From: Marsupella aquatica
Taxonomy: Eukaryota; Plantae; Marchantiophyta
NCBI GenBank assembly: GCA_973895155.1
Contig: OZ316898.1
Span: forward strand, 1,959,927-2,023,926
DNA: 64,000 nt
Direction of reading: 5' to 3'
The notes below the pieces were generated by a model. The model saw only the letters and a list, made by a program, of their open reading frames with translations. It searched no databases and was not told the origin of the DNA. The position numbers and the translations under genes are program-made. Below, in pieces: positions 1 to 64,000 of this stretch. How positions within the stretch are numbered: position 1 is the stretch's first letter; each line of letters starts with the position of its first letter.

Positions 1-185
1 GGATTGGGGGGATTGATGCAATTGCAGACCCAATCGATGCAGCAAATATTTTAGCTTTGGTGCCAAATTCAAATAGAGAAGCTCATACTCTACCAAACTA
101 TGGCCATTCAGATTTTATTTTGGGTTATAATGCTTACATAGATATTTATCCATCTCTTATAGCATTCCTTAAGAAGCATGTGTAG
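1..185 (+). CDS. Last exon (partial) of a LIP1/gastric-type triacylglycerol lipase, copy 1; the gene starts upstream of the window
   Basis: The frame from base 3 reads IGGIDAIADPIDAANILALVPNSNREAHTLPNYGHSDFILGYNAYIDIYPSLIAFLKKHV*. It contains the catalytic Asp (GGxD) and His (YxHxDF) regions and is nearly identical to 24988-25172. Confidence 0.85.
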   Translation, partial: IGGIDAIADPIDAANILALVPNSNREAHTLPNYGHSDFILGYNAYIDIYPSLIAFLKKHV

Positions 186-1545
186 GATCCAGCAGCAAAT
201 TCTATTATTGGCATCAGACATGCATACATGAGTTTATGAAAAAGATTATGGAAGTGGTCATTCAGACTTACCTATAGGAGGTGGTCAACTAGGTAGAACA
301 GGGGGCAGCTATCATGTAATTACCAAATCTGCAGCAACAAAATTTTAGGTAGAAGGCTCCAGAGAGCGCAATCAGCAGACATGCTGCAGCCTGTATCACA
401 CTCTAGACGGAAAGAGAGTTGATGTTGTTTGATACAAATCTGCAAATTGCTGTCGATATAAAGCTTGGGTGTTGCCCATTCCCTTTCAGTGATTTGGCAT
501 GAGTTGAAGCATGAGTTGGAAGACAAAGGTAGAAGACAGGACAGATGGAGGTAAGAGAACTGAACCTGGACTCTTGGAGTAAAAAGGAGACTTGCATGTC
601 TGCTTGTTCTTGTAAAGGCCCCCATTAGTCTCTACTTTGGATGTTGATCATTATTTAGAAAAGGAAGACTTGCATATCAGCTGGTTCTTGTAAAGCTCCC
701 ATTAGTCTCCATTCATTGTAGATGTTGATAATTAGTACAAGCTTTTTGCCTTCTTGTATTTGCTTCTGGCCTTTTGAGTAAATATGCTCTTTTGCCTCTC
801 AAGTTACTTTATCGTACTTACGCAGTTATCTTGAAGCTATGACCTACACGAGCCTGAATGATGGCTGCACAGAAAAGGCTGGGCCCCAACTGTACGCCCC
901 AAAAAGGCAAAAATCCTACACCCCTTATACATTACACCCTCTCCATGCACAGGACAAGCCTTCCCTGTTAATAGTACCCATATACCTATTTGAGCTTTCT
1001 TCCTGATTCCAAGTGTAAGTGCCAGCATATTTCCCACCAAGTGTGCCCCATGAAGCACCATAGGATAGTACGTCGTGCCTAGAAATGAACATGGATTGAC
1101 GGGTGTCCAAATCATTTTACTCTGTTTTTCTTTTGGATTGTTTTTCTGGACAAACAAATGGACTCAAATGAAGGGTTGTTATGTTGCTGAGGCTTATCGT
1201 CATCCTCTAGCCAGGAATTTCAGGATATATAAGCTCAGATTGGATCTGCATTTTAGACCATTTGCTCACCAAGCTCATTTCTACAATTATAATTATATCG
1301 CCATCCTAAGACAATGTGCTTTTAAGTAGAGTGATATGGATTTAGGAGAAGAACAAACTTAGTTAGTTGACTTTGATAATAGAAAGAGAATTTTAAGTAT
1401 CCCATCCATTCAAGTGAAGAAAATCAAAACCCTAGACACAAAAACCAAGATTCCATTTCAAATAGGTTGCTCTTTTTCTCAGACAGAATTAAATTGTGAA
1501 CCTCTGCTTTAATGCTTGTGAGGAAAAGAATGAAAGTTCTCCCCA
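1..1545 (+). repeat. Segmental duplication copy A (lipase 3' end plus downstream flank), paralogous to 24988-26916
   Basis: Colinear near-identity by eye from ggattggggggattgatgca to gaaaagaat(g/a)aaagttctcccc. Confidence 0.9.
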
Positions 1546-2589
1546 GTGATGGACCTTGCCACCCAGCGCCCTCACCAATCCCAACACCCACACCTAAGTG
1601 CCCTTGGTGCCTGAACGCCTCCATGGAACTCCTTGAGCAAGCAACTTGTTGCCCTCAACCCAACCGCGGCCCCTCCCATACAAAGCTGCACTTGGCCTCT
1701 AGCATGACCGTCGCTCAACGGTCCTCATTGTCTGCACAAGCAACCAAGCAGTCTGGTAAGTAACCCATAAGTCGGCCCATAAGGATCTAGATCTCCCAAG
1801 TCTAGCATCTTAGTTAACTCAAGCTCAACAGACATTTGGTAAGTAGGTCAGCAATAGGTTCTCCCGATGCCATAAGCTGGAACCAAAATCGATACCCACT
1901 GTTCATCCAGAATAGGTCCTTCCTTGGGTGCAGCCCGGGTTCCCCTCGTATCTATCCATCACCAACTGACCACCCTGCCCCCAGGACATTCTCATGGTCC
2001 AAATAGCGTAGCTTGTCCTAAAGCTTGTCCCAACACGCTGGGACCAGAATGACCCCAACTCTAGCAAGCCACTCCCGGTTCTCACTCTATTGATGGTCTA
2101 GGGGCCAAGTGCTCTTGGAACTCAACCTCCATGCTTACTTGGCCTTGCCTCCCCAACGCAAGCTCCCTTGGGAGACTGAACGCGGCTTGGCTGCTATTTC
2201 GGGAGGATTTGGCAAGTGGGTGAGATAGCCCCCATAGCCCCCATAACCCCCAAGAACCCATGACACCCCTCGACCCAGCTGAGCTCAGGAGAATGTAGTA
2301 CTCCTCAAGAGCTTTCTAACGCACCCAAGAAGTTCTCCAATGGACTTCTCGTTGGGAAGCTATCGCCATTTCCGTTTGACGTTTTCTCTTGGTTTCGCGA
2401 CCGTCGCGGCCCACGACTTCGGCTCGCCCTTAGCCCCTAGGGAGACACCACTCCCCTCATATATGCTTCTGGTGACCTGCCATCCCCAGACCTACTTTGG
2501 TCTTCAAATTTTGGCCCCTCACCTGGAGTCCCGCCTGGAGTCCCCCAACCCGCATGTCTGGGCGCGCCACTAACACTAGTAGAAAACAA

Positions 2590-3350
2590 TGTATTTTATG
2601 ACGGAAACAATGACTATTAATCAGGTCTTTTTAACAAAACAATGACACAATCGTTCTTGTCTTTCCAGACGCGTCACAACGGACATTTTGGTCACGGTCC
2701 TTTTGGACAAATGACGCTAAAAACATGTGGTCATTTCATACTATCCTAAATGACAGTTTTTATGATATGGTCATAAATGCTGAACGGTCCAAAATGACGA
2801 CACAAATCACCATCGACGGTCAATTGCCGTTGACCGTCGACGGTCCCCGTACCCAATCACACAATGACACGTGGCCATCAAAAAGCAAATAACATTGGTC
2901 ATTTTGGACTTGTCCAAAATGACGTACATTATATAACAAATCAAATAGTGACACATGGTTCAAAGAGGATTCACCATTTGGCAATATATTTGGGTCATTT
3001 TGGACGTGTCCAAAATGACTACGATATAAACAAGTCATATTAAGACACGTGGTTCAATTAGGAGGAGACACATAAAGATACACATTAGTCATTAATGACA
3101 TGTCTTGAATGACATCAAATGAGTCATAGTGGACTTGTTTATAATGACCATGAGAGCGGTCATTGTATATGTCATTCTTTGAATCATTTAGTCTATGTCT
3201 TTAATGACCAGAGTTGAGTCATATTGGTCACAAAGATAGTAGTGGATAATGACCATTACATCAGTCATTCTAGCCAGTCATTTAGGTGAAATATTCAATG
3301 ATTTGGAGAAATTCAAATTTAAGTGATCATGATAAATAAAACTTCATGTC
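2590..3350. repeat. CACTA left subterminal repeat region (AATGAC/GTCATT motifs in both orientations)
   Basis: Dozens of aatgac/gtcatt hexamers, also present at about 14200-15070. These resemble TnpA-binding subterminal motifs. Confidence 0.8.
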
Positions 3351-3635
3351 ATTCAAAAATCATACATTACAAAGCCATTCAATGGATTTGCTGAATGAAA
3401 ACTTAAAGAAACATTCCATATATATCACAAATTCAATTGACATTCATACAAGATACCTTCATAAGTCTCACAGTAAGTATTGAACTCAATGCAAATTTAT
3501 GAAACAAAATTACATTGGCATCAATAATATTAGATTGTCAATTGTTACAACCTGACATACCAATCACTCTGCATGTTTTATAGAAAAACAGAGCTGATTC
3601 TATCATGTCTAGTGTTTCTTGACAGAGTGCTATTT

Positions 3636-6510
3636 CTATTGCTTCTTAAGCAATCTAGAGTTCCATAGGGCATTCATCCCTTTCACATCAGATAATTTAG
3701 ACTGTTTCTCCCCTACATTGGCAAATGGCAATGCCACATCTACAAACACTTCAATCACACGCACTCGCAAGAAAGGGCTTTCAAATTCTGCACAATGAAA
3801 CTTATCTTCTCCTGGCAGCCCTGTCACCTCACCTTCTGCCACTATCATGGAATTGTCCACAACGCTCTTCATCTTCACCAAATCTCCTCTTGCAAACTAT
3901 GAACAACACATTTTGTTAAAAATGCAATAAACAGAAATTGAAAGATAGAAGAACACTCAAATCAAACACACATTTACCTTAGTTTGCAATGGGGTTAGGA
4001 GACTGCATTGGTTTCTTCTGTGCAGGTGATGCATTTGCTGAAGATCCTTTCTTCCTTTTCTTCTTTCCCTTTCTAGTTGATGGAGTGTCATCATGCTCAC
4101 TTGGAACAGGAGTTTCTTTTGGCAACTCAGATGATTCTGGGGTTACATCTGGTGTCAACTGAGTCGACTTATCCTCTGGTAACTGAAAGGCATCTGAAAT
4201 GGCTTCTTTGGGCAACTTAGATGGCAAAAGGTTCACTTCCAATTCAGTTTGCTTTAGAGTACTGTTAGCTGTGTCAGTTGGTCTTCCCTGCGACACAGGA
4301 GGCTCCCCTAAAGATGCTGTCATAAAACACATACAAGAGAAATGCATAAACAAACATGTATACACCAGCAACATATAATCACACTAGAACATGCAAGAAC
4401 ATTATAAACATACAATGACATATATACACCACAATAATTACATTGAATTGACAGTGAATAGATGATAGAGAATTTTACCTCCATTATCACCTGAAAAAGT
4501 AAGAGATCGTTTTCTACTACCTTCTTTGGTAGCTGTAGTCAACTTACTGTGACTAGGAACAAATGTTGGAACTTGTGCATTACTGGAGTGATGTGCCATC
4601 CATATAGTCATCATGTTTGTCAACTCCTTCACAGTGCCTTTCAACTCATCGACATCCAATTTGACAGCCCCAATGGCAGTGATCTCTTCTTTTGAATGTG
4701 GGGTTTGTAAATGAACCACAAACCAACACAACATTCTCATTGTCAAACTAACAAACGACACAACACTCTATCAAATGGAAAATGATGTACAAATCAGATT
4801 GGAATGACAATACTCACAGCTGATCCATGTCTGTATCCTTGCCCCAGTAAGCTAGCGCTTTTACCCTCCCCACTTGCCAATGACGGGCTCACCTTTGCTC
4901 CCAAAAAACTACTAGTCTGACCTTCTGCACTTGCCAATGATGGGCTCATTGTCACCTTTGGCAATGAGCCCTGACTACCAAGGTTTTCTTTCAGGTCAGA
5001 TATACCTGGGCTTGATCCTCTCTTCTGCTTCTGTTCAAACACACAATGAATGAGAAACTCAGAGTCTGTTTTCATCAAGATTCACAAACAAGACAGAATT
5101 GATAGTGAAAATGATATAGACAGTTTACCATTCTCTTTGCTGCTGCAGCATGCCCTCCTCTACCAAAGTGACTGGTATCTTGCACTCGTGCTCTTTTATC
5201 AGTCATCTGTTTACTCAAAGATATCAATGCTGGACTGGTGAAATGAGATACCAAAGCTGCCCATTTCTTTGGATCAACACCAAATGGCCCAGGTTTGGTT
5301 GGATCCTCATTGCAAACTTTCTTCCAGTAAACATGCATTTTATGGCGCTCTCTCTTCAATATGCCACGACAATGACTCTGGAATTTGTTGTCAATAAATT
5401 CCCCACCCACATACTCCCACTCAGCTGCCATGTTCTTCCACACACTGGTTATATGAACTCGTGGATGATCAGTCCATTTTGGCTTTGATACATCAAAGAT
5501 TCTGAGTACATTGCCACGAAGTTCCTCCAACCAGTACTGTTTGTTGGGATCAGAATCATCGATATCATTGTCATAAATATGCATTTCACATGCAATGTTA
5601 ATTCATAACTTTGGAATTTATGCATAGTCCAGGTTTTATACACACAATAACAGAGAGGATCTATGTCTAAATCTACATTCAAAAAAAGTACAATACTCAC
5701 TTTAATGGTTTGGGCAAATCTCCCTGATTCCTTCGTACTTTGGCAGCATTATCAAACATCTTCTTAGCATGCCTTCGTTCCCTGCGCATCTCAGAGGCCC
5801 CGCCTGCAATGCACACACATGCTTTCACTCAGAAAATATGTACATTGAAAAGTTGAGCAAATGCACTTGCATATGCATGACGAGCAGATTTGTATTACCT
5901 GAAGATCCTCTGGAATGTAGTACGTCAGATTGACCTGATCTGCCTTCAGATGCTGATGGAACCACTAAACAAACACACACCACCAAGCACTTCAGTGAAT
6001 TTTAGGAAAATGTAGAATATCAATTTCCAAACACACTGAAAAGGTATATCAGTACAATCCACTCACTTTCGTATAACAGTCCAGTGTCTGGGTCTTTCCA
6101 ACATCTCACCAGCCCACCTCCACTAGGCCCAGTCTTCTTAGGACCACGATTTTGTTTTTGTACCTACATCATGGACAACGTAGGCATATTAACAAATACT
6201 TTGAAACAAGGACAAGGATTTAGGGTTTAGGATGATGAAGTTCAAGCATTATCTGCTGTTCACTCTCAGGTTCTGACCCTCCAATGTCAGAATCCTCAGT
6301 GTCATACCCAGCACTGGCATAGCCATCATCACCAGACTCTGCCATGTTCACCTTGGTAACTTGTGATAGTCTAGAGCTCCTCCTCTTTGGCAATGTTCCA
6401 GTTGAAGTACCTTTCACCAATGCAGGCTTTTCTCTCTGTCGTTGTACATGTGTGGTTGGGCCTCTAAGGAACAAAGCAATCATCAACATACACCAATGCA
6501 GATCAAACAT
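3636..6510 (-). CDS. CACTA TnpA/ORF2-like protein, multi-exon (Ptta/En/Spm Transposase_24-like and Tnp1/En/Spm C-terminal-like domains); exon borders approximate
   Basis: 5075-5584 reads ...PFGVDPKKWAALVSHFTSP...KRARVQDTSHFGRGGHAAAAKRM. 3636-3881 reads IVAEGEVTG...FHCAEF...VRVIEVFVDVALPF...LSDVKGMNALW. Low-complexity exons with GT-AG borders lie between. Confidence 0.7.
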
Positions 6511-6896
6511 ACATGCAAGCAGAATCTACAACACAGTAATAATGGTACTTATGTACAGGTTCCATACTAGTATGAGACCAATCTGGAATATGAAAACAAA
6601 ACATGAACTTGACAACTCCATATATCTACTGAATCAAATTTGCAACAGACATTTTAACACACACATCAGCATGCAGTCTGGCCCCAGTCCTAGATCACGC
6701 ATAATGCTGACATTATGCTCTATGTTCCGCTTTCGGGCCTCCTCATAAGCATTCACAGAATGTGACAACCCCTGCAATCTTCCTTTCACAGGCTGCATTC
6801 ACCAACTGCACAAATGGGCAAAACATTAGACAGTCTGATTTCATATATAGTCCATACATGTAGTCCATCTATGGACTTCACACACCTAAAACCTAT

Positions 6897-8155
6897 TCAC
6901 TGCTTAGGCCTACCCTTTCTTGCAGATCCCTCTGCATCTCTGCCTCGTTTGGGACCAGTACTTGGTCCTGGATTTGCTCTAGTCCTACAGGCTTTAGCCA
7001 ATTCAATGTGTAATTTGGCATTGTTTTCCATTGTAGCATGGAAATCAACATCTGTGGCATCACCTAACACCCTTGTGGACCTGGATTCTTTGTGGAGGAT
7101 TGTTCTCCATGCTATCCCCTTCTCATTGGGGTGGAAGAAAACCTGCTCCACTTGCTTTGGGAAAACGTAATCCATTTTCTTGGACACACCCAGTTCTCTA
7201 TGGAAATTCACCTGCCAAAGACCAGACTCAGAATACCTCATACTGGCAGAGGATTTAGGAGTCCATGATGGATCTGCCCATTTCCCTTTGAAAAGAATCA
7301 CCTCTTTCCTCAAGCTGCCGTAATTCAGTACTAAGATATTTGTCAAGGCCCCTACATACTGTACAGATTCTTCTCTAGTTGCGCCAGACCTGTCCACCCG
7401 CTTCTCAGTGAATGTCGAAGCCATCCCAGAATCAAAAGTGCTGAATGCACCAGAATCACAATCACTCAAACACCCCAAGGATGGAATAGTCCTCCAGTGA
7501 TGCCCATAGGCTCTGCATGCCCTATACAGTCGTGCCTTCAAACTAGGTGGTGTGGAGTATGCAGATAGTAATGACCGCTCAGACTCTGTCTCAAAATTAT
7601 GGGTATTGACTAATGTTTGAAACCATTCCCTGAAAGGTGGCAGTTCTTGGCAGTCAAGGGGAAATTCCACTGGTTTTCTTCGATTGGCAGGCTTCCTCAT
7701 CCATTCCTTCCGGAAATCCACTCTTCGTTTGGTAACAGTCTCATTGGTAGCATCATATATCCTACATGGCAACAACAACACTCAAGACATTAGTGCACGG
7801 TCCACCATGAATATACAAACACAATGGGGCAGCATAATTATGATGCATATGGTACAGGGTTTACATACCTATACCATGGAGCCACTGTCTCTTCATTCTC
7901 CAATATATAATGATGCATGGCCATCATTTCAGACCAATTCAAAGTTATCTCCTTTGCAGCCCCTTCCAAGACAATGCCTGCAACGCCAGCATCCTCCTCC
8001 AACTCCCAGGTTCGTTTTCCCTCTCCCTTAGCATCAATCATGTATTCAGAAAGGAATCCCAAAGACTCATCTAATACATAGCCTTCAGCCATAGAAGCCT
8101 CTGGACGTGCCTTGTTTCGTACATAACCCTTCAAAACCTTCAGGTTATCTTTCTA
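6897..8155 (-). pseudogene. CACTA transposase (TnpD), C-terminal DUF4218/DUF4216 part only; 5'-truncated and frameshifted
   Basis: (ERY)LKVLKGYVRNKARPEASMAEGY is DUF4218-like, with a +1 insertion near 8146. An intron lies at 7762-7868. DSGMASTF...YVGALTNILVLNYG...LFKGKW...YVFPKQVEQVFF is DUF4216-like. No Transposase_21 core is visible upstream. Confidence 0.85.
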
Positions 8156-9399
8156 GGTCAGACACTGCCAATAGAATTTTGAACACAACAAGCACAGCAA
8201 ACACTGCCAGATATAGAATTTTGAACACAAGGGTATGGCATCCAGATTTGCCTAAACTCAATCAACTTAATAGCTGCATATTTTTATGTTCAATTAGGCA
8301 GCACTAAATAGAACAGCCTTTCACGCAGTCCGAATAATTGGCAATAATTGCCAGACAACAACAAGACAACAAACTGAGCTGAACATAGCAGACAAAACAA
8401 ACTGCACTCAATAGTAGACTAATCCCGCAAGTAGCAATCAGAAATCAACAGCAGACAGACAGAGGACAACTCGGTCAAAACTCGGGCACTTGATTTAGTT
8501 GTGGTAAATAGGAGAAAGCTAAGAAATAGAGAGAGAAAAAACCATTTCTTAGCAATTGGATCTGTCTGTGATCTCTGCTGCCTGATTACAATCAAGAAGA
8601 TTTTGCCAAAACAAACGATAAAGCTGAGGTGGAGTCATTCAAAGCCCAAGTCTTGATACTTCGTCAGAAGCATGATCAGTGGAGCGCTCAGCTACGTAGG
8701 CATGGGGTTTCGGAGGACGAAAGGCTTTTGCGGGCAGTGCAGGCAGCCGTTCAGGTTTGGGAAGATTTTGCCAAAACAAACAATAAAGCTCGAAGATAGT
8801 TAAATTTCTTAGGTCTCTGATAGTTAATGGAAGGTCGCAGTGGAGCTAGCATGGGACAGGGAAGGAAATGCAGGCACTTGTGATGCAAAAGGCTACAGAG
8901 GGCGAGAAGGTGGACAACCAATTCAAACTCAACAAACTCAAAGAACATGTAGCGAATGGAGAGGGATAGATAGAGAAAAAACATAAGCAGAGAGCTCTGG
9001 CACACAGCAACACAGGTCCCAACATAGCACATTGCAGGTCCCAGGCTGGGGTGGAGCCGGAAGTGGAGAGCACAGAGCAACCAGGCAAATCACAACATGG
9101 GCGCCAATGGGAATAAGGTCATACCTCTTCGCAGCTCTTGACCGACCAACAGCTCCTCACCGACCAGCGCTGCTGCAACTCCTCCCTGATGTAACCTCTT
9201 GCAGCTCCCGTAGCTCCTCCCGCAGCTCCGCAGCTCCTCCCGCAACTCTGCAACTCCTCCCACAGCTCCGCAGCTCCCAATGTAACACCTCCCGTAGCTC
9301 CCACAGCTCCTTCACGAACGGTGAGACTAGTTGCTTTCACTGCCTCCGATCCACGAGCTTCCACTGTTTTTGCCTTCCACAATGATCAGGGTCCCCAAC

Positions 9400-9710
9400 G
9401 CGCGAATGCCTTCCCTTCCCTCCCGCAACTCAAACATGTGCTCGGAAGAGTGTCAAAACTCCTCCCCTCCTGCAACTCCAACCTGTGCTCCTGCAGGTCT
9501 AAACGGTGAGACCAACGCGCAAATGCCTTCCCTTCCCTCCTGCAACTCCAATCTGTGCTCCCGGGGCAAATGTGCTCGGAAGAGTGTCGCAGCTCATCCC
9601 TCCTGCAACTCCAATCTGTGCTCCCGGGGCAAATGTGCTCGGAAGAGTGTCGCAGCTCATCCCCTCCCGCAACTCCCACCTATGCTCCCGGGGCAAATGT
9701 GCTCGCCTTC
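9400..9710 (+). repeat. ~63-bp minisatellite inside the CACTA
   Basis: The unit tgcaactccaatctgtgctcccggggcaaatgtgctcggaagagtgtcgcagctcatccctcc occurs at 9541 and 9604, with degenerate neighbours. Confidence 0.85.
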
Positions 9711-10699
9711 GTTCCCTGCGCTTGGTGGAATGGAGCACAAAGCTGCGCAGCCCTAAGCCCTTGCAATGTGCACACAAAGGCATGCCAAGAAATAAGCACA
9801 TAACGCGTTGCCCTCTTGATGTTTGTTGAGGAAAAAGGGCTCCTGTTGGTACGCGAGAAAACTTGAGCGGGATAAACCTAAATTGCTGGACCCCTAAACC
9901 CCGTAAAGGTAAGGTATTTTGTTGGATGGGGATGGTGGATATTGTGGGTCATTAATTAGGGTTATTTTTTGAGACTAGTTAATAACAATGTAACAAAACC
10001 CCCCATAAGGCCCATAGATAATACCAACTAAATAGGTTAATAACAAGGTCGGGACGCCCCCATAAGGCCCTAGGGAAGGCACTGAAGGTAAATAGCTCAT
10101 AATGTCGCGACACCCCCATAAGGTCATGGCTGTTTGTGTAGGTGCCCATAACCCGCCCCTCATTTAAACCTCCTTAATGGGAGGTGAGGGTGTTGTGGAT
10201 TACATTAGTGTAATTAACTATGTACCGGCCATGTTTTTTGGGTGATAGGTTATGTCTGCAAAAAGGACCATATGCATGAACACAATTTTGGACTACCTTA
10301 TTAGTCTCACCAGACTATATGACCTCCAATATGCCAACATTAATGGCTTCCAAGATGACAGCGTGAGTGACCCCACTTTTAGTCATTCATATTGAAGCAC
10401 TATTTAATTCACAAATGACCCAATGAACTCCCTTGTACCTCCAAAGAGAACCCCCCCCCCCCCCCCAATAGCCTTTGTAAGGACCACATTTCCAATCATT
10501 TGGAACTTCTTACTTGTAGTATGACAACCAAAATGACCCTAATTTGAGGTGTTTTCATTAATGACACACCATGAGGGACCTGTCTAATGACCACAAATAT
10601 GACTATAAAAATGACACTATATGTAGTCATTGGCATTCATGACACACCATTATGTGAAAATGACCCAATGAAGAGTAGATTACCTCTCGGAATGCCCCC

Positions 10700-13600
10700 T
10701 TACAATTCATTTGGAATTTAATAGAATATATCCAAATCCAAATATCGGCACAAACATGACATAGTTATATAGAAGGACATAGTCTTCCACTAGTATTGCA
10801 TTATATATCTCTTGGAGAGACAAAAACAATTTTTGCAAATCACTCCAAAGTTGTATGACTTGGGAGTGATTTCCCCAAAGTTACATCGTCCCTAAAGTAA
10901 ACGCAAAAACACAGCTCTAAAGTGCTAATGGTGCAACTAGTGGTTGGAGAATGGTAAATATAGTATTTTGCACCTAGTGGAGGGGTTGCAAGCTCTATGT
11001 GGGGCCACATGGCACTCTAGGGCCCGCCTCCAACCCTTAGCCCCAAATTGGTCATTCATGCTTGTCTCCAATGACTGCACTAGGGACATCTCAAATGACT
11101 CAAAGTCCAGTCATTTGCCTTATATGACATCCCATATGACCAATTCAATGACCCTGCTTGTAGTCATTGGCAATTATGACACGACTTTGTTAAAAAATGA
11201 CCCAATGAAGGTCCTAGTACGTCAAGAAAGAGGCCGCTTTAGATTTCTTGTAAAATAGGAATATTCCTATTCCTTTAACCAACACACATGTCCACCATAG
11301 AGGGAAGCACCACTACCACGCCCATCCCATTGGTGTTGCACTATCTCATTGAGGAACAAAACAAATGGCTCCATTTGCCTTAGGAACATAAGATATTCAT
11401 GATCCATGTTGGTGCTTTTGGCAAATCACTCCAAAGTTGTATGACTTGGGAGTGATTTCCCCAATGTTGCATCATCCCTTAAGTAAACGCAAAAACTCAC
11501 ATGAGGTACGGTGCTAATGGTGCAACTAGTGGTTGGAGAATAGTAAATATAGTATTTTGCACATAGTGGAGGGGTTGCAAGCTCTATGTGGGGCCACATG
11601 GCACTCTAGGGCCCACCTTCAGCCCCTAGCCCCAAACTTGTCATTTGTGCTTCTGTTTAATGACTGCATGAAGGGCCACACAAATGACCACAAGTCTAGT
11701 CACTTGACTTATATGACTTCCCATATGACAGTTTTAATGACTTGACTTTTGGTCATTGGCATTTATGACAAGTCATTGGTCACATATGACCCAATAAAGA
11801 CCCTAGTTGGAGTGCCCCCTCGCATTTCCTTTGCAATGGAATAGAATATTCCCCACCCAAACACTGGCATAGATATGACAAAGTTAAATAGAAGGACAAC
11901 AACCTTCCCCTAGTTTTGCCCTACCTCTTGGAGAACAAGAAAACAACTATTATTTCACATGGTGAGACTTTTGGCAAATCACTCCAAAGCCGTATGACTT
12001 GGGAGTGATTTCCCCAAAGTTTCATCATGCCTTAGATAAATGCAAAAATATGATTCAACATTAATTATGGTGCAACTAATGGTTGAAGAATAGTAAATAT
12101 AATATCCCGCACCTAGTGGAGGGGTTCTCACCTCTATGTGGGGCCACATGGCACTCTAGGGCCCACCTCCAGCCCCTAGCCCCAAACTGGTCATTTGTGC
12201 AGCACTACCTCTTGGAGAACCTCAAAAAAACTTTTATTTGCCTTTGGATGTGATGGTATGCATCCATGGTGACACTTTTGGCAAATCACTCCAAAGTCGT
12301 ATGACTTGGAAGTGATTTCCCCAAAGGTGCATCGTGCCTTAAGTAAACACAAAAACATGTGTCCAAAGTGTTTATGTCGCAACTAGTGGTTGGACAATGA
12401 TGAGTATAGTGTCCCGCACCTAGTGGAGGGGTTCTCACCTCTATGTGGGGCCCCATGGCACTCTAGGGCCCACCTCCAGCCCCTAGCCCCAAACTGGTCA
12501 TTTGTGCTTTTCCTTAATGATTGCATGAGGGACCCCTAAAATGACCACATATCCAGTCATTTGACTGATATGACTCTCCATATGACAGTTTTAATGACCC
12601 TACTTTTAGTCATTGGCATTTATGATGGGCCATTGCTCACATATGACCCAATAAAGGCCCTAGTACCTCCAAAGAGAGCCAGTTTTAGATTCCTTGCAAG
12701 GTTGGAATATTCCTATACCCTAATCCCGCACCCACACCATGCAGAGAAGCAAGACTCCCCTGCCCATTCCATTGGTGCAGCACTACCTCTTGGAGAACCA
12801 AAAATATGTTTTATTTGCCTTTGGATGTGATGGTATACATCCATGGTTGAACTTTTGGCAAATCACTCCAAAGTCGTACGACTTGGGAGTGATTTCCCCA
12901 AAGGTGCATCATGCCTCAAGTAAACGCAAAAACACGTGTCCAAAGTGTTTATGTCGCAACTAGTGGTTGGACAATGATGAGTATAGTGTCCCGCACCTAG
13001 TGGAGGGGTTCTCACCTCTATGTGGGGCCCCATGGCACTCTAGGGCCCACCTCAAGCCCCTAGCCCCAAACTGGTCATTTGTGCTTTTCCTTTCAATGAC
13101 TGCATAAGGGACCCCTCAAATGACCACAAATCCAGTCATTAGACTGATATGACTCTCCATATGACAGTTTTAATGACCCTACTTTTAGTCATTGGCATTT
13201 ATGACGGGCCATTGCTCACATATGACCCAATAAAGGCCCTAGTACCTCCAACTAGAGCCAGCTTTAGATTCCTTGCAAGATTGGAATATTCCTATACCCT
13301 AATCCCGCACCCACACCATACTCAGAAGCACCACTCCCCTGCCCATTCCATTGGTGCAGCACTACCTCTTGGAGAACCAAAAAACAACTTTTATTTGCCT
13401 TTGGATGTGATGGTATGCATACATGGTGACACTTTTGGCAAATCACTCCAAAGTCATACGACTTGGGAGTGATTTCCCCAAAGGTGCATCATGCCTGAAG
13501 TAAGCGCAAAAACATGTGTCCAAAGTGTTTATGTCGCAACTAGTGGTTGGACAATGATGAGTATAGTGTCTCGCACCTAGTGGAGGGGTTCTCACCTCTA

Positions 13601-14180
13601 TGTGGGGCCCCATGGCACTCTAGGGCCCACCTCAAGCCCCCAGCCCCAAACTGGTCATTTGTGCTTGTGTTTAATGACTGCATGAGTGACCACACAAATA
13701 ACCACAAGTCCAGTCACTTGACTTATATGACAGTCCATATGACAAATTTAATGACCCTACTTGTAGTCATTGGTATTTGTGATGCAAATGTTTTTAGAAA
13801 TGACCCAATAAAGATTACACTAGCTCCTTGAATGCCACATCACTATTTATTTGCAAATTAAAATATTCCCCATCCAAACACCGGCACAAACATGACACAA
13901 CTACAACAAAGGATGACAACCTTCCATTGGTATTGCCCTACTTCTTGGAGAGACAAAAAGGTTTCATTTGCCTTTGGATACGGTAGTATGCGCGCATCTA
14001 TATATGGTGACACTTATGGAAAATCACTCCAAAGGTGTATGACTTGGGAGTGATTTCCCCAAAGCTAGGTGCATCATGCCTAAAGTAAATGCAAGACATG
14101 TGTTCAAATTGCTAATGCCCCAACCAGTGGGAGGACAATGATGAGTATTGTGTCCCGCACTTAGTGGAAGGGTTATCAAC
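10700..14180 (+). repeat. ~580-bp tandem array (about 6-7 units, one truncated) in the CACTA 5' region
   Basis: The anchor aaatcactccaaag..tatgacttgggagtgattt occurs at 10837, 11423, 11976, 12283, 12860, 13440 and 14021 (spacings 586, 553, 307, 577, 580, 581). Confidence 0.92.
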
Positions 14181-14269
14181 TATATCAATGACTCTACAAT
14201 TATGACCGGTGTCTGGAATGACTATTGAGTATTTTAATCTTCATATCTCTTGGGTTCTTTAATGACTCT

Positions 14270-14700
14270 ATAAGTAGTCATTTATGCAATAAGTCCATAA
14301 TGACTGTATGTTATTGTAAATATTGATATATCATGATTTTTAGATTGACCCTATATTTAGTCATTTATGCAACAAGTCCATAATGACAGTATATTATTGT
14401 AAACACCGATATATCCTAATTTCAAGTTTGACTCTAGAGTTAGTCATTTATGAGAGAGAAGTCCATAATGACGGTATGTTCTTGTAAACACTGATATGTC
14501 CTAATTTCAAGATTGACCCTAGAGTTAGTCATTTATGAGAGAAGTCCATAATGACGGTATGTTCTTGTAAACACTGATATGTCCTAATTTCAAGATTGAC
14601 TCTAGAATTAGTCATTTATGGGAGAAGTCCATAATGACAATATGTTGTTGTAAACATTGATATATTCTCATTTTCAGATTGACCCTATATTTTGTCATTT
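14270..14700 (+). repeat. ~83-bp tandem repeat (5 units) in the CACTA subterminal region
   Basis: gtccataatgac occurs at 14293, 14376, 14461, 14544 and 14627. Confidence 0.85.
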
Positions 14701-17700
14701 AACACCGTTGGTTAAAATGACGGTAATACATTTTTTGTCATTTATCACCGTTGTCCAAAATGACTCAAATAGATTTTTGGTCATTTCAATCATTGTCCAG
14801 AGTGACTATAATGTTGTTAAACACTGATTTATCATTGTTGTTATTAATTGCATCATTTAAGACATGTGTCTAAATTGACCATTTAGGGAAATTGGGTCAT
14901 TTTGGTCACATCAGTCATTACAGACATTATACAAAATGACGCAAAAGTTAACATGTTGTCATTTCAGTCCATTGGTCATTGTGGACAGTCATTCCCCTGT
15001 CATTCTTTTTGTGTCATTAAAATTTTTGGTCATTTATTCATCTCCGTCATTGGGTGATTGGTCATAAAGGGCCCTGTTTTCTTCTAGTGTAATTGACAAT
15101 GCCCATAACTTTCTAGTTAGGCGTCCGCAAGCGGAGTCAGTGCCTTAGCCCGTTGTGATTGGGCCGACCCAGTGCTCATGCCTAGGCCCTCAAGTCCTAT
15201 TGTCACCCGGGACCCCCAATTGGCCAAACCGGATCGAACCGTAACTCGTGCCGCAAGCGGCCATATTGTAGCTTCATCACCTAAATAGATAGCCTGTAAT
15301 GGAGGGTTCAAACATCTATGGAACTTGAAGAAGACCTAGAATGAATGATTGTCTATCGAACTGGGTAAAGACAACCCCGAAAGGATGGACACGTAGCCAA
15401 AGTTCATCCAACCTAAGTACCACAATTTTCAGTTCTAGAATATAAGAGATTTTTACAGCCATGTTAAACTATTCCACTCGAGTGTCACTATGAAGAGGCA
15501 ACAGTGTCATCTTGCGCTGCTGGAGTAAAATTCAACATTCATAATTAGAACGGCAATAATTGTCTGATGCGCTCGAATATGATGTATCATTGACCAGAAA
15601 TGACAAATGGAGCAATAGACTAGATTTTTACAGATCAATTAAGATTAAACAGTTATGCCTCTCATCTTCATTCTTCGCAGCTGCGTCAAGGGCCTGAAAC
15701 GGAAGTGGAGTGAGCGTCATGAAACAGGGCAACAAATGCAAGAACGCCAAAACCAATCTCGTTTGAAAAGCTTCAATTCAGAAACTTCCATTTCTTTTAG
15801 CCCAATACCGGCATCTTAAAGGTGTCAAGCTCCTGCAGAACACTCAAAAGCAGGTAGGATATACCAGACCGAATAATTTGCAATATAGTGATCAGCTTTA
15901 AAGCTTTAAAGTGCCAGCGATTCTAGCATCATTCTTGGCCTCCCTTCTGTCGATCAAAGCTCCCAAGATTAAAGTTACGACGAGAGTATGAAGCGACCAG
16001 ACAAGAAATCTCAAAGGTAAACTTCTCTGGAATCACCACAAGAAGGCCCTCACCTCTAGTGAATCCACCAAAAGCCCTGCAGAAGTTTTCGAGCATTGAA
16101 TTACCTCCTGACGCGACTACTCCGTCAACTGGATTTCCATCGGACACATTACCAGTCATCCATCTTTTGAGATACAACGAGAACTCTTCCCAAATGCTCT
16201 CATGCACCATCGGAGTGGCGTCATCCCCTCCAAAATCTCCAAGGAGCAAACGGAAGCATCGAAGAGATGGCGATATTAACTCTTCATTATCACTCCTCTA
16301 GCGCGAATATGACAATTCAATTTTGGTACGATATATTGCTGGTCATCCATCTTGTGAGATCCTTGGAGAAGTATTATCAAAACGGCCTGAGGCATCCAGA
16401 GTGACCTCATCCTCTCAGAAAATCCAGCAAGCAAATGAAAGCATCGAAGAGTTGGTGATATTAATTCTCTTCATCACGTTCTTTGCAGAGAGCCACGAGA
16501 GTTGGCTTTTGCTCCAGCTCTGGCTCCGGCTCCGGCCTATCGTTGAAGACCAATTTCAGCCGCTTCTACAGAATAAGAATTAATTTCATCAGATTCACTA
16601 GAACAATCGATATTGCCTAATAGTTTCGTTCCGGTGACATTTCGAAACCGCCTAGGAACCAGATTTTATTCTGGGAAGGCTCAGTGCCAGACACGATCCT
16701 CTGTGTTTGCAAGGGTCTCCCTTCTGGCCGGTTGAGCACGCACGTACCACCTTCCAAAAGAAAGAAAGAAAGAAAGAAAGAAAGAACGGATGTGCTCTGT
16801 TCGCTCTCTTACGAGATTAGGATTGAGGTTTGATGGCTTCGGAGGGAAATGATCTATGAGGAAGAAATCGATAATCTCAGGGACGAATTGATCGTGTCGA
16901 GAAGAAATCGACTGTCTGGGGCAGAGGTTTTGGAGGGAATTGATCTTCTAGGGAAAAAAATGATCAATTTGAGAGGCATCGAAGGCGTGGAGAAGAAACT
17001 GAATGTCTGGGTCCGAGAATTGTGGGAAGGAATCGCTTTTCTGATCATTTGTGGAGAATTTCAGCTTCTGGGGAAGAGAATCGTCTGGGACAAAAATTTC
17101 GGAAGAAATTGATCTTTTGAGGAGGAGTTGATTGTGTGAGGGAAAAATTGTCGTCATGGGAAAATTGTTGGGAGTGTAGGTTTTCAAATACAGCTTTCTT
17201 CATTGAATACTGGAGAAGGCGTTTATTTTGCATTTCAAGTGTCATCCTTCTGATCATCAAGACTCTGATGATCACCCCCCAACATTTACTTGGAAAATGA
17301 TGCTGAATAATCAGAGTGGTGTTGATTGAGGCTACGTACATAAGGGTGAAATGTACATTCAAACTCTCTGAATATGCTCCATCAGTTTGCTGGGCACTCA
17401 TTCCTTGACTAGAGAGGAGTACCATGTACTGTACCTCACTTTGCAAGGACAGGATTAACAAGTAATAATATGATATCCCCAATAATAATTTTGTTAAGCA
17501 TTTACTCTTAAGTTTAATGTTGCGACTATAATGCATGAGCCCATGGGGTTAGATTACCCCTTGTGGTGGTTACATGTTTCCCCGTTTCATTCAGTTTCAC
17601 AAAACCTTTTTCTTTTAACTTGTAAAATAGTTTATAGTTAGGTTAACCTTAGTCACAGATTTACTTAATTTAGTAATGTTGTGCACTATATGAAGCACAT

Positions 17701-20419
17701 TGTTGCTTGTGAGTATGAACTTAAGCTCACTCAATAAGTTGAGGAATAGAGAAAACTTGTAAGTTGAGAGATAAGGAAAATTTATATTGCAGAAACTAGG
17801 AATGACTGAGTGGCCAATAATGCAATAAATTCTTGTGTATTCCATTGCAGGCTCTGTTCAGGTTAGTAACATGCCCATAATTTGTTTTAATTGGCCTAGA
17901 ATTTTATTATATAATTGCAAACAGAAGCAACTTTTAAAAGCTAGGGTCTAGACCTAAACTCAATTAATCCGTGGACCCCCATGTTATTTTAGAGACAGTT
18001 ATCTAGAAACTGAAGCCGAGATGGACCTCTAAATTGAAAGAAAAAAATTTCAAAATTGGACAAGTCAATGTTTGACACTTGAAACAGTTGCCAAACTTAC
18101 CAAGGCAACCATAATTAACATCAAATAATTGCAAAACCAACTGCATTGTGAACTACTATTTAATGTGTGGGTAGCTTAATTGCCCACTTCAACAAAACGG
18201 TGCTCGACGGTTTCCTCCACGGTACCGAAGGGATGCTGGATGCACTCAGGTTGCATCAAAAGTAATCACTTTCAATTCCTACACGCAGATAGACAAAGAG
18301 AGCAAAGTCATCGGTGTCATCAAATCATTAACTTTTGCATAATCATTTAAGACACAAAAAGTTTCATGGAAACAAATCTCCAATTGTGGAATTTGGAATC
18401 GATTGAAAATCAGAGAAATTTAGAAACTCATGACCATTTTAGTACTTGATAAAATCTCTCAATGTTACACTCATTGGAAAGCTAAAGAACATTATAAACT
18501 TATAATCTACTCACAATCAACTAAATCTATCAATGTTGAGTTCATTAAAAAGATAAAGAAATTCTAAAATTCATAATCTCCTTAGTACTCCATAAAATCT
18601 GTCAATTTTAGGTTCATTCTCATGGAATGGGTCAACATTTCAAGGGTTGTACAACAAAAATTTCTATTCACGTTAGAGACTATGAACTCACGGGTAAAAT
18701 ATATTTTTCAAATTATTACTCAATTCTTACCGAATGATGACAATGTTTAGCACATCAGGACCATCTCTTCAAGATCTTTCTAACGCTATATTATACGTGA
18801 GTTTTCATTATGATTTGATTCAATAATGTCGAATCAAAAATTATTACTAGGAAAATTTTATGTTTTGAATAAAATCAAAATACAAATAAAACAGTTATTG
18901 GGAGCAGTTTTACCTCAATTTTTTTGTCTTTTGATTTGCATGTCAATTTTTTTTTACATTCTTTTTTATGACATGGTATCCCAATTTTTACAGAAAACTC
19001 GTCACAAACACGAATGCAGAAGTTAATTTTATCCAAAAACAAGTCTCTTCTTGTTTGCAACGTGCCATGATGATGTGGCGCGCTGTGGAGCCAGGAATTT
19101 TGCAAGGACCCCTAATGGGGGTCCGTAAATAAGGACAAATTTATAATGACTGAATAACACAAATCTATAAGGTGCACAAAAAAAAATATGCAAAAATAAT
19201 GGAAAAGAATTTAGATTTATTTATTTTTTCAAATTTATTTATTTTCAATTCTATTTGAGTTCAAAGAATGTGTATTCAAACTAGTGTAATAAAACTCTTA
19301 TGTGTTCCATGACAAGTTGGTTAGTAAAATGCTGATAATTTTTATAGCTTCAACGTAGCAATCTACAGATGTACACTGACTAGAGTTTGATTCACACACT
19401 AACCTTCCACTTGCCCCACCAGCGCAATTTACCTCAACATACTTGAGATTCTTGTATTTGCCAACAAGTCTTTCTAACTCAGATAAACTCAAGTATCTTG
19501 GATGTTTAACTCTACAGTAGATCTCAGCTAGAACAGCAATCAGATCTGAACGACTTAGGATTGTCACGAACACAGTGATGACAGATTTCTAGCACGTGAG
19601 CAATGTGCCCGGGTCTCGCGGTTGACTGTACACTACTTTGAAGAATCGATAAGTATCACAAAAACCTCATGGGATGCAGTTTGTCTAAATGTCAGCTGGG
19701 TGGTGAAAGGCAAGATTGACGGCTTTTTGTGCCTTAATAGTTCACAGAATTCCATTCATTTGCAACAAGGTTGACAGCTTTTGGTAACATGAATGGCCAG
19801 GCAGATGCTTTAGCCCATATCGCACACTAAATTTTAGAATACTTTGTAGAGAGCAGACTACATTTCCAGGAAAGCTGCATTAAAATATGTACTGTTCCTG
19901 CTTAGATCACGGTCACTAAGAGTACAATTTTATACTATATCCAGGCATGCACGCACTAGCTTGTACACGTAAATTTGGTAGAAATCCAATTCAAGCTCGC
20001 TGGAACGCTCTAATTCATCGATCCTCACCGTTCTTTTTAATTAAAGTAAAAGTAGCTTACTGGTCCTTTTGGCTTTTAACATTTTTATGAGGTTGTGATC
20101 GAGGTACTACTTTTCGGTGACGAGCCTTCTAGCTTACATAGACCTTACAATTGACGGACTCCGAAAGCAACTGTACGGGTTATCCAAATGGACTTGCGGC
20201 ATTCAACGAGAAAGCTCCAGTTGGCTTAGATTAGCTTCCTTGTTGGTCTTGCACTGAGTCGACCGTGACCTACGTACGTGACTTTTAAACCGGAGTTCCA
20301 CAGCACTCCTCTCATGAAGTGTGGAATTTCTACCAATGTTGCTACACGCCGGATCGAACACGGTAAGCAGACAGTCTCAGGTGCAAATCGTGAAGACGCG
20401 CTCCCCATCTGTTGAGAAA

Positions 20420-23400
20420 ATGAGGTTACCGCTGTATTCAGTAGTGCTGCTTGGAATTGTGGGTTTTTTGCTGGTCAGTGGAGAAGTTGGGGCTCAGAGT
20501 TCGGGTGGTAAGGGTCACAACGCCACCAGCTTGTGCGCTGAACTCATCATTCCCAACGAGTACAACTGTATTGAGTACAAGGTATGTAAACCTTTTCCCA
20601 TTATGAATTCCAATTATCTGATGTCCAATTCTGAATATAGATTGTGTTTTTTTATTGAAGAACTTGCAATATTCTCGATTGAAATTGTTCTGTTTGAGCT
20701 ATTCGCGCGGAAAGGACAGAGAATACTCTTTTCGCAAAGCAAGGAGTCGATTATCTAATGCGAACTGCTCAGAATACTGTTCTCAAGACTCACTATGTTG
20801 TAGCTTTTGGACTAGACGGAAGTATCCGACTTCTAGACATTTTGTGTGAAATGATTGATACCCAATCGCGTCAGTGTATTGACAGTTCACGCAACTAGAT
20901 ATCTGGATGTGTGCTCGATTTATCGCCCCACCTTTGTCAGGACGGTCCTGTCTTTAAGTTGTTGCGACGCCCGATCAAGATTCAAGCCCACTGCCTGTCT
21001 AGACGTTACACATGCAAATCGGCGTCCATCGCAATCCGGACCAGTCTCTGTTCCAGTCATTGTGAGGAATGTCAAAGTCTCTAACAAGGGTCTATAGTTT
21101 CTGTCTTCACTGACCTACAGTATCACTGTACGTCGCACCCAGAAAGCTTGAAATCAGACACACCTATCGGAAGTGCCCTAGCTATTGCACTCTGTCACTT
21201 ACTGAGTGTCATGAGGTAGTTCACCTACTGTAGCTCAGAGACTTGTTTTGCTTGATATATGTGCACTGCTTCTCTTTAATGATTACTTTGGACATTAAGG
21301 ATGTGGGTGGTTCTCCTGAGGCTAGACCAGCCGAGAGAACAGCTCGGAGTCTACATTGAACAAGTCAATGAATATTTTGGAAAAGGATGTGGACAGGAGT
21401 TTTTTGACTCTGAATTACTACCTACAAAAGCTTGGAATGTAAATGTGTATACTCGTGATGCGTCATTGAACAGTACGTGTAGATCCAGTTGTGATCATTG
21501 ACCATTAATTTGCTCGCAGGTTGTTACCGACGATGGCTTTATCTTGGGCATGCAAAACATCCCGTGCAGTCGCGGATTCGGGAGCGCACCGAATAATGGT
21601 CCTCCAGTACTCCTTCAGCATGGACTCACTGCTGTAAGTAACGCAAAGTTTTGCTCATGGTAACTGACAATACATGGGTGGCGCTGGTTTGGACTTTTCA
21701 CACCTTTTCATCTTTGAATGTCATATATACCGGACCAAAATTATTTTGCTGGACACTGAATTCAACATATATGTAATTGACTGTGATCAGCGAAATGAAC
21801 TTGAGCAATATGTATATATACCCTTGAGATCTCTGCACTTACCAAAATTTCGGCTCTCCCCTTTTCGGAGTTCTTTGTTTTCGTGGTATTTTCGTAGTTC
21901 TCCTCGGTCCTCCGGGACTAAAGTTCATTTTGACCTACATTCAGTCTCTTTAGCTGTGACTACCTGGCCCGGGACCTGGCCTCAGCTTTTAGACAGACAA
22001 AGTTCCATAGTTAATGCAGAAAATTTTTCATTAGTTACAAGATTTTAACTGGAAATTGGATCACTTCACTCGGAAGAGAGAACTTAAATTGTAGTCTTGC
22101 ATTTTCAACTTGCATTGTGCAGCGTGATATTCATCGCTCTGAACTAGCCTGTTACATTAATTATTAACCATCTTCGGAATCTTCATTCAGGGAGGGGACA
22201 CTTGGGTCGACAATGGCCCTCAGGAATCTCCGGCTTTCATCTTAGCGGACGCTGGGTTCGATGTCTGGATTATGAATACCCGAGCTATACAGTGGAGCCA
22301 TGGGCACAAGACTCTCAGCCCATCTGAAGATGTAAGTGAGCGTGCAAAGTAAAGTCAATCAACAGCTGGACTCAGAACATTGCACGCTCGCTCTCTGAGG
22401 CATTGTTTATCGAGACTAGTGATGAATTGAGACACTGTGATGTGGGGGAATGCAGGCGTATTGGGCATGGAGTTATGACGAACTCGCAAGTTACGACTTG
22501 AAAGCCTCCACTGAGTTCGTCTACAATAAAAGAGGCGGCAAAAAGTTGTCATACATCGGCCACTCTCTGGTAAGGACCGTTTGTATTCCAGAAAGAGTTG
22601 AACTTTAAAGTATTGCCTATTTGCAAAATGTCATGCGGGTGACTTATTGTTGGGAACTTCAATCACAACAGTTTATTGCGTAGTAAGTGAACATTGTAAA
22701 TAGTATGCACTTCTCTACTGTCCTCGCTTTAAACACAAGGTCGTGCATTCAGCATCAACATTGATGCGACCTACGATGATTACGGTAAATGAAGTCATTG
22801 TAATTAAGACGTAAAGCTATTCATAATCATGAAAACTGATGCAAATAGTGCAAATAATAAAGCATCTGTAATCTAGACCATTGTATACTTATATCCGGAT
22901 CGATATCAGCCTAGATTTCAGCCCCTGGATAGCTTGGACTACAGCTGCGTTATCAGAGACAAGCTAATGAGAGTCAAGTGACCGAAGTCTAGATTGGATT
23001 GTGATGCTTGGAGATCTGAAGTACGTGCGAGAGCTTCAATATATTAAAAGCTGTAGCCAGGAGAAGGAAATGTTTGCAATACCAATGTCAAAACTTTTTT
23101 CGCTGTGCAGCTCCCAAGTGAAAGGTTTTAGCAGAAATTTTCTTCATAGTTCTCGCTTATGATGTGCAGTACTGAACACTGAACACTGACAGATGAGTCT
23201 CGTTTTTGACCAATTCAATCAGGGAACCACAATTCTTATTGCAGGTCTTACTAACGGCCGTTTCAACACGACAGTTCTTGGATACTTGAATGCAGCTGTG
23301 ATGTTGGCTCCCATTGTACTCTTAAATTCCAATCCCAATTCCAATGCCCCGCTGCTCACAGGAGCAATCATGAATGACTCTTCTCCGGTACTGCTATCAA

Positions 23401-25172
23401 ATGAAACTCAACTCTGCTAAAGGCTTCCGCAGAAATACATTAATTTTGATTAGTTTGTGACTTGCATCGTTTTATTGGTTGTCAACAATGGAATAGATTT
23501 GCACATCTGAGACAAGAGTTACAAAGAAAGTATTATTTATAAGTGGGATAGTTCAGTATTTGCTTTCAAGTTGGCATGGCTGTCTTCAGGATGAAACATG
23601 ACTCTTGTTTCTTTGTATTCTCGTTGTCATGGCGCAGGCTGTCTATCTAGCTGGCGCCAAGGAATATTATACCTACGCGTGAGACATTTGAAATTGATGG
23701 AATCATTTCATGAAAAGTCAAGTTGGACTGCATTTCTAGCATAATTTTGTAACCTAAGAACCAGTCTGACTGGCAGTCCAATTCATTGAATGCTCTTTCG
23801 CTAATTGGGCCATCTTCCATGGCATGGATTTTGCAGGCAATATCAACTTGCATGTGGACCTCCTTTGGTGAACGTTGATCCCACTCCGTGCTTGGGACTC
23901 TTCAGAGGAACTCTTGGTATGATTGTCTCTTGTCCTCTGTGATAGGGAGCACCATTCCCCTCCTGTGCCTCTACTTTTCTCATGCCTAGTTAGCACTTTT
24001 TATCTTAGTTATCCCTATACTAAAGTCTTAGTTATCGCTATACTAAAGAAGCCGAAGCCATTATCTCGACTATATATAATAACATCTTTCTAATGGTTGA
24101 ATCTAGATGCGCCATGTACTTCTTTCTACCATCTTTCTATGTTTAAATTTGCGCCCCTGGATGAGAATAAACGAGAGGGTTAATCTAAATTGGATGAAGG
24201 ACAAACATTGTGCCCATCTTCAATAATATGGCATTTGCGAATGGCTGGAAAGTAGCCATTTAAATTACTTGAAGTAGTCATAGAACTAAGAAATAGCCCT
24301 CGATGTTAGACGAGATCTTACATGACCAATGTCCTCTCTAATGACTACCTCTGGAGTTTTGCAGGTAACAACAGCTACACCAATGTGTCTCGCCTTGGGT
24401 TCTATTCCCAATACTTTCCACAACCCACATCTACATACAACGTCAATCACCTTGGCCAAGGTAGGGTGCATCTTTCTTTCCAATTGTTTTTACTGTCTTA
24501 TGTTTTATAAACTAATTAATATGCCCAATTAATCATCCATATAGTATGTAGTACCTACCGTTAGTAAGGTAATGACACTAGAAGGGTGTGCAAAGTATCA
24601 TATTACAAGTTGTTACTGGCCACAACTAATAACACAAAAAGAGTCATGGCTGTAACGGTACAGCTCACTCAATTAGGATGGGTCTAGCGGGTGTCCATTC
24701 AACATTTTACGTGTTCTATTATCAATTCCATATAACTGATTCTCAAGTCCTTTTGTGAAACTTAATAGTAATGTCAGTTAAATCTACAACTTTAAGGGGA
24801 GCCTTTTGTCACAATGCTCATATTCTCAACCTTACACATTTCTTAACTTATGTAATTGCAGGTTTGTTAACAAGGAAATTTGCATTTTATGACAAGGGAA
24901 CTAAGGATAATGAGGCTTCTTATGGGCAACCCACACCTCCAAGTTATGACTTAACATAGTTTCCAGCCAGCCTTCCAATGCAATACTGGATTGGGGGGAT
25001 TGATGCAGTGTCGGACCCAACCGATGCAGCACAAATTTTAGCTTTGGTGCCAAATTCAAATAGAGAAGTTCATACTATACCAAACTATGGCCATTCAGAT
25101 TTTATCCTGGGTTCTAATGCTTACATAGATATTTATCCATCTCTTATAGCATTCCTTAAGAAGCATGTGTAG
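20420..25172 (+). pseudogene. Secreted LIP1/gastric-type triacylglycerol lipase, copy 2; 9 exons with an in-frame premature stop
   Basis: Exons 20420-20581, 21520-21633, 22191-22331, 22456-22569, 23223-23387, 23638-23678, 23837-23916, 24365-24460 and 24862-25172 all have GT-AG borders with consistent phases. Motifs: signal peptide, VVTDDGFIL, PVLLQHGL, ILADAGFDVW, WSYDELASYDL, nucleophile GHSL|G, PQPTS, YGQPTPPSYDL and YGHSDF. A TAG at 24957-24959 precedes the catalytic Asp and His. Confidence 0.88.
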
Positions 25173-26916
25173 GATCCAGCAGCAAATTCTATTATTGGCA
25201 TCAGACATGCATACATGAGTTTACAAAAAGGTTATGGAAGTGGTCATTCAGACTCACACATAGGCCAGAGGTGGTCAACTAGGTAGAACAGGGCAGTTAT
25301 CATGTAGTTACCAAATGTGCAGCAACAAAATAAATTGTAGAAGGCTCCAAAGAGCTCGATCAACAGATCTGCCCCAACCTGTATCACACTCTACACGGAA
25401 AGAGTTTATGTTGTTTGATAAAAGTCTGCAAATTGCTGTCGATATAAAGCTTAGTGTTGCCCATTCCCTTTCAGTGATTTGGTATGAGTTGATGCATGAG
25501 TTGGAAGACAAGGTAGAAGACAAGACACTCTTAGGATTTACTCTTAGGTCTAGATTTACGATTGTATCGTAGTCAGGGCTAACCTTAATTGCAGACTAGG
25601 TTAGGTTAGTCATGTTGTGTGCACACACTATACCCAAGCGGTGTTTGCTTGGAGAGTAGGAACTTCAGGCTCGTTGTTACGGAGCCAGTTGAGAGATAGG
25701 GGGAGCTTGTGATGTGGATGTTTGGTCTAGAGTGCGGTAAAGCTTTTGTGTGTTTCCGTGGAAGTGAATCACTTATCTCTCTGTGTCGACACTTGTGCGT
25801 TGGATGGTTCATGGACTTGCCGTTGTGATTGTCGCCTATGTTCAACAGACAGATGGAGGTAAGAGAACTGGACTCCGAGAGTAAAAAGGAGACTTGAATG
25901 TCTGCTTGTTCTTGTAAAGCCCCCCATTAGTCTCTACTTTGGATGTTGATCATTAGAAAAGGAAGACTTGCACGTCCACTCTTTCTTGTAAAGCCCCCCA
26001 TTAGTCTCTACTTTGGATGTTGATCATTATTTAGAAAAGGAGGACTTGCATGTCTGCTGGTTCTTGTGAAGCCCCCCTTAGTCTCCATTCATTGTAGATG
26101 TTGATTGATAATTAGTACAAGTTTTTAACCTTCTTGTTTTTGCTTCTGGCCTTTTGAGTAAATGTTCTCTTGTGCCTTTCAAGTTACTTCATCTTACTTA
26201 CGCAGTTATCTTGAAGCTATGACCTACACGAGCCTGACTGATGCTGTTGCACAGAAAAGGCTGGGCCCCAACTGTACGCCCCAAAAACCCTACACCCCTA
26301 ATAAGTTACACCCTGTCCATGCACAGTACAAGCCTTCGCTATTAATAGTACCTATATACGTATTTGAGCTTTCTTTCTGATTCCAAGTGTAAGTACCAGC
26401 ATATTTCCCACCATGTGTACCCCATGAAGCACCATAGGATGGTCTTGGCTAGAAATGAACATGGACTGACGGGTGTCCAAATCTTTTTACTCTGGGTTTT
26501 TCTTTTGGATTGTTTTTTCTGGACAAACAAATGGACTCAAATAAAGGGCTGTTATGTTGCTAACTAAGGGTTATGGTCATACTCTAGCCAAGAATTTCAG
26601 GATATATAAGCTCAGTTGGATCTGCATTTAAACCTTTTGCTCACCAAGCTCATTTCTAAGATTATAATTATAAAGATATTCTAAGAAAACATGCATTCTA
26701 AGTGAAGTGATATGGATTTAGGAGAAGAACAAACTTAGTTGACTTTGATAATAGAAAGAGAATTTTAAGTATCCCATCCATTCAAGTGAAAAAAATCAAA
26801 ACCCTAGACACTAAAACCAAGATTCCATTTCAAACAGGTTGCTCTTTTGCTCACATATAATTAAATTGTGAACCTCTGCTTTAATGCTTTTGAGGAAAAG
26901 AATAAAAGTTCTCCCC
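24988..26916 (+). repeat. Segmental duplication copy B, with an extra ~319-bp insert (25528-25846) and an extra short repeat unit
   Basis: Alignment by eye to 1-1545. Confidence 0.88.
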
Positions 26917-28349
26917 CAAAGGTCATTGGAGCTCATTTGTTTGTTAAGTAAATGAATTGAATATAAATTATAATTGAAGGATATATTACAATTTAAAAAG
27001 TCAATAAATCTATTACAAGAGGTTACTGTTTTGCTAGTTAACATGTTAATTTGCAATTGTCTGAAGTTTTTATGGTTCCTGGGTCTAACCATTTTCGCTG
27101 GTGTCACAACAAACACAAATGATCCTGTCTATTTGTATTTGTCACTGCAAATATGATCGTTCGTGCAACCACAAGACATATATTTTGGAAGAAACTTCTC
27201 ATGGGGTCCATCAATTATAGAAGTCATAAGGAGGATGAAAATCAAAGTGAAACCGAATCACATTTTCCCTCAGTTCACAAAAATGTCTAGAGATTTGGAA
27301 CCACCCTCTTTGGTGAAACAGTGGTGAACACCCAAGGACTGTACTGCCTGTACCCTCCAATTGAAAGCTTCGTGCCATCACGGTTTGTGCAGTCCTTATC
27401 CAGGAAAGGACTCATTTATTGCTTCACATTCAAGTAAATAACGGTGGGCAAAGTACTAATTTCTTGGTTTAATTGCATAGTTTTAAAAAATAATCTATGC
27501 ATCGAAAACTAGTATTTAGATCGGATGATTAGAATACTGCTAAATCTAGATAACAAAATTCCTGGAGATTTCCACAAGTACCCCAATTTATTTGTTCAGT
27601 GGGACCCAAAATCTTACTAAATGAATATTTATTTGCCGAATGGGAAATGGCGCCACTGTAGTGCACATGAGCACGAACTCTTGTGATCAGACGAAAACCA
27701 TTAAAGAGATCATAATGCAGAGACCAATCAGACGAGGTGGTCCGAGAGCCATCACATCAAGTGCAAACAGCAGCGAATCCACACACGAAGCCATTCGAAA
27801 TCCTGCAATTTCTCGATGAAGAGACATTGCATTGTGCGATATATTGTGTGACAAGGTGTGACAAGGTGTGGCAAGCCTTTTTAGTGAGCTAATGAGGCAT
27901 TAAACAGTGAGAGTGAGCAGTGTATGACGGGTCAAGAGGTGAGTGAGTGACGAGGTGGGAGCAGAAATTTGCTGTGTGCCACTAGAATGCTGTGAAACCC
28001 GCCTTGTTTATCATCTGTTTATCATCGCCCTGATTGGCCGTTTGGTGGGGGTGATCTTGCATGATTGTGGTGGTCAAGAAGCTCTCGTTCCCGCGAGGAG
28101 AGAGCAGTTGTTGAGCTCGATGGACGCCAGGTGTTGAACCAGGCAAGGAGCATGTGCTGCAGCAGCTGAAAGTGGAACTGGGTTTTAGAAAGCAGTACTG
28201 TAGTACAGAGAGAGGGAGAGAGGAAGCGGCCGAAGTGGTAGAGTGCAGGAAATAATAGAGAAGGGGCCCAATTTATTGTTGGATAGTGGAGAGTGCTTTG
28301 AACTCGAGTTTTTATTGTGGGTGTTGCTAGCCTTTTGTGGAATCCATCC

Positions 28350-30634
28350 ATGGCACTGGTTGGAAGTCTACTCCCTTTGGCTTGCTCGTCTGCTCTTCTG
28401 GGCAATGCTCCCACATCGTCAGCCGGAGTGTCAGGCAGTGCCTCGTTGAGTGAATTCTCGGTTACCATGAGTGTGGTGCCCATCTGCTACCAGCCCAGCG
28501 GCTTGCTCTTCAGAGTAGCTGCTGCAGGGAACAAGGGCGCAGGGGAGCGATTGGGAGGTTTAAGCAGGAGCAGAAATCAGCTGGGCAGATGGAGCACGGT
28601 AATCCAGAGGTCGAATGTTCTAGACAAGGGGAGGAGGGGGAATGGTATCCATGCGAATTACGGAATAAAAGAGTATGGGACGCCTTTGCCACCGTATGAT
28701 GCCCCTCCACAAGTGAAGCAGAGCCCCAAGGCGAAACCCTCATCTGGAAATGGGGATGTGCCGAAATTTTGGGACTACGGCACTCCGACTGCTTCCAGAC
28801 CTTACACGAGCCCTAATGGCTACGGTGCCCCAAAGAATTATGGGATTCCTGCTTACAGTGCGCAAACTGCTAGAGTAGCAGCTGTGGAGGCAGTTGAGCC
28901 TCCTCAAGGGCTGGTCCTGGAGGTGGTTAACGCGGAGCCGAGAGAGCAAGAGCCTGAGCTTGGAGGCGGGGACGGAGGTCCAGGGAAGGACGGAGGAAGG
29001 GGAGGCGGTGGAGGAGGTGGTGACGGATCTGGTGAAGGAGAGGAGAGCGAACCTAAGAAGCCAATGTCTACATCACAGAAGCTAACGTTGGTCTATGCTG
29101 CCCTTGTTGGAGGTGAGTACACGCTCTCACAACTGTACAGATTCACGAAAATTGTGGAAATGAGGTCTTTGAAGAAAAATTGGGTACGCGGCTGTCATAG
29201 CTGCGAGAGAGTGAGTCTCACATTCGGTAACATGAATGGGTTTCGTGTCGTTGAGGGTCACAGTGAGGGCCTCCTGTCCGCTTTTGTCGCTCAGGCCTGC
29301 TGAGTGATGGAAGTGAATTCATTCATTCATTCATCTATGGAGGCTATGGCTCGAAGGCTACAACATGTGCTGCACAATCAGTGCCTTTGTGTTCTTCTGA
29401 GGAGGCATTGTCATCCTAAGTTGTCGCATTTGTCTTTCAATTTGGGATGAGTCTCCCTGACCCTGGGCTTCCTTCGACTGAATCTTGAACTAGATTTTAC
29501 ATTCCCCGGTGTTGACCAGATGTATCACTTTTATGATGTCGATGGGCTTTGGATGAAATTGTACTGGATGTGCATTTCAAAAACCTAAGCTGTTCTCTAA
29601 CTATGTCTAATGGACATGACCTCCGTCTAAAGTCCGTCTGTTTTCGTCCTACAGTTGATTTGGTGGTACGGAAGGTTTTCCTCCCAGTTAATACTGCTGT
29701 CCACCTACTGGTTTCTTGCTGGTCATCCACTTTGCTACCAACTCGCCATCCACTTTTTACTGCAGAGTGTCGATGGACGTGAAATTTGAATCATACGCAA
29801 TTTTGGTCTATGTTGATGAACATCGGTCTGGCATTTTTCCGTGTGCAGTGGGCGGCCTGATTGGATTTGCCAAATCTGGGAGCAACAAGTCCTTACTCGC
29901 AGGAGGTGGAGCAGCTCTGGCACTTTTCCTGGTGTTCACGCAGCTGCCGACCCACCCTGCTATGGCTTCCTCTTTAGGCCTCGGTGAGTAGATCTTTCGC
30001 GGACCTCGTAGCACAAAAGTCCTAGCGTATTGTCGCACAATCCATGTAGTTTGGTTTAACCTGTGCCGATGATGAGGAGGATTTGTACTCGATCAGCATC
30101 TTCTCTCGTAAGAACAAAATGTTTTCCTGAAAGGCTGAAGAAGGTCCAGAAACGATGGAGACGAGACCTCACTGGTATTCTAAGGGGGTTTCAGTCCACG
30201 ACTTAAAACCAAGAAAGCACTTCGGGACGACGTTGGAAGACCCAGATTTTCAACCACAGCTGTGGCCAAACCTTTGCTTGAAAGTGAATCAAACTGTGTT
30301 GCGGGGAACGTATTCATTTTTCTCTGACCTTTTATGTTTTGAATCCTTGCTACTGATGCTAGCTACCATCAGCGTTGCAAAGTCTTCTCCCACGAAACTT
30401 TGAGGAAGCCAATACTTCATTGATAGCTTGGTATGAAGAGACAAAGGAGAACGAACCCCTAACCGTGAGATGATTATTGTTTTGGTTCTTGCAGGAATCT
30501 CAGCAGTCCTTCTGGGAGTTATGTATCCACGGTTCAAGAAATCAGGGAAATTCATGCCATCCGGTTTCGTGGCTCTTGTCTCCTTGATCATGACAGGAGG
30601 CTACTTGCATGGCATTGTGAGAACGGCTCACTGA
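28350..30634 (+). CDS. FAX2: Plastid FATTY ACID EXPORT protein (TMEM14 family, FAX2/FAX3-type), 3 exons
   Basis: Exons 28350-29112, 29849-29983 and 30495-30634. The protein has a Ser-rich transit-peptide-like N-terminus and a Gly-rich linker, then MSTSQKLTLVYAALVG, GGLIGFAKSGSNKSLLAGG and FKKSGKFMPSGFVALVSLIMTGGYLHGIVRTAH*. An alternative ATG is at 28467. Confidence 0.88.
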
Positions 30635-32709
30635 GGTATCCTTGAATGGCTGGCGGCTTTGATCATGACAAGAGACTATGGAATCGTGAGAACGGGTCGA
30701 CAACGTCACCCTGGAATTTCAATAGAGGGATGTAGAGGCCAAAATCTCTTCTACATCCCCATAGACAGCTGAAGGACAGTTTGCATTGAACAAATGCTTG
30801 AAAGCACCCACCCAGGGAATCTTGCTTCAATGGGAAGTCTGCTGCAGTTCATGTCCGATTAATTGCCTCCCAGTCCAGATTGGATTTGAGTTGGTCCATG
30901 TCACGGCAAATTTTCAAAATGTACACAACGGTGCTTACGGTGAAACTGTATTGGCCTATGAATTTGTTGACATCACTGCAGGGCTTGTCTGATACTTTTA
31001 TAGCTTAGTTCTTGCTCAGTCATGGGTCGCAAAGAAGTCATAATGTAATTCTATCCAGAAATGAGTCGAATGGACTTTAAGAGGATAGGAATCCATAAAT
31101 GAGGTGAGAAGTTGTTGGGTAAGCTTGAGAATAACGAGGTACAAAGTTTTAATCTACTGTGGCATACTGGTTGAGATGTTCTGGACATGAATCTGTTGCT
31201 ATTGGTTTGTGACAATGTCCCCTTTGACACTTGGTCCAAAAGGATATGTTCGTCGTGCATTGTCTACCCTGTTTATGTTATTCAGAGTCTCTACTGCAAT
31301 GACATCTATGTTGGCAGAATCTTTTCTAATTGATGATTGGACATTGTAATTTATGTCCGTGGGTACCGGATGCTCAAAGCACAAATCCATAACCAACACA
31401 TATGTTTGTCATGACTAATCAGAAACCTTTGACAGACCTTTGTAAAGGTCGGTCTTCTTCAGACGTCCATCAGGTTTGAAATTGTTAATTATGGCTGGTC
31501 ACAGAATGCTCTGGATCTCCGTGATCAAAGTCTAGCCACCTTATATCTCTTGGTTTGATGCTGCCCTCTGGTGTCATCTCCTGCAACGGTTTTCTACTTC
31601 CAGAAATCGTGGAAGTAGGAGGTCCAAAATGGTTTGGACACACTGTTCTACGAGTGCAGTCGTCACCCCTCTTGGTGATTCCCTATCCGTCATAGTCCGA
31701 TTAATCTGAAGTTTTGGCTTGGGTGATGAATGTGAATGTAGAATTTACAATATATAATGGCAACATCTGATCAGGAACAATCAATTATACCCAGACCCCT
31801 CGGCACACTTTTTTCACTTTGATCAGGCGGTATCACTCATCAATAAAGCTAAACAACGTGATCTTTTGTTTGTTATTAGCAACTTCTGGAGCTACTTACA
31901 GTGATAGCAATAGCTTCTCGAGTTTCCTATTTGCCATCCGATGCCCTGCTCGTTTCTGGCCTTCCAATTGTCATCTAGATTTGCAAACTAACTTTTCAAG
32001 GCGCAAAACCACGCCTGCCTCTCTGTGGCGTCAATTGGATCGCGCTTTAACGGTTTATTGCCGAGTAAAGTTTTCTGTTGGAGAGGAAAAGGTTTCTCGA
32101 GCTCAGCTGCACCTCAGAAAGCCATCACACAGGTTTATTGCTGCGTAAAGTGTTCTGTTCCGGACGACGAAGTTGCTCGAGCTGAGCCTCAGAAAACTTC
32201 AGACGTTACTAGTTACTCCCACCACGGCTTTGTATGACACCTTTCTTCGTCGTGGGACGTGTAGAGCTGATGTCCATACAGTGTAAACCAGTCGCCGTTG
32301 ACGGATGGCTTACACTCTTGAGTAACTTACACACTAGGGCCTCCCCAGTAACTGCAGCGTCGATCTGACCGTTCTGAAGGTGCACCCACTCGAACACACG
32401 ATCCTGACCGTAGATTCAGTCTGTAATTCTACCGCATCCTCTAGTAACTGGTAGATAATGTCAAAAGGCGACGAAGAGAAACTTCTCGAACAAGCTTTAA
32501 ACGGCTCTCGGGGACCCGCGCGGACCATCGGTCTGAGTCAGGATCCTTCGGGTATACATCGGTATCGTCTTTTATTTTCCGGATAACTATCCGCCAAAGG
32601 TCTTTTACACCCAGGATATTGCTCGACCTTCGAGTTCTCGCAATGTCTACAGTGTGTCGGTTCGTTCGGCTCTTTCGCTGTTTCAGGTTTCTTTACGCTT
32701 TCGAGAATT

Positions 32710-33010
32710 AATCCGTCGAAGAGCAATTCGTTCCAGTTTCCTAATTTTCTCGTGTTGCTGCCGCTGTCTTGACATCGATCCGTCATTCGTTCGAGTTTCC
32801 GCATTGTTCCTGTTGTTTCACTGAAAAGATCTCCAGTGAAAACGGTCCGATCTCAGGTCTTCCTCAGATCGCTCCGTCGTAAAGCAATTCGTTCCAGTTT
32901 CTTAATTTTCTCGTGTTGCTGCCGCTGGCTTGACATCGATCCGTCAGTCGTTCGAGTTTCCGCATTATTCCTGTTGTCTCGCTGAACAGATCTGCAGTGA
33001 AAAAGGTTTC
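32710..33010 (+). repeat. ~160-bp tandem duplication (2 copies)
   Basis: tccgtcg..gcaattcgttccagtttc.taattttctcgtgttgctgccgctg... occurs at about 32712 and 32873. Confidence 0.8.
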
Positions 33011-33826
33011 GGGTAGCAGCTCGCTATCGCTCGAGGAATCGAGCGATCGAGCGAGCAAGCAATCGAGCAAAGTGAGGTTTGGAATTCGGGTTGATCGCTC
33101 GAGCTTCCGCAGTCCTGTTGTGTTGCTGCCGCGAAGAAAAAACTTCTAACAAAAAGTATTCGGGCAGCTTCTCGCCTTCGCCTTAGGAATTGCGATCGAG
33201 CGCGCCACGAACCGAGCAAGCGAGGTTTGGAATTCCCGTTGGTTTGAAGTTGATGTGTGCAGGTGGATCGCTGCTGCTCTACTAGCTTATAGGTGAACCG
33301 TATACCATTACAAAAGGCAAGCTAGGAAGAGAGAGGTCTGTTGTTGTTTCTTCTCCTTTTCTTGGCTGGTGAAGGAGTCTTACTGGTGTGTTGTGTGTTT
33401 CGATAGCTCGGTAGTGTCCTTGCTGTATGCGTGCATTTCAGGGAGCACTCTTACCACTTTTCAATTTTCGTCGCGTTTGCTCGGTACTTCCTTCTTAGCC
33501 AATTCTCTGTTTAGCGTGCGTACTGCGATCGATGACATTTGAACTCAATAAATTGTTCACTCCTCGCTTTGGTCCTGAATTGCAATATTAGGCTGTAGTT
33601 GGCGGATAGTTCATACGCGGACTTCCCTGCTTAGGCTTCTTGTTGTGATTGATACGATTTAACGGCAGATCCTGGAAAGGTTGGTTTGCTTTTTATGAGC
33701 TTATTGTAAGCAGAGCAGAGCAGAGCCGCAATCCTGGTTTGTCAATTCTGACGCGTTCTGCTTCTCAATTTCAAAGCTGCTTCCTGGTGCTGTCTGACCT
33801 ACGGCGTTCAGAAGTAATTTGTGCCA

Positions 33827-34507
33827 ATGAATTCCACAGGGCGAGCCGTAGGTGAACAGTTGTCTACGGCCCAACCTGAAAATCTTCTAGCCATATCACA
33901 GCCAACAATTGTGACCCGTCGCGACAATAGTGTTCAGCCAGAAGGTCTGCGAACGATATCACAACCAACAACGGTAAGCGACAGAAACAAAATCCCGGCG
34001 AAGAATACATCAACCGTTAATGTACCAAGCAGGGGTAAGGGTTATGCAGGTGTAGCTTTAGATGCTTCACAGAATTTGGCAATGCCTGAAGACTGCGTCT
34101 CAATATTGAAGAACTTGAAGTCAATTTCTAGCCAAGATGTAGCCGCAGTGCACGTAGTGGCATCGAAAGTGTTGCATGAGAAACAACGTACCTCCGAGGG
34201 GGCCTTCTGCGGAGGCGAGGGTGCTGCTGAGAGCGCATCCTGTCCTTCGCCGGCCAGATCTGCCATGGGAGGGCTGGGGCTGTCTTGCTGTGATGATGGT
34301 GCTGGTGCGGAAAGTCCTCCGTCAGCTAGATTGTTCTCGGATTCGGAAAACGAGAACCCTGCACGAATTCGCAGGGATGAGTTCTCACGCCATTCGCTCG
34401 ACTCGATTCCTACTCCTCGGGCTCCAATAAAGCCCACACGTGTGAAAAGCCTGAACACGTTGTTCCCCGGCAAGACTCGCCGCAGGCTCGACTTCGATCA
34501 TCTCTAA
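33827..34507 (+). CDS. Hypothetical disordered protein with a C-terminal TPxAPxKP...RRRLDF motif (possibly CDK-inhibitor/SMR-like)
   Basis: A 226-codon ORF from ATG 33827. It is Ser/Pro-rich with SP/TP sites and ends in an RxLxF cyclin-docking-like motif. Confidence 0.5.
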   Translation: MNSTGRAVGEQLSTAQPENLLAISQPTIVTRRDNSVQPEGLRTISQPTTVSDRNKIPAKNTSTVNVPSRGKGYAGVALDASQNLAMPEDCVSILKNLKSISSQDVAAVHVVASKVLHEKQRTSEGAFCGGEGAAESASCPSPARSAMGGLGLSCCDDGAGAESPPSARLFSDSENENPARIRRDEFSRHSLDSIPTPRAPIKPTRVKSLNTLFPGKTRRRLDFDHL

Positions 34508-36591
34508 TCAAACATCAAGAGGCTTAGCTACCTATCAAAATTCTGCGTCCATAATCTGCCATCTCTTCCACAGAAGAACTCCTCTCTCGTCCAAAGAAGG
34601 GAATGATTGCCTATTGCTCAACTCGATCGTCAGACTGAATCGAATTGGACCACCTCACGTAGTCCTAAGCTTGCGATTTTCACCGAATGGACTCGGAGAA
34701 TCAGATCCTAGCTGCCTGCTGCTGCACTTCTTGCACCTCTCGTCGAAATCGAAGTTTGATTGAGCGCAATATTCCTCTGCCCTATCGCCAGTTCAAGCAA
34801 GGGACGAAGAGGGCAAGTTATTCTGATCAACCTTTGTGAATCATATATGGGGACTTCGATACTTCTGATAACTTCATAATGTGCCATTTTATTGATTTTC
34901 GTTTTCTCTCTTCAAGGGTATGCAATTGTGGTTTTGAACGCATATTGTCTGTCGCCGGGCCGAGCCACCAGCAATGAATCCCTCACATCACGCCTCAGTT
35001 TGAAGCCGGATCATGAGTTTGTTCTGTTTCATGAAGCGTGAGTCAGTCCGTTTAGTATTTTCACCGTCCATGCTGTTTTGGTTGACCGGAGCTTAGGTTC
35101 ATACCTGGTTATCTAAAATTGCTCTAATCGCAGCTATTCATGCTGTGGTTGTTGTGATATTGCATTTTGTGGAAGACGATTGTATGTGGAGCTGTGCGAA
35201 CTGCAAGCAAGCAATCATCATCATCTAACCGGCCGACCAACAATACTTGCTGCGAGACGCACCCGTGTTCAGATTCAGCACTACTCCAATACTTACAGAG
35301 GATGCGCATGACAGGCTTACCCCTTATGAACCAGCTGCAAATGAGGTCGATGTTCGGGTATATGGGAGCTTTAATTTATCATGGTGCATCGGATTGGAAC
35401 CGTGAAGCTCCTATATGTCACCTTGAATCGGATCGGAGGCTGGGACTATTTCACGACATAAAGGACCGTCACTACTGTCTTGCGGAATATTTTGAGCGGA
35501 GCAGTCGAGTTACGACAATTTATGTCTCTCAATGCCTGTCTTAATGAGTGTCGGAACGCTTCATCACAAGTTCGGGTACCCGCTGTAGAGTCTGTACTAC
35601 CTATATTCTATCCCTTACGAAGAAGCTTCATCTGGCCTAAGAGTAATCATCATATATCTACGGTACTTGTTAGATATCCTTTGTAAATATGTGTTATGTA
35701 CTGAGCAATGTATAGTCAGTATGACAGTAACTTCAGGGTTCTTGCTAAAGACGTTGTGTAAAACTTTTTCATGCTCTGACCAATTTAATACATCAGTAGA
35801 GAGTATGACGATAGGTCAGTTGTGTATGGCGACCATAGGGCTATGAGAACAATCTGAGATAGTGGGAAGTTGTTAGGACTTTAGTACACCCTGTGAGGCT
35901 GCTGATCTACAGGACGATGATTCATTGGAATCATGAAGCAGTTGATGGACGCTAGAGACACACGTTGTTCCTTGATTCTGTGCTCGTCTGTCCGCGTGTA
36001 TATAGAGACATGTATATTTAGAAATCGTAATTGAAATGCAAGCATTCTTCTCAACTCATTTTGAGGTATTTCTTTGACGATTGCGGATGTCTATTAGTCG
36101 TGTATTTGCGTGCAATTGCAAGTTATGCATGCCGTTATTTGCCTGACTCAGTGTTACTTCTGTTTGCTATAACAGATCAAAACTTTCCTGAAAACATGGA
36201 CGGGCCCTCTTTCCCTCTTTCCCTCTTTCGTAAAAACAAACCTGCGCAAACTAATCAGATAAACAATTCACTTACTTCCACTCCGTAAGAAGTTCTTCAA
36301 AATCAGATATCCTTCTCTTTCAGTGCATCAGGTCACAGGATGCACGCTGAATTGTATGGCCCTCAATCAAGGGTAGATGTATTTCTATGCGAACGTAAAT
36401 GCAACGCATGACCAGCATGTAACTAAACTGAAATGCATCTTCTTGGCTAGAGATTTGATGATGAAAGATTTGTTTCACTGGATAGCTCGGTTTATGCACA
36501 GCATGCAGATAGCCCAATAACAAATTTGTAGTCTTCTTAGCCGAAGGCGGACTGGGAGGTAAGTCCTTGGAACTTGTCAGAGTCTCCCCAG

Positions 36592-37862
36592 TTACATGGA
36601 GCTGTTATAAGTTTCAGATCCAACAGTGCCTATAAGCAACCATAGATGAAATGTGGCAGTTCGTACTTGCTCACCCCAAGCATCGGATACCATTTTCCTG
36701 ATGTCATCGCTGACCAGATCAACTCCCTGGTCGAGGGCAGTTTGCACAGCAGAAAAGGACCTCCAGAAGTTCATGAAGTCATCTAGTGACCACTGCTTGG
36801 GCACGTCCACAGTATGAGGCCCAATACCGTCCTCTCGAGCAGCTTCGAATGAAAATGGGATTGTTCTGTAGCCTTCTTCGACGTATTTTATCGGTGGAGC
36901 CCAATATGGTCCGGACATCCTGTACATTGCATGGATGACTCTGTCCACCTCTGGGTTGACGGTTGGAATTCCATAACACCAAGCAGCGATTACTCCTCCG
37001 GGCTTTCTAAGCACATGTTTCACGATTGAGTAGAATTTGTCGAGATCGAACCAATGCATGGCCTGAGCCACGGTCACCAAGTCCACGGACCCTTCCCCTC
37101 CCACGACACGTTCCAATTCCTCCATTGATGATGGGGTAGATGACATTTTGCTATATGTGACCTTTGGGTGCTGGACAGAGAACGATAGCTGCTCCTCGCT
37201 CAAGTCTGTAGCCACCACCGATTCGTAGTGCTCGGCCAGCTGCACACAGACATCGAAGGTGTGGTCAGCTGGATCAACTGATGTATGCCTTTCTCTCGCA
37301 AAGTTAATGCAGACAGGAGTGAGACGACGTTCTTCAAGTGGAGATTCTGCCCATGTTCTAGCTCAGTGCAGGTTGTTTAAATTCCTCTACTCTGTTTCAT
37401 CTGCAACATGGTTTCTGACGATCCCTGTTAAAATCTTCTGATTCAGACGTTGCAACTCTGGACAGAACTTTTGCTTTCTTGTAGCTCATCAGTTACCCCT
37501 TCTTCCATCTTCAATGATTTCAGATGTGAAACTCTCTTGCTCTCTCGAGTATGCATCGCGCAGGACTACCCGGATGAAAAGGCACAAGACCCAATCTATG
37601 CTCTAGTAAAAATGACCCCCCAAAACAACCAGAGTTATGACTAGCTACCTCATCTGGAGAACCTATTGCATCTCGCAACGAGAGGAGGGGGGAGACAGGA
37701 GAGTTGAGTTACCATAGCTGCAGCTTGGCCATTGCCAGTACCAACATCCCATGCGTGCTGATGCTGGTGCGTCAAATCGGCAAGCATTTGAAACATAGAA
37801 GCAGGGTATGTGGGCCTGATTCGCGCATACGTGCTTGCTTGCTTCCCGAACAGCGACGCCAT
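36592..37862 (-). CDS. Class I SAM-dependent methyltransferase (Methyltransf_11, embryo-abundant-protein type), 2 exons
   Basis: Exons 37862-37713 and 37239-36592. Motifs: MASLFGKQASTYARIRPTYP, AWDVGTGNGQAA, SVDLVTVAQAMHWFD and VLRKPGGVIAAWCY. Confidence 0.92.
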
Positions 37863-39782
37863 AGTGCGAGAACTGTGTACACTATGCCTGTCCCCCTATT
37901 TCGTTTGCTCTTGACGACATGAATTTCAATCTCTCACCCTGTTAGAGGCCCTTGCGAAGTGCACAGAAGGTGTCGGCAAATTCCCAATTCCTCTAGTGCT
38001 CTCTGTTCTTCATCTTGATTCTCTGGGAATGTGTTCCCGTTTTAGCAGGGTCTTATTCTTTTCGTCTAAAGTGATCTTATTCGGCAGCCGGTCCAAGTGC
38101 AGCCGGTCCCAGCACGTCCACCATGAGACCCTCTCTCCGTCAGGTTCTGAGGCTGTACTACTTTAGACTGATAGTATCCTTGTTATCACGGAACCACTCT
38201 TTGAGACCCCGCCGGCCAGCTTCTTACCTGGTTTCTGGCTTCACCAGTCCCGGCACACTGACCTTCGGTCCCCCTGGGTGGATGCTCCTCTTTGGTGGCC
38301 CCCTTTTTGTATGCTGACTGAATGAATGGAATTCTTTGGTTTTTTCGAGGCATAAAGTTACGATCTTATTAAGGACAAAGATTGTGGGCCAAGTGGTGCA
38401 TATTTCAGGGCTCTCTACTCGAATTAAAAAACAAAAGTATCAATGTGAGTAAAACATGTCCTTGCAATAAAACAATTGGGAAAGTAATACCCTGATGACA
38501 CGAAAGGAATGCCCTGATGGCAAGGCAAGTTGTCTATGGGAACTAGGTTGGTTCAAAAATTACTAATAACTAAATGCATTCTGGTGCCTGGTGCAGAAAA
38601 TGGATGTTGCGCACATGTGCATTGGCACCACTTTCTGTTACTGTGATTTTTCTGTTACTCTGATCGATCAGAATCGAGTGAATAAAGGAAACCAAAACAT
38701 TACACACATCAATGGATTGAGGAGAAATTGTGTACAGATTGACATCTTTCTGTCGACTTGAGGTAAACATTAAAGAAACCTCACACTGTGGGGGAGGGAA
38801 AGATTTTACTAAAGTCCTCTCATTACCGCATGCCACCAACGAGACATTTCCATCTCAAAAGAAAGCTGCTAAACAGAAAGCCCAGAACTCTTAAAGACAA
38901 CCACACGTGGTGAGTACACAGACTTACACTCGCTGCATTTTACATAAATTAACTGTCAACTAGAAACCTTAACAAAAGATAGCAGTCCATCAGAGAGAAA
39001 CGACAGAGCATTCTGTCACACTTACCTCACACAACATGTAACCAGTGCGATCTGGACATCAGAAAACTCCTGAACGATCAGAGAGAAACCACAGAGAATT
39101 CTCTCACACTTACCTTACACAACAAGTAAACAGTACCATCTGGGCATCTGGAAACTCCTGAACCTCAACAGTTGTCTTCCAGATACATCTGATCTGACCA
39201 TCGTCATCTTCCAGATACATCTGATCCTTCTCAATCAGATGTCATCAGATGACTGATTGAGAAGGATCGTCATGTCAATCAATCGACTCCATGCAATCAA
39301 TTGCCATGTCTATCGTGGGACCTCTTCAGATGCATGGAGAGTTTACCTCGTGTACTTTCTCAATTGTTACGTGTTAATTCTGGACATATGTATGACCGCC
39401 TGGTGGGCCAAAGAAAACAGCAAAGCTCTCCATTTTGTTGTGTGGTGTTGAATTTCCGTTCGTGGGGTGCGTTCGATATTTTGGAACAAAATTGTTTGTC
39501 TGATTGGAATCCGGTTGTGGACAGTCACCTCTTCAGATGCATCAGTTGTTGCACACTCGTACTTATCAAGATGCAGATGCAGGAGATGCATGGAGTCGAT
39601 TGAGAAGGTCAGTTTTCCACCATGCTGCCACTCGGAATTGCAGATGAAACTGTGAATTCCGTGATGCTTAAACCCGTGTTTTATTGCGTGGTCAAAAATG
39701 AGAAGATTTCTAGCTATGCAGTTAAGTTACCAGCAGTGCTGGTAACATTGAGCGGGATTCCGGAGGTATAGCGTAGAGTTTT

Positions 39783-42700
39783 TCAAGTAGAGGACGTAGT
39801 AGAGCGATGACAGTGGTTGATTGGGTCCTCTTTGACTCGGATTTCCTCCTCATAAGCCTTGCCCGTAGCATAGCCGTATTGAATCACCTCCGCAGCTGGG
39901 ATAATTGTTTTTCTCTCGCTCAGGATACGCTCAGCTGACTTCAACCTCACCACCTGTGCATTAGTAATGATCTTAGTTGTCTCGTGGAGTTTCCATTTGT
40001 CATTTGCTTAATGGTGCCCTTGTGACGAAGGCATGTGACGGAAAGATTGACTGGCCAGTTGACCTTCGATGCCGATTCTAATTGTGTAGCAATTGAAGCG
40101 TTTTTAAGATGATCCCGTCAGTGACATTTTCAAAACCGTCGACTCTACTGCAGGATAAACTTAAAGAGCTGTTATTGGAGAATCGTAGATGACAAGAACG
40201 TTCCGTGTGGGATGTGAATTAAGTGAGCTTTTTGTCGTTCCAATGACTTCTACGCAATTTGAATCGAAGCCAAGAGGGATCGCAGCTTTCTATCTAAGTC
40301 GGAAGGTTTCATCATTTGAGGTAGCGAGGTAAATGGTTAACTGTGTTCATGAAAACGGAGAGTACCAAGCTTGGTACGTCATGCTCTTACCTGTAAACAT
40401 TCTAGCAGCAGGTAATAAGCTCGGTTCGTCAGAGGCATGTGCCCAAATTTGGGACCGGAGAAGTACCTCGGCCTGCATTCGCAGCCAGGGAAAACGTAAT
40501 TGTAACGGGCATGAAAAAGGTCGTGAGGTTCAAAGCTCCCAACGGCCATAAGATCGAAGCAAGTATTGAAAACGGATAGTGAGTGGAGGTCAATCCACGA
40601 ATTTTCGGTTCACAGCTTGGTTGTGATTTCTCTCTCGTTTCAGGAGGCGTGGTGAGAAGAAAACCATGAGGGTTGTGTGCCTGGGTCGACGGAAAATCCG
40701 TACATGTCGACACTTTTGCATATGGAAATTGCAAAATTGAGTGCCAGAAAACCGGAGCTGTATCCCAGAAGATGGTCTGCCTCAAGTTCGCTGCCCACTT
40801 CGGTTATGGGTGAGACGTAAATAGTATTACCCATGTTGGTAGCCTGCAAGATAAGTAATGAATCTAGTGAGGCATGCACTCAGAGCTCCTTTGAACACAA
40901 TCAATCCTTGAGTTCCGGTGCAGTCTCGAAGATGGACGAAAAGAGTAACCCTCTGTCAAATGATCGTGACAGCATATTGCATCACAGCCAACGGAAGGTA
41001 CAAAATACTAGATATATCGTCTGACTCCATTTCTCCGCTAAGTTACAGGAGACGTACAATGATAGTGCAATGAGGTTATCAATAAACCAAAGACTCACCT
41101 GTAATTTTTTCAAAGTAGATCCGCCCAGTGCTCTGCGCAGCACGAGGGTTTCTGGTGCCACAGCATTGAAAGACCATTAAATGAGTAAGCCCAAGCATAC
41201 ATATGTGATATGGATAAAGGTTGGCATCACAAGTGGGCATTTTTTGTCTTTGGAAATTAATCAGAAGAGCAAAGCACTATGTTAAGGAGTCCTCGGAATT
41301 GCAGGGTAAACATGCATGTCAGGTTCCTATTTTCCCGGCGGTGAAGAGGTTTGGAAGAATTACCGTTTATGATAGGGATTTTCCTGATGAAAGGCAGAAG
41401 GGCCTTTGTGACCCTCTCGTTCACAAAACGAAATGTGGTCTTCTGGCCTGTCCATTTGGCATACTTCGGCTGGGCACGGCCACAGGCAAACAATACATTA
41501 GCTTGCCAGTCAGGCATTGAATCCAATCACACACAGATGCACAGGAGTTGTTGTCGGTTGTTTGTTAACTTGTGATCTTGGTACCTTACAGGAGACCTTC
41601 GTACCGCGCCTCATCTATGTTCGATGCATGGTCTTGCTCAAAGTATTTTCAAAATTGCTGGAAACTAGTTCGACGAGCTAATTACCCCAGTTCTCCCATC
41701 ATTGATACGGATGACGGTATCATGAGCGTCTATTTCTGGTCCGAAGGTGACATTGGACATCAGACTGGCGGCATTGCCAACCAGAGCACACCGCCCTCCT
41801 TGACCTGGTGCAAGTGGTTGTTTCACCGGTAGCAATCTACGAACGAGTTGAAAACAATCTTCGGGTTCCCTGCAACGCCGTCTGCGAGAAATAGGCTCTC
41901 AGCATTTGCATTCAATGAGTTAATGCCTATGTCAGTTGATGGATGTATTTCAGGGCAGCAAGGTATGCGAAGCAAAGAGCATGTGGCGTTGTTCTCAACA
42001 CTTAGACAGGGGATGCGTTGTGCGAAGGGCATGCTGGACTAAAATGGGTATAAGTACCTCGAGGCAAAATGATATAGAATACGCTTCGGGTTTTCCTCTT
42101 TCAAATAGCAGTCAAACACCTCTTTTGTCACCACCGCTGGACGCGTCCTTGCCTGTACAAGTACACAGCATCGAATCACCGAAGTAGATGACTAAGTACG
42201 AGAATGCGAGATGGTCAGGAGAAATTCAATTCTCTCCTAGTTCAAAAGAACGCAAAGAGAATTCAGAAAAGGAATGTTTTCTTCAATCAACCAACCGTAG
42301 TGGCACCTCACTACAGGTAACACTTCAGTGTACAACTATTTAAGCTACTCTAAGATTAGCCATGCTTTGACTCATTACATGCTACCCAAATTACGGAAGC
42401 TGTGGCCAAGGGTTCAAAGGCACACGTTGCTCCAGAACTTCATCAAAGTGCACAGATTGTAATCCCAAGCCAAGCTTTCTGCTTCTTGAACTCGAGCTCC
42501 AGATGCAGGCCTTCTGTACACCTGAGCGATGTAAGGAGATAAAGCAATTAGAAGCAGGAAGAAAATAACGACCAGTACAGTAATGTTCTGTCTGCATCCC
42601 GGCTGGTTCGTTAACTAAACATTTTTCAGATCATAGTTGGAAACTCGAAAAGCAGGAAAAAATGAGGTTGAGCTATGAAGTGAGTAGGTTGGGAAACAAA

Positions 42701-42943
42701 ACTTACCCAAGAATTTTCAGTTCCGTTGGGGTATTGAAGGCGTATTATGCATCCTTGACCTCGAATAACTTTTATGCCATCTCCATTCTCTACCTGCTCC
42801 GTGAACAGATTTCTGGTATGAATGCAAAATCTGAATGGAAGGATGTAAAATAGCAAAACGACAGTCGACAACCCACAGGCCCGCAACAGAGATCTCAGTC
42901 ACTTTCTTTCGACCCTCGTTTCAGTGTATGTCTTGCATTTCAT
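39783..42943 (-). CDS. GT29 sialyltransferase-like glycosyltransferase (plant SIA2-like), multi-exon; in-frame TGA at codon 15, so possibly a pseudogene
   Basis: N-terminal TM segment LRSLLRACGLSTVVLLFYILPF. Sialylmotif L reads GRCALVGNAASLMSNVTFGPEIDAHDTVIRIN...KWTGQKTTFRFVN (about 41690-41800 and 41420-41470). Sialylmotif S reads SSGFLALNFAISICKSVDMYGFSVDPG (about 40680-40760). RYFSGPKFGHMPLTNRAYYLLLECL lies at about 40390-40470. The last exon ends in TGA at 39783-39785. Confidence 0.8.
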
Positions 42944-44359
42944 TGTTAAACGAGCGATGGACCTCAGTGATTTGTTGACCTACGCGGTTGTCCAGGAATT
43001 CAGAAGTGATAGACCACATTGATCAAAACGAAGACTTATATGGACGAACGTCACCAACGAGAACATATTCAACTTGTGAAGTAGGCAATTACTGAGCAGG
43101 AAATACCAAACATTGCCCCACAGCTTGATGCAGCTTAGTGAGCGTTGCCCTACTTTTCTCGGAGTGGAGCACCTCAGAGCTTCGGACGATGTCTTGTGGC
43201 ACTGGCACTGTCGGGAAATGAAGAGCTTACTATATCTTTGGGAAGTGATGTCCGATACCTCTCAAAGTGTATTCGGCTGTCAGTGGGTCAATTTCTTAAT
43301 GTAAAAGACAAACCTTCCGATTGCAATACTCACAACTGCGCTTCAACAATATTTCGTGGATACATAGTTTAGATGTTAAGGTGACATGTCCGTTTGAAAA
43401 GAGTTTTTCTCTCCTTGAAATTACCTCCTCGCAACGTCAAGAATACTTGAGCCCTGTTCAGGCAGTCCTTAATGTTCTCCTCTGCCTTGCAAATAGTTTC
43501 TCACCTCAACCTAAATTGTTGTTTTTCTCTGGTTTTCTTGTTTCCTGGCCTTTCTTGGCCCTTTGGATTGTCCCCCCTTGATTGGGTCCTTTGCCTGTGG
43601 GATCCTGTCTCCCGGTTGGGCACACTTTGTTTTTTGGCAGTGTGATATATAGTACCTAAATTCATCTCACTCATCTCACAAGACATGAAGATAGAAGACG
43701 AAAGTAATCTGTACGGTACCTGAAATCCAGAAGAAATTGAAGACAGAGGCGAGCATTGTGGCTACCAGAACCACGTCGAGCAATCTCGTGCATGTCATTT
43801 CTAGTACTGTTCACCCCGTTACCGATGCGAACGTCGCATTTGCTTTCTACAACAATCGGCCTAGTTACTGTTTCTTCATCGAGGGTCTCCAAACAGTACT
43901 CGTAGTACAGTAAATTGTTCTCCTTATTGAGTCGACTGAGTAGCTTTCCGTCTTTCCTCCATGAAAAGCTTTTAGAAGCGAATGCTTTTGAGTCTTGTAC
44001 CTGCATTTTCTTGAAACGGACCATCACCATGAATACTTCGGCTCTGGTCGCATTTGTTATATCCGAATCTACGTTGATTGAATCGCTTTGCTCTTCTCCG
44101 TGTTCACATTAGTTTGTTTCGGTTTGAGCAAAACGAAGCCAAATTGGGTCCTGGCCATCAAACAATGTCCAACTGTCTCCCGTGAGAAGTGAAAACCACT
44201 TTTCTTCAATTCCAGTACAGTGAACAGGGTATCTTACAGTGGAGCCAAACAGTATTTTAAAATGTTGGGAAAATTAGTCCACGGTCGACAGGGTGATAAA
44301 AATCATGGTGACCATCGTCTAGTTGAAACTTTGACCCACAAAGAGATGCAACAAATTTT

Positions 44360-44820
44360 GACCCAGTGCATGACGAGGAGAATGCATGACGAGGAGGGTG
44401 TCTCACGAAGACCAATGAATCCAATCCAGACCCAATGCATGACGAGGAGGGTGTCTCACGAAGACCAATGCATCAAATCCAGAGAAGACGTATTGACCAA
44501 GATGCCTATGAAGCCGACAACATGACGTCATGAGTCAGCGAGAAGAACCCACCGAAGGAGTTCCGTGATCCATACGGGATGTCACAGAATCGCTTCCAAA
44601 CTGATTTTTGAGTTCTACTCCTCTCCTTGGATTTAGTCCTCGATCAAGCTTTGCAGGCTGCAATGTACCCAAAGCTACATTGTCCCCTACCTCGATCAAG
44701 CTTTGCAGGCTGCAATGTACCCAAAGCTACATTGTCCTCTACTCCTCTCCTTTGATTTTAGTCCTCGATCAAGCTTTGCAGGCTGCAATGTACCAAAAGC
44801 TGCATTTACCTCAACCGCAG
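44360..44820 (+). repeat. Short tandem repeat clusters, probably a TE remnant
   Basis: tgcatgacgaggagggtgtctcacgaagaccaatg occurs twice or more, and ctcgatcaagctttgcaggctgcaatgtacc occurs three times. Confidence 0.7.
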
Positions 44821-47119
44821 AGCTACTTGGAAATTATTGCTGGCTTGGTTTTAGCTCAGTAATGATGTACAGTTCAGCACCAGTGCACCAACCGATAGAG
44901 GATTTGTTCTAATTCATTTCAGTGTCAAGTTATTGGTGTTCTATTGGAAGACTTACGATGCAGTCAATTGGGGTAGCAGAACAACTGTAGGCGCCTCAAA
45001 TACAGTGACAAATTAAGGGATGTACTCTTTCCCATATATACCAGGTTTTCGCTGTAGGACAAGATGTCTATTTGTCGGACACGACAAATGACAACTTGTC
45101 CGCCCAAAAATGGTTTATTTGTCCAATATTTCCTTATATTCCCCGGCCGGGACCAAAAATTCTCGACCCATCCTCGGCCCGGTCCTGAACTCCCCTCCTG
45201 ACCTTTCTCCCAGCCCGACCCTGTCACCCGGCCGGGATCGACCGGGGCGACATATGTCATTTGTCGCCCCAAATGGCCCTATTTGTCCGGCAAGTACAAA
45301 CCGGACATACATAAGTCAATGTCATTCAAGTTACATTTTTGGTGGACCTATGTGGTGGTCATTTTATCTCAACCCAATGCATCCACTCAGACAACATTTG
45401 GACAACATCTTCTTCTTCTTCTTTTTCTTCTTCTTCTTCTTTTTTTTTGGGGGGGGGCGGCAGGCGGGGATGGGGGGCGAGCGGGCGAGGGGGAAATGAC
45501 ATCAATCTTTGACAAGGCACATGGCTTCATTAATTATCTATGTTTAAAATTAAATAACAATATATTAGTAAACACCGTTAAAATTCTTTTTGGAATATCT
45601 TTAATTTGAATAATACAGGTTACAAACATTACATAATTAAAACTAAATCTCTTAGTGTTAATGTTACCAGAACATTAAGTGCAATAATAGCATCTCAAAA
45701 CTCAAGCAAAAAAACTGTCTTTTCAAGGGCTTATGGTCCACAATGTCATGTAAGCAAAGATGTTACTATATTCATAATGAGTTGATCCATCTTGACTATG
45801 CATTAAATCTTGAGGAATCTTACTTGTAAAGCTCCACCTACAAGCTAGAGTGAGACCTGGGCTTCTAGAGTGAAGTATCTAGACACTAATTGATGTATGT
45901 CAAATGATAATAGTTTTTGTCATGATTTCTATTTATATTAAAAATTGAAATCTATGACCCCACCATAACATTTGTGCGTTAAACAAAGAGTATGATAAGT
46001 TATGTATGATTATTAAAATGATAACATGCATGATAGTTTTTTTTATCATTTCATTAACTTTTCAAAAAATGTGAATAAGGAATATATTTTGGTGACATTT
46101 TTATTGTTCTCCCCACTATTCATGTTCAAGGAAGGGGTAGTCTGGGCTAGTGTCATAGAAAAATCAATAATTGATAGGGACCTCCATGTGAAATTTCTTC
46201 CAAGTTTCTGAAAGCCAATGCAGTCACATCAGCCCTATTGGTTAAGTATATTAGATTGTGTTAACAAGACACTCTGAGACAAAATGCCCCCCAAAATAAG
46301 AGAGTTCAAGCTTGAGTTTTGAGGGGCTAATATTGTACACAATGCTCTAGTAACCTGAACGTAATATATTGCCACAAAAATTAAGGAGAGCTTAGCTTGA
46401 GTTGTTATTCTTGTCTATGATGCCAGCCTAAGAGATTTTTATTCTTACCTCTTTATTTAGTAAGAGTAGAGGTATTTTCATGATGGTCCTATCCAAATCT
46501 TTACTATGCGTTTTTCACTTATAATGCCCTAACAAAGAGAAAAATCAAAAACTGAAGCCGGGATGGACCACCATATTGGACACAATGTTTCCTTCAACCA
46601 CAATCATTTTGGTGGTCCATGGGAATTTGGGGCACATAACTTGATGATGATTATGAGTAAATTTTAGTTTTGCACCTGCACAACAACTAGGGAAGGAGGA
46701 GACACACACAAAATACTAGCCCAAATATCTCATGTTAACACAATGACAATTAATCCAATGAAATAACCCCGGGAAATAACTCCCCCCTCCTCAATGGCCC
46801 AAAAACTCAATGTGACATTTCATGGAAGTGTATTTACCTACTCCTCTAGCATATCCCAAACACTAAAAATCACTTTAGATTATGAATGTCAAGTTACTAC
46901 AATAATACTTGAACTAGAATTTTGAGAAATGTTGTCCATGGGGTTTCTGTTGCGCCTCAGTGGGCACATACATTCACTATTCTTCGTAGGGGTGAGTCTG
47001 TTGGTCTTAGGGCCTCTAGTAGTATTTCTTTGCTTCACTCTCCTATACAGTTCACACCAAAAGCTCTACCAGGCTCTTCAGTTTGCCAATCTGTAGGCTT
47101 TGGGATCCTGGTTTTTGGG

Positions 47120-47270
47120 TCTGCAGTTGTTCTTTGTTTCCTGACCTTTCTTGGCCCTTTGGTTGTCCCCCCTTCAAGGGGTCTTTTGCCTGAGGGTTGA
47201 TGTCTCCGGGTTGAGAGCCCTTTCTTTTGGCATCCTGCCTTTTTTTGTCCTTCATTCCAATACAAAAAAG
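47120..47270 (+). mobile_element. Dispersed repeat, probable 3' end of a non-LTR retroelement; related copy at about 43530-43640
   Basis: Both sites share tgtttcctg.cctttcttggccctttgg.ttgtcccccctt...tttgcctg..gg. The copy here ends in an A-rich tail. Confidence 0.45.
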
Positions 47271-47408
47271 CTCTTGGGTGACAAAGATCCACAACCATTG
47301 GATTCTATTGGCTTTTTTCCTTGATCATTGATGGAGAAAATGTATACCTTTGACACATTTGTGTTTCCTGTTGCCTCATAAATGCCCTGGCCAGACTCCC
47401 TATGGGCC

Positions 47409-47511
47409 GACCGTCTTTGCACACTGTGTTGAACCGGCACATATACTAACCAGCCCTATGCCGGTGCAACGCAGTGTGCAAAGACGGTCAGCCAGCCCAC
47501 GCAGTGTGCAC

Positions 47512-47543
<32 letters not shown>

Positions 47544-47583
47544 GCTCGGCCCTCCTCACACTGGATTGCACCGGCATAGGGCT
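47409..47583. mobile_element. Small MITE-like foldback element with nested inverted repeats around (TA)n
   Basis: 47409-47439 pairs with 47459-47489 (29/31). 47452-47478 pairs with 47557-47583. Confidence 0.5.
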
Positions 47584-49590
47584 TTTATATATAGCTTTCA
47601 AATAGAGAAAAATCACGAGTGCATAAAGCGTGAAAATTCATGAAAATTCTGCTGACTCGAGAGTACACGCTCTCTGTGGAACAGACCGACCACAGTAGAA
47701 ACTGACTGACATTCCTAAAGGTCTAAAGGAGCACCGACCCCGGAATCTTAGTGATCCTCTTGCAATTGAATGCACCGTCCTTGGAAAACGATCCATCTAT
47801 CCCTGTCTTGGGCTCGGCGGTACAGTAGATGCTTTAGACTCACACCACGGTATGTCAAGGGTGGGTCGGCGGACCTCTGAGAACTGGAGCACTGGCAGAA
47901 ATGCAGAATGATGCGAATGTGCTCCTGCCCAAGTTTTCATCGACGATCGACAAGCTTCAGAGCTCAGAGTACAGTAGTAACTGTACTTCTGTACTTTCGC
48001 TTTGACGCCAAGTTTATCCTCCACCACAGTCCTTCTTTACTGTAGTCTGTTAGCACACTTCAGCTCGAGCTGAAGCCGCGTGCCTTCCTCCATATGACCG
48101 GATTGCCATTCCGAAGAGCGTATCCTGGTTGAAGGGTTTGAGCTGGGATTGTTGGGTTGCAAGTGATAATCTTATTGTGGAGGCTGGATAGATCTATCCA
48201 CGGTGGTCTCTGCTTTCTGATTGCTACATTGCAAAGGTAAGATTTCGGCTTCTGAGTTTGAGTTTAGGTCACTCGACTCCTGGCTCAAATTTGGCAAATG
48301 ATTGGATTTGATCGAGATTGTGGGGCACAGAGTAAACACTGGGCCGGACAATGGGGGCTTCTGAGTTGGACAATCTCAGCTCGGATCTTACAACCCATTG
48401 TTTCCGATTGAGTCGTTTGTGATCTACAATGGACCTGGGACTGACAATACAAGGTCCTTAGCTCAGTTTTCATTGAAGCCGGATGAGTCTTTCGTGAGTA
48501 CAGAAGCAGCAATGTGGTAGTCTGCTAGCTCTGCTGTCAATAGATTTCAGCTCAGACTTTGCCAGTTGTCATGTTCGATCCAGTCCGCAGTGAGCTACAG
48601 AGAGCTACGGAGTAAGCCATCGGGACCCCGCAAGGGGTGGTCCTGGGCTGTAAAGATGTTGTCGATAGATATCATGTAAATTGCTTGAGTAAAGAGTCTT
48701 CTCAGTTCCTTTATCGGTTTTGAATGCAGGACGAGCTTCCGGGTAGTTCTGCTGCACTACAAAAGGTGCCACCATTTCTCCCTTCCATGCATTGTACAGT
48801 GAGGTTTTGTTAGAGTGATATTTAGTGAGTCGGGGAACAATGGTGGCTTTGCGTCAGCACGGTCGGCATCTTGTGTGTGGAGTTGGTGGGTACAATGCAA
48901 GAGCTTGCTGACTGAAGGGGAGATTTCTTGCCTTCCGGTATGCCTGCTGTGATGGGACGAATTCGAAGATCTTAGCTAATTCTCTACAGCTGAGAAAGTT
49001 GCATTCCGAAAGTCAGGTTCGATTGGTCAATTGTCAGTTCAGTTGCCACCGGTATATCAAGATATATAAAAGCGAGAGCACAGAAACGATGTTCGTTGAG
49101 TGATTGGGTCAATTCCTAATAAGAGGGGAATGTAGACTTGGCTCACCACCCGTAATCACTGACGACATTGCTAATTTGCTCCTGTCGGCCTTCGAGATTA
49201 GTCTCTTTATTCTAACAGAAACGTGATAGACAACAAGTGATTAGCTTTTGTGACTGATGGAAGATTGATTGTTTCTTGTCACTGGGCAACGTTGCAACAG
49301 AGACCTGATGGAAAACGGATTGTTTATTCTCGACGCGGGAACATTGTAGCAAAGACTTGATTGAGATGGATTATTTCTTGCCATTGTGGAGTCCTTCGTG
49401 ACAAGGACCTGATCGCAAGTGTTGTCGTCATAATAGGTTTCTCTGTAACAAAACCCTGGTGGCAAGACTGATTAGTTTAGGCCATTGTGAACTACATAGT
49501 AACGAAGGCAATGGAAGTTTGCTAATTTCTTGGCATTGCGGCTCGGGTGATCTTGCAGTATCACTTCAGATTTGAAGAGAAGAAGACACA

Positions 49591-50118
49591 ATGAAGTGGG
49601 CCGAGATCAAAGCCAAGCTACCCTCTGACAAGACACCAGAGGCCAAGGCAGAGCGATCCAAATTGTTCGATCAGTTCGACCCAAATGGCAATGGTTATCT
49701 CTCCTTGGCAGAAGTTGACAAGGGTGTTCGTGATGTTCTGGGACTCGAGGACGTGTACGAGGCCAAGTCTGCTGTCATGAGAGCTTTTTCTGCAGCCAAG
49801 AATGTTGCAACGAGCAAGGCAAAGCTTGGACCAGACTTTGTGGAGCGTTCGGAGTTCAGGTTGATCCTCCTCTACCTCGGCAAGTACTACGAACTGTACG
49901 AGATGTTCGAGATTGTTGATAGCAGCAACGATAGAAGAATCAACAAGGCGGAGTTCAAAACTGCTCTTGCCGAGCTGGGAAAGTGGGGCATCAAGGTTGA
50001 CAACCCGGACGCTGAGTTTGAGATGATCGATGGGAACAAGGGAGGATACATCCTCTTCGACGAGTTCGCCGACTGGGGCCTAAAAAAGCACCTTGAACTT
50101 GAGGATGATGCAGAGTAA
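49591..50118 (+). CDS. EF-hand calcium-binding protein, flagellar calcium-binding protein (calflagin/FCaBP)-like
   Basis: 175-aa intronless ORF with EF loops DPNGNGYLSLAE, DSSNDRRINKAE and DGNKGGYILFDE. Family-like segments include WAEIKAKLPSDKTPEAKAER, MRAF, DFVERSEFRLIL and KWGIKVDNP. A 5'-UTR splice acceptor lies at about 49558. Confidence 0.85.
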   Translation: MKWAEIKAKLPSDKTPEAKAERSKLFDQFDPNGNGYLSLAEVDKGVRDVLGLEDVYEAKSAVMRAFSAAKNVATSKAKLGPDFVERSEFRLILLYLGKYYELYEMFEIVDSSNDRRINKAEFKTALAELGKWGIKVDNPDAEFEMIDGNKGGYILFDEFADWGLKKHLELEDDAE

Positions 50119-53061
50119 GGGTACGTCATCTTTGCACCCCCCACGGATCGAACTGCTCCGGATCCAGCTCCAGCAAAGACTGTAAATTGTGAATATGACT
50201 TCTTGGCTACTGAGCCACGTGACATAGGCTTTCATCATGATGAAAGCTGGTATTGCCTTGGTCTCATCAGGCACTTCTGATGCTGTTCTGTGCCATTTTC
50301 CAAATTCCTCTGGGTTACAATAGATGACTGCTCCCACTTCGAAACAAGACATGGCTTATCCTCCTGCTGACTAGAATTGTTGGCTACAAAGTCCAATGTG
50401 ATCATGCAGGTAGGAGATTCACTGTAGTTTTGCTTCTCGAAAGACCTAACAGTGCTTTCATGATAGTTATTGCTGCACCTGCGTTTTGTGAGGCTATAAA
50501 TTCTCAATGTTTTCTTACAGACTCAAATCTAAAGCTCGCACCATCTTGTGTCCCCTAGTATGGTTTTGCCGTCTCTGTCACTGATAAACATCAAGCTCTA
50601 TGTGGAAATTGCCTCTCTCCCACGAAACTGATGCTCACACTGATTTCATCTCCGTTTCAACAGCAGCATTGAGTTTCCTGCTGCACAGGAAGAAATGAAC
50701 TATATAAAAGATACTAAAAGTGGTGTACGTGAACGGAACGAACTCAAACTGTGTCAGAATGAGTATTCTGTGAAGCCATATGTAGAGTAGAATCGAGTCT
50801 GAGAAAGTTCTACAGACAATCTTGAGGTAAGACCGAGAACTAAAGCTGAGATTCGCGCTATGCTCAGAAGGATATGGAAAATTTTACGAATGCATCTACG
50901 ATTTTGAAGCTTTATTATCATTCTCCTTTCTGAGAAAATTGGGGACCTACGGTACTGCAGCATGAGGTCATTTGTATGTTGCTCTCTAGGATTAAACCCG
51001 CTCTTCAAAGGCAAGGAGAATGCTTGAAAGAAGAGAAATGTTCCAAGGAAATGTGGGAAAAATTTTACATGGACTACTTCTCTCATATGAGAGTGATCTT
51101 CCTCATTTTCTTGGATGAGTTTGATCTTGCAAACGAGGACACAATGTGGTGACAAGATATCATGTGCTCTCGTTAACTTCAGAAAGTGCAAGAGGCCCCA
51201 ACAGAGCAGAATGAGCACTTCAAGGCAAGATGACCAGCATCCACACTTGTACGAGAATTCTGATCTTTTCAGAAGTAAAAGAAGAATTTGGAGAAGTACG
51301 TAAACCCTTCATTAATATGTTAGTTTAGCCAGCACAAGAGGAAGACGAATTCATTTGATTGGCGCCTTTCATAACGCGTGAAATGGAGATAACGTATGAA
51401 GGGGTCCATCACGAGCGTGTCGTACTGGCAAGGTGCTATGAATAATTACGCCTAAAAGTATCAATCTTCAACTATACATAAGGGTACAAGACACGGGGCT
51501 TCGGGTTATCTGGAGAGCTCATTCCAAAAAATTAATTTGTGTACACCTTCTTTTATGTTTGTGAGTGAACTAATATATGTGCTGCTCAAAGCACCACCCT
51601 TTGTCTCACATGGATGTAAACTGAGTAGACCTCCTTCTTACTACACAGTCTTGATGTCATCTAGTGGCACTTCAAGCCAAACATTTCCAAAAACTAGCAA
51701 GATGAGCTCAAGCTCAAGAATTAGCTTGACAAGCAAGACGCTTGGTCTGAAAATAAAGGGGTTGATCACATTTTTGTCTGCGGCCATTGTTACCGGTTGA
51801 TTGAGAGATATTTTTTAAATTTTTTCTTTTTTTTGGAAGGGGTAATGTGTGAAACCCCACAGAAAGGGAAGAGTCAACCACAACATTCAAACTCAAGACC
51901 TAGATGAGTCTCAACTCAAGTGAGCCACCACATAGCCATGCCTCTTTGGGTTTGATTGACAGAATTATATATATATACAGTTTTTGTTAAGCCTAAACTT
52001 GCAACCCAAAAACATTTCTCCCTCTTGCCCACCCAACTTACCATGGGTTTTCATGTAATCTTTTCCCCAATTGTATCTCACGTCTTTCTTTTTGTTTCAT
52101 TCCCTTCATTTTCTTTCATTTGATTGGTTTTGATGAGGGTCATCATGAAGTTTTGGGAAATCTATTTTTTCCAAACTTATTAATAACTAGGTCCCAAAGC
52201 TAGGTAGCAACATAAAACTCTCAACCCAAACGGGCTTGAGACGACAAAAGTATGGCTAATAAATTCTTTGCATGGATGCATCTTAGGATGCTAACATACA
52301 CAGTTGCATAGAAACCACATCACGAAAACCTGAAGAGAACAACTAACTAACTTAAAGTACTGTTGGTCTAAAGTGCACACCCTCACCATTATCATCATTT
52401 GATCTCATTTGTTGATTAAAAAAATCCGACAGTATGTATCTTTTCTTGTGACTTTTGTCGTCATCCACCATCTACTTTGTTAACAAATAAATCAATTGTA
52501 TGCATCGGCCAATCAGATCCAACAGCTAGAGTTAGTCGTTGTTTTTTTCTGAGTAAATTCAATTAAATAAAAATAAACATTTCATTATAATCCAAAAAGT
52601 AAATTAAATGGTTACAAGCATTTGCCTCCACTTGTTGTTATTTGGCATGTTATTTTTCAATTTTCTTAAGGTACGACCGTTCCTGAGTTCAACCATTTTT
52701 TCGGGTCTCACAACAAACACAAATGGTTGAGTTTGTTTGTCACTGCAAACATCATCATGTGTATTTGTGGCGAAAAGTGTTGACATGGAGCAAACACGGG
52801 CCAGGAATTTTGCAAGTCAGAGACTCCTCATGGGGATCTGTAAATACCCTCTTCATTGGACAAGCAGCACTCCTTGCACCTCCCAAGAGCTGTCAGAGTT
52901 TCACTCACCCCTGGCTGCACCTACTCTCCACCATTCGATGCAATCAAGGGCAGAAAAGAAAGGTCTTGCACAGATCTACGGTTGGTAAAACATTCCATCC
53001 AAAACTATGAAGTTTTAAGTGAGAAAAAAGGAAAGCAAATCTTAATATGATGGATTTCACA

Positions 53062-53283
53062 GACCGGTGGTTTGTTCGGCCCTCTTTTGTCTGGTTTTTT
53101 TGGGCTTCGTCGCTGCTCTCTAGTTGAGTGGCGCATGGGGGTTTGTGGCCTATGCTTTGGTTGGCCTTCTTTTTTCTGGTTGCCTCCTTTTCTCAGGCAG
53201 CCCTCTATGTATTCGCTCCGTCTTCTCGGAATAAAGTTTTTTGGGTGTCGTTCCCTTGAAAAAAAGAAAAAAAAGAAAAAAAC
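53062..53283 (+). mobile_element. Probable LINE/SINE 3'-end remnant
   Basis: T/G-rich UTR-like stretch, AATAAA at about 53230, and an A-rich tail at 53259-53282. Confidence 0.35.
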
Positions 53284-55603
53284 ATTATGGACCAAAAAAA
53301 AAAATGGTGGATTTCAAATTTCTGATATCTTGGCCGTCCATTCCAATTCAAATTCCTGCAATGTTGGCCATCCATGTTTGTTGCATCTAGATATCTCATC
53401 TGTCAATTTTAGAAGGGCATAGAGTGCTCAAAAGAAAAATCTCAGGGAGATCATCGGCTGGATTTGTTCTGTGTAATAAATGAAATAATATGAAAACAAC
53501 AAAAATAATTTCATTTGTGGCCTGCCATTTGTCCTCCCACTTCCCATTTTGTTCCCTGTATGAAAATAGTGAACAAGTATTTTACTGTCCATTGCACAAA
53601 AATGGCTTTTGTACCTATAGGTGTAGTGTAAATTTCATCATGTGTCGTTCATTCGAGACCATCCCAAAATCAAACTTTTTCTACACAGCGTTACACATGT
53701 GACAAGCTCTGGAAAAGTGGAAAAGACCAGTCTCGATTTTTAATAATTGAAGGTTGGAACTTGGGAAAATTTACAAGAGAATTCTTACACTAAACTCCAT
53801 CGCTCATAAAATAATGCAAACAATGATTGACTGACAGTGATGTCTAAATGACAATAGCATACTATTGATAGAATTGAGTGCGAGAAGTACAGCACCTGCC
53901 AAATAAATGTACATTTCACAAGGTGACCAGGAAAGGTACAAGTGCACAAGTCTCGAAAAGTTGTGGACATAAGGTATACATTCCCCATTTGCCCTAATGA
54001 CACTCAATCAAACATTGTGCACATATATTTTACAAGATCGTCCCTTGCCAATGACAATAAACACCATAAGCGCAGCAAATGAAAGTACGAGAAGTACAAG
54101 AGCAGGAGGTGTCCGTATCCCAAAATCCCAAAATTTTCTTTCTCTATCATTCACTAGAATTGGGAGGAATTCCATATAATTTGCTAAATGGGGTGGATGC
54201 ACTACATTCAAAACTAAATGTACTGGGAAAGGGCATCTATAGGATAGCAAGATAAAAAAAAATAAGAGGGATGCCAAAATAAATTAAAATCTACGTCATA
54301 CTAGTATTGCACCTTAGTTGTGATGATGGCACATTGAAATAAAAATATGTGACAACAAATCTTAGTAAGACAAAATACTTTGGATTGGCCATATAACACT
54401 GTCAAAATAACCCCAACAATTATGTGAGTCCTTAGTTATGAATTTTGTTTCCTTTTTCTCTCAAATCACAAATACCCATATAAAAGGGGTTCTCCCTTTC
54501 CACTCACTTCTTTCCTCGATGGTGCCGGTCTACTCCAAGATTTTGGGAAAATGTTTTAGTTAATATTTACATTTGGATCTTATGGGAATAATCTTGAAGG
54601 GGCAGCTGTGGTTTAAATGAACACTTTACTCAGCACTAAAGGGTCAAAAGGTCACTATAATCCCCACATGATGATGATTAAAAATTGCGATTCAAAAATT
54701 ATTAAAAAGTGCGATTCAAAAATTGTGGGAGAAGCTTGACACAAAAGCCTGGATGGACCAAGACATTGTCCCTGCCCTTCCCCATGGAATGCATAAAGCG
54801 ATTGTTGCTTTTACATTGCAGAGAAAAGGGAGCCGATTGCGGATCACAGTTGACAGCTTTGACTACCTCCAGGAGAGTAGTCAAGACGTGACGGCATTCC
54901 TGAGTAATGGCATGACGTCTTTCAGGTTGAGGTCATCAAGTTGGTAATGTAATTAAAACAGGCTGCATCACACTTACATGCATCACTGATTGTTTTTTAC
55001 ATGTAATTGGAGTTGATTAATTTCAGTGTTTTCTTTGCATTGCTTGAATTGTACATCTCTAATCTAACTATAGTATGTTTTTCTGATCTTAAAATTAGAA
55101 AACAACAGAAAACCACAAATTTACTGTGGTGAGATTATGGACTTGGGACACATTTCTGACCAGAATACTAAGGTGCTTCTAATAAGCCCCACCCAAAACG
55201 GATAGGCTTTGCACCCCGCTTTGTACCTAGCAACCCCTTCAAATTACATAGCTTTGCACTAGACTTAAGGTTGAGCAAATGTGCTACATTGGAGTGGGAG
55301 AAGTGGCCAAAGTGCACCTCATCACAAGAAAGCTCTACAACCTCCTCCCTCGCTTGGGGGCAGGGGGTGCCAAAAACAATTCCCAGGCCTTGTATTCAAA
55401 TAATGCTCCCAGGGGTATTTTATCCAAATAGAAAGCCCTGGGCCTCCTATTTGAGTTTCAAACTTACATTATGTTTTGCAAGAAGTAGGGTCTTTGTATT
55501 TGAGATTGGCCTTTCAAATTGAAACCAACCTTGGTTTGTCTTGTTAGATGGAAGGCAAAGATTGCATGCTAGAGCATGGCAAGCCAAATTCTTTTGAACC
55601 ACA

Positions 55604-56212
55604 TGTCGTGCGCATACATATCGCTACACAACATACATCGCTTGTCACATACATCCAGACATAGTCACACTGCCACATCACAAATACAAGAGAATGGAAT
55701 ACAAGTGGAACTCATGTCCACACATGTCCAAAACCCACAATAATCTCCATACAATCGGCACAACGATCTCGGTCAACAATACCCCATCGATCCCGCACCG
55801 ATCCGATCACACACGTATGTCAAGCCAACGCACCTTGCACTACTCAAGGAATCCACGTTACACAAGCGGAGCTCACAGCCACCATAGCCACACTCAAGCT
55901 CCTCTCTCTCCAAGGCTCAACATTGAAAGATGACCTTTCAATGCCTCACAAGTGAGAAGTACCCTCTCACACAAACCTGACAGAACCTTATCGGCTCCAA
56001 TAGCACTCATACCAAACGTACATACTCTAATTAATAGCACGATATACTACTACACTACTCAGAATGGTGTGACAGCTGTCGTGCGCATACATATCGCTAC
56101 ACAACATACATCGCTTGTCACATACATCCAGACATAGTCACACTGCCACATCACAAATACAAGAGAATGGAATACAAGTGGAACTCATGTCCACACATGT
56201 CCAAAACCCACA
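55604..56212 (-). repeat. 3' LTR (609 bp) with an internal 136-bp terminal direct repeat
   Basis: TG/CA termini, directly adjacent to the PPT. 55604-55739 is identical to 56077-56212. Confidence 0.8.
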
Positions 56213-56224
56213 ATCGCCCCCCTA
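56213..56224 (-). promoter_or_regulatory. Polypurine tract
   Basis: The minus strand reads a G-rich tract followed by CGAT immediately before the TGTGGG start of the LTR. Confidence 0.7.
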
Positions 56225-56387
56225 GTTGGGAGTAAGGTCCCCTAACTCTAGCTAGCCATGAGTTCTACAAGGTTGATATACACCTTTTTAGGTGTGAAGA
56301 TCAGGAGGCCGGGTGCAAGTGAGCCCCATCGATCACCTACCTGCAATCCATATCTGCCAAGAGAACACAAATGATAACTAGTCGGCT

Positions 56388-57968
56388 TCACCGACACTGA
56401 GGACACAACCATGATCCACTAGGAATCACCTGCAATGGTGGTGTCAAACATGACATGTGCCATCCTCTAGAACACTTATCACAAATCAACATAGTAGCTG
56501 CTCCCTGAGCAGATCCACACAACATACATTTCAAGCCAGCACGAACATGTGCCAAGCTTGGATCTACTGTACCATCAATGTTGGGAAGGTGACATGGTGC
56601 ACAGTTGCGCACATGATCCTTCCAAACCATACCATCGCGTCCCTCCAACATCAGGACACCAGAAGGCAACACTTCACGCACACGTAAGATTGTCCGGCCT
56701 GCGGTCACATCAAGTGTCGTGGGTGCTGTCTGCTGCAAATAAACATAATTACCAGGATGAAATCGTCGAATGCTTGCACGGTAACCTCCTCCACGAATAG
56801 TGGCATACCTCAAAGTATCACGATGTTGGGCAATGGCAAGGTTGTCAAAAGCCATGGGCATCACTCTCTGAAATACCCGTGCTCTCTCTGAACACACCTT
56901 GACCCAAACATCAGGATCATCCAAGTTCACAACTGGTGCAGCATGACGACGAATAGTTGCTGGCAAATCTGGCTCTCTACCATAGAGCAAAAAGTAGGGT
57001 GAGAAGGATGCAAGTGATGCTTGCCGACTGAAACGGTAGCCCATAGCTAACCAAGGTAGCTGGAGATCCCAATCTTCCAGATGACCAACCTGCAAGCCAT
57101 ACTTACGCAATCCTCTCTTCACAGTTTGCACAACTCTCTCAGCTAATCCATCTGCCTCAGGATGATCACGAGAGGTAGTACGATGATCAATCAGAGCTTG
57201 TTCACACAAACTCTCAAACTCTCCACGGAACTCAGTTCCTTGATCAGTCAACACCTCAGCTGGTGCTCCAAAATGACTGAGTACACGATCCAAAAATGTA
57301 GCAGCAACTCCTCCACTGGCTTTATCTGGCAACGCCACTAGCTCAATCCACTTGGAGAAGTGCTCCACCATGACCAAAACATACCGATTATGACGTTGGG
57401 TAAGAGGTAATGGACCAGCAAAATCCAAACTCCAACGATATCCCAAACCCATGATCGGCAACGGGTGCAACTGGGGAGTGGGAGCATTAAATGATGCTCT
57501 CACTCTATCACATACCACACACTTAGCTATCAACTGTTGGACATGAGTGTGCATACCACGCCACCAATACTGTGTCTGCAGCAAGCTGTAAGTGCGCTTC
57601 ACACCAAAGTGACCCAACTCCTCGTGCGCATGTCGCACCAAATGTACTCGTTGTGATAGTTTTGGTACCACCAACATCCTACCATCATGCAGTACTCTCA
57701 AAAGATGGTTTCCCTCCCATCGAAATCTCTTGGCTCTCTGTAGAACCCTGTCACGTTCCTTGGCATCAACACTGCCAACAATAGAACCACTGCGCAGATA
57801 TTCCAACACTCTCACATCATTGTGAATATCTTGTTGTCCAGAAGTTACCTCACCAACATCCACATCTGAAGACTCATCACCCACTCCATCCAATGAAGTA
57901 GAGTCCACAGATCCACTGTATGCTGGCACCCAACAAAGAAAGGCAGATGCATGCCATCCTGGCACCAT
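56388..57968 (-). CDS. Integrase (HHCC, DDE core, SH3-like tail) with a C-terminal PHD finger
   Basis: HEELGHFG...CVVC, then WSLDFAG / LTDQGTEF / LAERVVQ. The protein ends in CMLC...LICDKCSRGWHMSCLTPPL..IPSGSWLCPQC (C4HC3). Confidence 0.95.
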   Translation of the reverse strand: MVPGWHASAFLCWVPAYSGSVDSTSLDGVGDESSDVDVGEVTSGQQDIHNDVRVLEYLRSGSIVGSVDAKERDRVLQRAKRFRWEGNHLLRVLHDGRMLVVPKLSQRVHLVRHAHEELGHFGVKRTYSLLQTQYWWRGMHTHVQQLIAKCVVCDRVRASFNAPTPQLHPLPIMGLGYRWSLDFAGPLPLTQRHNRYVLVMVEHFSKWIELVALPDKASGGVAATFLDRVLSHFGAPAEVLTDQGTEFRGEFESLCEQALIDHRTTSRDHPEADGLAERVVQTVKRGLRKYGLQVGHLEDWDLQLPWLAMGYRFSRQASLASFSPYFLLYGREPDLPATIRRHAAPVVNLDDPDVWVKVCSERARVFQRVMPMAFDNLAIAQHRDTLRYATIRGGGYRASIRRFHPGNYVYLQQTAPTTLDVTAGRTILRVREVLPSGVLMLEGRDGMVWKDHVRNCAPCHLPNIDGTVDPSLAHVRAGLKCMLCGSAQGAATMLICDKCSRGWHMSCLTPPLQVIPSGSWLCPQCR

Positions 57969-58040
57969 CTCCTTATCTGACTCATCATGCCATCTGGCTC
58001 CAATCTCATCCTGCTGACTGGTACATGGATTGCAGCTTAA

Positions 58041-59468
58041 TCAATCTGCATCCAAGTTCACTTTTCCAGGCCTATGCACCACCTGGAAATCATACTCATG
58101 TAACAACAATGCCCATCGTGCAAGCTTCCCTGTAAGCTTGTCAGACTCCATTAACCACTTAAGAGGCTGATGATCAGTGATCAAGGTGAAGGGGTTACCA
58201 AACAAGTAGCAACGAAAGTGTGCAATAGCCCACACTGCTGCCAAACACTCTCCCTCATACGAGCTATACTTAGCCTCTGCTGAATTGTTTGATCTACTGG
58301 CATAAGCCACAACAAACTCATTCCCCTCATCATCCTTCTGAGTCAGCACTGCTCCAAGTCCTACTCCACTCCAATCAGTGTGTAGCTGAAATGGTTTGCC
58401 TGAAATGGGTCTTCTCAAAATAGGGGATGATGCCAACCTTTGCTTCAACTCCTGAAAGGCATGCTCCTGGTCATCACCCCAAATCCATTCCTGATCCAAC
58501 TTAGTGAGTATGGTCAAAGGTTTAGCAAGCTGGCTAAATCCTTTAACATACCTCCTGTAGTAGCTCGCCAATCCCAAGAATGCACGAACTCTACTCACAT
58601 CAGTAGGACAAGGAATCTGTGTAATGGCCTCCACTTTAGTTTGCTGTACACCCAATCCCCCTGGGTATATGGTGTGGCCCAAATACTCAATCTGGTCTTG
58701 GAAGAACTTACACTTGCTAGGATGGAGCTTCAACCCATGTGCTCTCAATCTCTCCAACACAGTCTGCAAGTGCTGCTGATGTTCTTCCACAGTAGAAGAA
58801 TAGACCAAAATATCATCAATATAACATCTGACAAAATCCAAACCTGCAAGGATTCGATCCATGACTCTCTGGAACTCAGCTGGTGCATTCTTCAACCCAA
58901 ATGGTAAGAATAACCATTGATACAAACGATCTTTGCCATAAGAATCAATCCCCCAGAATGCTGTCTTGGACCTGTCAGCATGCCTAATTGGAAGCTGATG
59001 GTATCCTGCCCTCAGATCCAATGAACTGAAAACCTTTGCATGCCCCACAGCATCAAAGATCTCCTCAGGTGTGGGCATGGCATATCGATCAGATTTTGTC
59101 TGGCGATTAATAGGTCTGTAATCACCACACATGCGCCTATCTGTGTAATTGCCATGCACATCCTTCTTGGCTGGCATCACTGTGGCAGATGCATACTCCC
59201 CATATGAAATCTCCACCAATCCAGCCTCCAACAAATCTTGAGTTCTACTTTGAATCAGAGCTCTCTCCATGTCACTATAACGGTATGGTCTACGAAAGAT
59301 TGGCGCATCACTAGCCAATTCAATCTGAATACCAGGGCCCTTCAATGTCCCCAAATCCTTCATGCTGAATGCAAAACAATTCCAATAACTCTTCAGGAAT
59401 CGATGCATGCGACGTCTCTCCTCCCCTGTTAACTTAGGGCCAAGCTGTGGTTCCCAACTCTCCACCAA
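58041..59468 (-). CDS. Reverse transcriptase and RNase H
   Basis: RMCGDYRPIN, SSLDLRAGYHQ, LPFGLKNAPAEFQR, CYIDDILVYS, LHTDWSGVGLGAVL and TDHQPLKWL. Confidence 0.97.
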   Translation of the reverse strand: MVESWEPQLGPKLTGEERRRMHRFLKSYWNCFAFSMKDLGTLKGPGIQIELASDAPIFRRPYRYSDMERALIQSRTQDLLEAGLVEISYGEYASATVMPAKKDVHGNYTDRRMCGDYRPINRQTKSDRYAMPTPEEIFDAVGHAKVFSSLDLRAGYHQLPIRHADRSKTAFWGIDSYGKDRLYQWLFLPFGLKNAPAEFQRVMDRILAGLDFVRCYIDDILVYSSTVEEHQQHLQTVLERLRAHGLKLHPSKCKFFQDQIEYLGHTIYPGGLGVQQTKVEAITQIPCPTDVSRVRAFLGLASYYRRYVKGFSQLAKPLTILTKLDQEWIWGDDQEHAFQELKQRLASSPILRRPISGKPFQLHTDWSGVGLGAVLTQKDDEGNEFVVAYASRSNNSAEAKYSSYEGECLAAVWAIAHFRCYLFGNPFTLITDHQPLKWLMESDKLTGKLARWALLLHEYDFQVVHRPGKVNLDAD

Positions 59469-59513
59469 ATCCCTAATATCTCTTTGTAGGGTAGAAGAGA
59501 TAGCCGATGATTG

Positions 59514-62438
59514 CTATTTAGCAGTAGATTGAGCAGTCCCTTCCTGCTCAACAATCTGTCCAGCCGCCAATCCTGTCATAGGTCCATGGACTGTCTGCTC
59601 GCCCCCAGCTGTGATCAATACTGTCTCAGTGGACCGCAAGCTCACCAAGGGACAATCAGTAATTCCGGCAGAGCGCATCCGCAACTGTTCAGCTACTCCC
59701 AAGCTGATAATCCAAGTCAAACAATTCAAATCCATTGCTTGACCAAGAACCTGGCGCCGCAAACCCTCTGACACAGAGGCAACTGCAGTGGTGCCAGTCA
59801 AAAATCCCATAGCACGCTCTCTCTCATCAGCAGTAGACTCCACTAACTGCTGGAGAGCTGTGTCCCATACAAGTCCAGGGCCACCTGCTCTGAATGCATA
59901 TGAAGCAGAGTGGCTTACAAGAGTGGGTAATGCACAATGTGGGCACCCAACTGCATTGACCATTGCCAATGGAGGTCTATCAGGTTGGGTCACACCCTGT
60001 GCACGACGCCCTGGATCCAAAATATCATCCACCACTAAGGCTGGTGAGCGTGGAATGCTGTCAAATGCGCGCTTCAGCACCTCACATGGGATCAAATTAG
60101 TCCACCATAAGCGTGGACGATGTGCACGAGAACCCACACGTGCAGCATCCAATAACACAGCAGGTCCAATCCAAGACCTCACCTGGTGAACACTGGCAAC
60201 AATCCGACTACGATCATCACCTAACAATGGCACATTCTCCAAAATGTATGCTGGAGGCTGTGTCTGATGTAGCTGGAGGTGACGCAGCACCCGTAACATC
60301 TCCCAAAACAATGCAGAGCGTGGATCATGAAGTCCATGCCCAATGCCAGCTCTAGATTGGCCCTGACATGGCCAACCAGCAATCACCAAATCAATGGGGC
60401 CAACACGATGTAGATGATCCGCCCCCAACAATGAAATATCAGTAGGTAGTGCATGCTGATAACCACGAACAGCATCCACTGGCAGCAACTGTGGATATCT
60501 ATCCACCAACATAGCCACATGTCGCAATGAGACCCTCCGTGTTGTCTCATCTGTCTCCACATACAAATAACGACGCACAGGAATTCCTGCCTGAAGAACA
60601 GCAGCCAATCCAGTGCTAATCCCACCAAAAAGATCCAACAAACAAATACCCTCCGGTGGATACTGCCAAGCAATAGGAGTGGTATCCAATGGTGAAAGAG
60701 TCACAGGTCCATCTGCAAGAGACTGCTCTGCTCCTGACTGTGGTGTAAAAGCATGACGCCATGCATCATGTACCAATCGTGCTGCTGCCTGTGGCAAGGC
60801 TTGTGCAGTGCCCCACACTGGTGGCACAACACTGCCAACAGGTAATCCTCGCATGATGTGCTCCTCATGAGACTCCTCCAATGGTGGAACATCGGCTGCA
60901 TGCGCATTACCCTCAATCAAATCATCAGGTCCAGCAATTACACCACTGAATGCTGCCAAAGACAATGGTGTGGATTTAGGGCCTCCCATAGGTCCACTAA
61001 ATCTCACTGGCAATTTGCTCAATCGAGCATCTCCTGACTGCCAATCAGGTCTATATGACACTGATTCCTCCCAAAAATCAAGAATAAATCCCATGGGGTA
61101 GAGCACTGTACATCCCACCAACACATCATATGACTCTGCCTTAGTCAGAATAGCTCGCGCCTGTATCTGTGAGCTATCTGTGGTATGACCTTCCTGAATC
61201 CTCAAATCAAGTGGTCTCCTGGTGATATGCTGTGTAGGTGTAGGTCCCCCCAATGAAGTCTGAATGGGAAAGGGACAATCCTCCAAATCCTCTGGACGCA
61301 ATCCCAATCCACGTATGGCAGACTTCCCCAACATCAAGGGTTGAGCACCAGTATCCAGTAACACTCTCTCTGGCTGGTATACTGCTCCAGAAGGCCCAAC
61401 TAATCGGAAGATACCACTCCGATTATCCAATGATACAACACTATGTTTAAACCTAGTCCTCTCAAATGCAGGGCGTGCTGGTAAATCCACCAACCTCGCT
61501 GCTGCTGCATGCCATGTCTCACTAGTAGCAGTAGGTGGCATGGTCTTCACTGCATCAACACTGCAAGTTGCTTCTGCATGGGAAGCAACCACTGGAGTGT
61601 CCTCACAGAGTGTAGCTGCCAATCTGAACACTTCTGCAGGACCAACTCCCAAGTTCAGCATGTCTGTCGCTAAAAATAATGGGGTGCGTACTATGGCAGT
61701 AGCCGCCCCCAGCAAGGTACCTGTCATCCCTGCTGCATCACTACTTGATTCTGCCAACTTACCCACATCAGGGTTTGTCCGAACCGGGTTCATAGAGGCA
61801 GTCTGAACTGTCTCTGACAATGTAAAAGACTGAGGAAGCTTTGTCTGCCGACGTGCATCCCCCCTTTGTGGATCTAACTCCACTACTGCTCCTCGGGGCT
61901 CAAGAGCTTTGGCTGCCCCACGTGTCAAAGCTGCTAATGCATCAATATGTGCAGTGCCACACATGAATCCCATGGTGGCAAGGTCTCCATCAGCTCCATA
62001 AGATGTGGAAGGACCATGGGATGTGGAAGGTCCATAGGATGTAGATGCCCCATCACCAGAATTAGGTCTCACCTGGGAACTAGCCATGGCAGCTAGTTGT
62101 TGCTCCAATTGAGCAATCTTAGCATCCTTTGGATCTATGGTTACAGCAGGGGCAGTGTCACCTCCCTGTCTCCCTGCATGTGGCATGCCATGACCACGTC
62201 CACCACCTCTACCTCCTCCTCCTCTTCCCTGATCATGTGTACGGGATCCTCCTCTCCGTAACTCAGGGTGGAGTGAGAAACACCTATCCTTGGTGTGTCC
62301 AGGAGCTCCACAGTGATCACACTGTCGCTGATCAGGCGCTGATGCTCCCCCTGATCCTCTATGATCTGGACAATATCTCTGTGCATGATCCCCACCACAG
62401 GTCCAACATCCTGACTGCTGTCCAGCATAAGAGGGCAC
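59514..62438 (-). CDS. Gag zinc knuckles, aspartic protease and DNMT3-like C5 cytosine DNA methyltransferase
   Basis: Knuckles CWTCGGDHAQRYC and CDHCGAPGHTKDRC. Protease VLLDTGAQ...YDVLVG. MTase motifs I LDLFGGISTG, IV DLVIAGWPCQG, VI ILENV, VIII AHRPRLWWTNL, IX ERERAMGF and X RRQVLGQAM. Confidence 0.93.
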   Translation of the reverse strand: MPSYAGQQSGCWTCGGDHAQRYCPDHRGSGGASAPDQRQCDHCGAPGHTKDRCFSLHPELRRGGSRTHDQGRGGGGRGGGRGHGMPHAGRQGGDTAPAVTIDPKDAKIAQLEQQLAAMASSQVRPNSGDGASTSYGPSTSHGPSTSYGADGDLATMGFMCGTAHIDALAALTRGAAKALEPRGAVVELDPQRGDARRQTKLPQSFTLSETVQTASMNPVRTNPDVGKLAESSSDAAGMTGTLLGAATAIVRTPLFLATDMLNLGVGPAEVFRLAATLCEDTPVVASHAEATCSVDAVKTMPPTATSETWHAAAARLVDLPARPAFERTRFKHSVVSLDNRSGIFRLVGPSGAVYQPERVLLDTGAQPLMLGKSAIRGLGLRPEDLEDCPFPIQTSLGGPTPTQHITRRPLDLRIQEGHTTDSSQIQARAILTKAESYDVLVGCTVLYPMGFILDFWEESVSYRPDWQSGDARLSKLPVRFSGPMGGPKSTPLSLAAFSGVIAGPDDLIEGNAHAADVPPLEESHEEHIMRGLPVGSVVPPVWGTAQALPQAAARLVHDAWRHAFTPQSGAEQSLADGPVTLSPLDTTPIAWQYPPEGICLLDLFGGISTGLAAVLQAGIPVRRYLYVETDETTRRVSLRHVAMLVDRYPQLLPVDAVRGYQHALPTDISLLGADHLHRVGPIDLVIAGWPCQGQSRAGIGHGLHDPRSALFWEMLRVLRHLQLHQTQPPAYILENVPLLGDDRSRIVASVHQVRSWIGPAVLLDAARVGSRAHRPRLWWTNLIPCEVLKRAFDSIPRSPALVVDDILDPGRRAQGVTQPDRPPLAMVNAVGCPHCALPTLVSHSASYAFRAGGPGLVWDTALQQLVESTADERERAMGFLTGTTAVASVSEGLRRQVLGQAMDLNCLTWIISLGVAEQLRMRSAGITDCPLVSLRSTETVLITAGGEQTVHGPMTGLAAGQIVEQEGTAQSTAK

Positions 62439-62501
62439 AGGTCTCTGGCTGGTAGACTCTCGTGCAGTAGGCTTCTCCCTCTGGCTCTTCCGTGCAGTAG
62501 G

Positions 62502-63503
62502 CTATGGTGTGGATGTAGATGCAGCCTTTGGTGCTTCCTTGGAAAATCCGAAAGTCACCACCTTCTCATTCACCATATTGAGCTCAATGCGCTCAGAAAG
62601 GGTGAAAACAACTGCTAATATGGGATCTGCATCCCTAAGCAGAGTGACATCTCTCACTCTGCGTCGCAATTCTCTGTCCAGAATTGCATACCAAAACTGG
62701 ACTGCCTGAGCCTCTGTCACTTCCTTGGTGACAGTGATCAATCTGCGCATACGTGTGTATGCCTCACGTAGGCTCTCTCCAGTCTTGCGTTGGAACTCCT
62801 GAAGACCCTTCAACTTATCAGTTCTCACACCCTGATAGTTCTGCTTCAGTACCTCAAAGAATTCCACCACAGGATTAAATGCTGGCGCAACTCCAGTTCC
62901 TGTCACAATCACACCGGCAGGAGTAGTGGTGGATGTTGCTGGAGTGCTGCTGGTGGATGGTGTGCCACTCTGGCTAGTGCTGCTAGAAGAAGCAGCAGCT
63001 GTGGCAATTGGTTGGGCAGCCGCACTAGTGCCATAGGTGATGGACACGTAATTAGGCGACCAATGCTGCCTCCATGCCTCAATCTCAACCAAATGAGCCT
63101 TTCGAAACTCATGGTAGTCATCCATGGGTGGCCCCTCCAAATGCTGGAATAATCCCTTCCATGCCATGAAAGGGGTAAACAACGTGACATTACGCAATGT
63201 CTGCATATCGCACCACGTATCAAACTCCTGGATGAAGTCATCCAGATCAATTGTGCCAACTGCACCAGAGTATCGTCGTGGGCCCTTTGTAGCCCCGTAC
63301 ATCTCGTCCATATCCCACAACAAAGGTGCAACCACCTGATGATGAGGAGAACTGATCACTGAGTCCTCATCAGAATCACTATCTGAAGCTGCACTGCTGA
63401 CTGCTACCAATGCCGCTGGCCAAAACTGTGCCCCACTCTGAGTGAAACCGGTCCGTCGTCCATCGGGTAATCCAGCAGCACCAGAAGAATCCGTGGTGAC
63501 CAA
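62502..63503 (-). CDS. Gag N-terminal (capsid-like) region; first ATG at 63311
   Basis: PRRYSG...DLDDFIQEFDTW, and FQRKTGESLREAYTRMRRL (retrotransposon Gag QxxGESxxxY motif). It is in frame with all downstream ORFs. Confidence 0.85.
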   Translation of the reverse strand: MVTTDSSGAAGLPDGRRTGFTQSGAQFWPAALVAVSSAASDSDSDEDSVISSPHHQVVAPLLWDMDEMYGATKGPRRYSGAVGTIDLDDFIQEFDTWCDMQTLRNVTLFTPFMAWKGLFQHLEGPPMDDYHEFRKAHLVEIEAWRQHWSPNYVSITYGTSAAAQPIATAAASSSSTSQSGTPSTSSTPATSTTTPAGVIVTGTGVAPAFNPVVEFFEVLKQNYQGVRTDKLKGLQEFQRKTGESLREAYTRMRRLITVTKEVTEAQAVQFWYAILDRELRRRVRDVTLLRDADPILAVVFTLSERIELNMVNEKVVTFGFSKEAPKAASTSTP

Positions 63504-64000
63504 CCCTAATCTAATCTATGTGCTAACCCTAAGGGCAATCTATCCCTGTCAGCACCACAAGCACTCACCATGGTGTGTTGGGCATCACTCTAACATCACC
63601 AAGAGAGAAATACACAGCATACTAGAATGTCCAGTTGCAAACCCGGATCACTCCTATGGAATCAAGCGCCCACACGAAACTAACATGGCGCATAAACAGG
63701 AAACATGTGTGAAGAGGATCCAGAAACAAGAATGGATACCATTCAACTCTCCACACAAAAGCAAATGCAAATCAATATGACAATGTGCATAAGGTTCAAG
63801 GAAGAGCCTTCATAATAGGCTTCACAATGGCACTCCAATGTTGTAGATGAGAACCAAGGCAAAATTGGTTCAATCTGTGAGTCTAGATGGACTCAGAAGT
63901 ATCAAAAACCCTCAAACAGCCTCTGATTTGGCCTAGAATAGGCCTCTAAACAAACCGGGAAGTATATAAAGCCCCCTGGCGCTTGAATCTAAACAACAAG

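Follow-up and report, generated by a model that had tools for sequence, protein, structure and literature searches.

A DNMT3-like methyltransferase ahead of a conserved, predicted readthrough stop in a Ty3/Gypsy retrotransposon of the liverwort Marsupella aquatica

It is still not settled where the first methylation mark on a new transposon insertion comes from, and what the DNA methyltransferases (DNMTs) borne by some transposons do has been a matter of guesswork since 2018, partly because Symbiodinium and Klebsormidium are hard hosts. A 64,000-nucleotide stretch of contig OZ316898.1 of Marsupella aquatica (the window) contains one decayed member of a Ty3/Gypsy retrotransposon family that is present in many copies and has split direct repeats; the element encodes a cytosine methyltransferase (MTase) between its protease (PR) and its reverse transcriptase (RT), with a stop codon directly behind the enzyme. 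This locus raises the question of whether the enzyme is a working part of the element, and of what the stop that follows it would do.

The single frame given in the earlier note, from 63503 to 56388 on the minus strand, was confirmed when the translation was re-read, with its 2372 codons, no frameshifts, and three internal stops, at codons 334 (62504), 1330 (59516), and 1821 (58043). The domains follow one another along this frame in the order Gag-CCHC-PR-MTase-RT-RH-IN-PHD (Table 1), and the copy in the window is dead because two of the stops are the result of decay. The order PR, MTase, RT also stands, but the TAG at 59516 divides the frame into ORF1 (Gag-PR-MTase) and ORF2 (RT-RH-IN-PHD), which places the MTase at the end of ORF1, ahead of a conserved stop, and means that the one polyprotein proposed in the note would be formed only through the bypass of this stop. 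The interval assigned to the MTase there (59720..60650) does contain the domain, but is slightly narrow, given that the domain runs from about 60671 to 59664.

Table 1. Features of the element in the window, with the evidence for each.
Feature	Position	Strand	Evidence
Gag region	62544..63311	-	alignment to Marchantia homologues
Decay stop 1, copy-specific	62502..62504	-	sense codon in 94-100% of depth, 4/4 runs
Two zinc knuckles, CX2CX3HX4C and CX2CX4HX4C	62280..62408	-	pattern in translation and homologue alignment
Aspartic protease, LLDTGA	61014..61436	-	Asp_protease_2 E 0.008
DNMT3-like C5 cytosine methyltransferase domain	59664..60671	-	PF00145 E 9.8e-12
Conserved in-frame TAG with CAA TCA (CAR-YYA), predicted readthrough site, ORF1/ORF2 boundary	59508..59516	-	sequence, runs, relatives
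Reverse transcriptase core, YIDD	58668..59144	-	RVT_1 E 5e-35
RNase H	58092..58481	-	RT_RNaseH E 7e-37, RT_RNaseH_2 E 4e-34
Decay stop 3, copy-specific	58041..58043	-	sense codon in 100% of depth, 4/4 runs
Integrase zinc finger and DDE core	57159..57656	-	Integrase_H2C2 E 4e-16, rve E 6e-14
C-terminal PHD finger	56394..56528	-	PHD E 1.2e-10
Purine run AGGGGGG, polypurine-tract-like, directly before B1	56217..56223	-	sequence
Repeat B1, 138 bp, CA end	56077..56214	-	100% identity to B2
2-bp spacer and repeat A2 (TGTCA start)	55742..56076	-	layout as in relatives
Repeat B2, element 3' end (...GACA)	55604..55741	-	repeat identity; depth drop

The likely start of Gag is the ATG at 63311 (codon 65), given that residue 1 of the homologues P0003, P0004, P0005, and P0008 aligns with residue 65 of the query. 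The Pfam search of the frame recovered no match for Gag or for the two zinc knuckles, and its match to the protease is weak and below the cut-off, although the LLDTGA motif is present nonetheless; the protease is 40-60% identical to that of related loci in families A and B. The GAG-PR-RT-RH-IN set of the Ty3/Gypsy elements was found, together with a DDE integrase. The same window also harbors a CACTA remnant, which lacks an MTase, and an EF-hand ORF.

Two full LTRs are absent from the element, and are replaced by split repeats, A1...B1-A2-B2, in the layout seen in loci L033, L040, L045, L046, L053, and L076. The A1 partner of A2 is predicted to lie upstream of Gag, outside the end of the window. 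A run of G precedes B1 in all 11 loci displayed, and the sequencing depth of run X1 is about a thousandfold lower below position 55450 or so. The relatives have TG...CA ends, and 4-bp target duplications were found in five of the six full-length related loci, a result that comes from the relatives, as the window carries only the 3' end of the element. An identity as a DIRS element, with a tyrosine recombinase, was rejected on the basis of the rve and Integrase_H2C2 matches, with no recombinase match in Pfam, and of the target duplications of the relatives.

The methyltransferase motifs reported in the earlier note were all located, with LLDLFGGISTG (motif I) at residues 955-965, AHRPRLWWTNL at 1128-1138, and RRQVLGQAM at 1249-1257, while the catalytic cysteine of GWPCQ is residue 1046 (codon 60368-60366), and ENV occupies residues 1089-1091. 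Motifs I, IV, VI, VIII, IX, and X are in the canonical, unpermuted order, and the PF00145 search proposed in the note returned a clear match (Table 1). The assignment to DNMT3 rather than to the permuted plant DRM was upheld by three lines of evidence: the best PDB matches are DNMT3A/B; the profile scores are 95 bits for DNMT3A, followed by 60 for 4onj, 48 for DRM2, 39 for M.HhaI, and 26 for DNMT2; and all 32 of the Foldseek rows displayed are DNMT3. The AlphaFold model (pLDDT 95.9) superposes on 6f57 with a TM score of 0.71 by query and 0.84 by target, and an rmsd of 3.2 A. The domain is thus nearer to DNMT3 than to DRM, the bacterial C5-MTases, or DNMT2. A plant DRM identity was discarded, given that motif I comes first, rather than motifs VI-X before I-V, and that the DRM entries align by their C-terminal part only. 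The catalytic domain of the mammalian DNMT3A/3B (PDB 6f57, 6u8p) shares the motif order, the fold, and the catalytic residues, but the identity in the structural alignment is only 21-24%, and the MTase of the window is about 50 residues longer, is borne by a transposon, and lacks the PWWP and ADD domains, for which the Pfam search of ORF1 gave no match.

The stop at 59516 did not arise by decay, being fixed throughout the family. No variant of at least 2% was found at 59508-59523 in any of the four runs, in which the decay stops are sense codons in 94-100% of the depth, although nine invariant bases are not significant by themselves, with only 24 of the 181 places being variable. A stop is found at the equivalent place in three other families, that is, A, B, and the lineage of L036. 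In family A, it lies 72 codons past the MTase in 28 of the 29 informative loci, many of which are near-copies of each other, and is followed by CAA CCN in 27 of 28. In family B, the sequence is TAG CAG TTA in L020 and L022, and TAG CAA TCA in L029, while L036 has TAG CAA CCA. The full UAG CAR-YYA motif is thus matched in the window and in these four loci, and family A matches CAR-YY only. Across the four lineages, the residue after the glutamine changes (Ser, Leu, Pro), whereas CAR-YY is retained. Among 674 decay stops located within domains, which served as a control, CAR came next in 17 cases and CARYYA in none. All 25 rows with the stop, or with a protein end past the MTase, fall into a single clade (98/95), and 21 of them are known from the protein end alone, rather than from DNA.

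The sequence that follows the TAG has the CAR-YY(A) context of tobacco mosaic virus (TMV), whose leaky stop is likewise UAG with CAR-YYA, and in which this motif directs readthrough by itself (PMC2194720). Readthrough of the stop at 59516 is predicted from this context, and is probable. No stimulatory stem-loop was supported 3' of the stop in eight sequences (z -0.1 to -2.3), with no conserved downstream structure. Between Gag and PR, no recoding stop was seen, with L020, L035, and L043 being open there, and the remaining stops scattered. A single in-frame stop divides two ORFs in the retroelements SIRE1, MuLV, and Tca2 as well, although their stops are placed at gag/pol or pol/env, whereas that of the window comes after the protease and a captured enzyme, and before the RT (PMC2194720).

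A real stop might, alternatively, be circumvented in another way, with RT-RH-IN-PHD being produced by Ogre-like splicing, an internal promoter, or reinitiation, although this is unlikely. Ogre has an intron between GAG-PROT and RT (PMC6317226), and the gag-pol stop of the Candida albicans element Tca2 proved not to serve as a local readthrough signal in yeast, and is passed by a non-local route (PMC2194720). The Marchantia and Sphagnum gene models P0005, P0010, P0012, and P0037 omit the stop, but do so by four differing junctions, and these elements appear "broken" or split by false introns in annotation. The linker between the MTase and the RT, of about 120, 141, or 185 codons, depending on the family, is in frame, with a single stop in the intact copies, and pN is lower than pS both upstream and downstream of the stop, which argues for coding on both sides. 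Reinitiation would be allowed in family A, where CAA CCC is followed directly by an ATG, three codons past the stop in the four copies checked, but L020 has no Met between the stop and the RT, and the first Met of the window comes 36 codons on, behind a conserved block. The retention of CAR-YY in four lineages also counts against such a route.

Under the readthrough reading, TAG CAA TCA would be passed by a few percent of the ribosomes, giving a large supply of Gag-PR-MTase and only rarely the full Gag-PR-MTase-RT-RH-IN-PHD. As the stop ends ORF1 after the MTase, the enzyme is predicted to be far more abundant than the copying enzymes, at the level of Gag, and far above the RT or the integrase, with an expected MTase:RT ratio of at least 10:1. 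The RT and IN usually get into the particle as Gag fusions. The abundant MTase would likely enter the particle together with Gag, where the protease may release it, and would likely methylate the cytosines of the new cDNA ahead of integration, perhaps with a preference for CG, by analogy with DNMT3A and SymbioDIRS-Dnmt3. Incoming copies would then be methylated already, which might serve as camouflage or as self-restraint. This model as a whole is favored with some confidence, although its parts differ, with the catalytic activity of the MTase being probable, and the cDNA being its substrate only a little better than an even chance. Methylation of the cDNA by the element itself had already been proposed by de Mendoza et al. 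in 2018 (PMC5890265).

The depletion of CpG was set aside as a sign of self-methylation, given that the CACTA remnant, which has no MTase, is equally depleted (observed/expected ratio of 0.24, against 0.35 in the element). The context of 17 hand-picked copy-specific transitions (4 CG, 6 CHG, and 7 CHH), a small and selected set, fits silencing by the host.

The abundant enzyme might act, instead, in the nucleus, at the site of integration, to which the PHD of the integrase would guide it, on older copies, or on the host chromatin, leaving a self-limiting or host-manipulating mark. Expression at the level of Gag would exceed the enzyme needed for one cDNA, the PHD is retained on most relatives, and, in those of the chlorophyte type, the MTase lies between RH and IN, and the adjoining integrase would bring it to the target site. 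In the stop clade, by contrast, the MTase is separated from the integrase and linked to Gag, and Pfam detected no targeting domain in ORF1, which leaves nuclear action rather improbable.

It is less probable still that the domain is retained for binding, or for the methylation of RNA, rather than DNA. The KnitGypsy-Dnmt3 domain showed no methylation in yeast, a result that its authors call inconclusive (PMC5890265), an amount at the level of Gag would fit an RNA-coating role, and motif I is only moderately conserved, with its F in 43 and G17 in 55 of the 63 aligned rows. Against this, the catalytic Cys is present in 63 of these rows, the Glu of ENV in 62, and the Arg pair of motif VIII in 63 and 61, the profile scores DNMT3A far above DNMT2, and CG methylation in yeast was obtained with related SymbioDIRS-Dnmt3 domains (PMC5890265).

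Neither an insertion confined to this copy nor neutral evolution, two of the three outcomes that the earlier note had set against its own reading, was found. Between families, the MTase is under purifying selection, with a dN/dS of 0.10-0.16 in nine of ten between-family or distant pairs, and 0.22 in the other, although the between-family dS is close to saturation (1.3-3.1). The values are 0.13-0.15 for the window versus family A, 0.11-0.14 for the family B pairs, and 0.10 for L047 versus L045, and those of PR are similar. The depth is equal over the MTase and the RT in four runs, the MTase is present in all 80 of the loci retained from a search that itself selected for it, and the MTase and RT distances are concordant across 81 elements (Mantel r 0.71, p 0.001). 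A passenger role for the MTase, as a host gene captured in a single event or one in neutral decay, might be argued from the dead state of the copy and from the dN/dS of 0.37-0.77 between closely paired dead copies of family A, but is contradicted by this depth, by the congruent distances and trees, and by the selection between families.

Named relatives come from Marchantia, Calypogeia, Sphagnum, Closterium, and Mesostigma, and, with the MTase between RH and IN, from chlorophytes; matches to viral contigs (30 loci) were set aside, being only partial (29-45%) and typical of phage MTases. Family C and the fused proteins P0301, P0316, and P0322 (Closterium) lack the stop, and have the MTase in one ORF with the RT and RNase H, and bulk MTase is therefore not required by all of these elements. 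It is possible, if still tentative, that one ancient split-repeat Gypsy lineage has carried a DNMT3 throughout the green plants, in chlorophytes as well as in liverworts and mosses, and that one branch shifted the translational brake to a place directly past the enzyme. Each Gag would then take an MTase into the particle, and new copies would be fully methylated before landing. If this is true, it is the transposon, and not the host, that writes the first methylation mark of each insertion, with the rate of readthrough setting the dose. The annotation of the genetic model Marchantia polymorpha lists close relatives as unnamed genes, which makes the question testable in that species, and such elements are also included when DNA methylase genes are counted in bryophytes.

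Gypsy elements that carry a DNMT are already known as a kind from KnitGypsy-Dnmt3 of Klebsormidium nitens, which has a Dnmt3-like domain (de Mendoza 2018, PMC5890265). The literature search found no published or characterized land-plant case of a DNMT3-carrying Gypsy, in agreement with the earlier note, and no K. nitens protein appears by name among the protein matches listed. The three protein searches yielded no DNMT3, DRM, CMT, or MET1 of a host either. KnitGypsy-Dnmt3 shares with the element of the window the Gypsy domains, an unpermuted, intronless Dnmt3-like domain under purifying selection, and a DIRS-like layout, in which one A repeat lies on each side and the 3' A is enclosed by two B repeats (PMC5890265); a DNMT Ka/Ks below 0.2, as in that element, was also found here in nine of the ten pairs. 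Its DNMT, however, is described as lying in one ORF with the RT and RNase H, whereas a conserved stop comes between them in the window, where the MTase closes the Gag-PR ORF. The term "PHD" is absent from the main text on KnitGypsy-Dnmt3, and the acquisition was placed in the K. nitens lineage, whereas the homologues recovered here span the chlorophytes to the bryophytes (PMC5890265). Ogre likewise has a break between the protease side and the RT, but as a spliced spacer of about 274 bp, rather than one stop codon in a coding, in-frame linker (PMC6317226); the MTase, PHD, and split repeats distinguish the window from Ogre, and "Methyltransferase", "PHD", and "Marchantia" are absent from the main text of that paper. 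The EpiLTRs/DAM-LTRs are also Ty3/Gypsy elements with captured DNA methyltransferases, some of them from chlorophytes, but carry a DNMT that is the sister of DNMT4, together with DAM and a chromodomain, and they are set apart from "streptophytes (Gypsy-DNMT3)" (bioRxiv 10.64898/2026.05.21.726589). Relative to the literature found in these searches, two features appear to be new, the putatively programmed stop by which the MTase falls on the side of Gag, and the spread of such elements across the green plants.

Translation of the decayed Ty3/Gypsy copy in the Marsupella aquatica window upheld the reading in the earlier note of a single frame with three internal stops and no frameshift. Pfam matches above the cut-off were recovered for RT, RNase H, integrase, and PHD, and for DNA_methylase (PF00145), the family proposed for the methyltransferase (MTase); the protease (PR) gave a weak match, and Gag, with its two zinc knuckles, was assigned by pattern and homology.

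Positions of the element and of other features in the window
Feature	Position	Strand	Description
Element reading frame	63503-56388	minus	2372 codons; 0 frameshifts; 3 internal stops (62504, 59516, 58043)
MTase domain	about 60671-59664	minus	Pfam DNA_methylase; motifs in canonical order
Inner B1/A2 repeat junction	55604-56214	minus	
Intronless 175-aa ORF	49591-50118	plus	PF22592, 106 bits; nearest structures trypanosome flagellar calcium-binding proteins (3cs1, E 1e-30)
ORF with Methyltransf_11 domain	36592-37362	minus	Unrelated to the element
Mutual repeats	1-1544 and 24988-26916		91-94% identity, about 25 kb apart
Tandem-repeat block	10300-14800		Units of about 580 bp, after the CACTA-like remnant
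CACTA-like transposase remnant	5075-7781	minus	DUF4216, E 1.6e-4; strong CpG depletion

The MTase carries LLDLFGG, GWPCQ, ENV, AHRPR, ERERAMGF, and LGQAMD, which are motifs I, IV, VI, VIII, IX, and X, in the order previously claimed, GWPCQ and ENV included. The catalytic Cys is present in 63/63 aligned rows, the ENV Glu in 62/63, and the motif VIII Arg pair in 63/63 and 61/63. The closest solved structures in a single-sequence search were DNMT3A, 3C, and 3B (E 1.5e-12), and a 63-row profile scored DNMT3A at 95 bits, versus 60 and 48 for DRM-type entries, 39 for M.HhaI, and 26 for DNMT2. With the AlphaFold model (mean pLDDT 95.9), all 32 of the Foldseek matches listed were DNMT3 structures (best TM 0.71/0.84). 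Profile and modeled fold point to a DNMT3-like enzyme, as the earlier note had proposed.

The contigs of four public sequencing runs extend across the element (about 55450-63700), and in one run (X1) the summed depth, which is not a copy number, exceeded the depth of the unique flank roughly a thousandfold. Protein searches recovered named relatives at 72-73% identity in Marchantia polymorpha and Calypogeia fissa, at 69% in Sphagnum troendelagicum, and at 30-41% in Closterium, Mesostigma, Monoraphidium, Haematococcus, and Cymbomonas, and the full-library search returned 249 clusters with E 1e-30 or better. Judged from these relatives of the element alone, a bryophyte host is likely. A one-off insertion of the MTase into the window copy, envisaged beforehand, is contradicted by this wide set of relatives and by an MTase depth equal to that of RT in the public-run contigs. 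Neutral evolution of the MTase across copies, the other case considered, does not hold between families, given pairwise dN/dS values of 0.13-0.15 for the window copy against four copies of family A (Sphagnum-like), 0.22 against the metagenome locus L020, 0.11-0.14 within family B (three copies), and 0.10 between L047 and L045, with dS near saturation in the distant pairs (range 0.10-0.22). In the same pairs, RT gave 0.04-0.10 and PR 0.13-0.15. Close pairs of dead copies gave MTase values of 0.09-0.77, a spread that is expected after insertion.

The stops at 62504 and 58043 represent decay private to the window copy, since a sense codon is read there in 94-100% of the depth in 4/4 runs. The stop at 59516 reads TAG CAA TCA, an exact match to CAR-YYA, the context which by itself is reported to be sufficient to direct readthrough in tobacco mosaic virus (PMC2194720). 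Across 59508-59523 the four runs have no variants at 2% or above, while 59503-59507 and 59524 are variable; as only 24 of 181 places vary in this comparison, the invariance shows a fixed stop, rather than a selected context.

The argument for selection on the context comes from the other families among the metagenome loci (the best 80 of 303). The MTase end is covered in 39 loci of the closer group; these comprise four loci of other families, six whose linker is truncated or rearranged, and 29 informative copies of family A. Among these best 80 loci, the family A stop lies 72 codons past the MTase in 28/29 (TAG in 20, TAA in eight), with L023 alone having a sense codon, and is followed by CAA CCN in 27 of the 28 stop-bearing loci, many of which are near-copies. 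The family B junctions are TAG CAG TTA (L020, L022) and TAG CAA TCA (L029), and that of L036 is TAG CAA CCA. As a control, 674 decay stops inside domains were followed by CAR in 17 cases, by CAR-YY in eight, and by CAR-YYA in none. The MTase-RT linkers vary in length, keep the frame, and have one stop each in intact copies, with pN below pS on both sides of the stop in 5/5 pairs. Many database proteins end 50-140 residues past the MTase, and one (P0001) ends exactly at the window's stop.

The elements have two layouts, with the MTase placed before RT in bryophytes, Closterium, and unnamed records, versus RT-RH-MTase-IN-PHD in 62 of 284 proteins among the matches listed, with Monoraphidium and Haematococcus as the named cases. 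The chlorophyte Gypsy proteins with the MTase between RNase H and integrase (P0285, P0256, P0302, P0317, and about 60 unnamed) often lack the MTase in precomputed Pfam labels, and in the Monoraphidium protein (P0285) the PHD is followed by a Tudor domain. Two element-family proteins (P0330, P0093) carry bacterial MAG names (Obscuribacterales, Spirochaetia), which are likely due to eukaryotic contamination of the bins.

In FastTree trees of the same 81 elements, a set that leaves out nine near-identical proteins and most near-copy loci, the layout switches once on the MTase tree and once on the RT tree, and the MTase and RT distances are correlated (Mantel r 0.71, p 0.001). Within the MTase-first group, a shared stop is missing from family C (L041-L080, except L048 and L065), eight loci of which are open from MTase to RT, and the proteins P0301, P0316, and P0322 are single ORFs. 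The 25 rows with a stop or ending after the MTase, 21 of which are known from protein ends rather than DNA, form one clade (support 98/95; IQ-TREE, 45 MTase domains), with support of 83 when the seven long-branch or unassigned rows omitted from this tree are included. Two further models, from Closterium (P0159, P0179), likewise stop shortly past the MTase but were scored with the fused group, because their neighbors continue into RT. The trees contain only MTase-bearing elements, and their simplest reading, with the order of events inferred, would be a single MTase capture, one shift within Pol, and a stop gained once, later.

We infer a mechanism of readthrough, release, and cDNA methylation, in which most ribosomes would end at 59516 to produce Gag-PR-MTase, while a few percent would continue, supplying the particle with Gag-linked RT, RNase H, integrase, and PHD. 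The MTase, made in Gag-like amounts and released by the protease, would encounter new double-stranded cDNA, and its likeliest use would be the methylation of this cDNA ahead of integration, as de Mendoza et al. propose for the DIRS-borne Dnmt3 (PMC5890265). Alternatively, the downstream proteins may be produced by reinitiation, or by splicing over the stop. Family A counts against readthrough, as its context is weaker and an ATG lies close by; some of its loci (e.g., L012-L014, L017) have CAA CCC ATG directly after the stop, and a shift in this family, either to reinitiation or to a signal weaker in readthrough, may have taken place. The Marchantia and Sphagnum gene models that reach RT by skipping the stop (P0005, P0010, P0012, P0037) use four different junctions, which are likely to be annotation artefacts. 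Family C works without a stop, which also counts against the mechanism. The MTase may otherwise act in the nucleus, or its role may be non-catalytic; cDNA methylation has against it a CpG loss in the window element not above that of the neighboring MTase-less element, and the silence of the Klebsormidium Dnmt3 domain in yeast, as reported in PMC5890265.

Elsewhere in the window, the ORF resembling flagellar calcium-binding proteins is odd for a bryophyte, and is perhaps tied to flagellated sperm, while the Methyltransf_11 ORF probably belongs, as one exon, to a host gene for a small-molecule methyltransferase. The mutual repeats perhaps represent a local duplication, or else flank another element as its terminal repeats.

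In the sources as available, Gypsy-borne DNMT3 is described in PMC5890265 and mentioned in PMC12344493 and bioRxiv 10.64898/2026.05.21.726589, and PHD-bearing Gypsy elements are reported in Chlamydomonas (bioRxiv 10.1101/2022.06.16.496473). In the passages covered, this DNMT3-bearing lineage is reported neither from land plants nor from chlorophytes, and no readthrough stop is described; the supplements may show more species or the domain order. The new feature, as read from sequence, would be a Gypsy-DNMT3 element of a probable bryophyte in which a conserved stop of leaky type puts the MTase on the Gag side.

Downstream of the PHD, the window element has a G run and then two identical 138-bp repeats separated by 335 bp, and the complete split direct-repeat layout (A1...B1-A2-B2) is found in six related loci, five of which have a 4-bp target duplication. 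Repeat B ends in CA, followed by two bases, and A then begins with TG, inside the element and at its ends alike; the inner B1/A2 junction (window, L033, L040, L045, L053, L076) resembles joined unprocessed integrase ends. Given these borders and duplications, a DDE integrase inserts an element bearing DIRS-like split repeats, a combination which needs a replication model beyond standard LTR priming. For the window copy, A1 is expected about 1.5 kb ahead of Gag, outside the window. The same repeat structure is described by de Mendoza et al. (PMC5890265) for KnitGypsy-Dnmt3 of Klebsormidium nitens.
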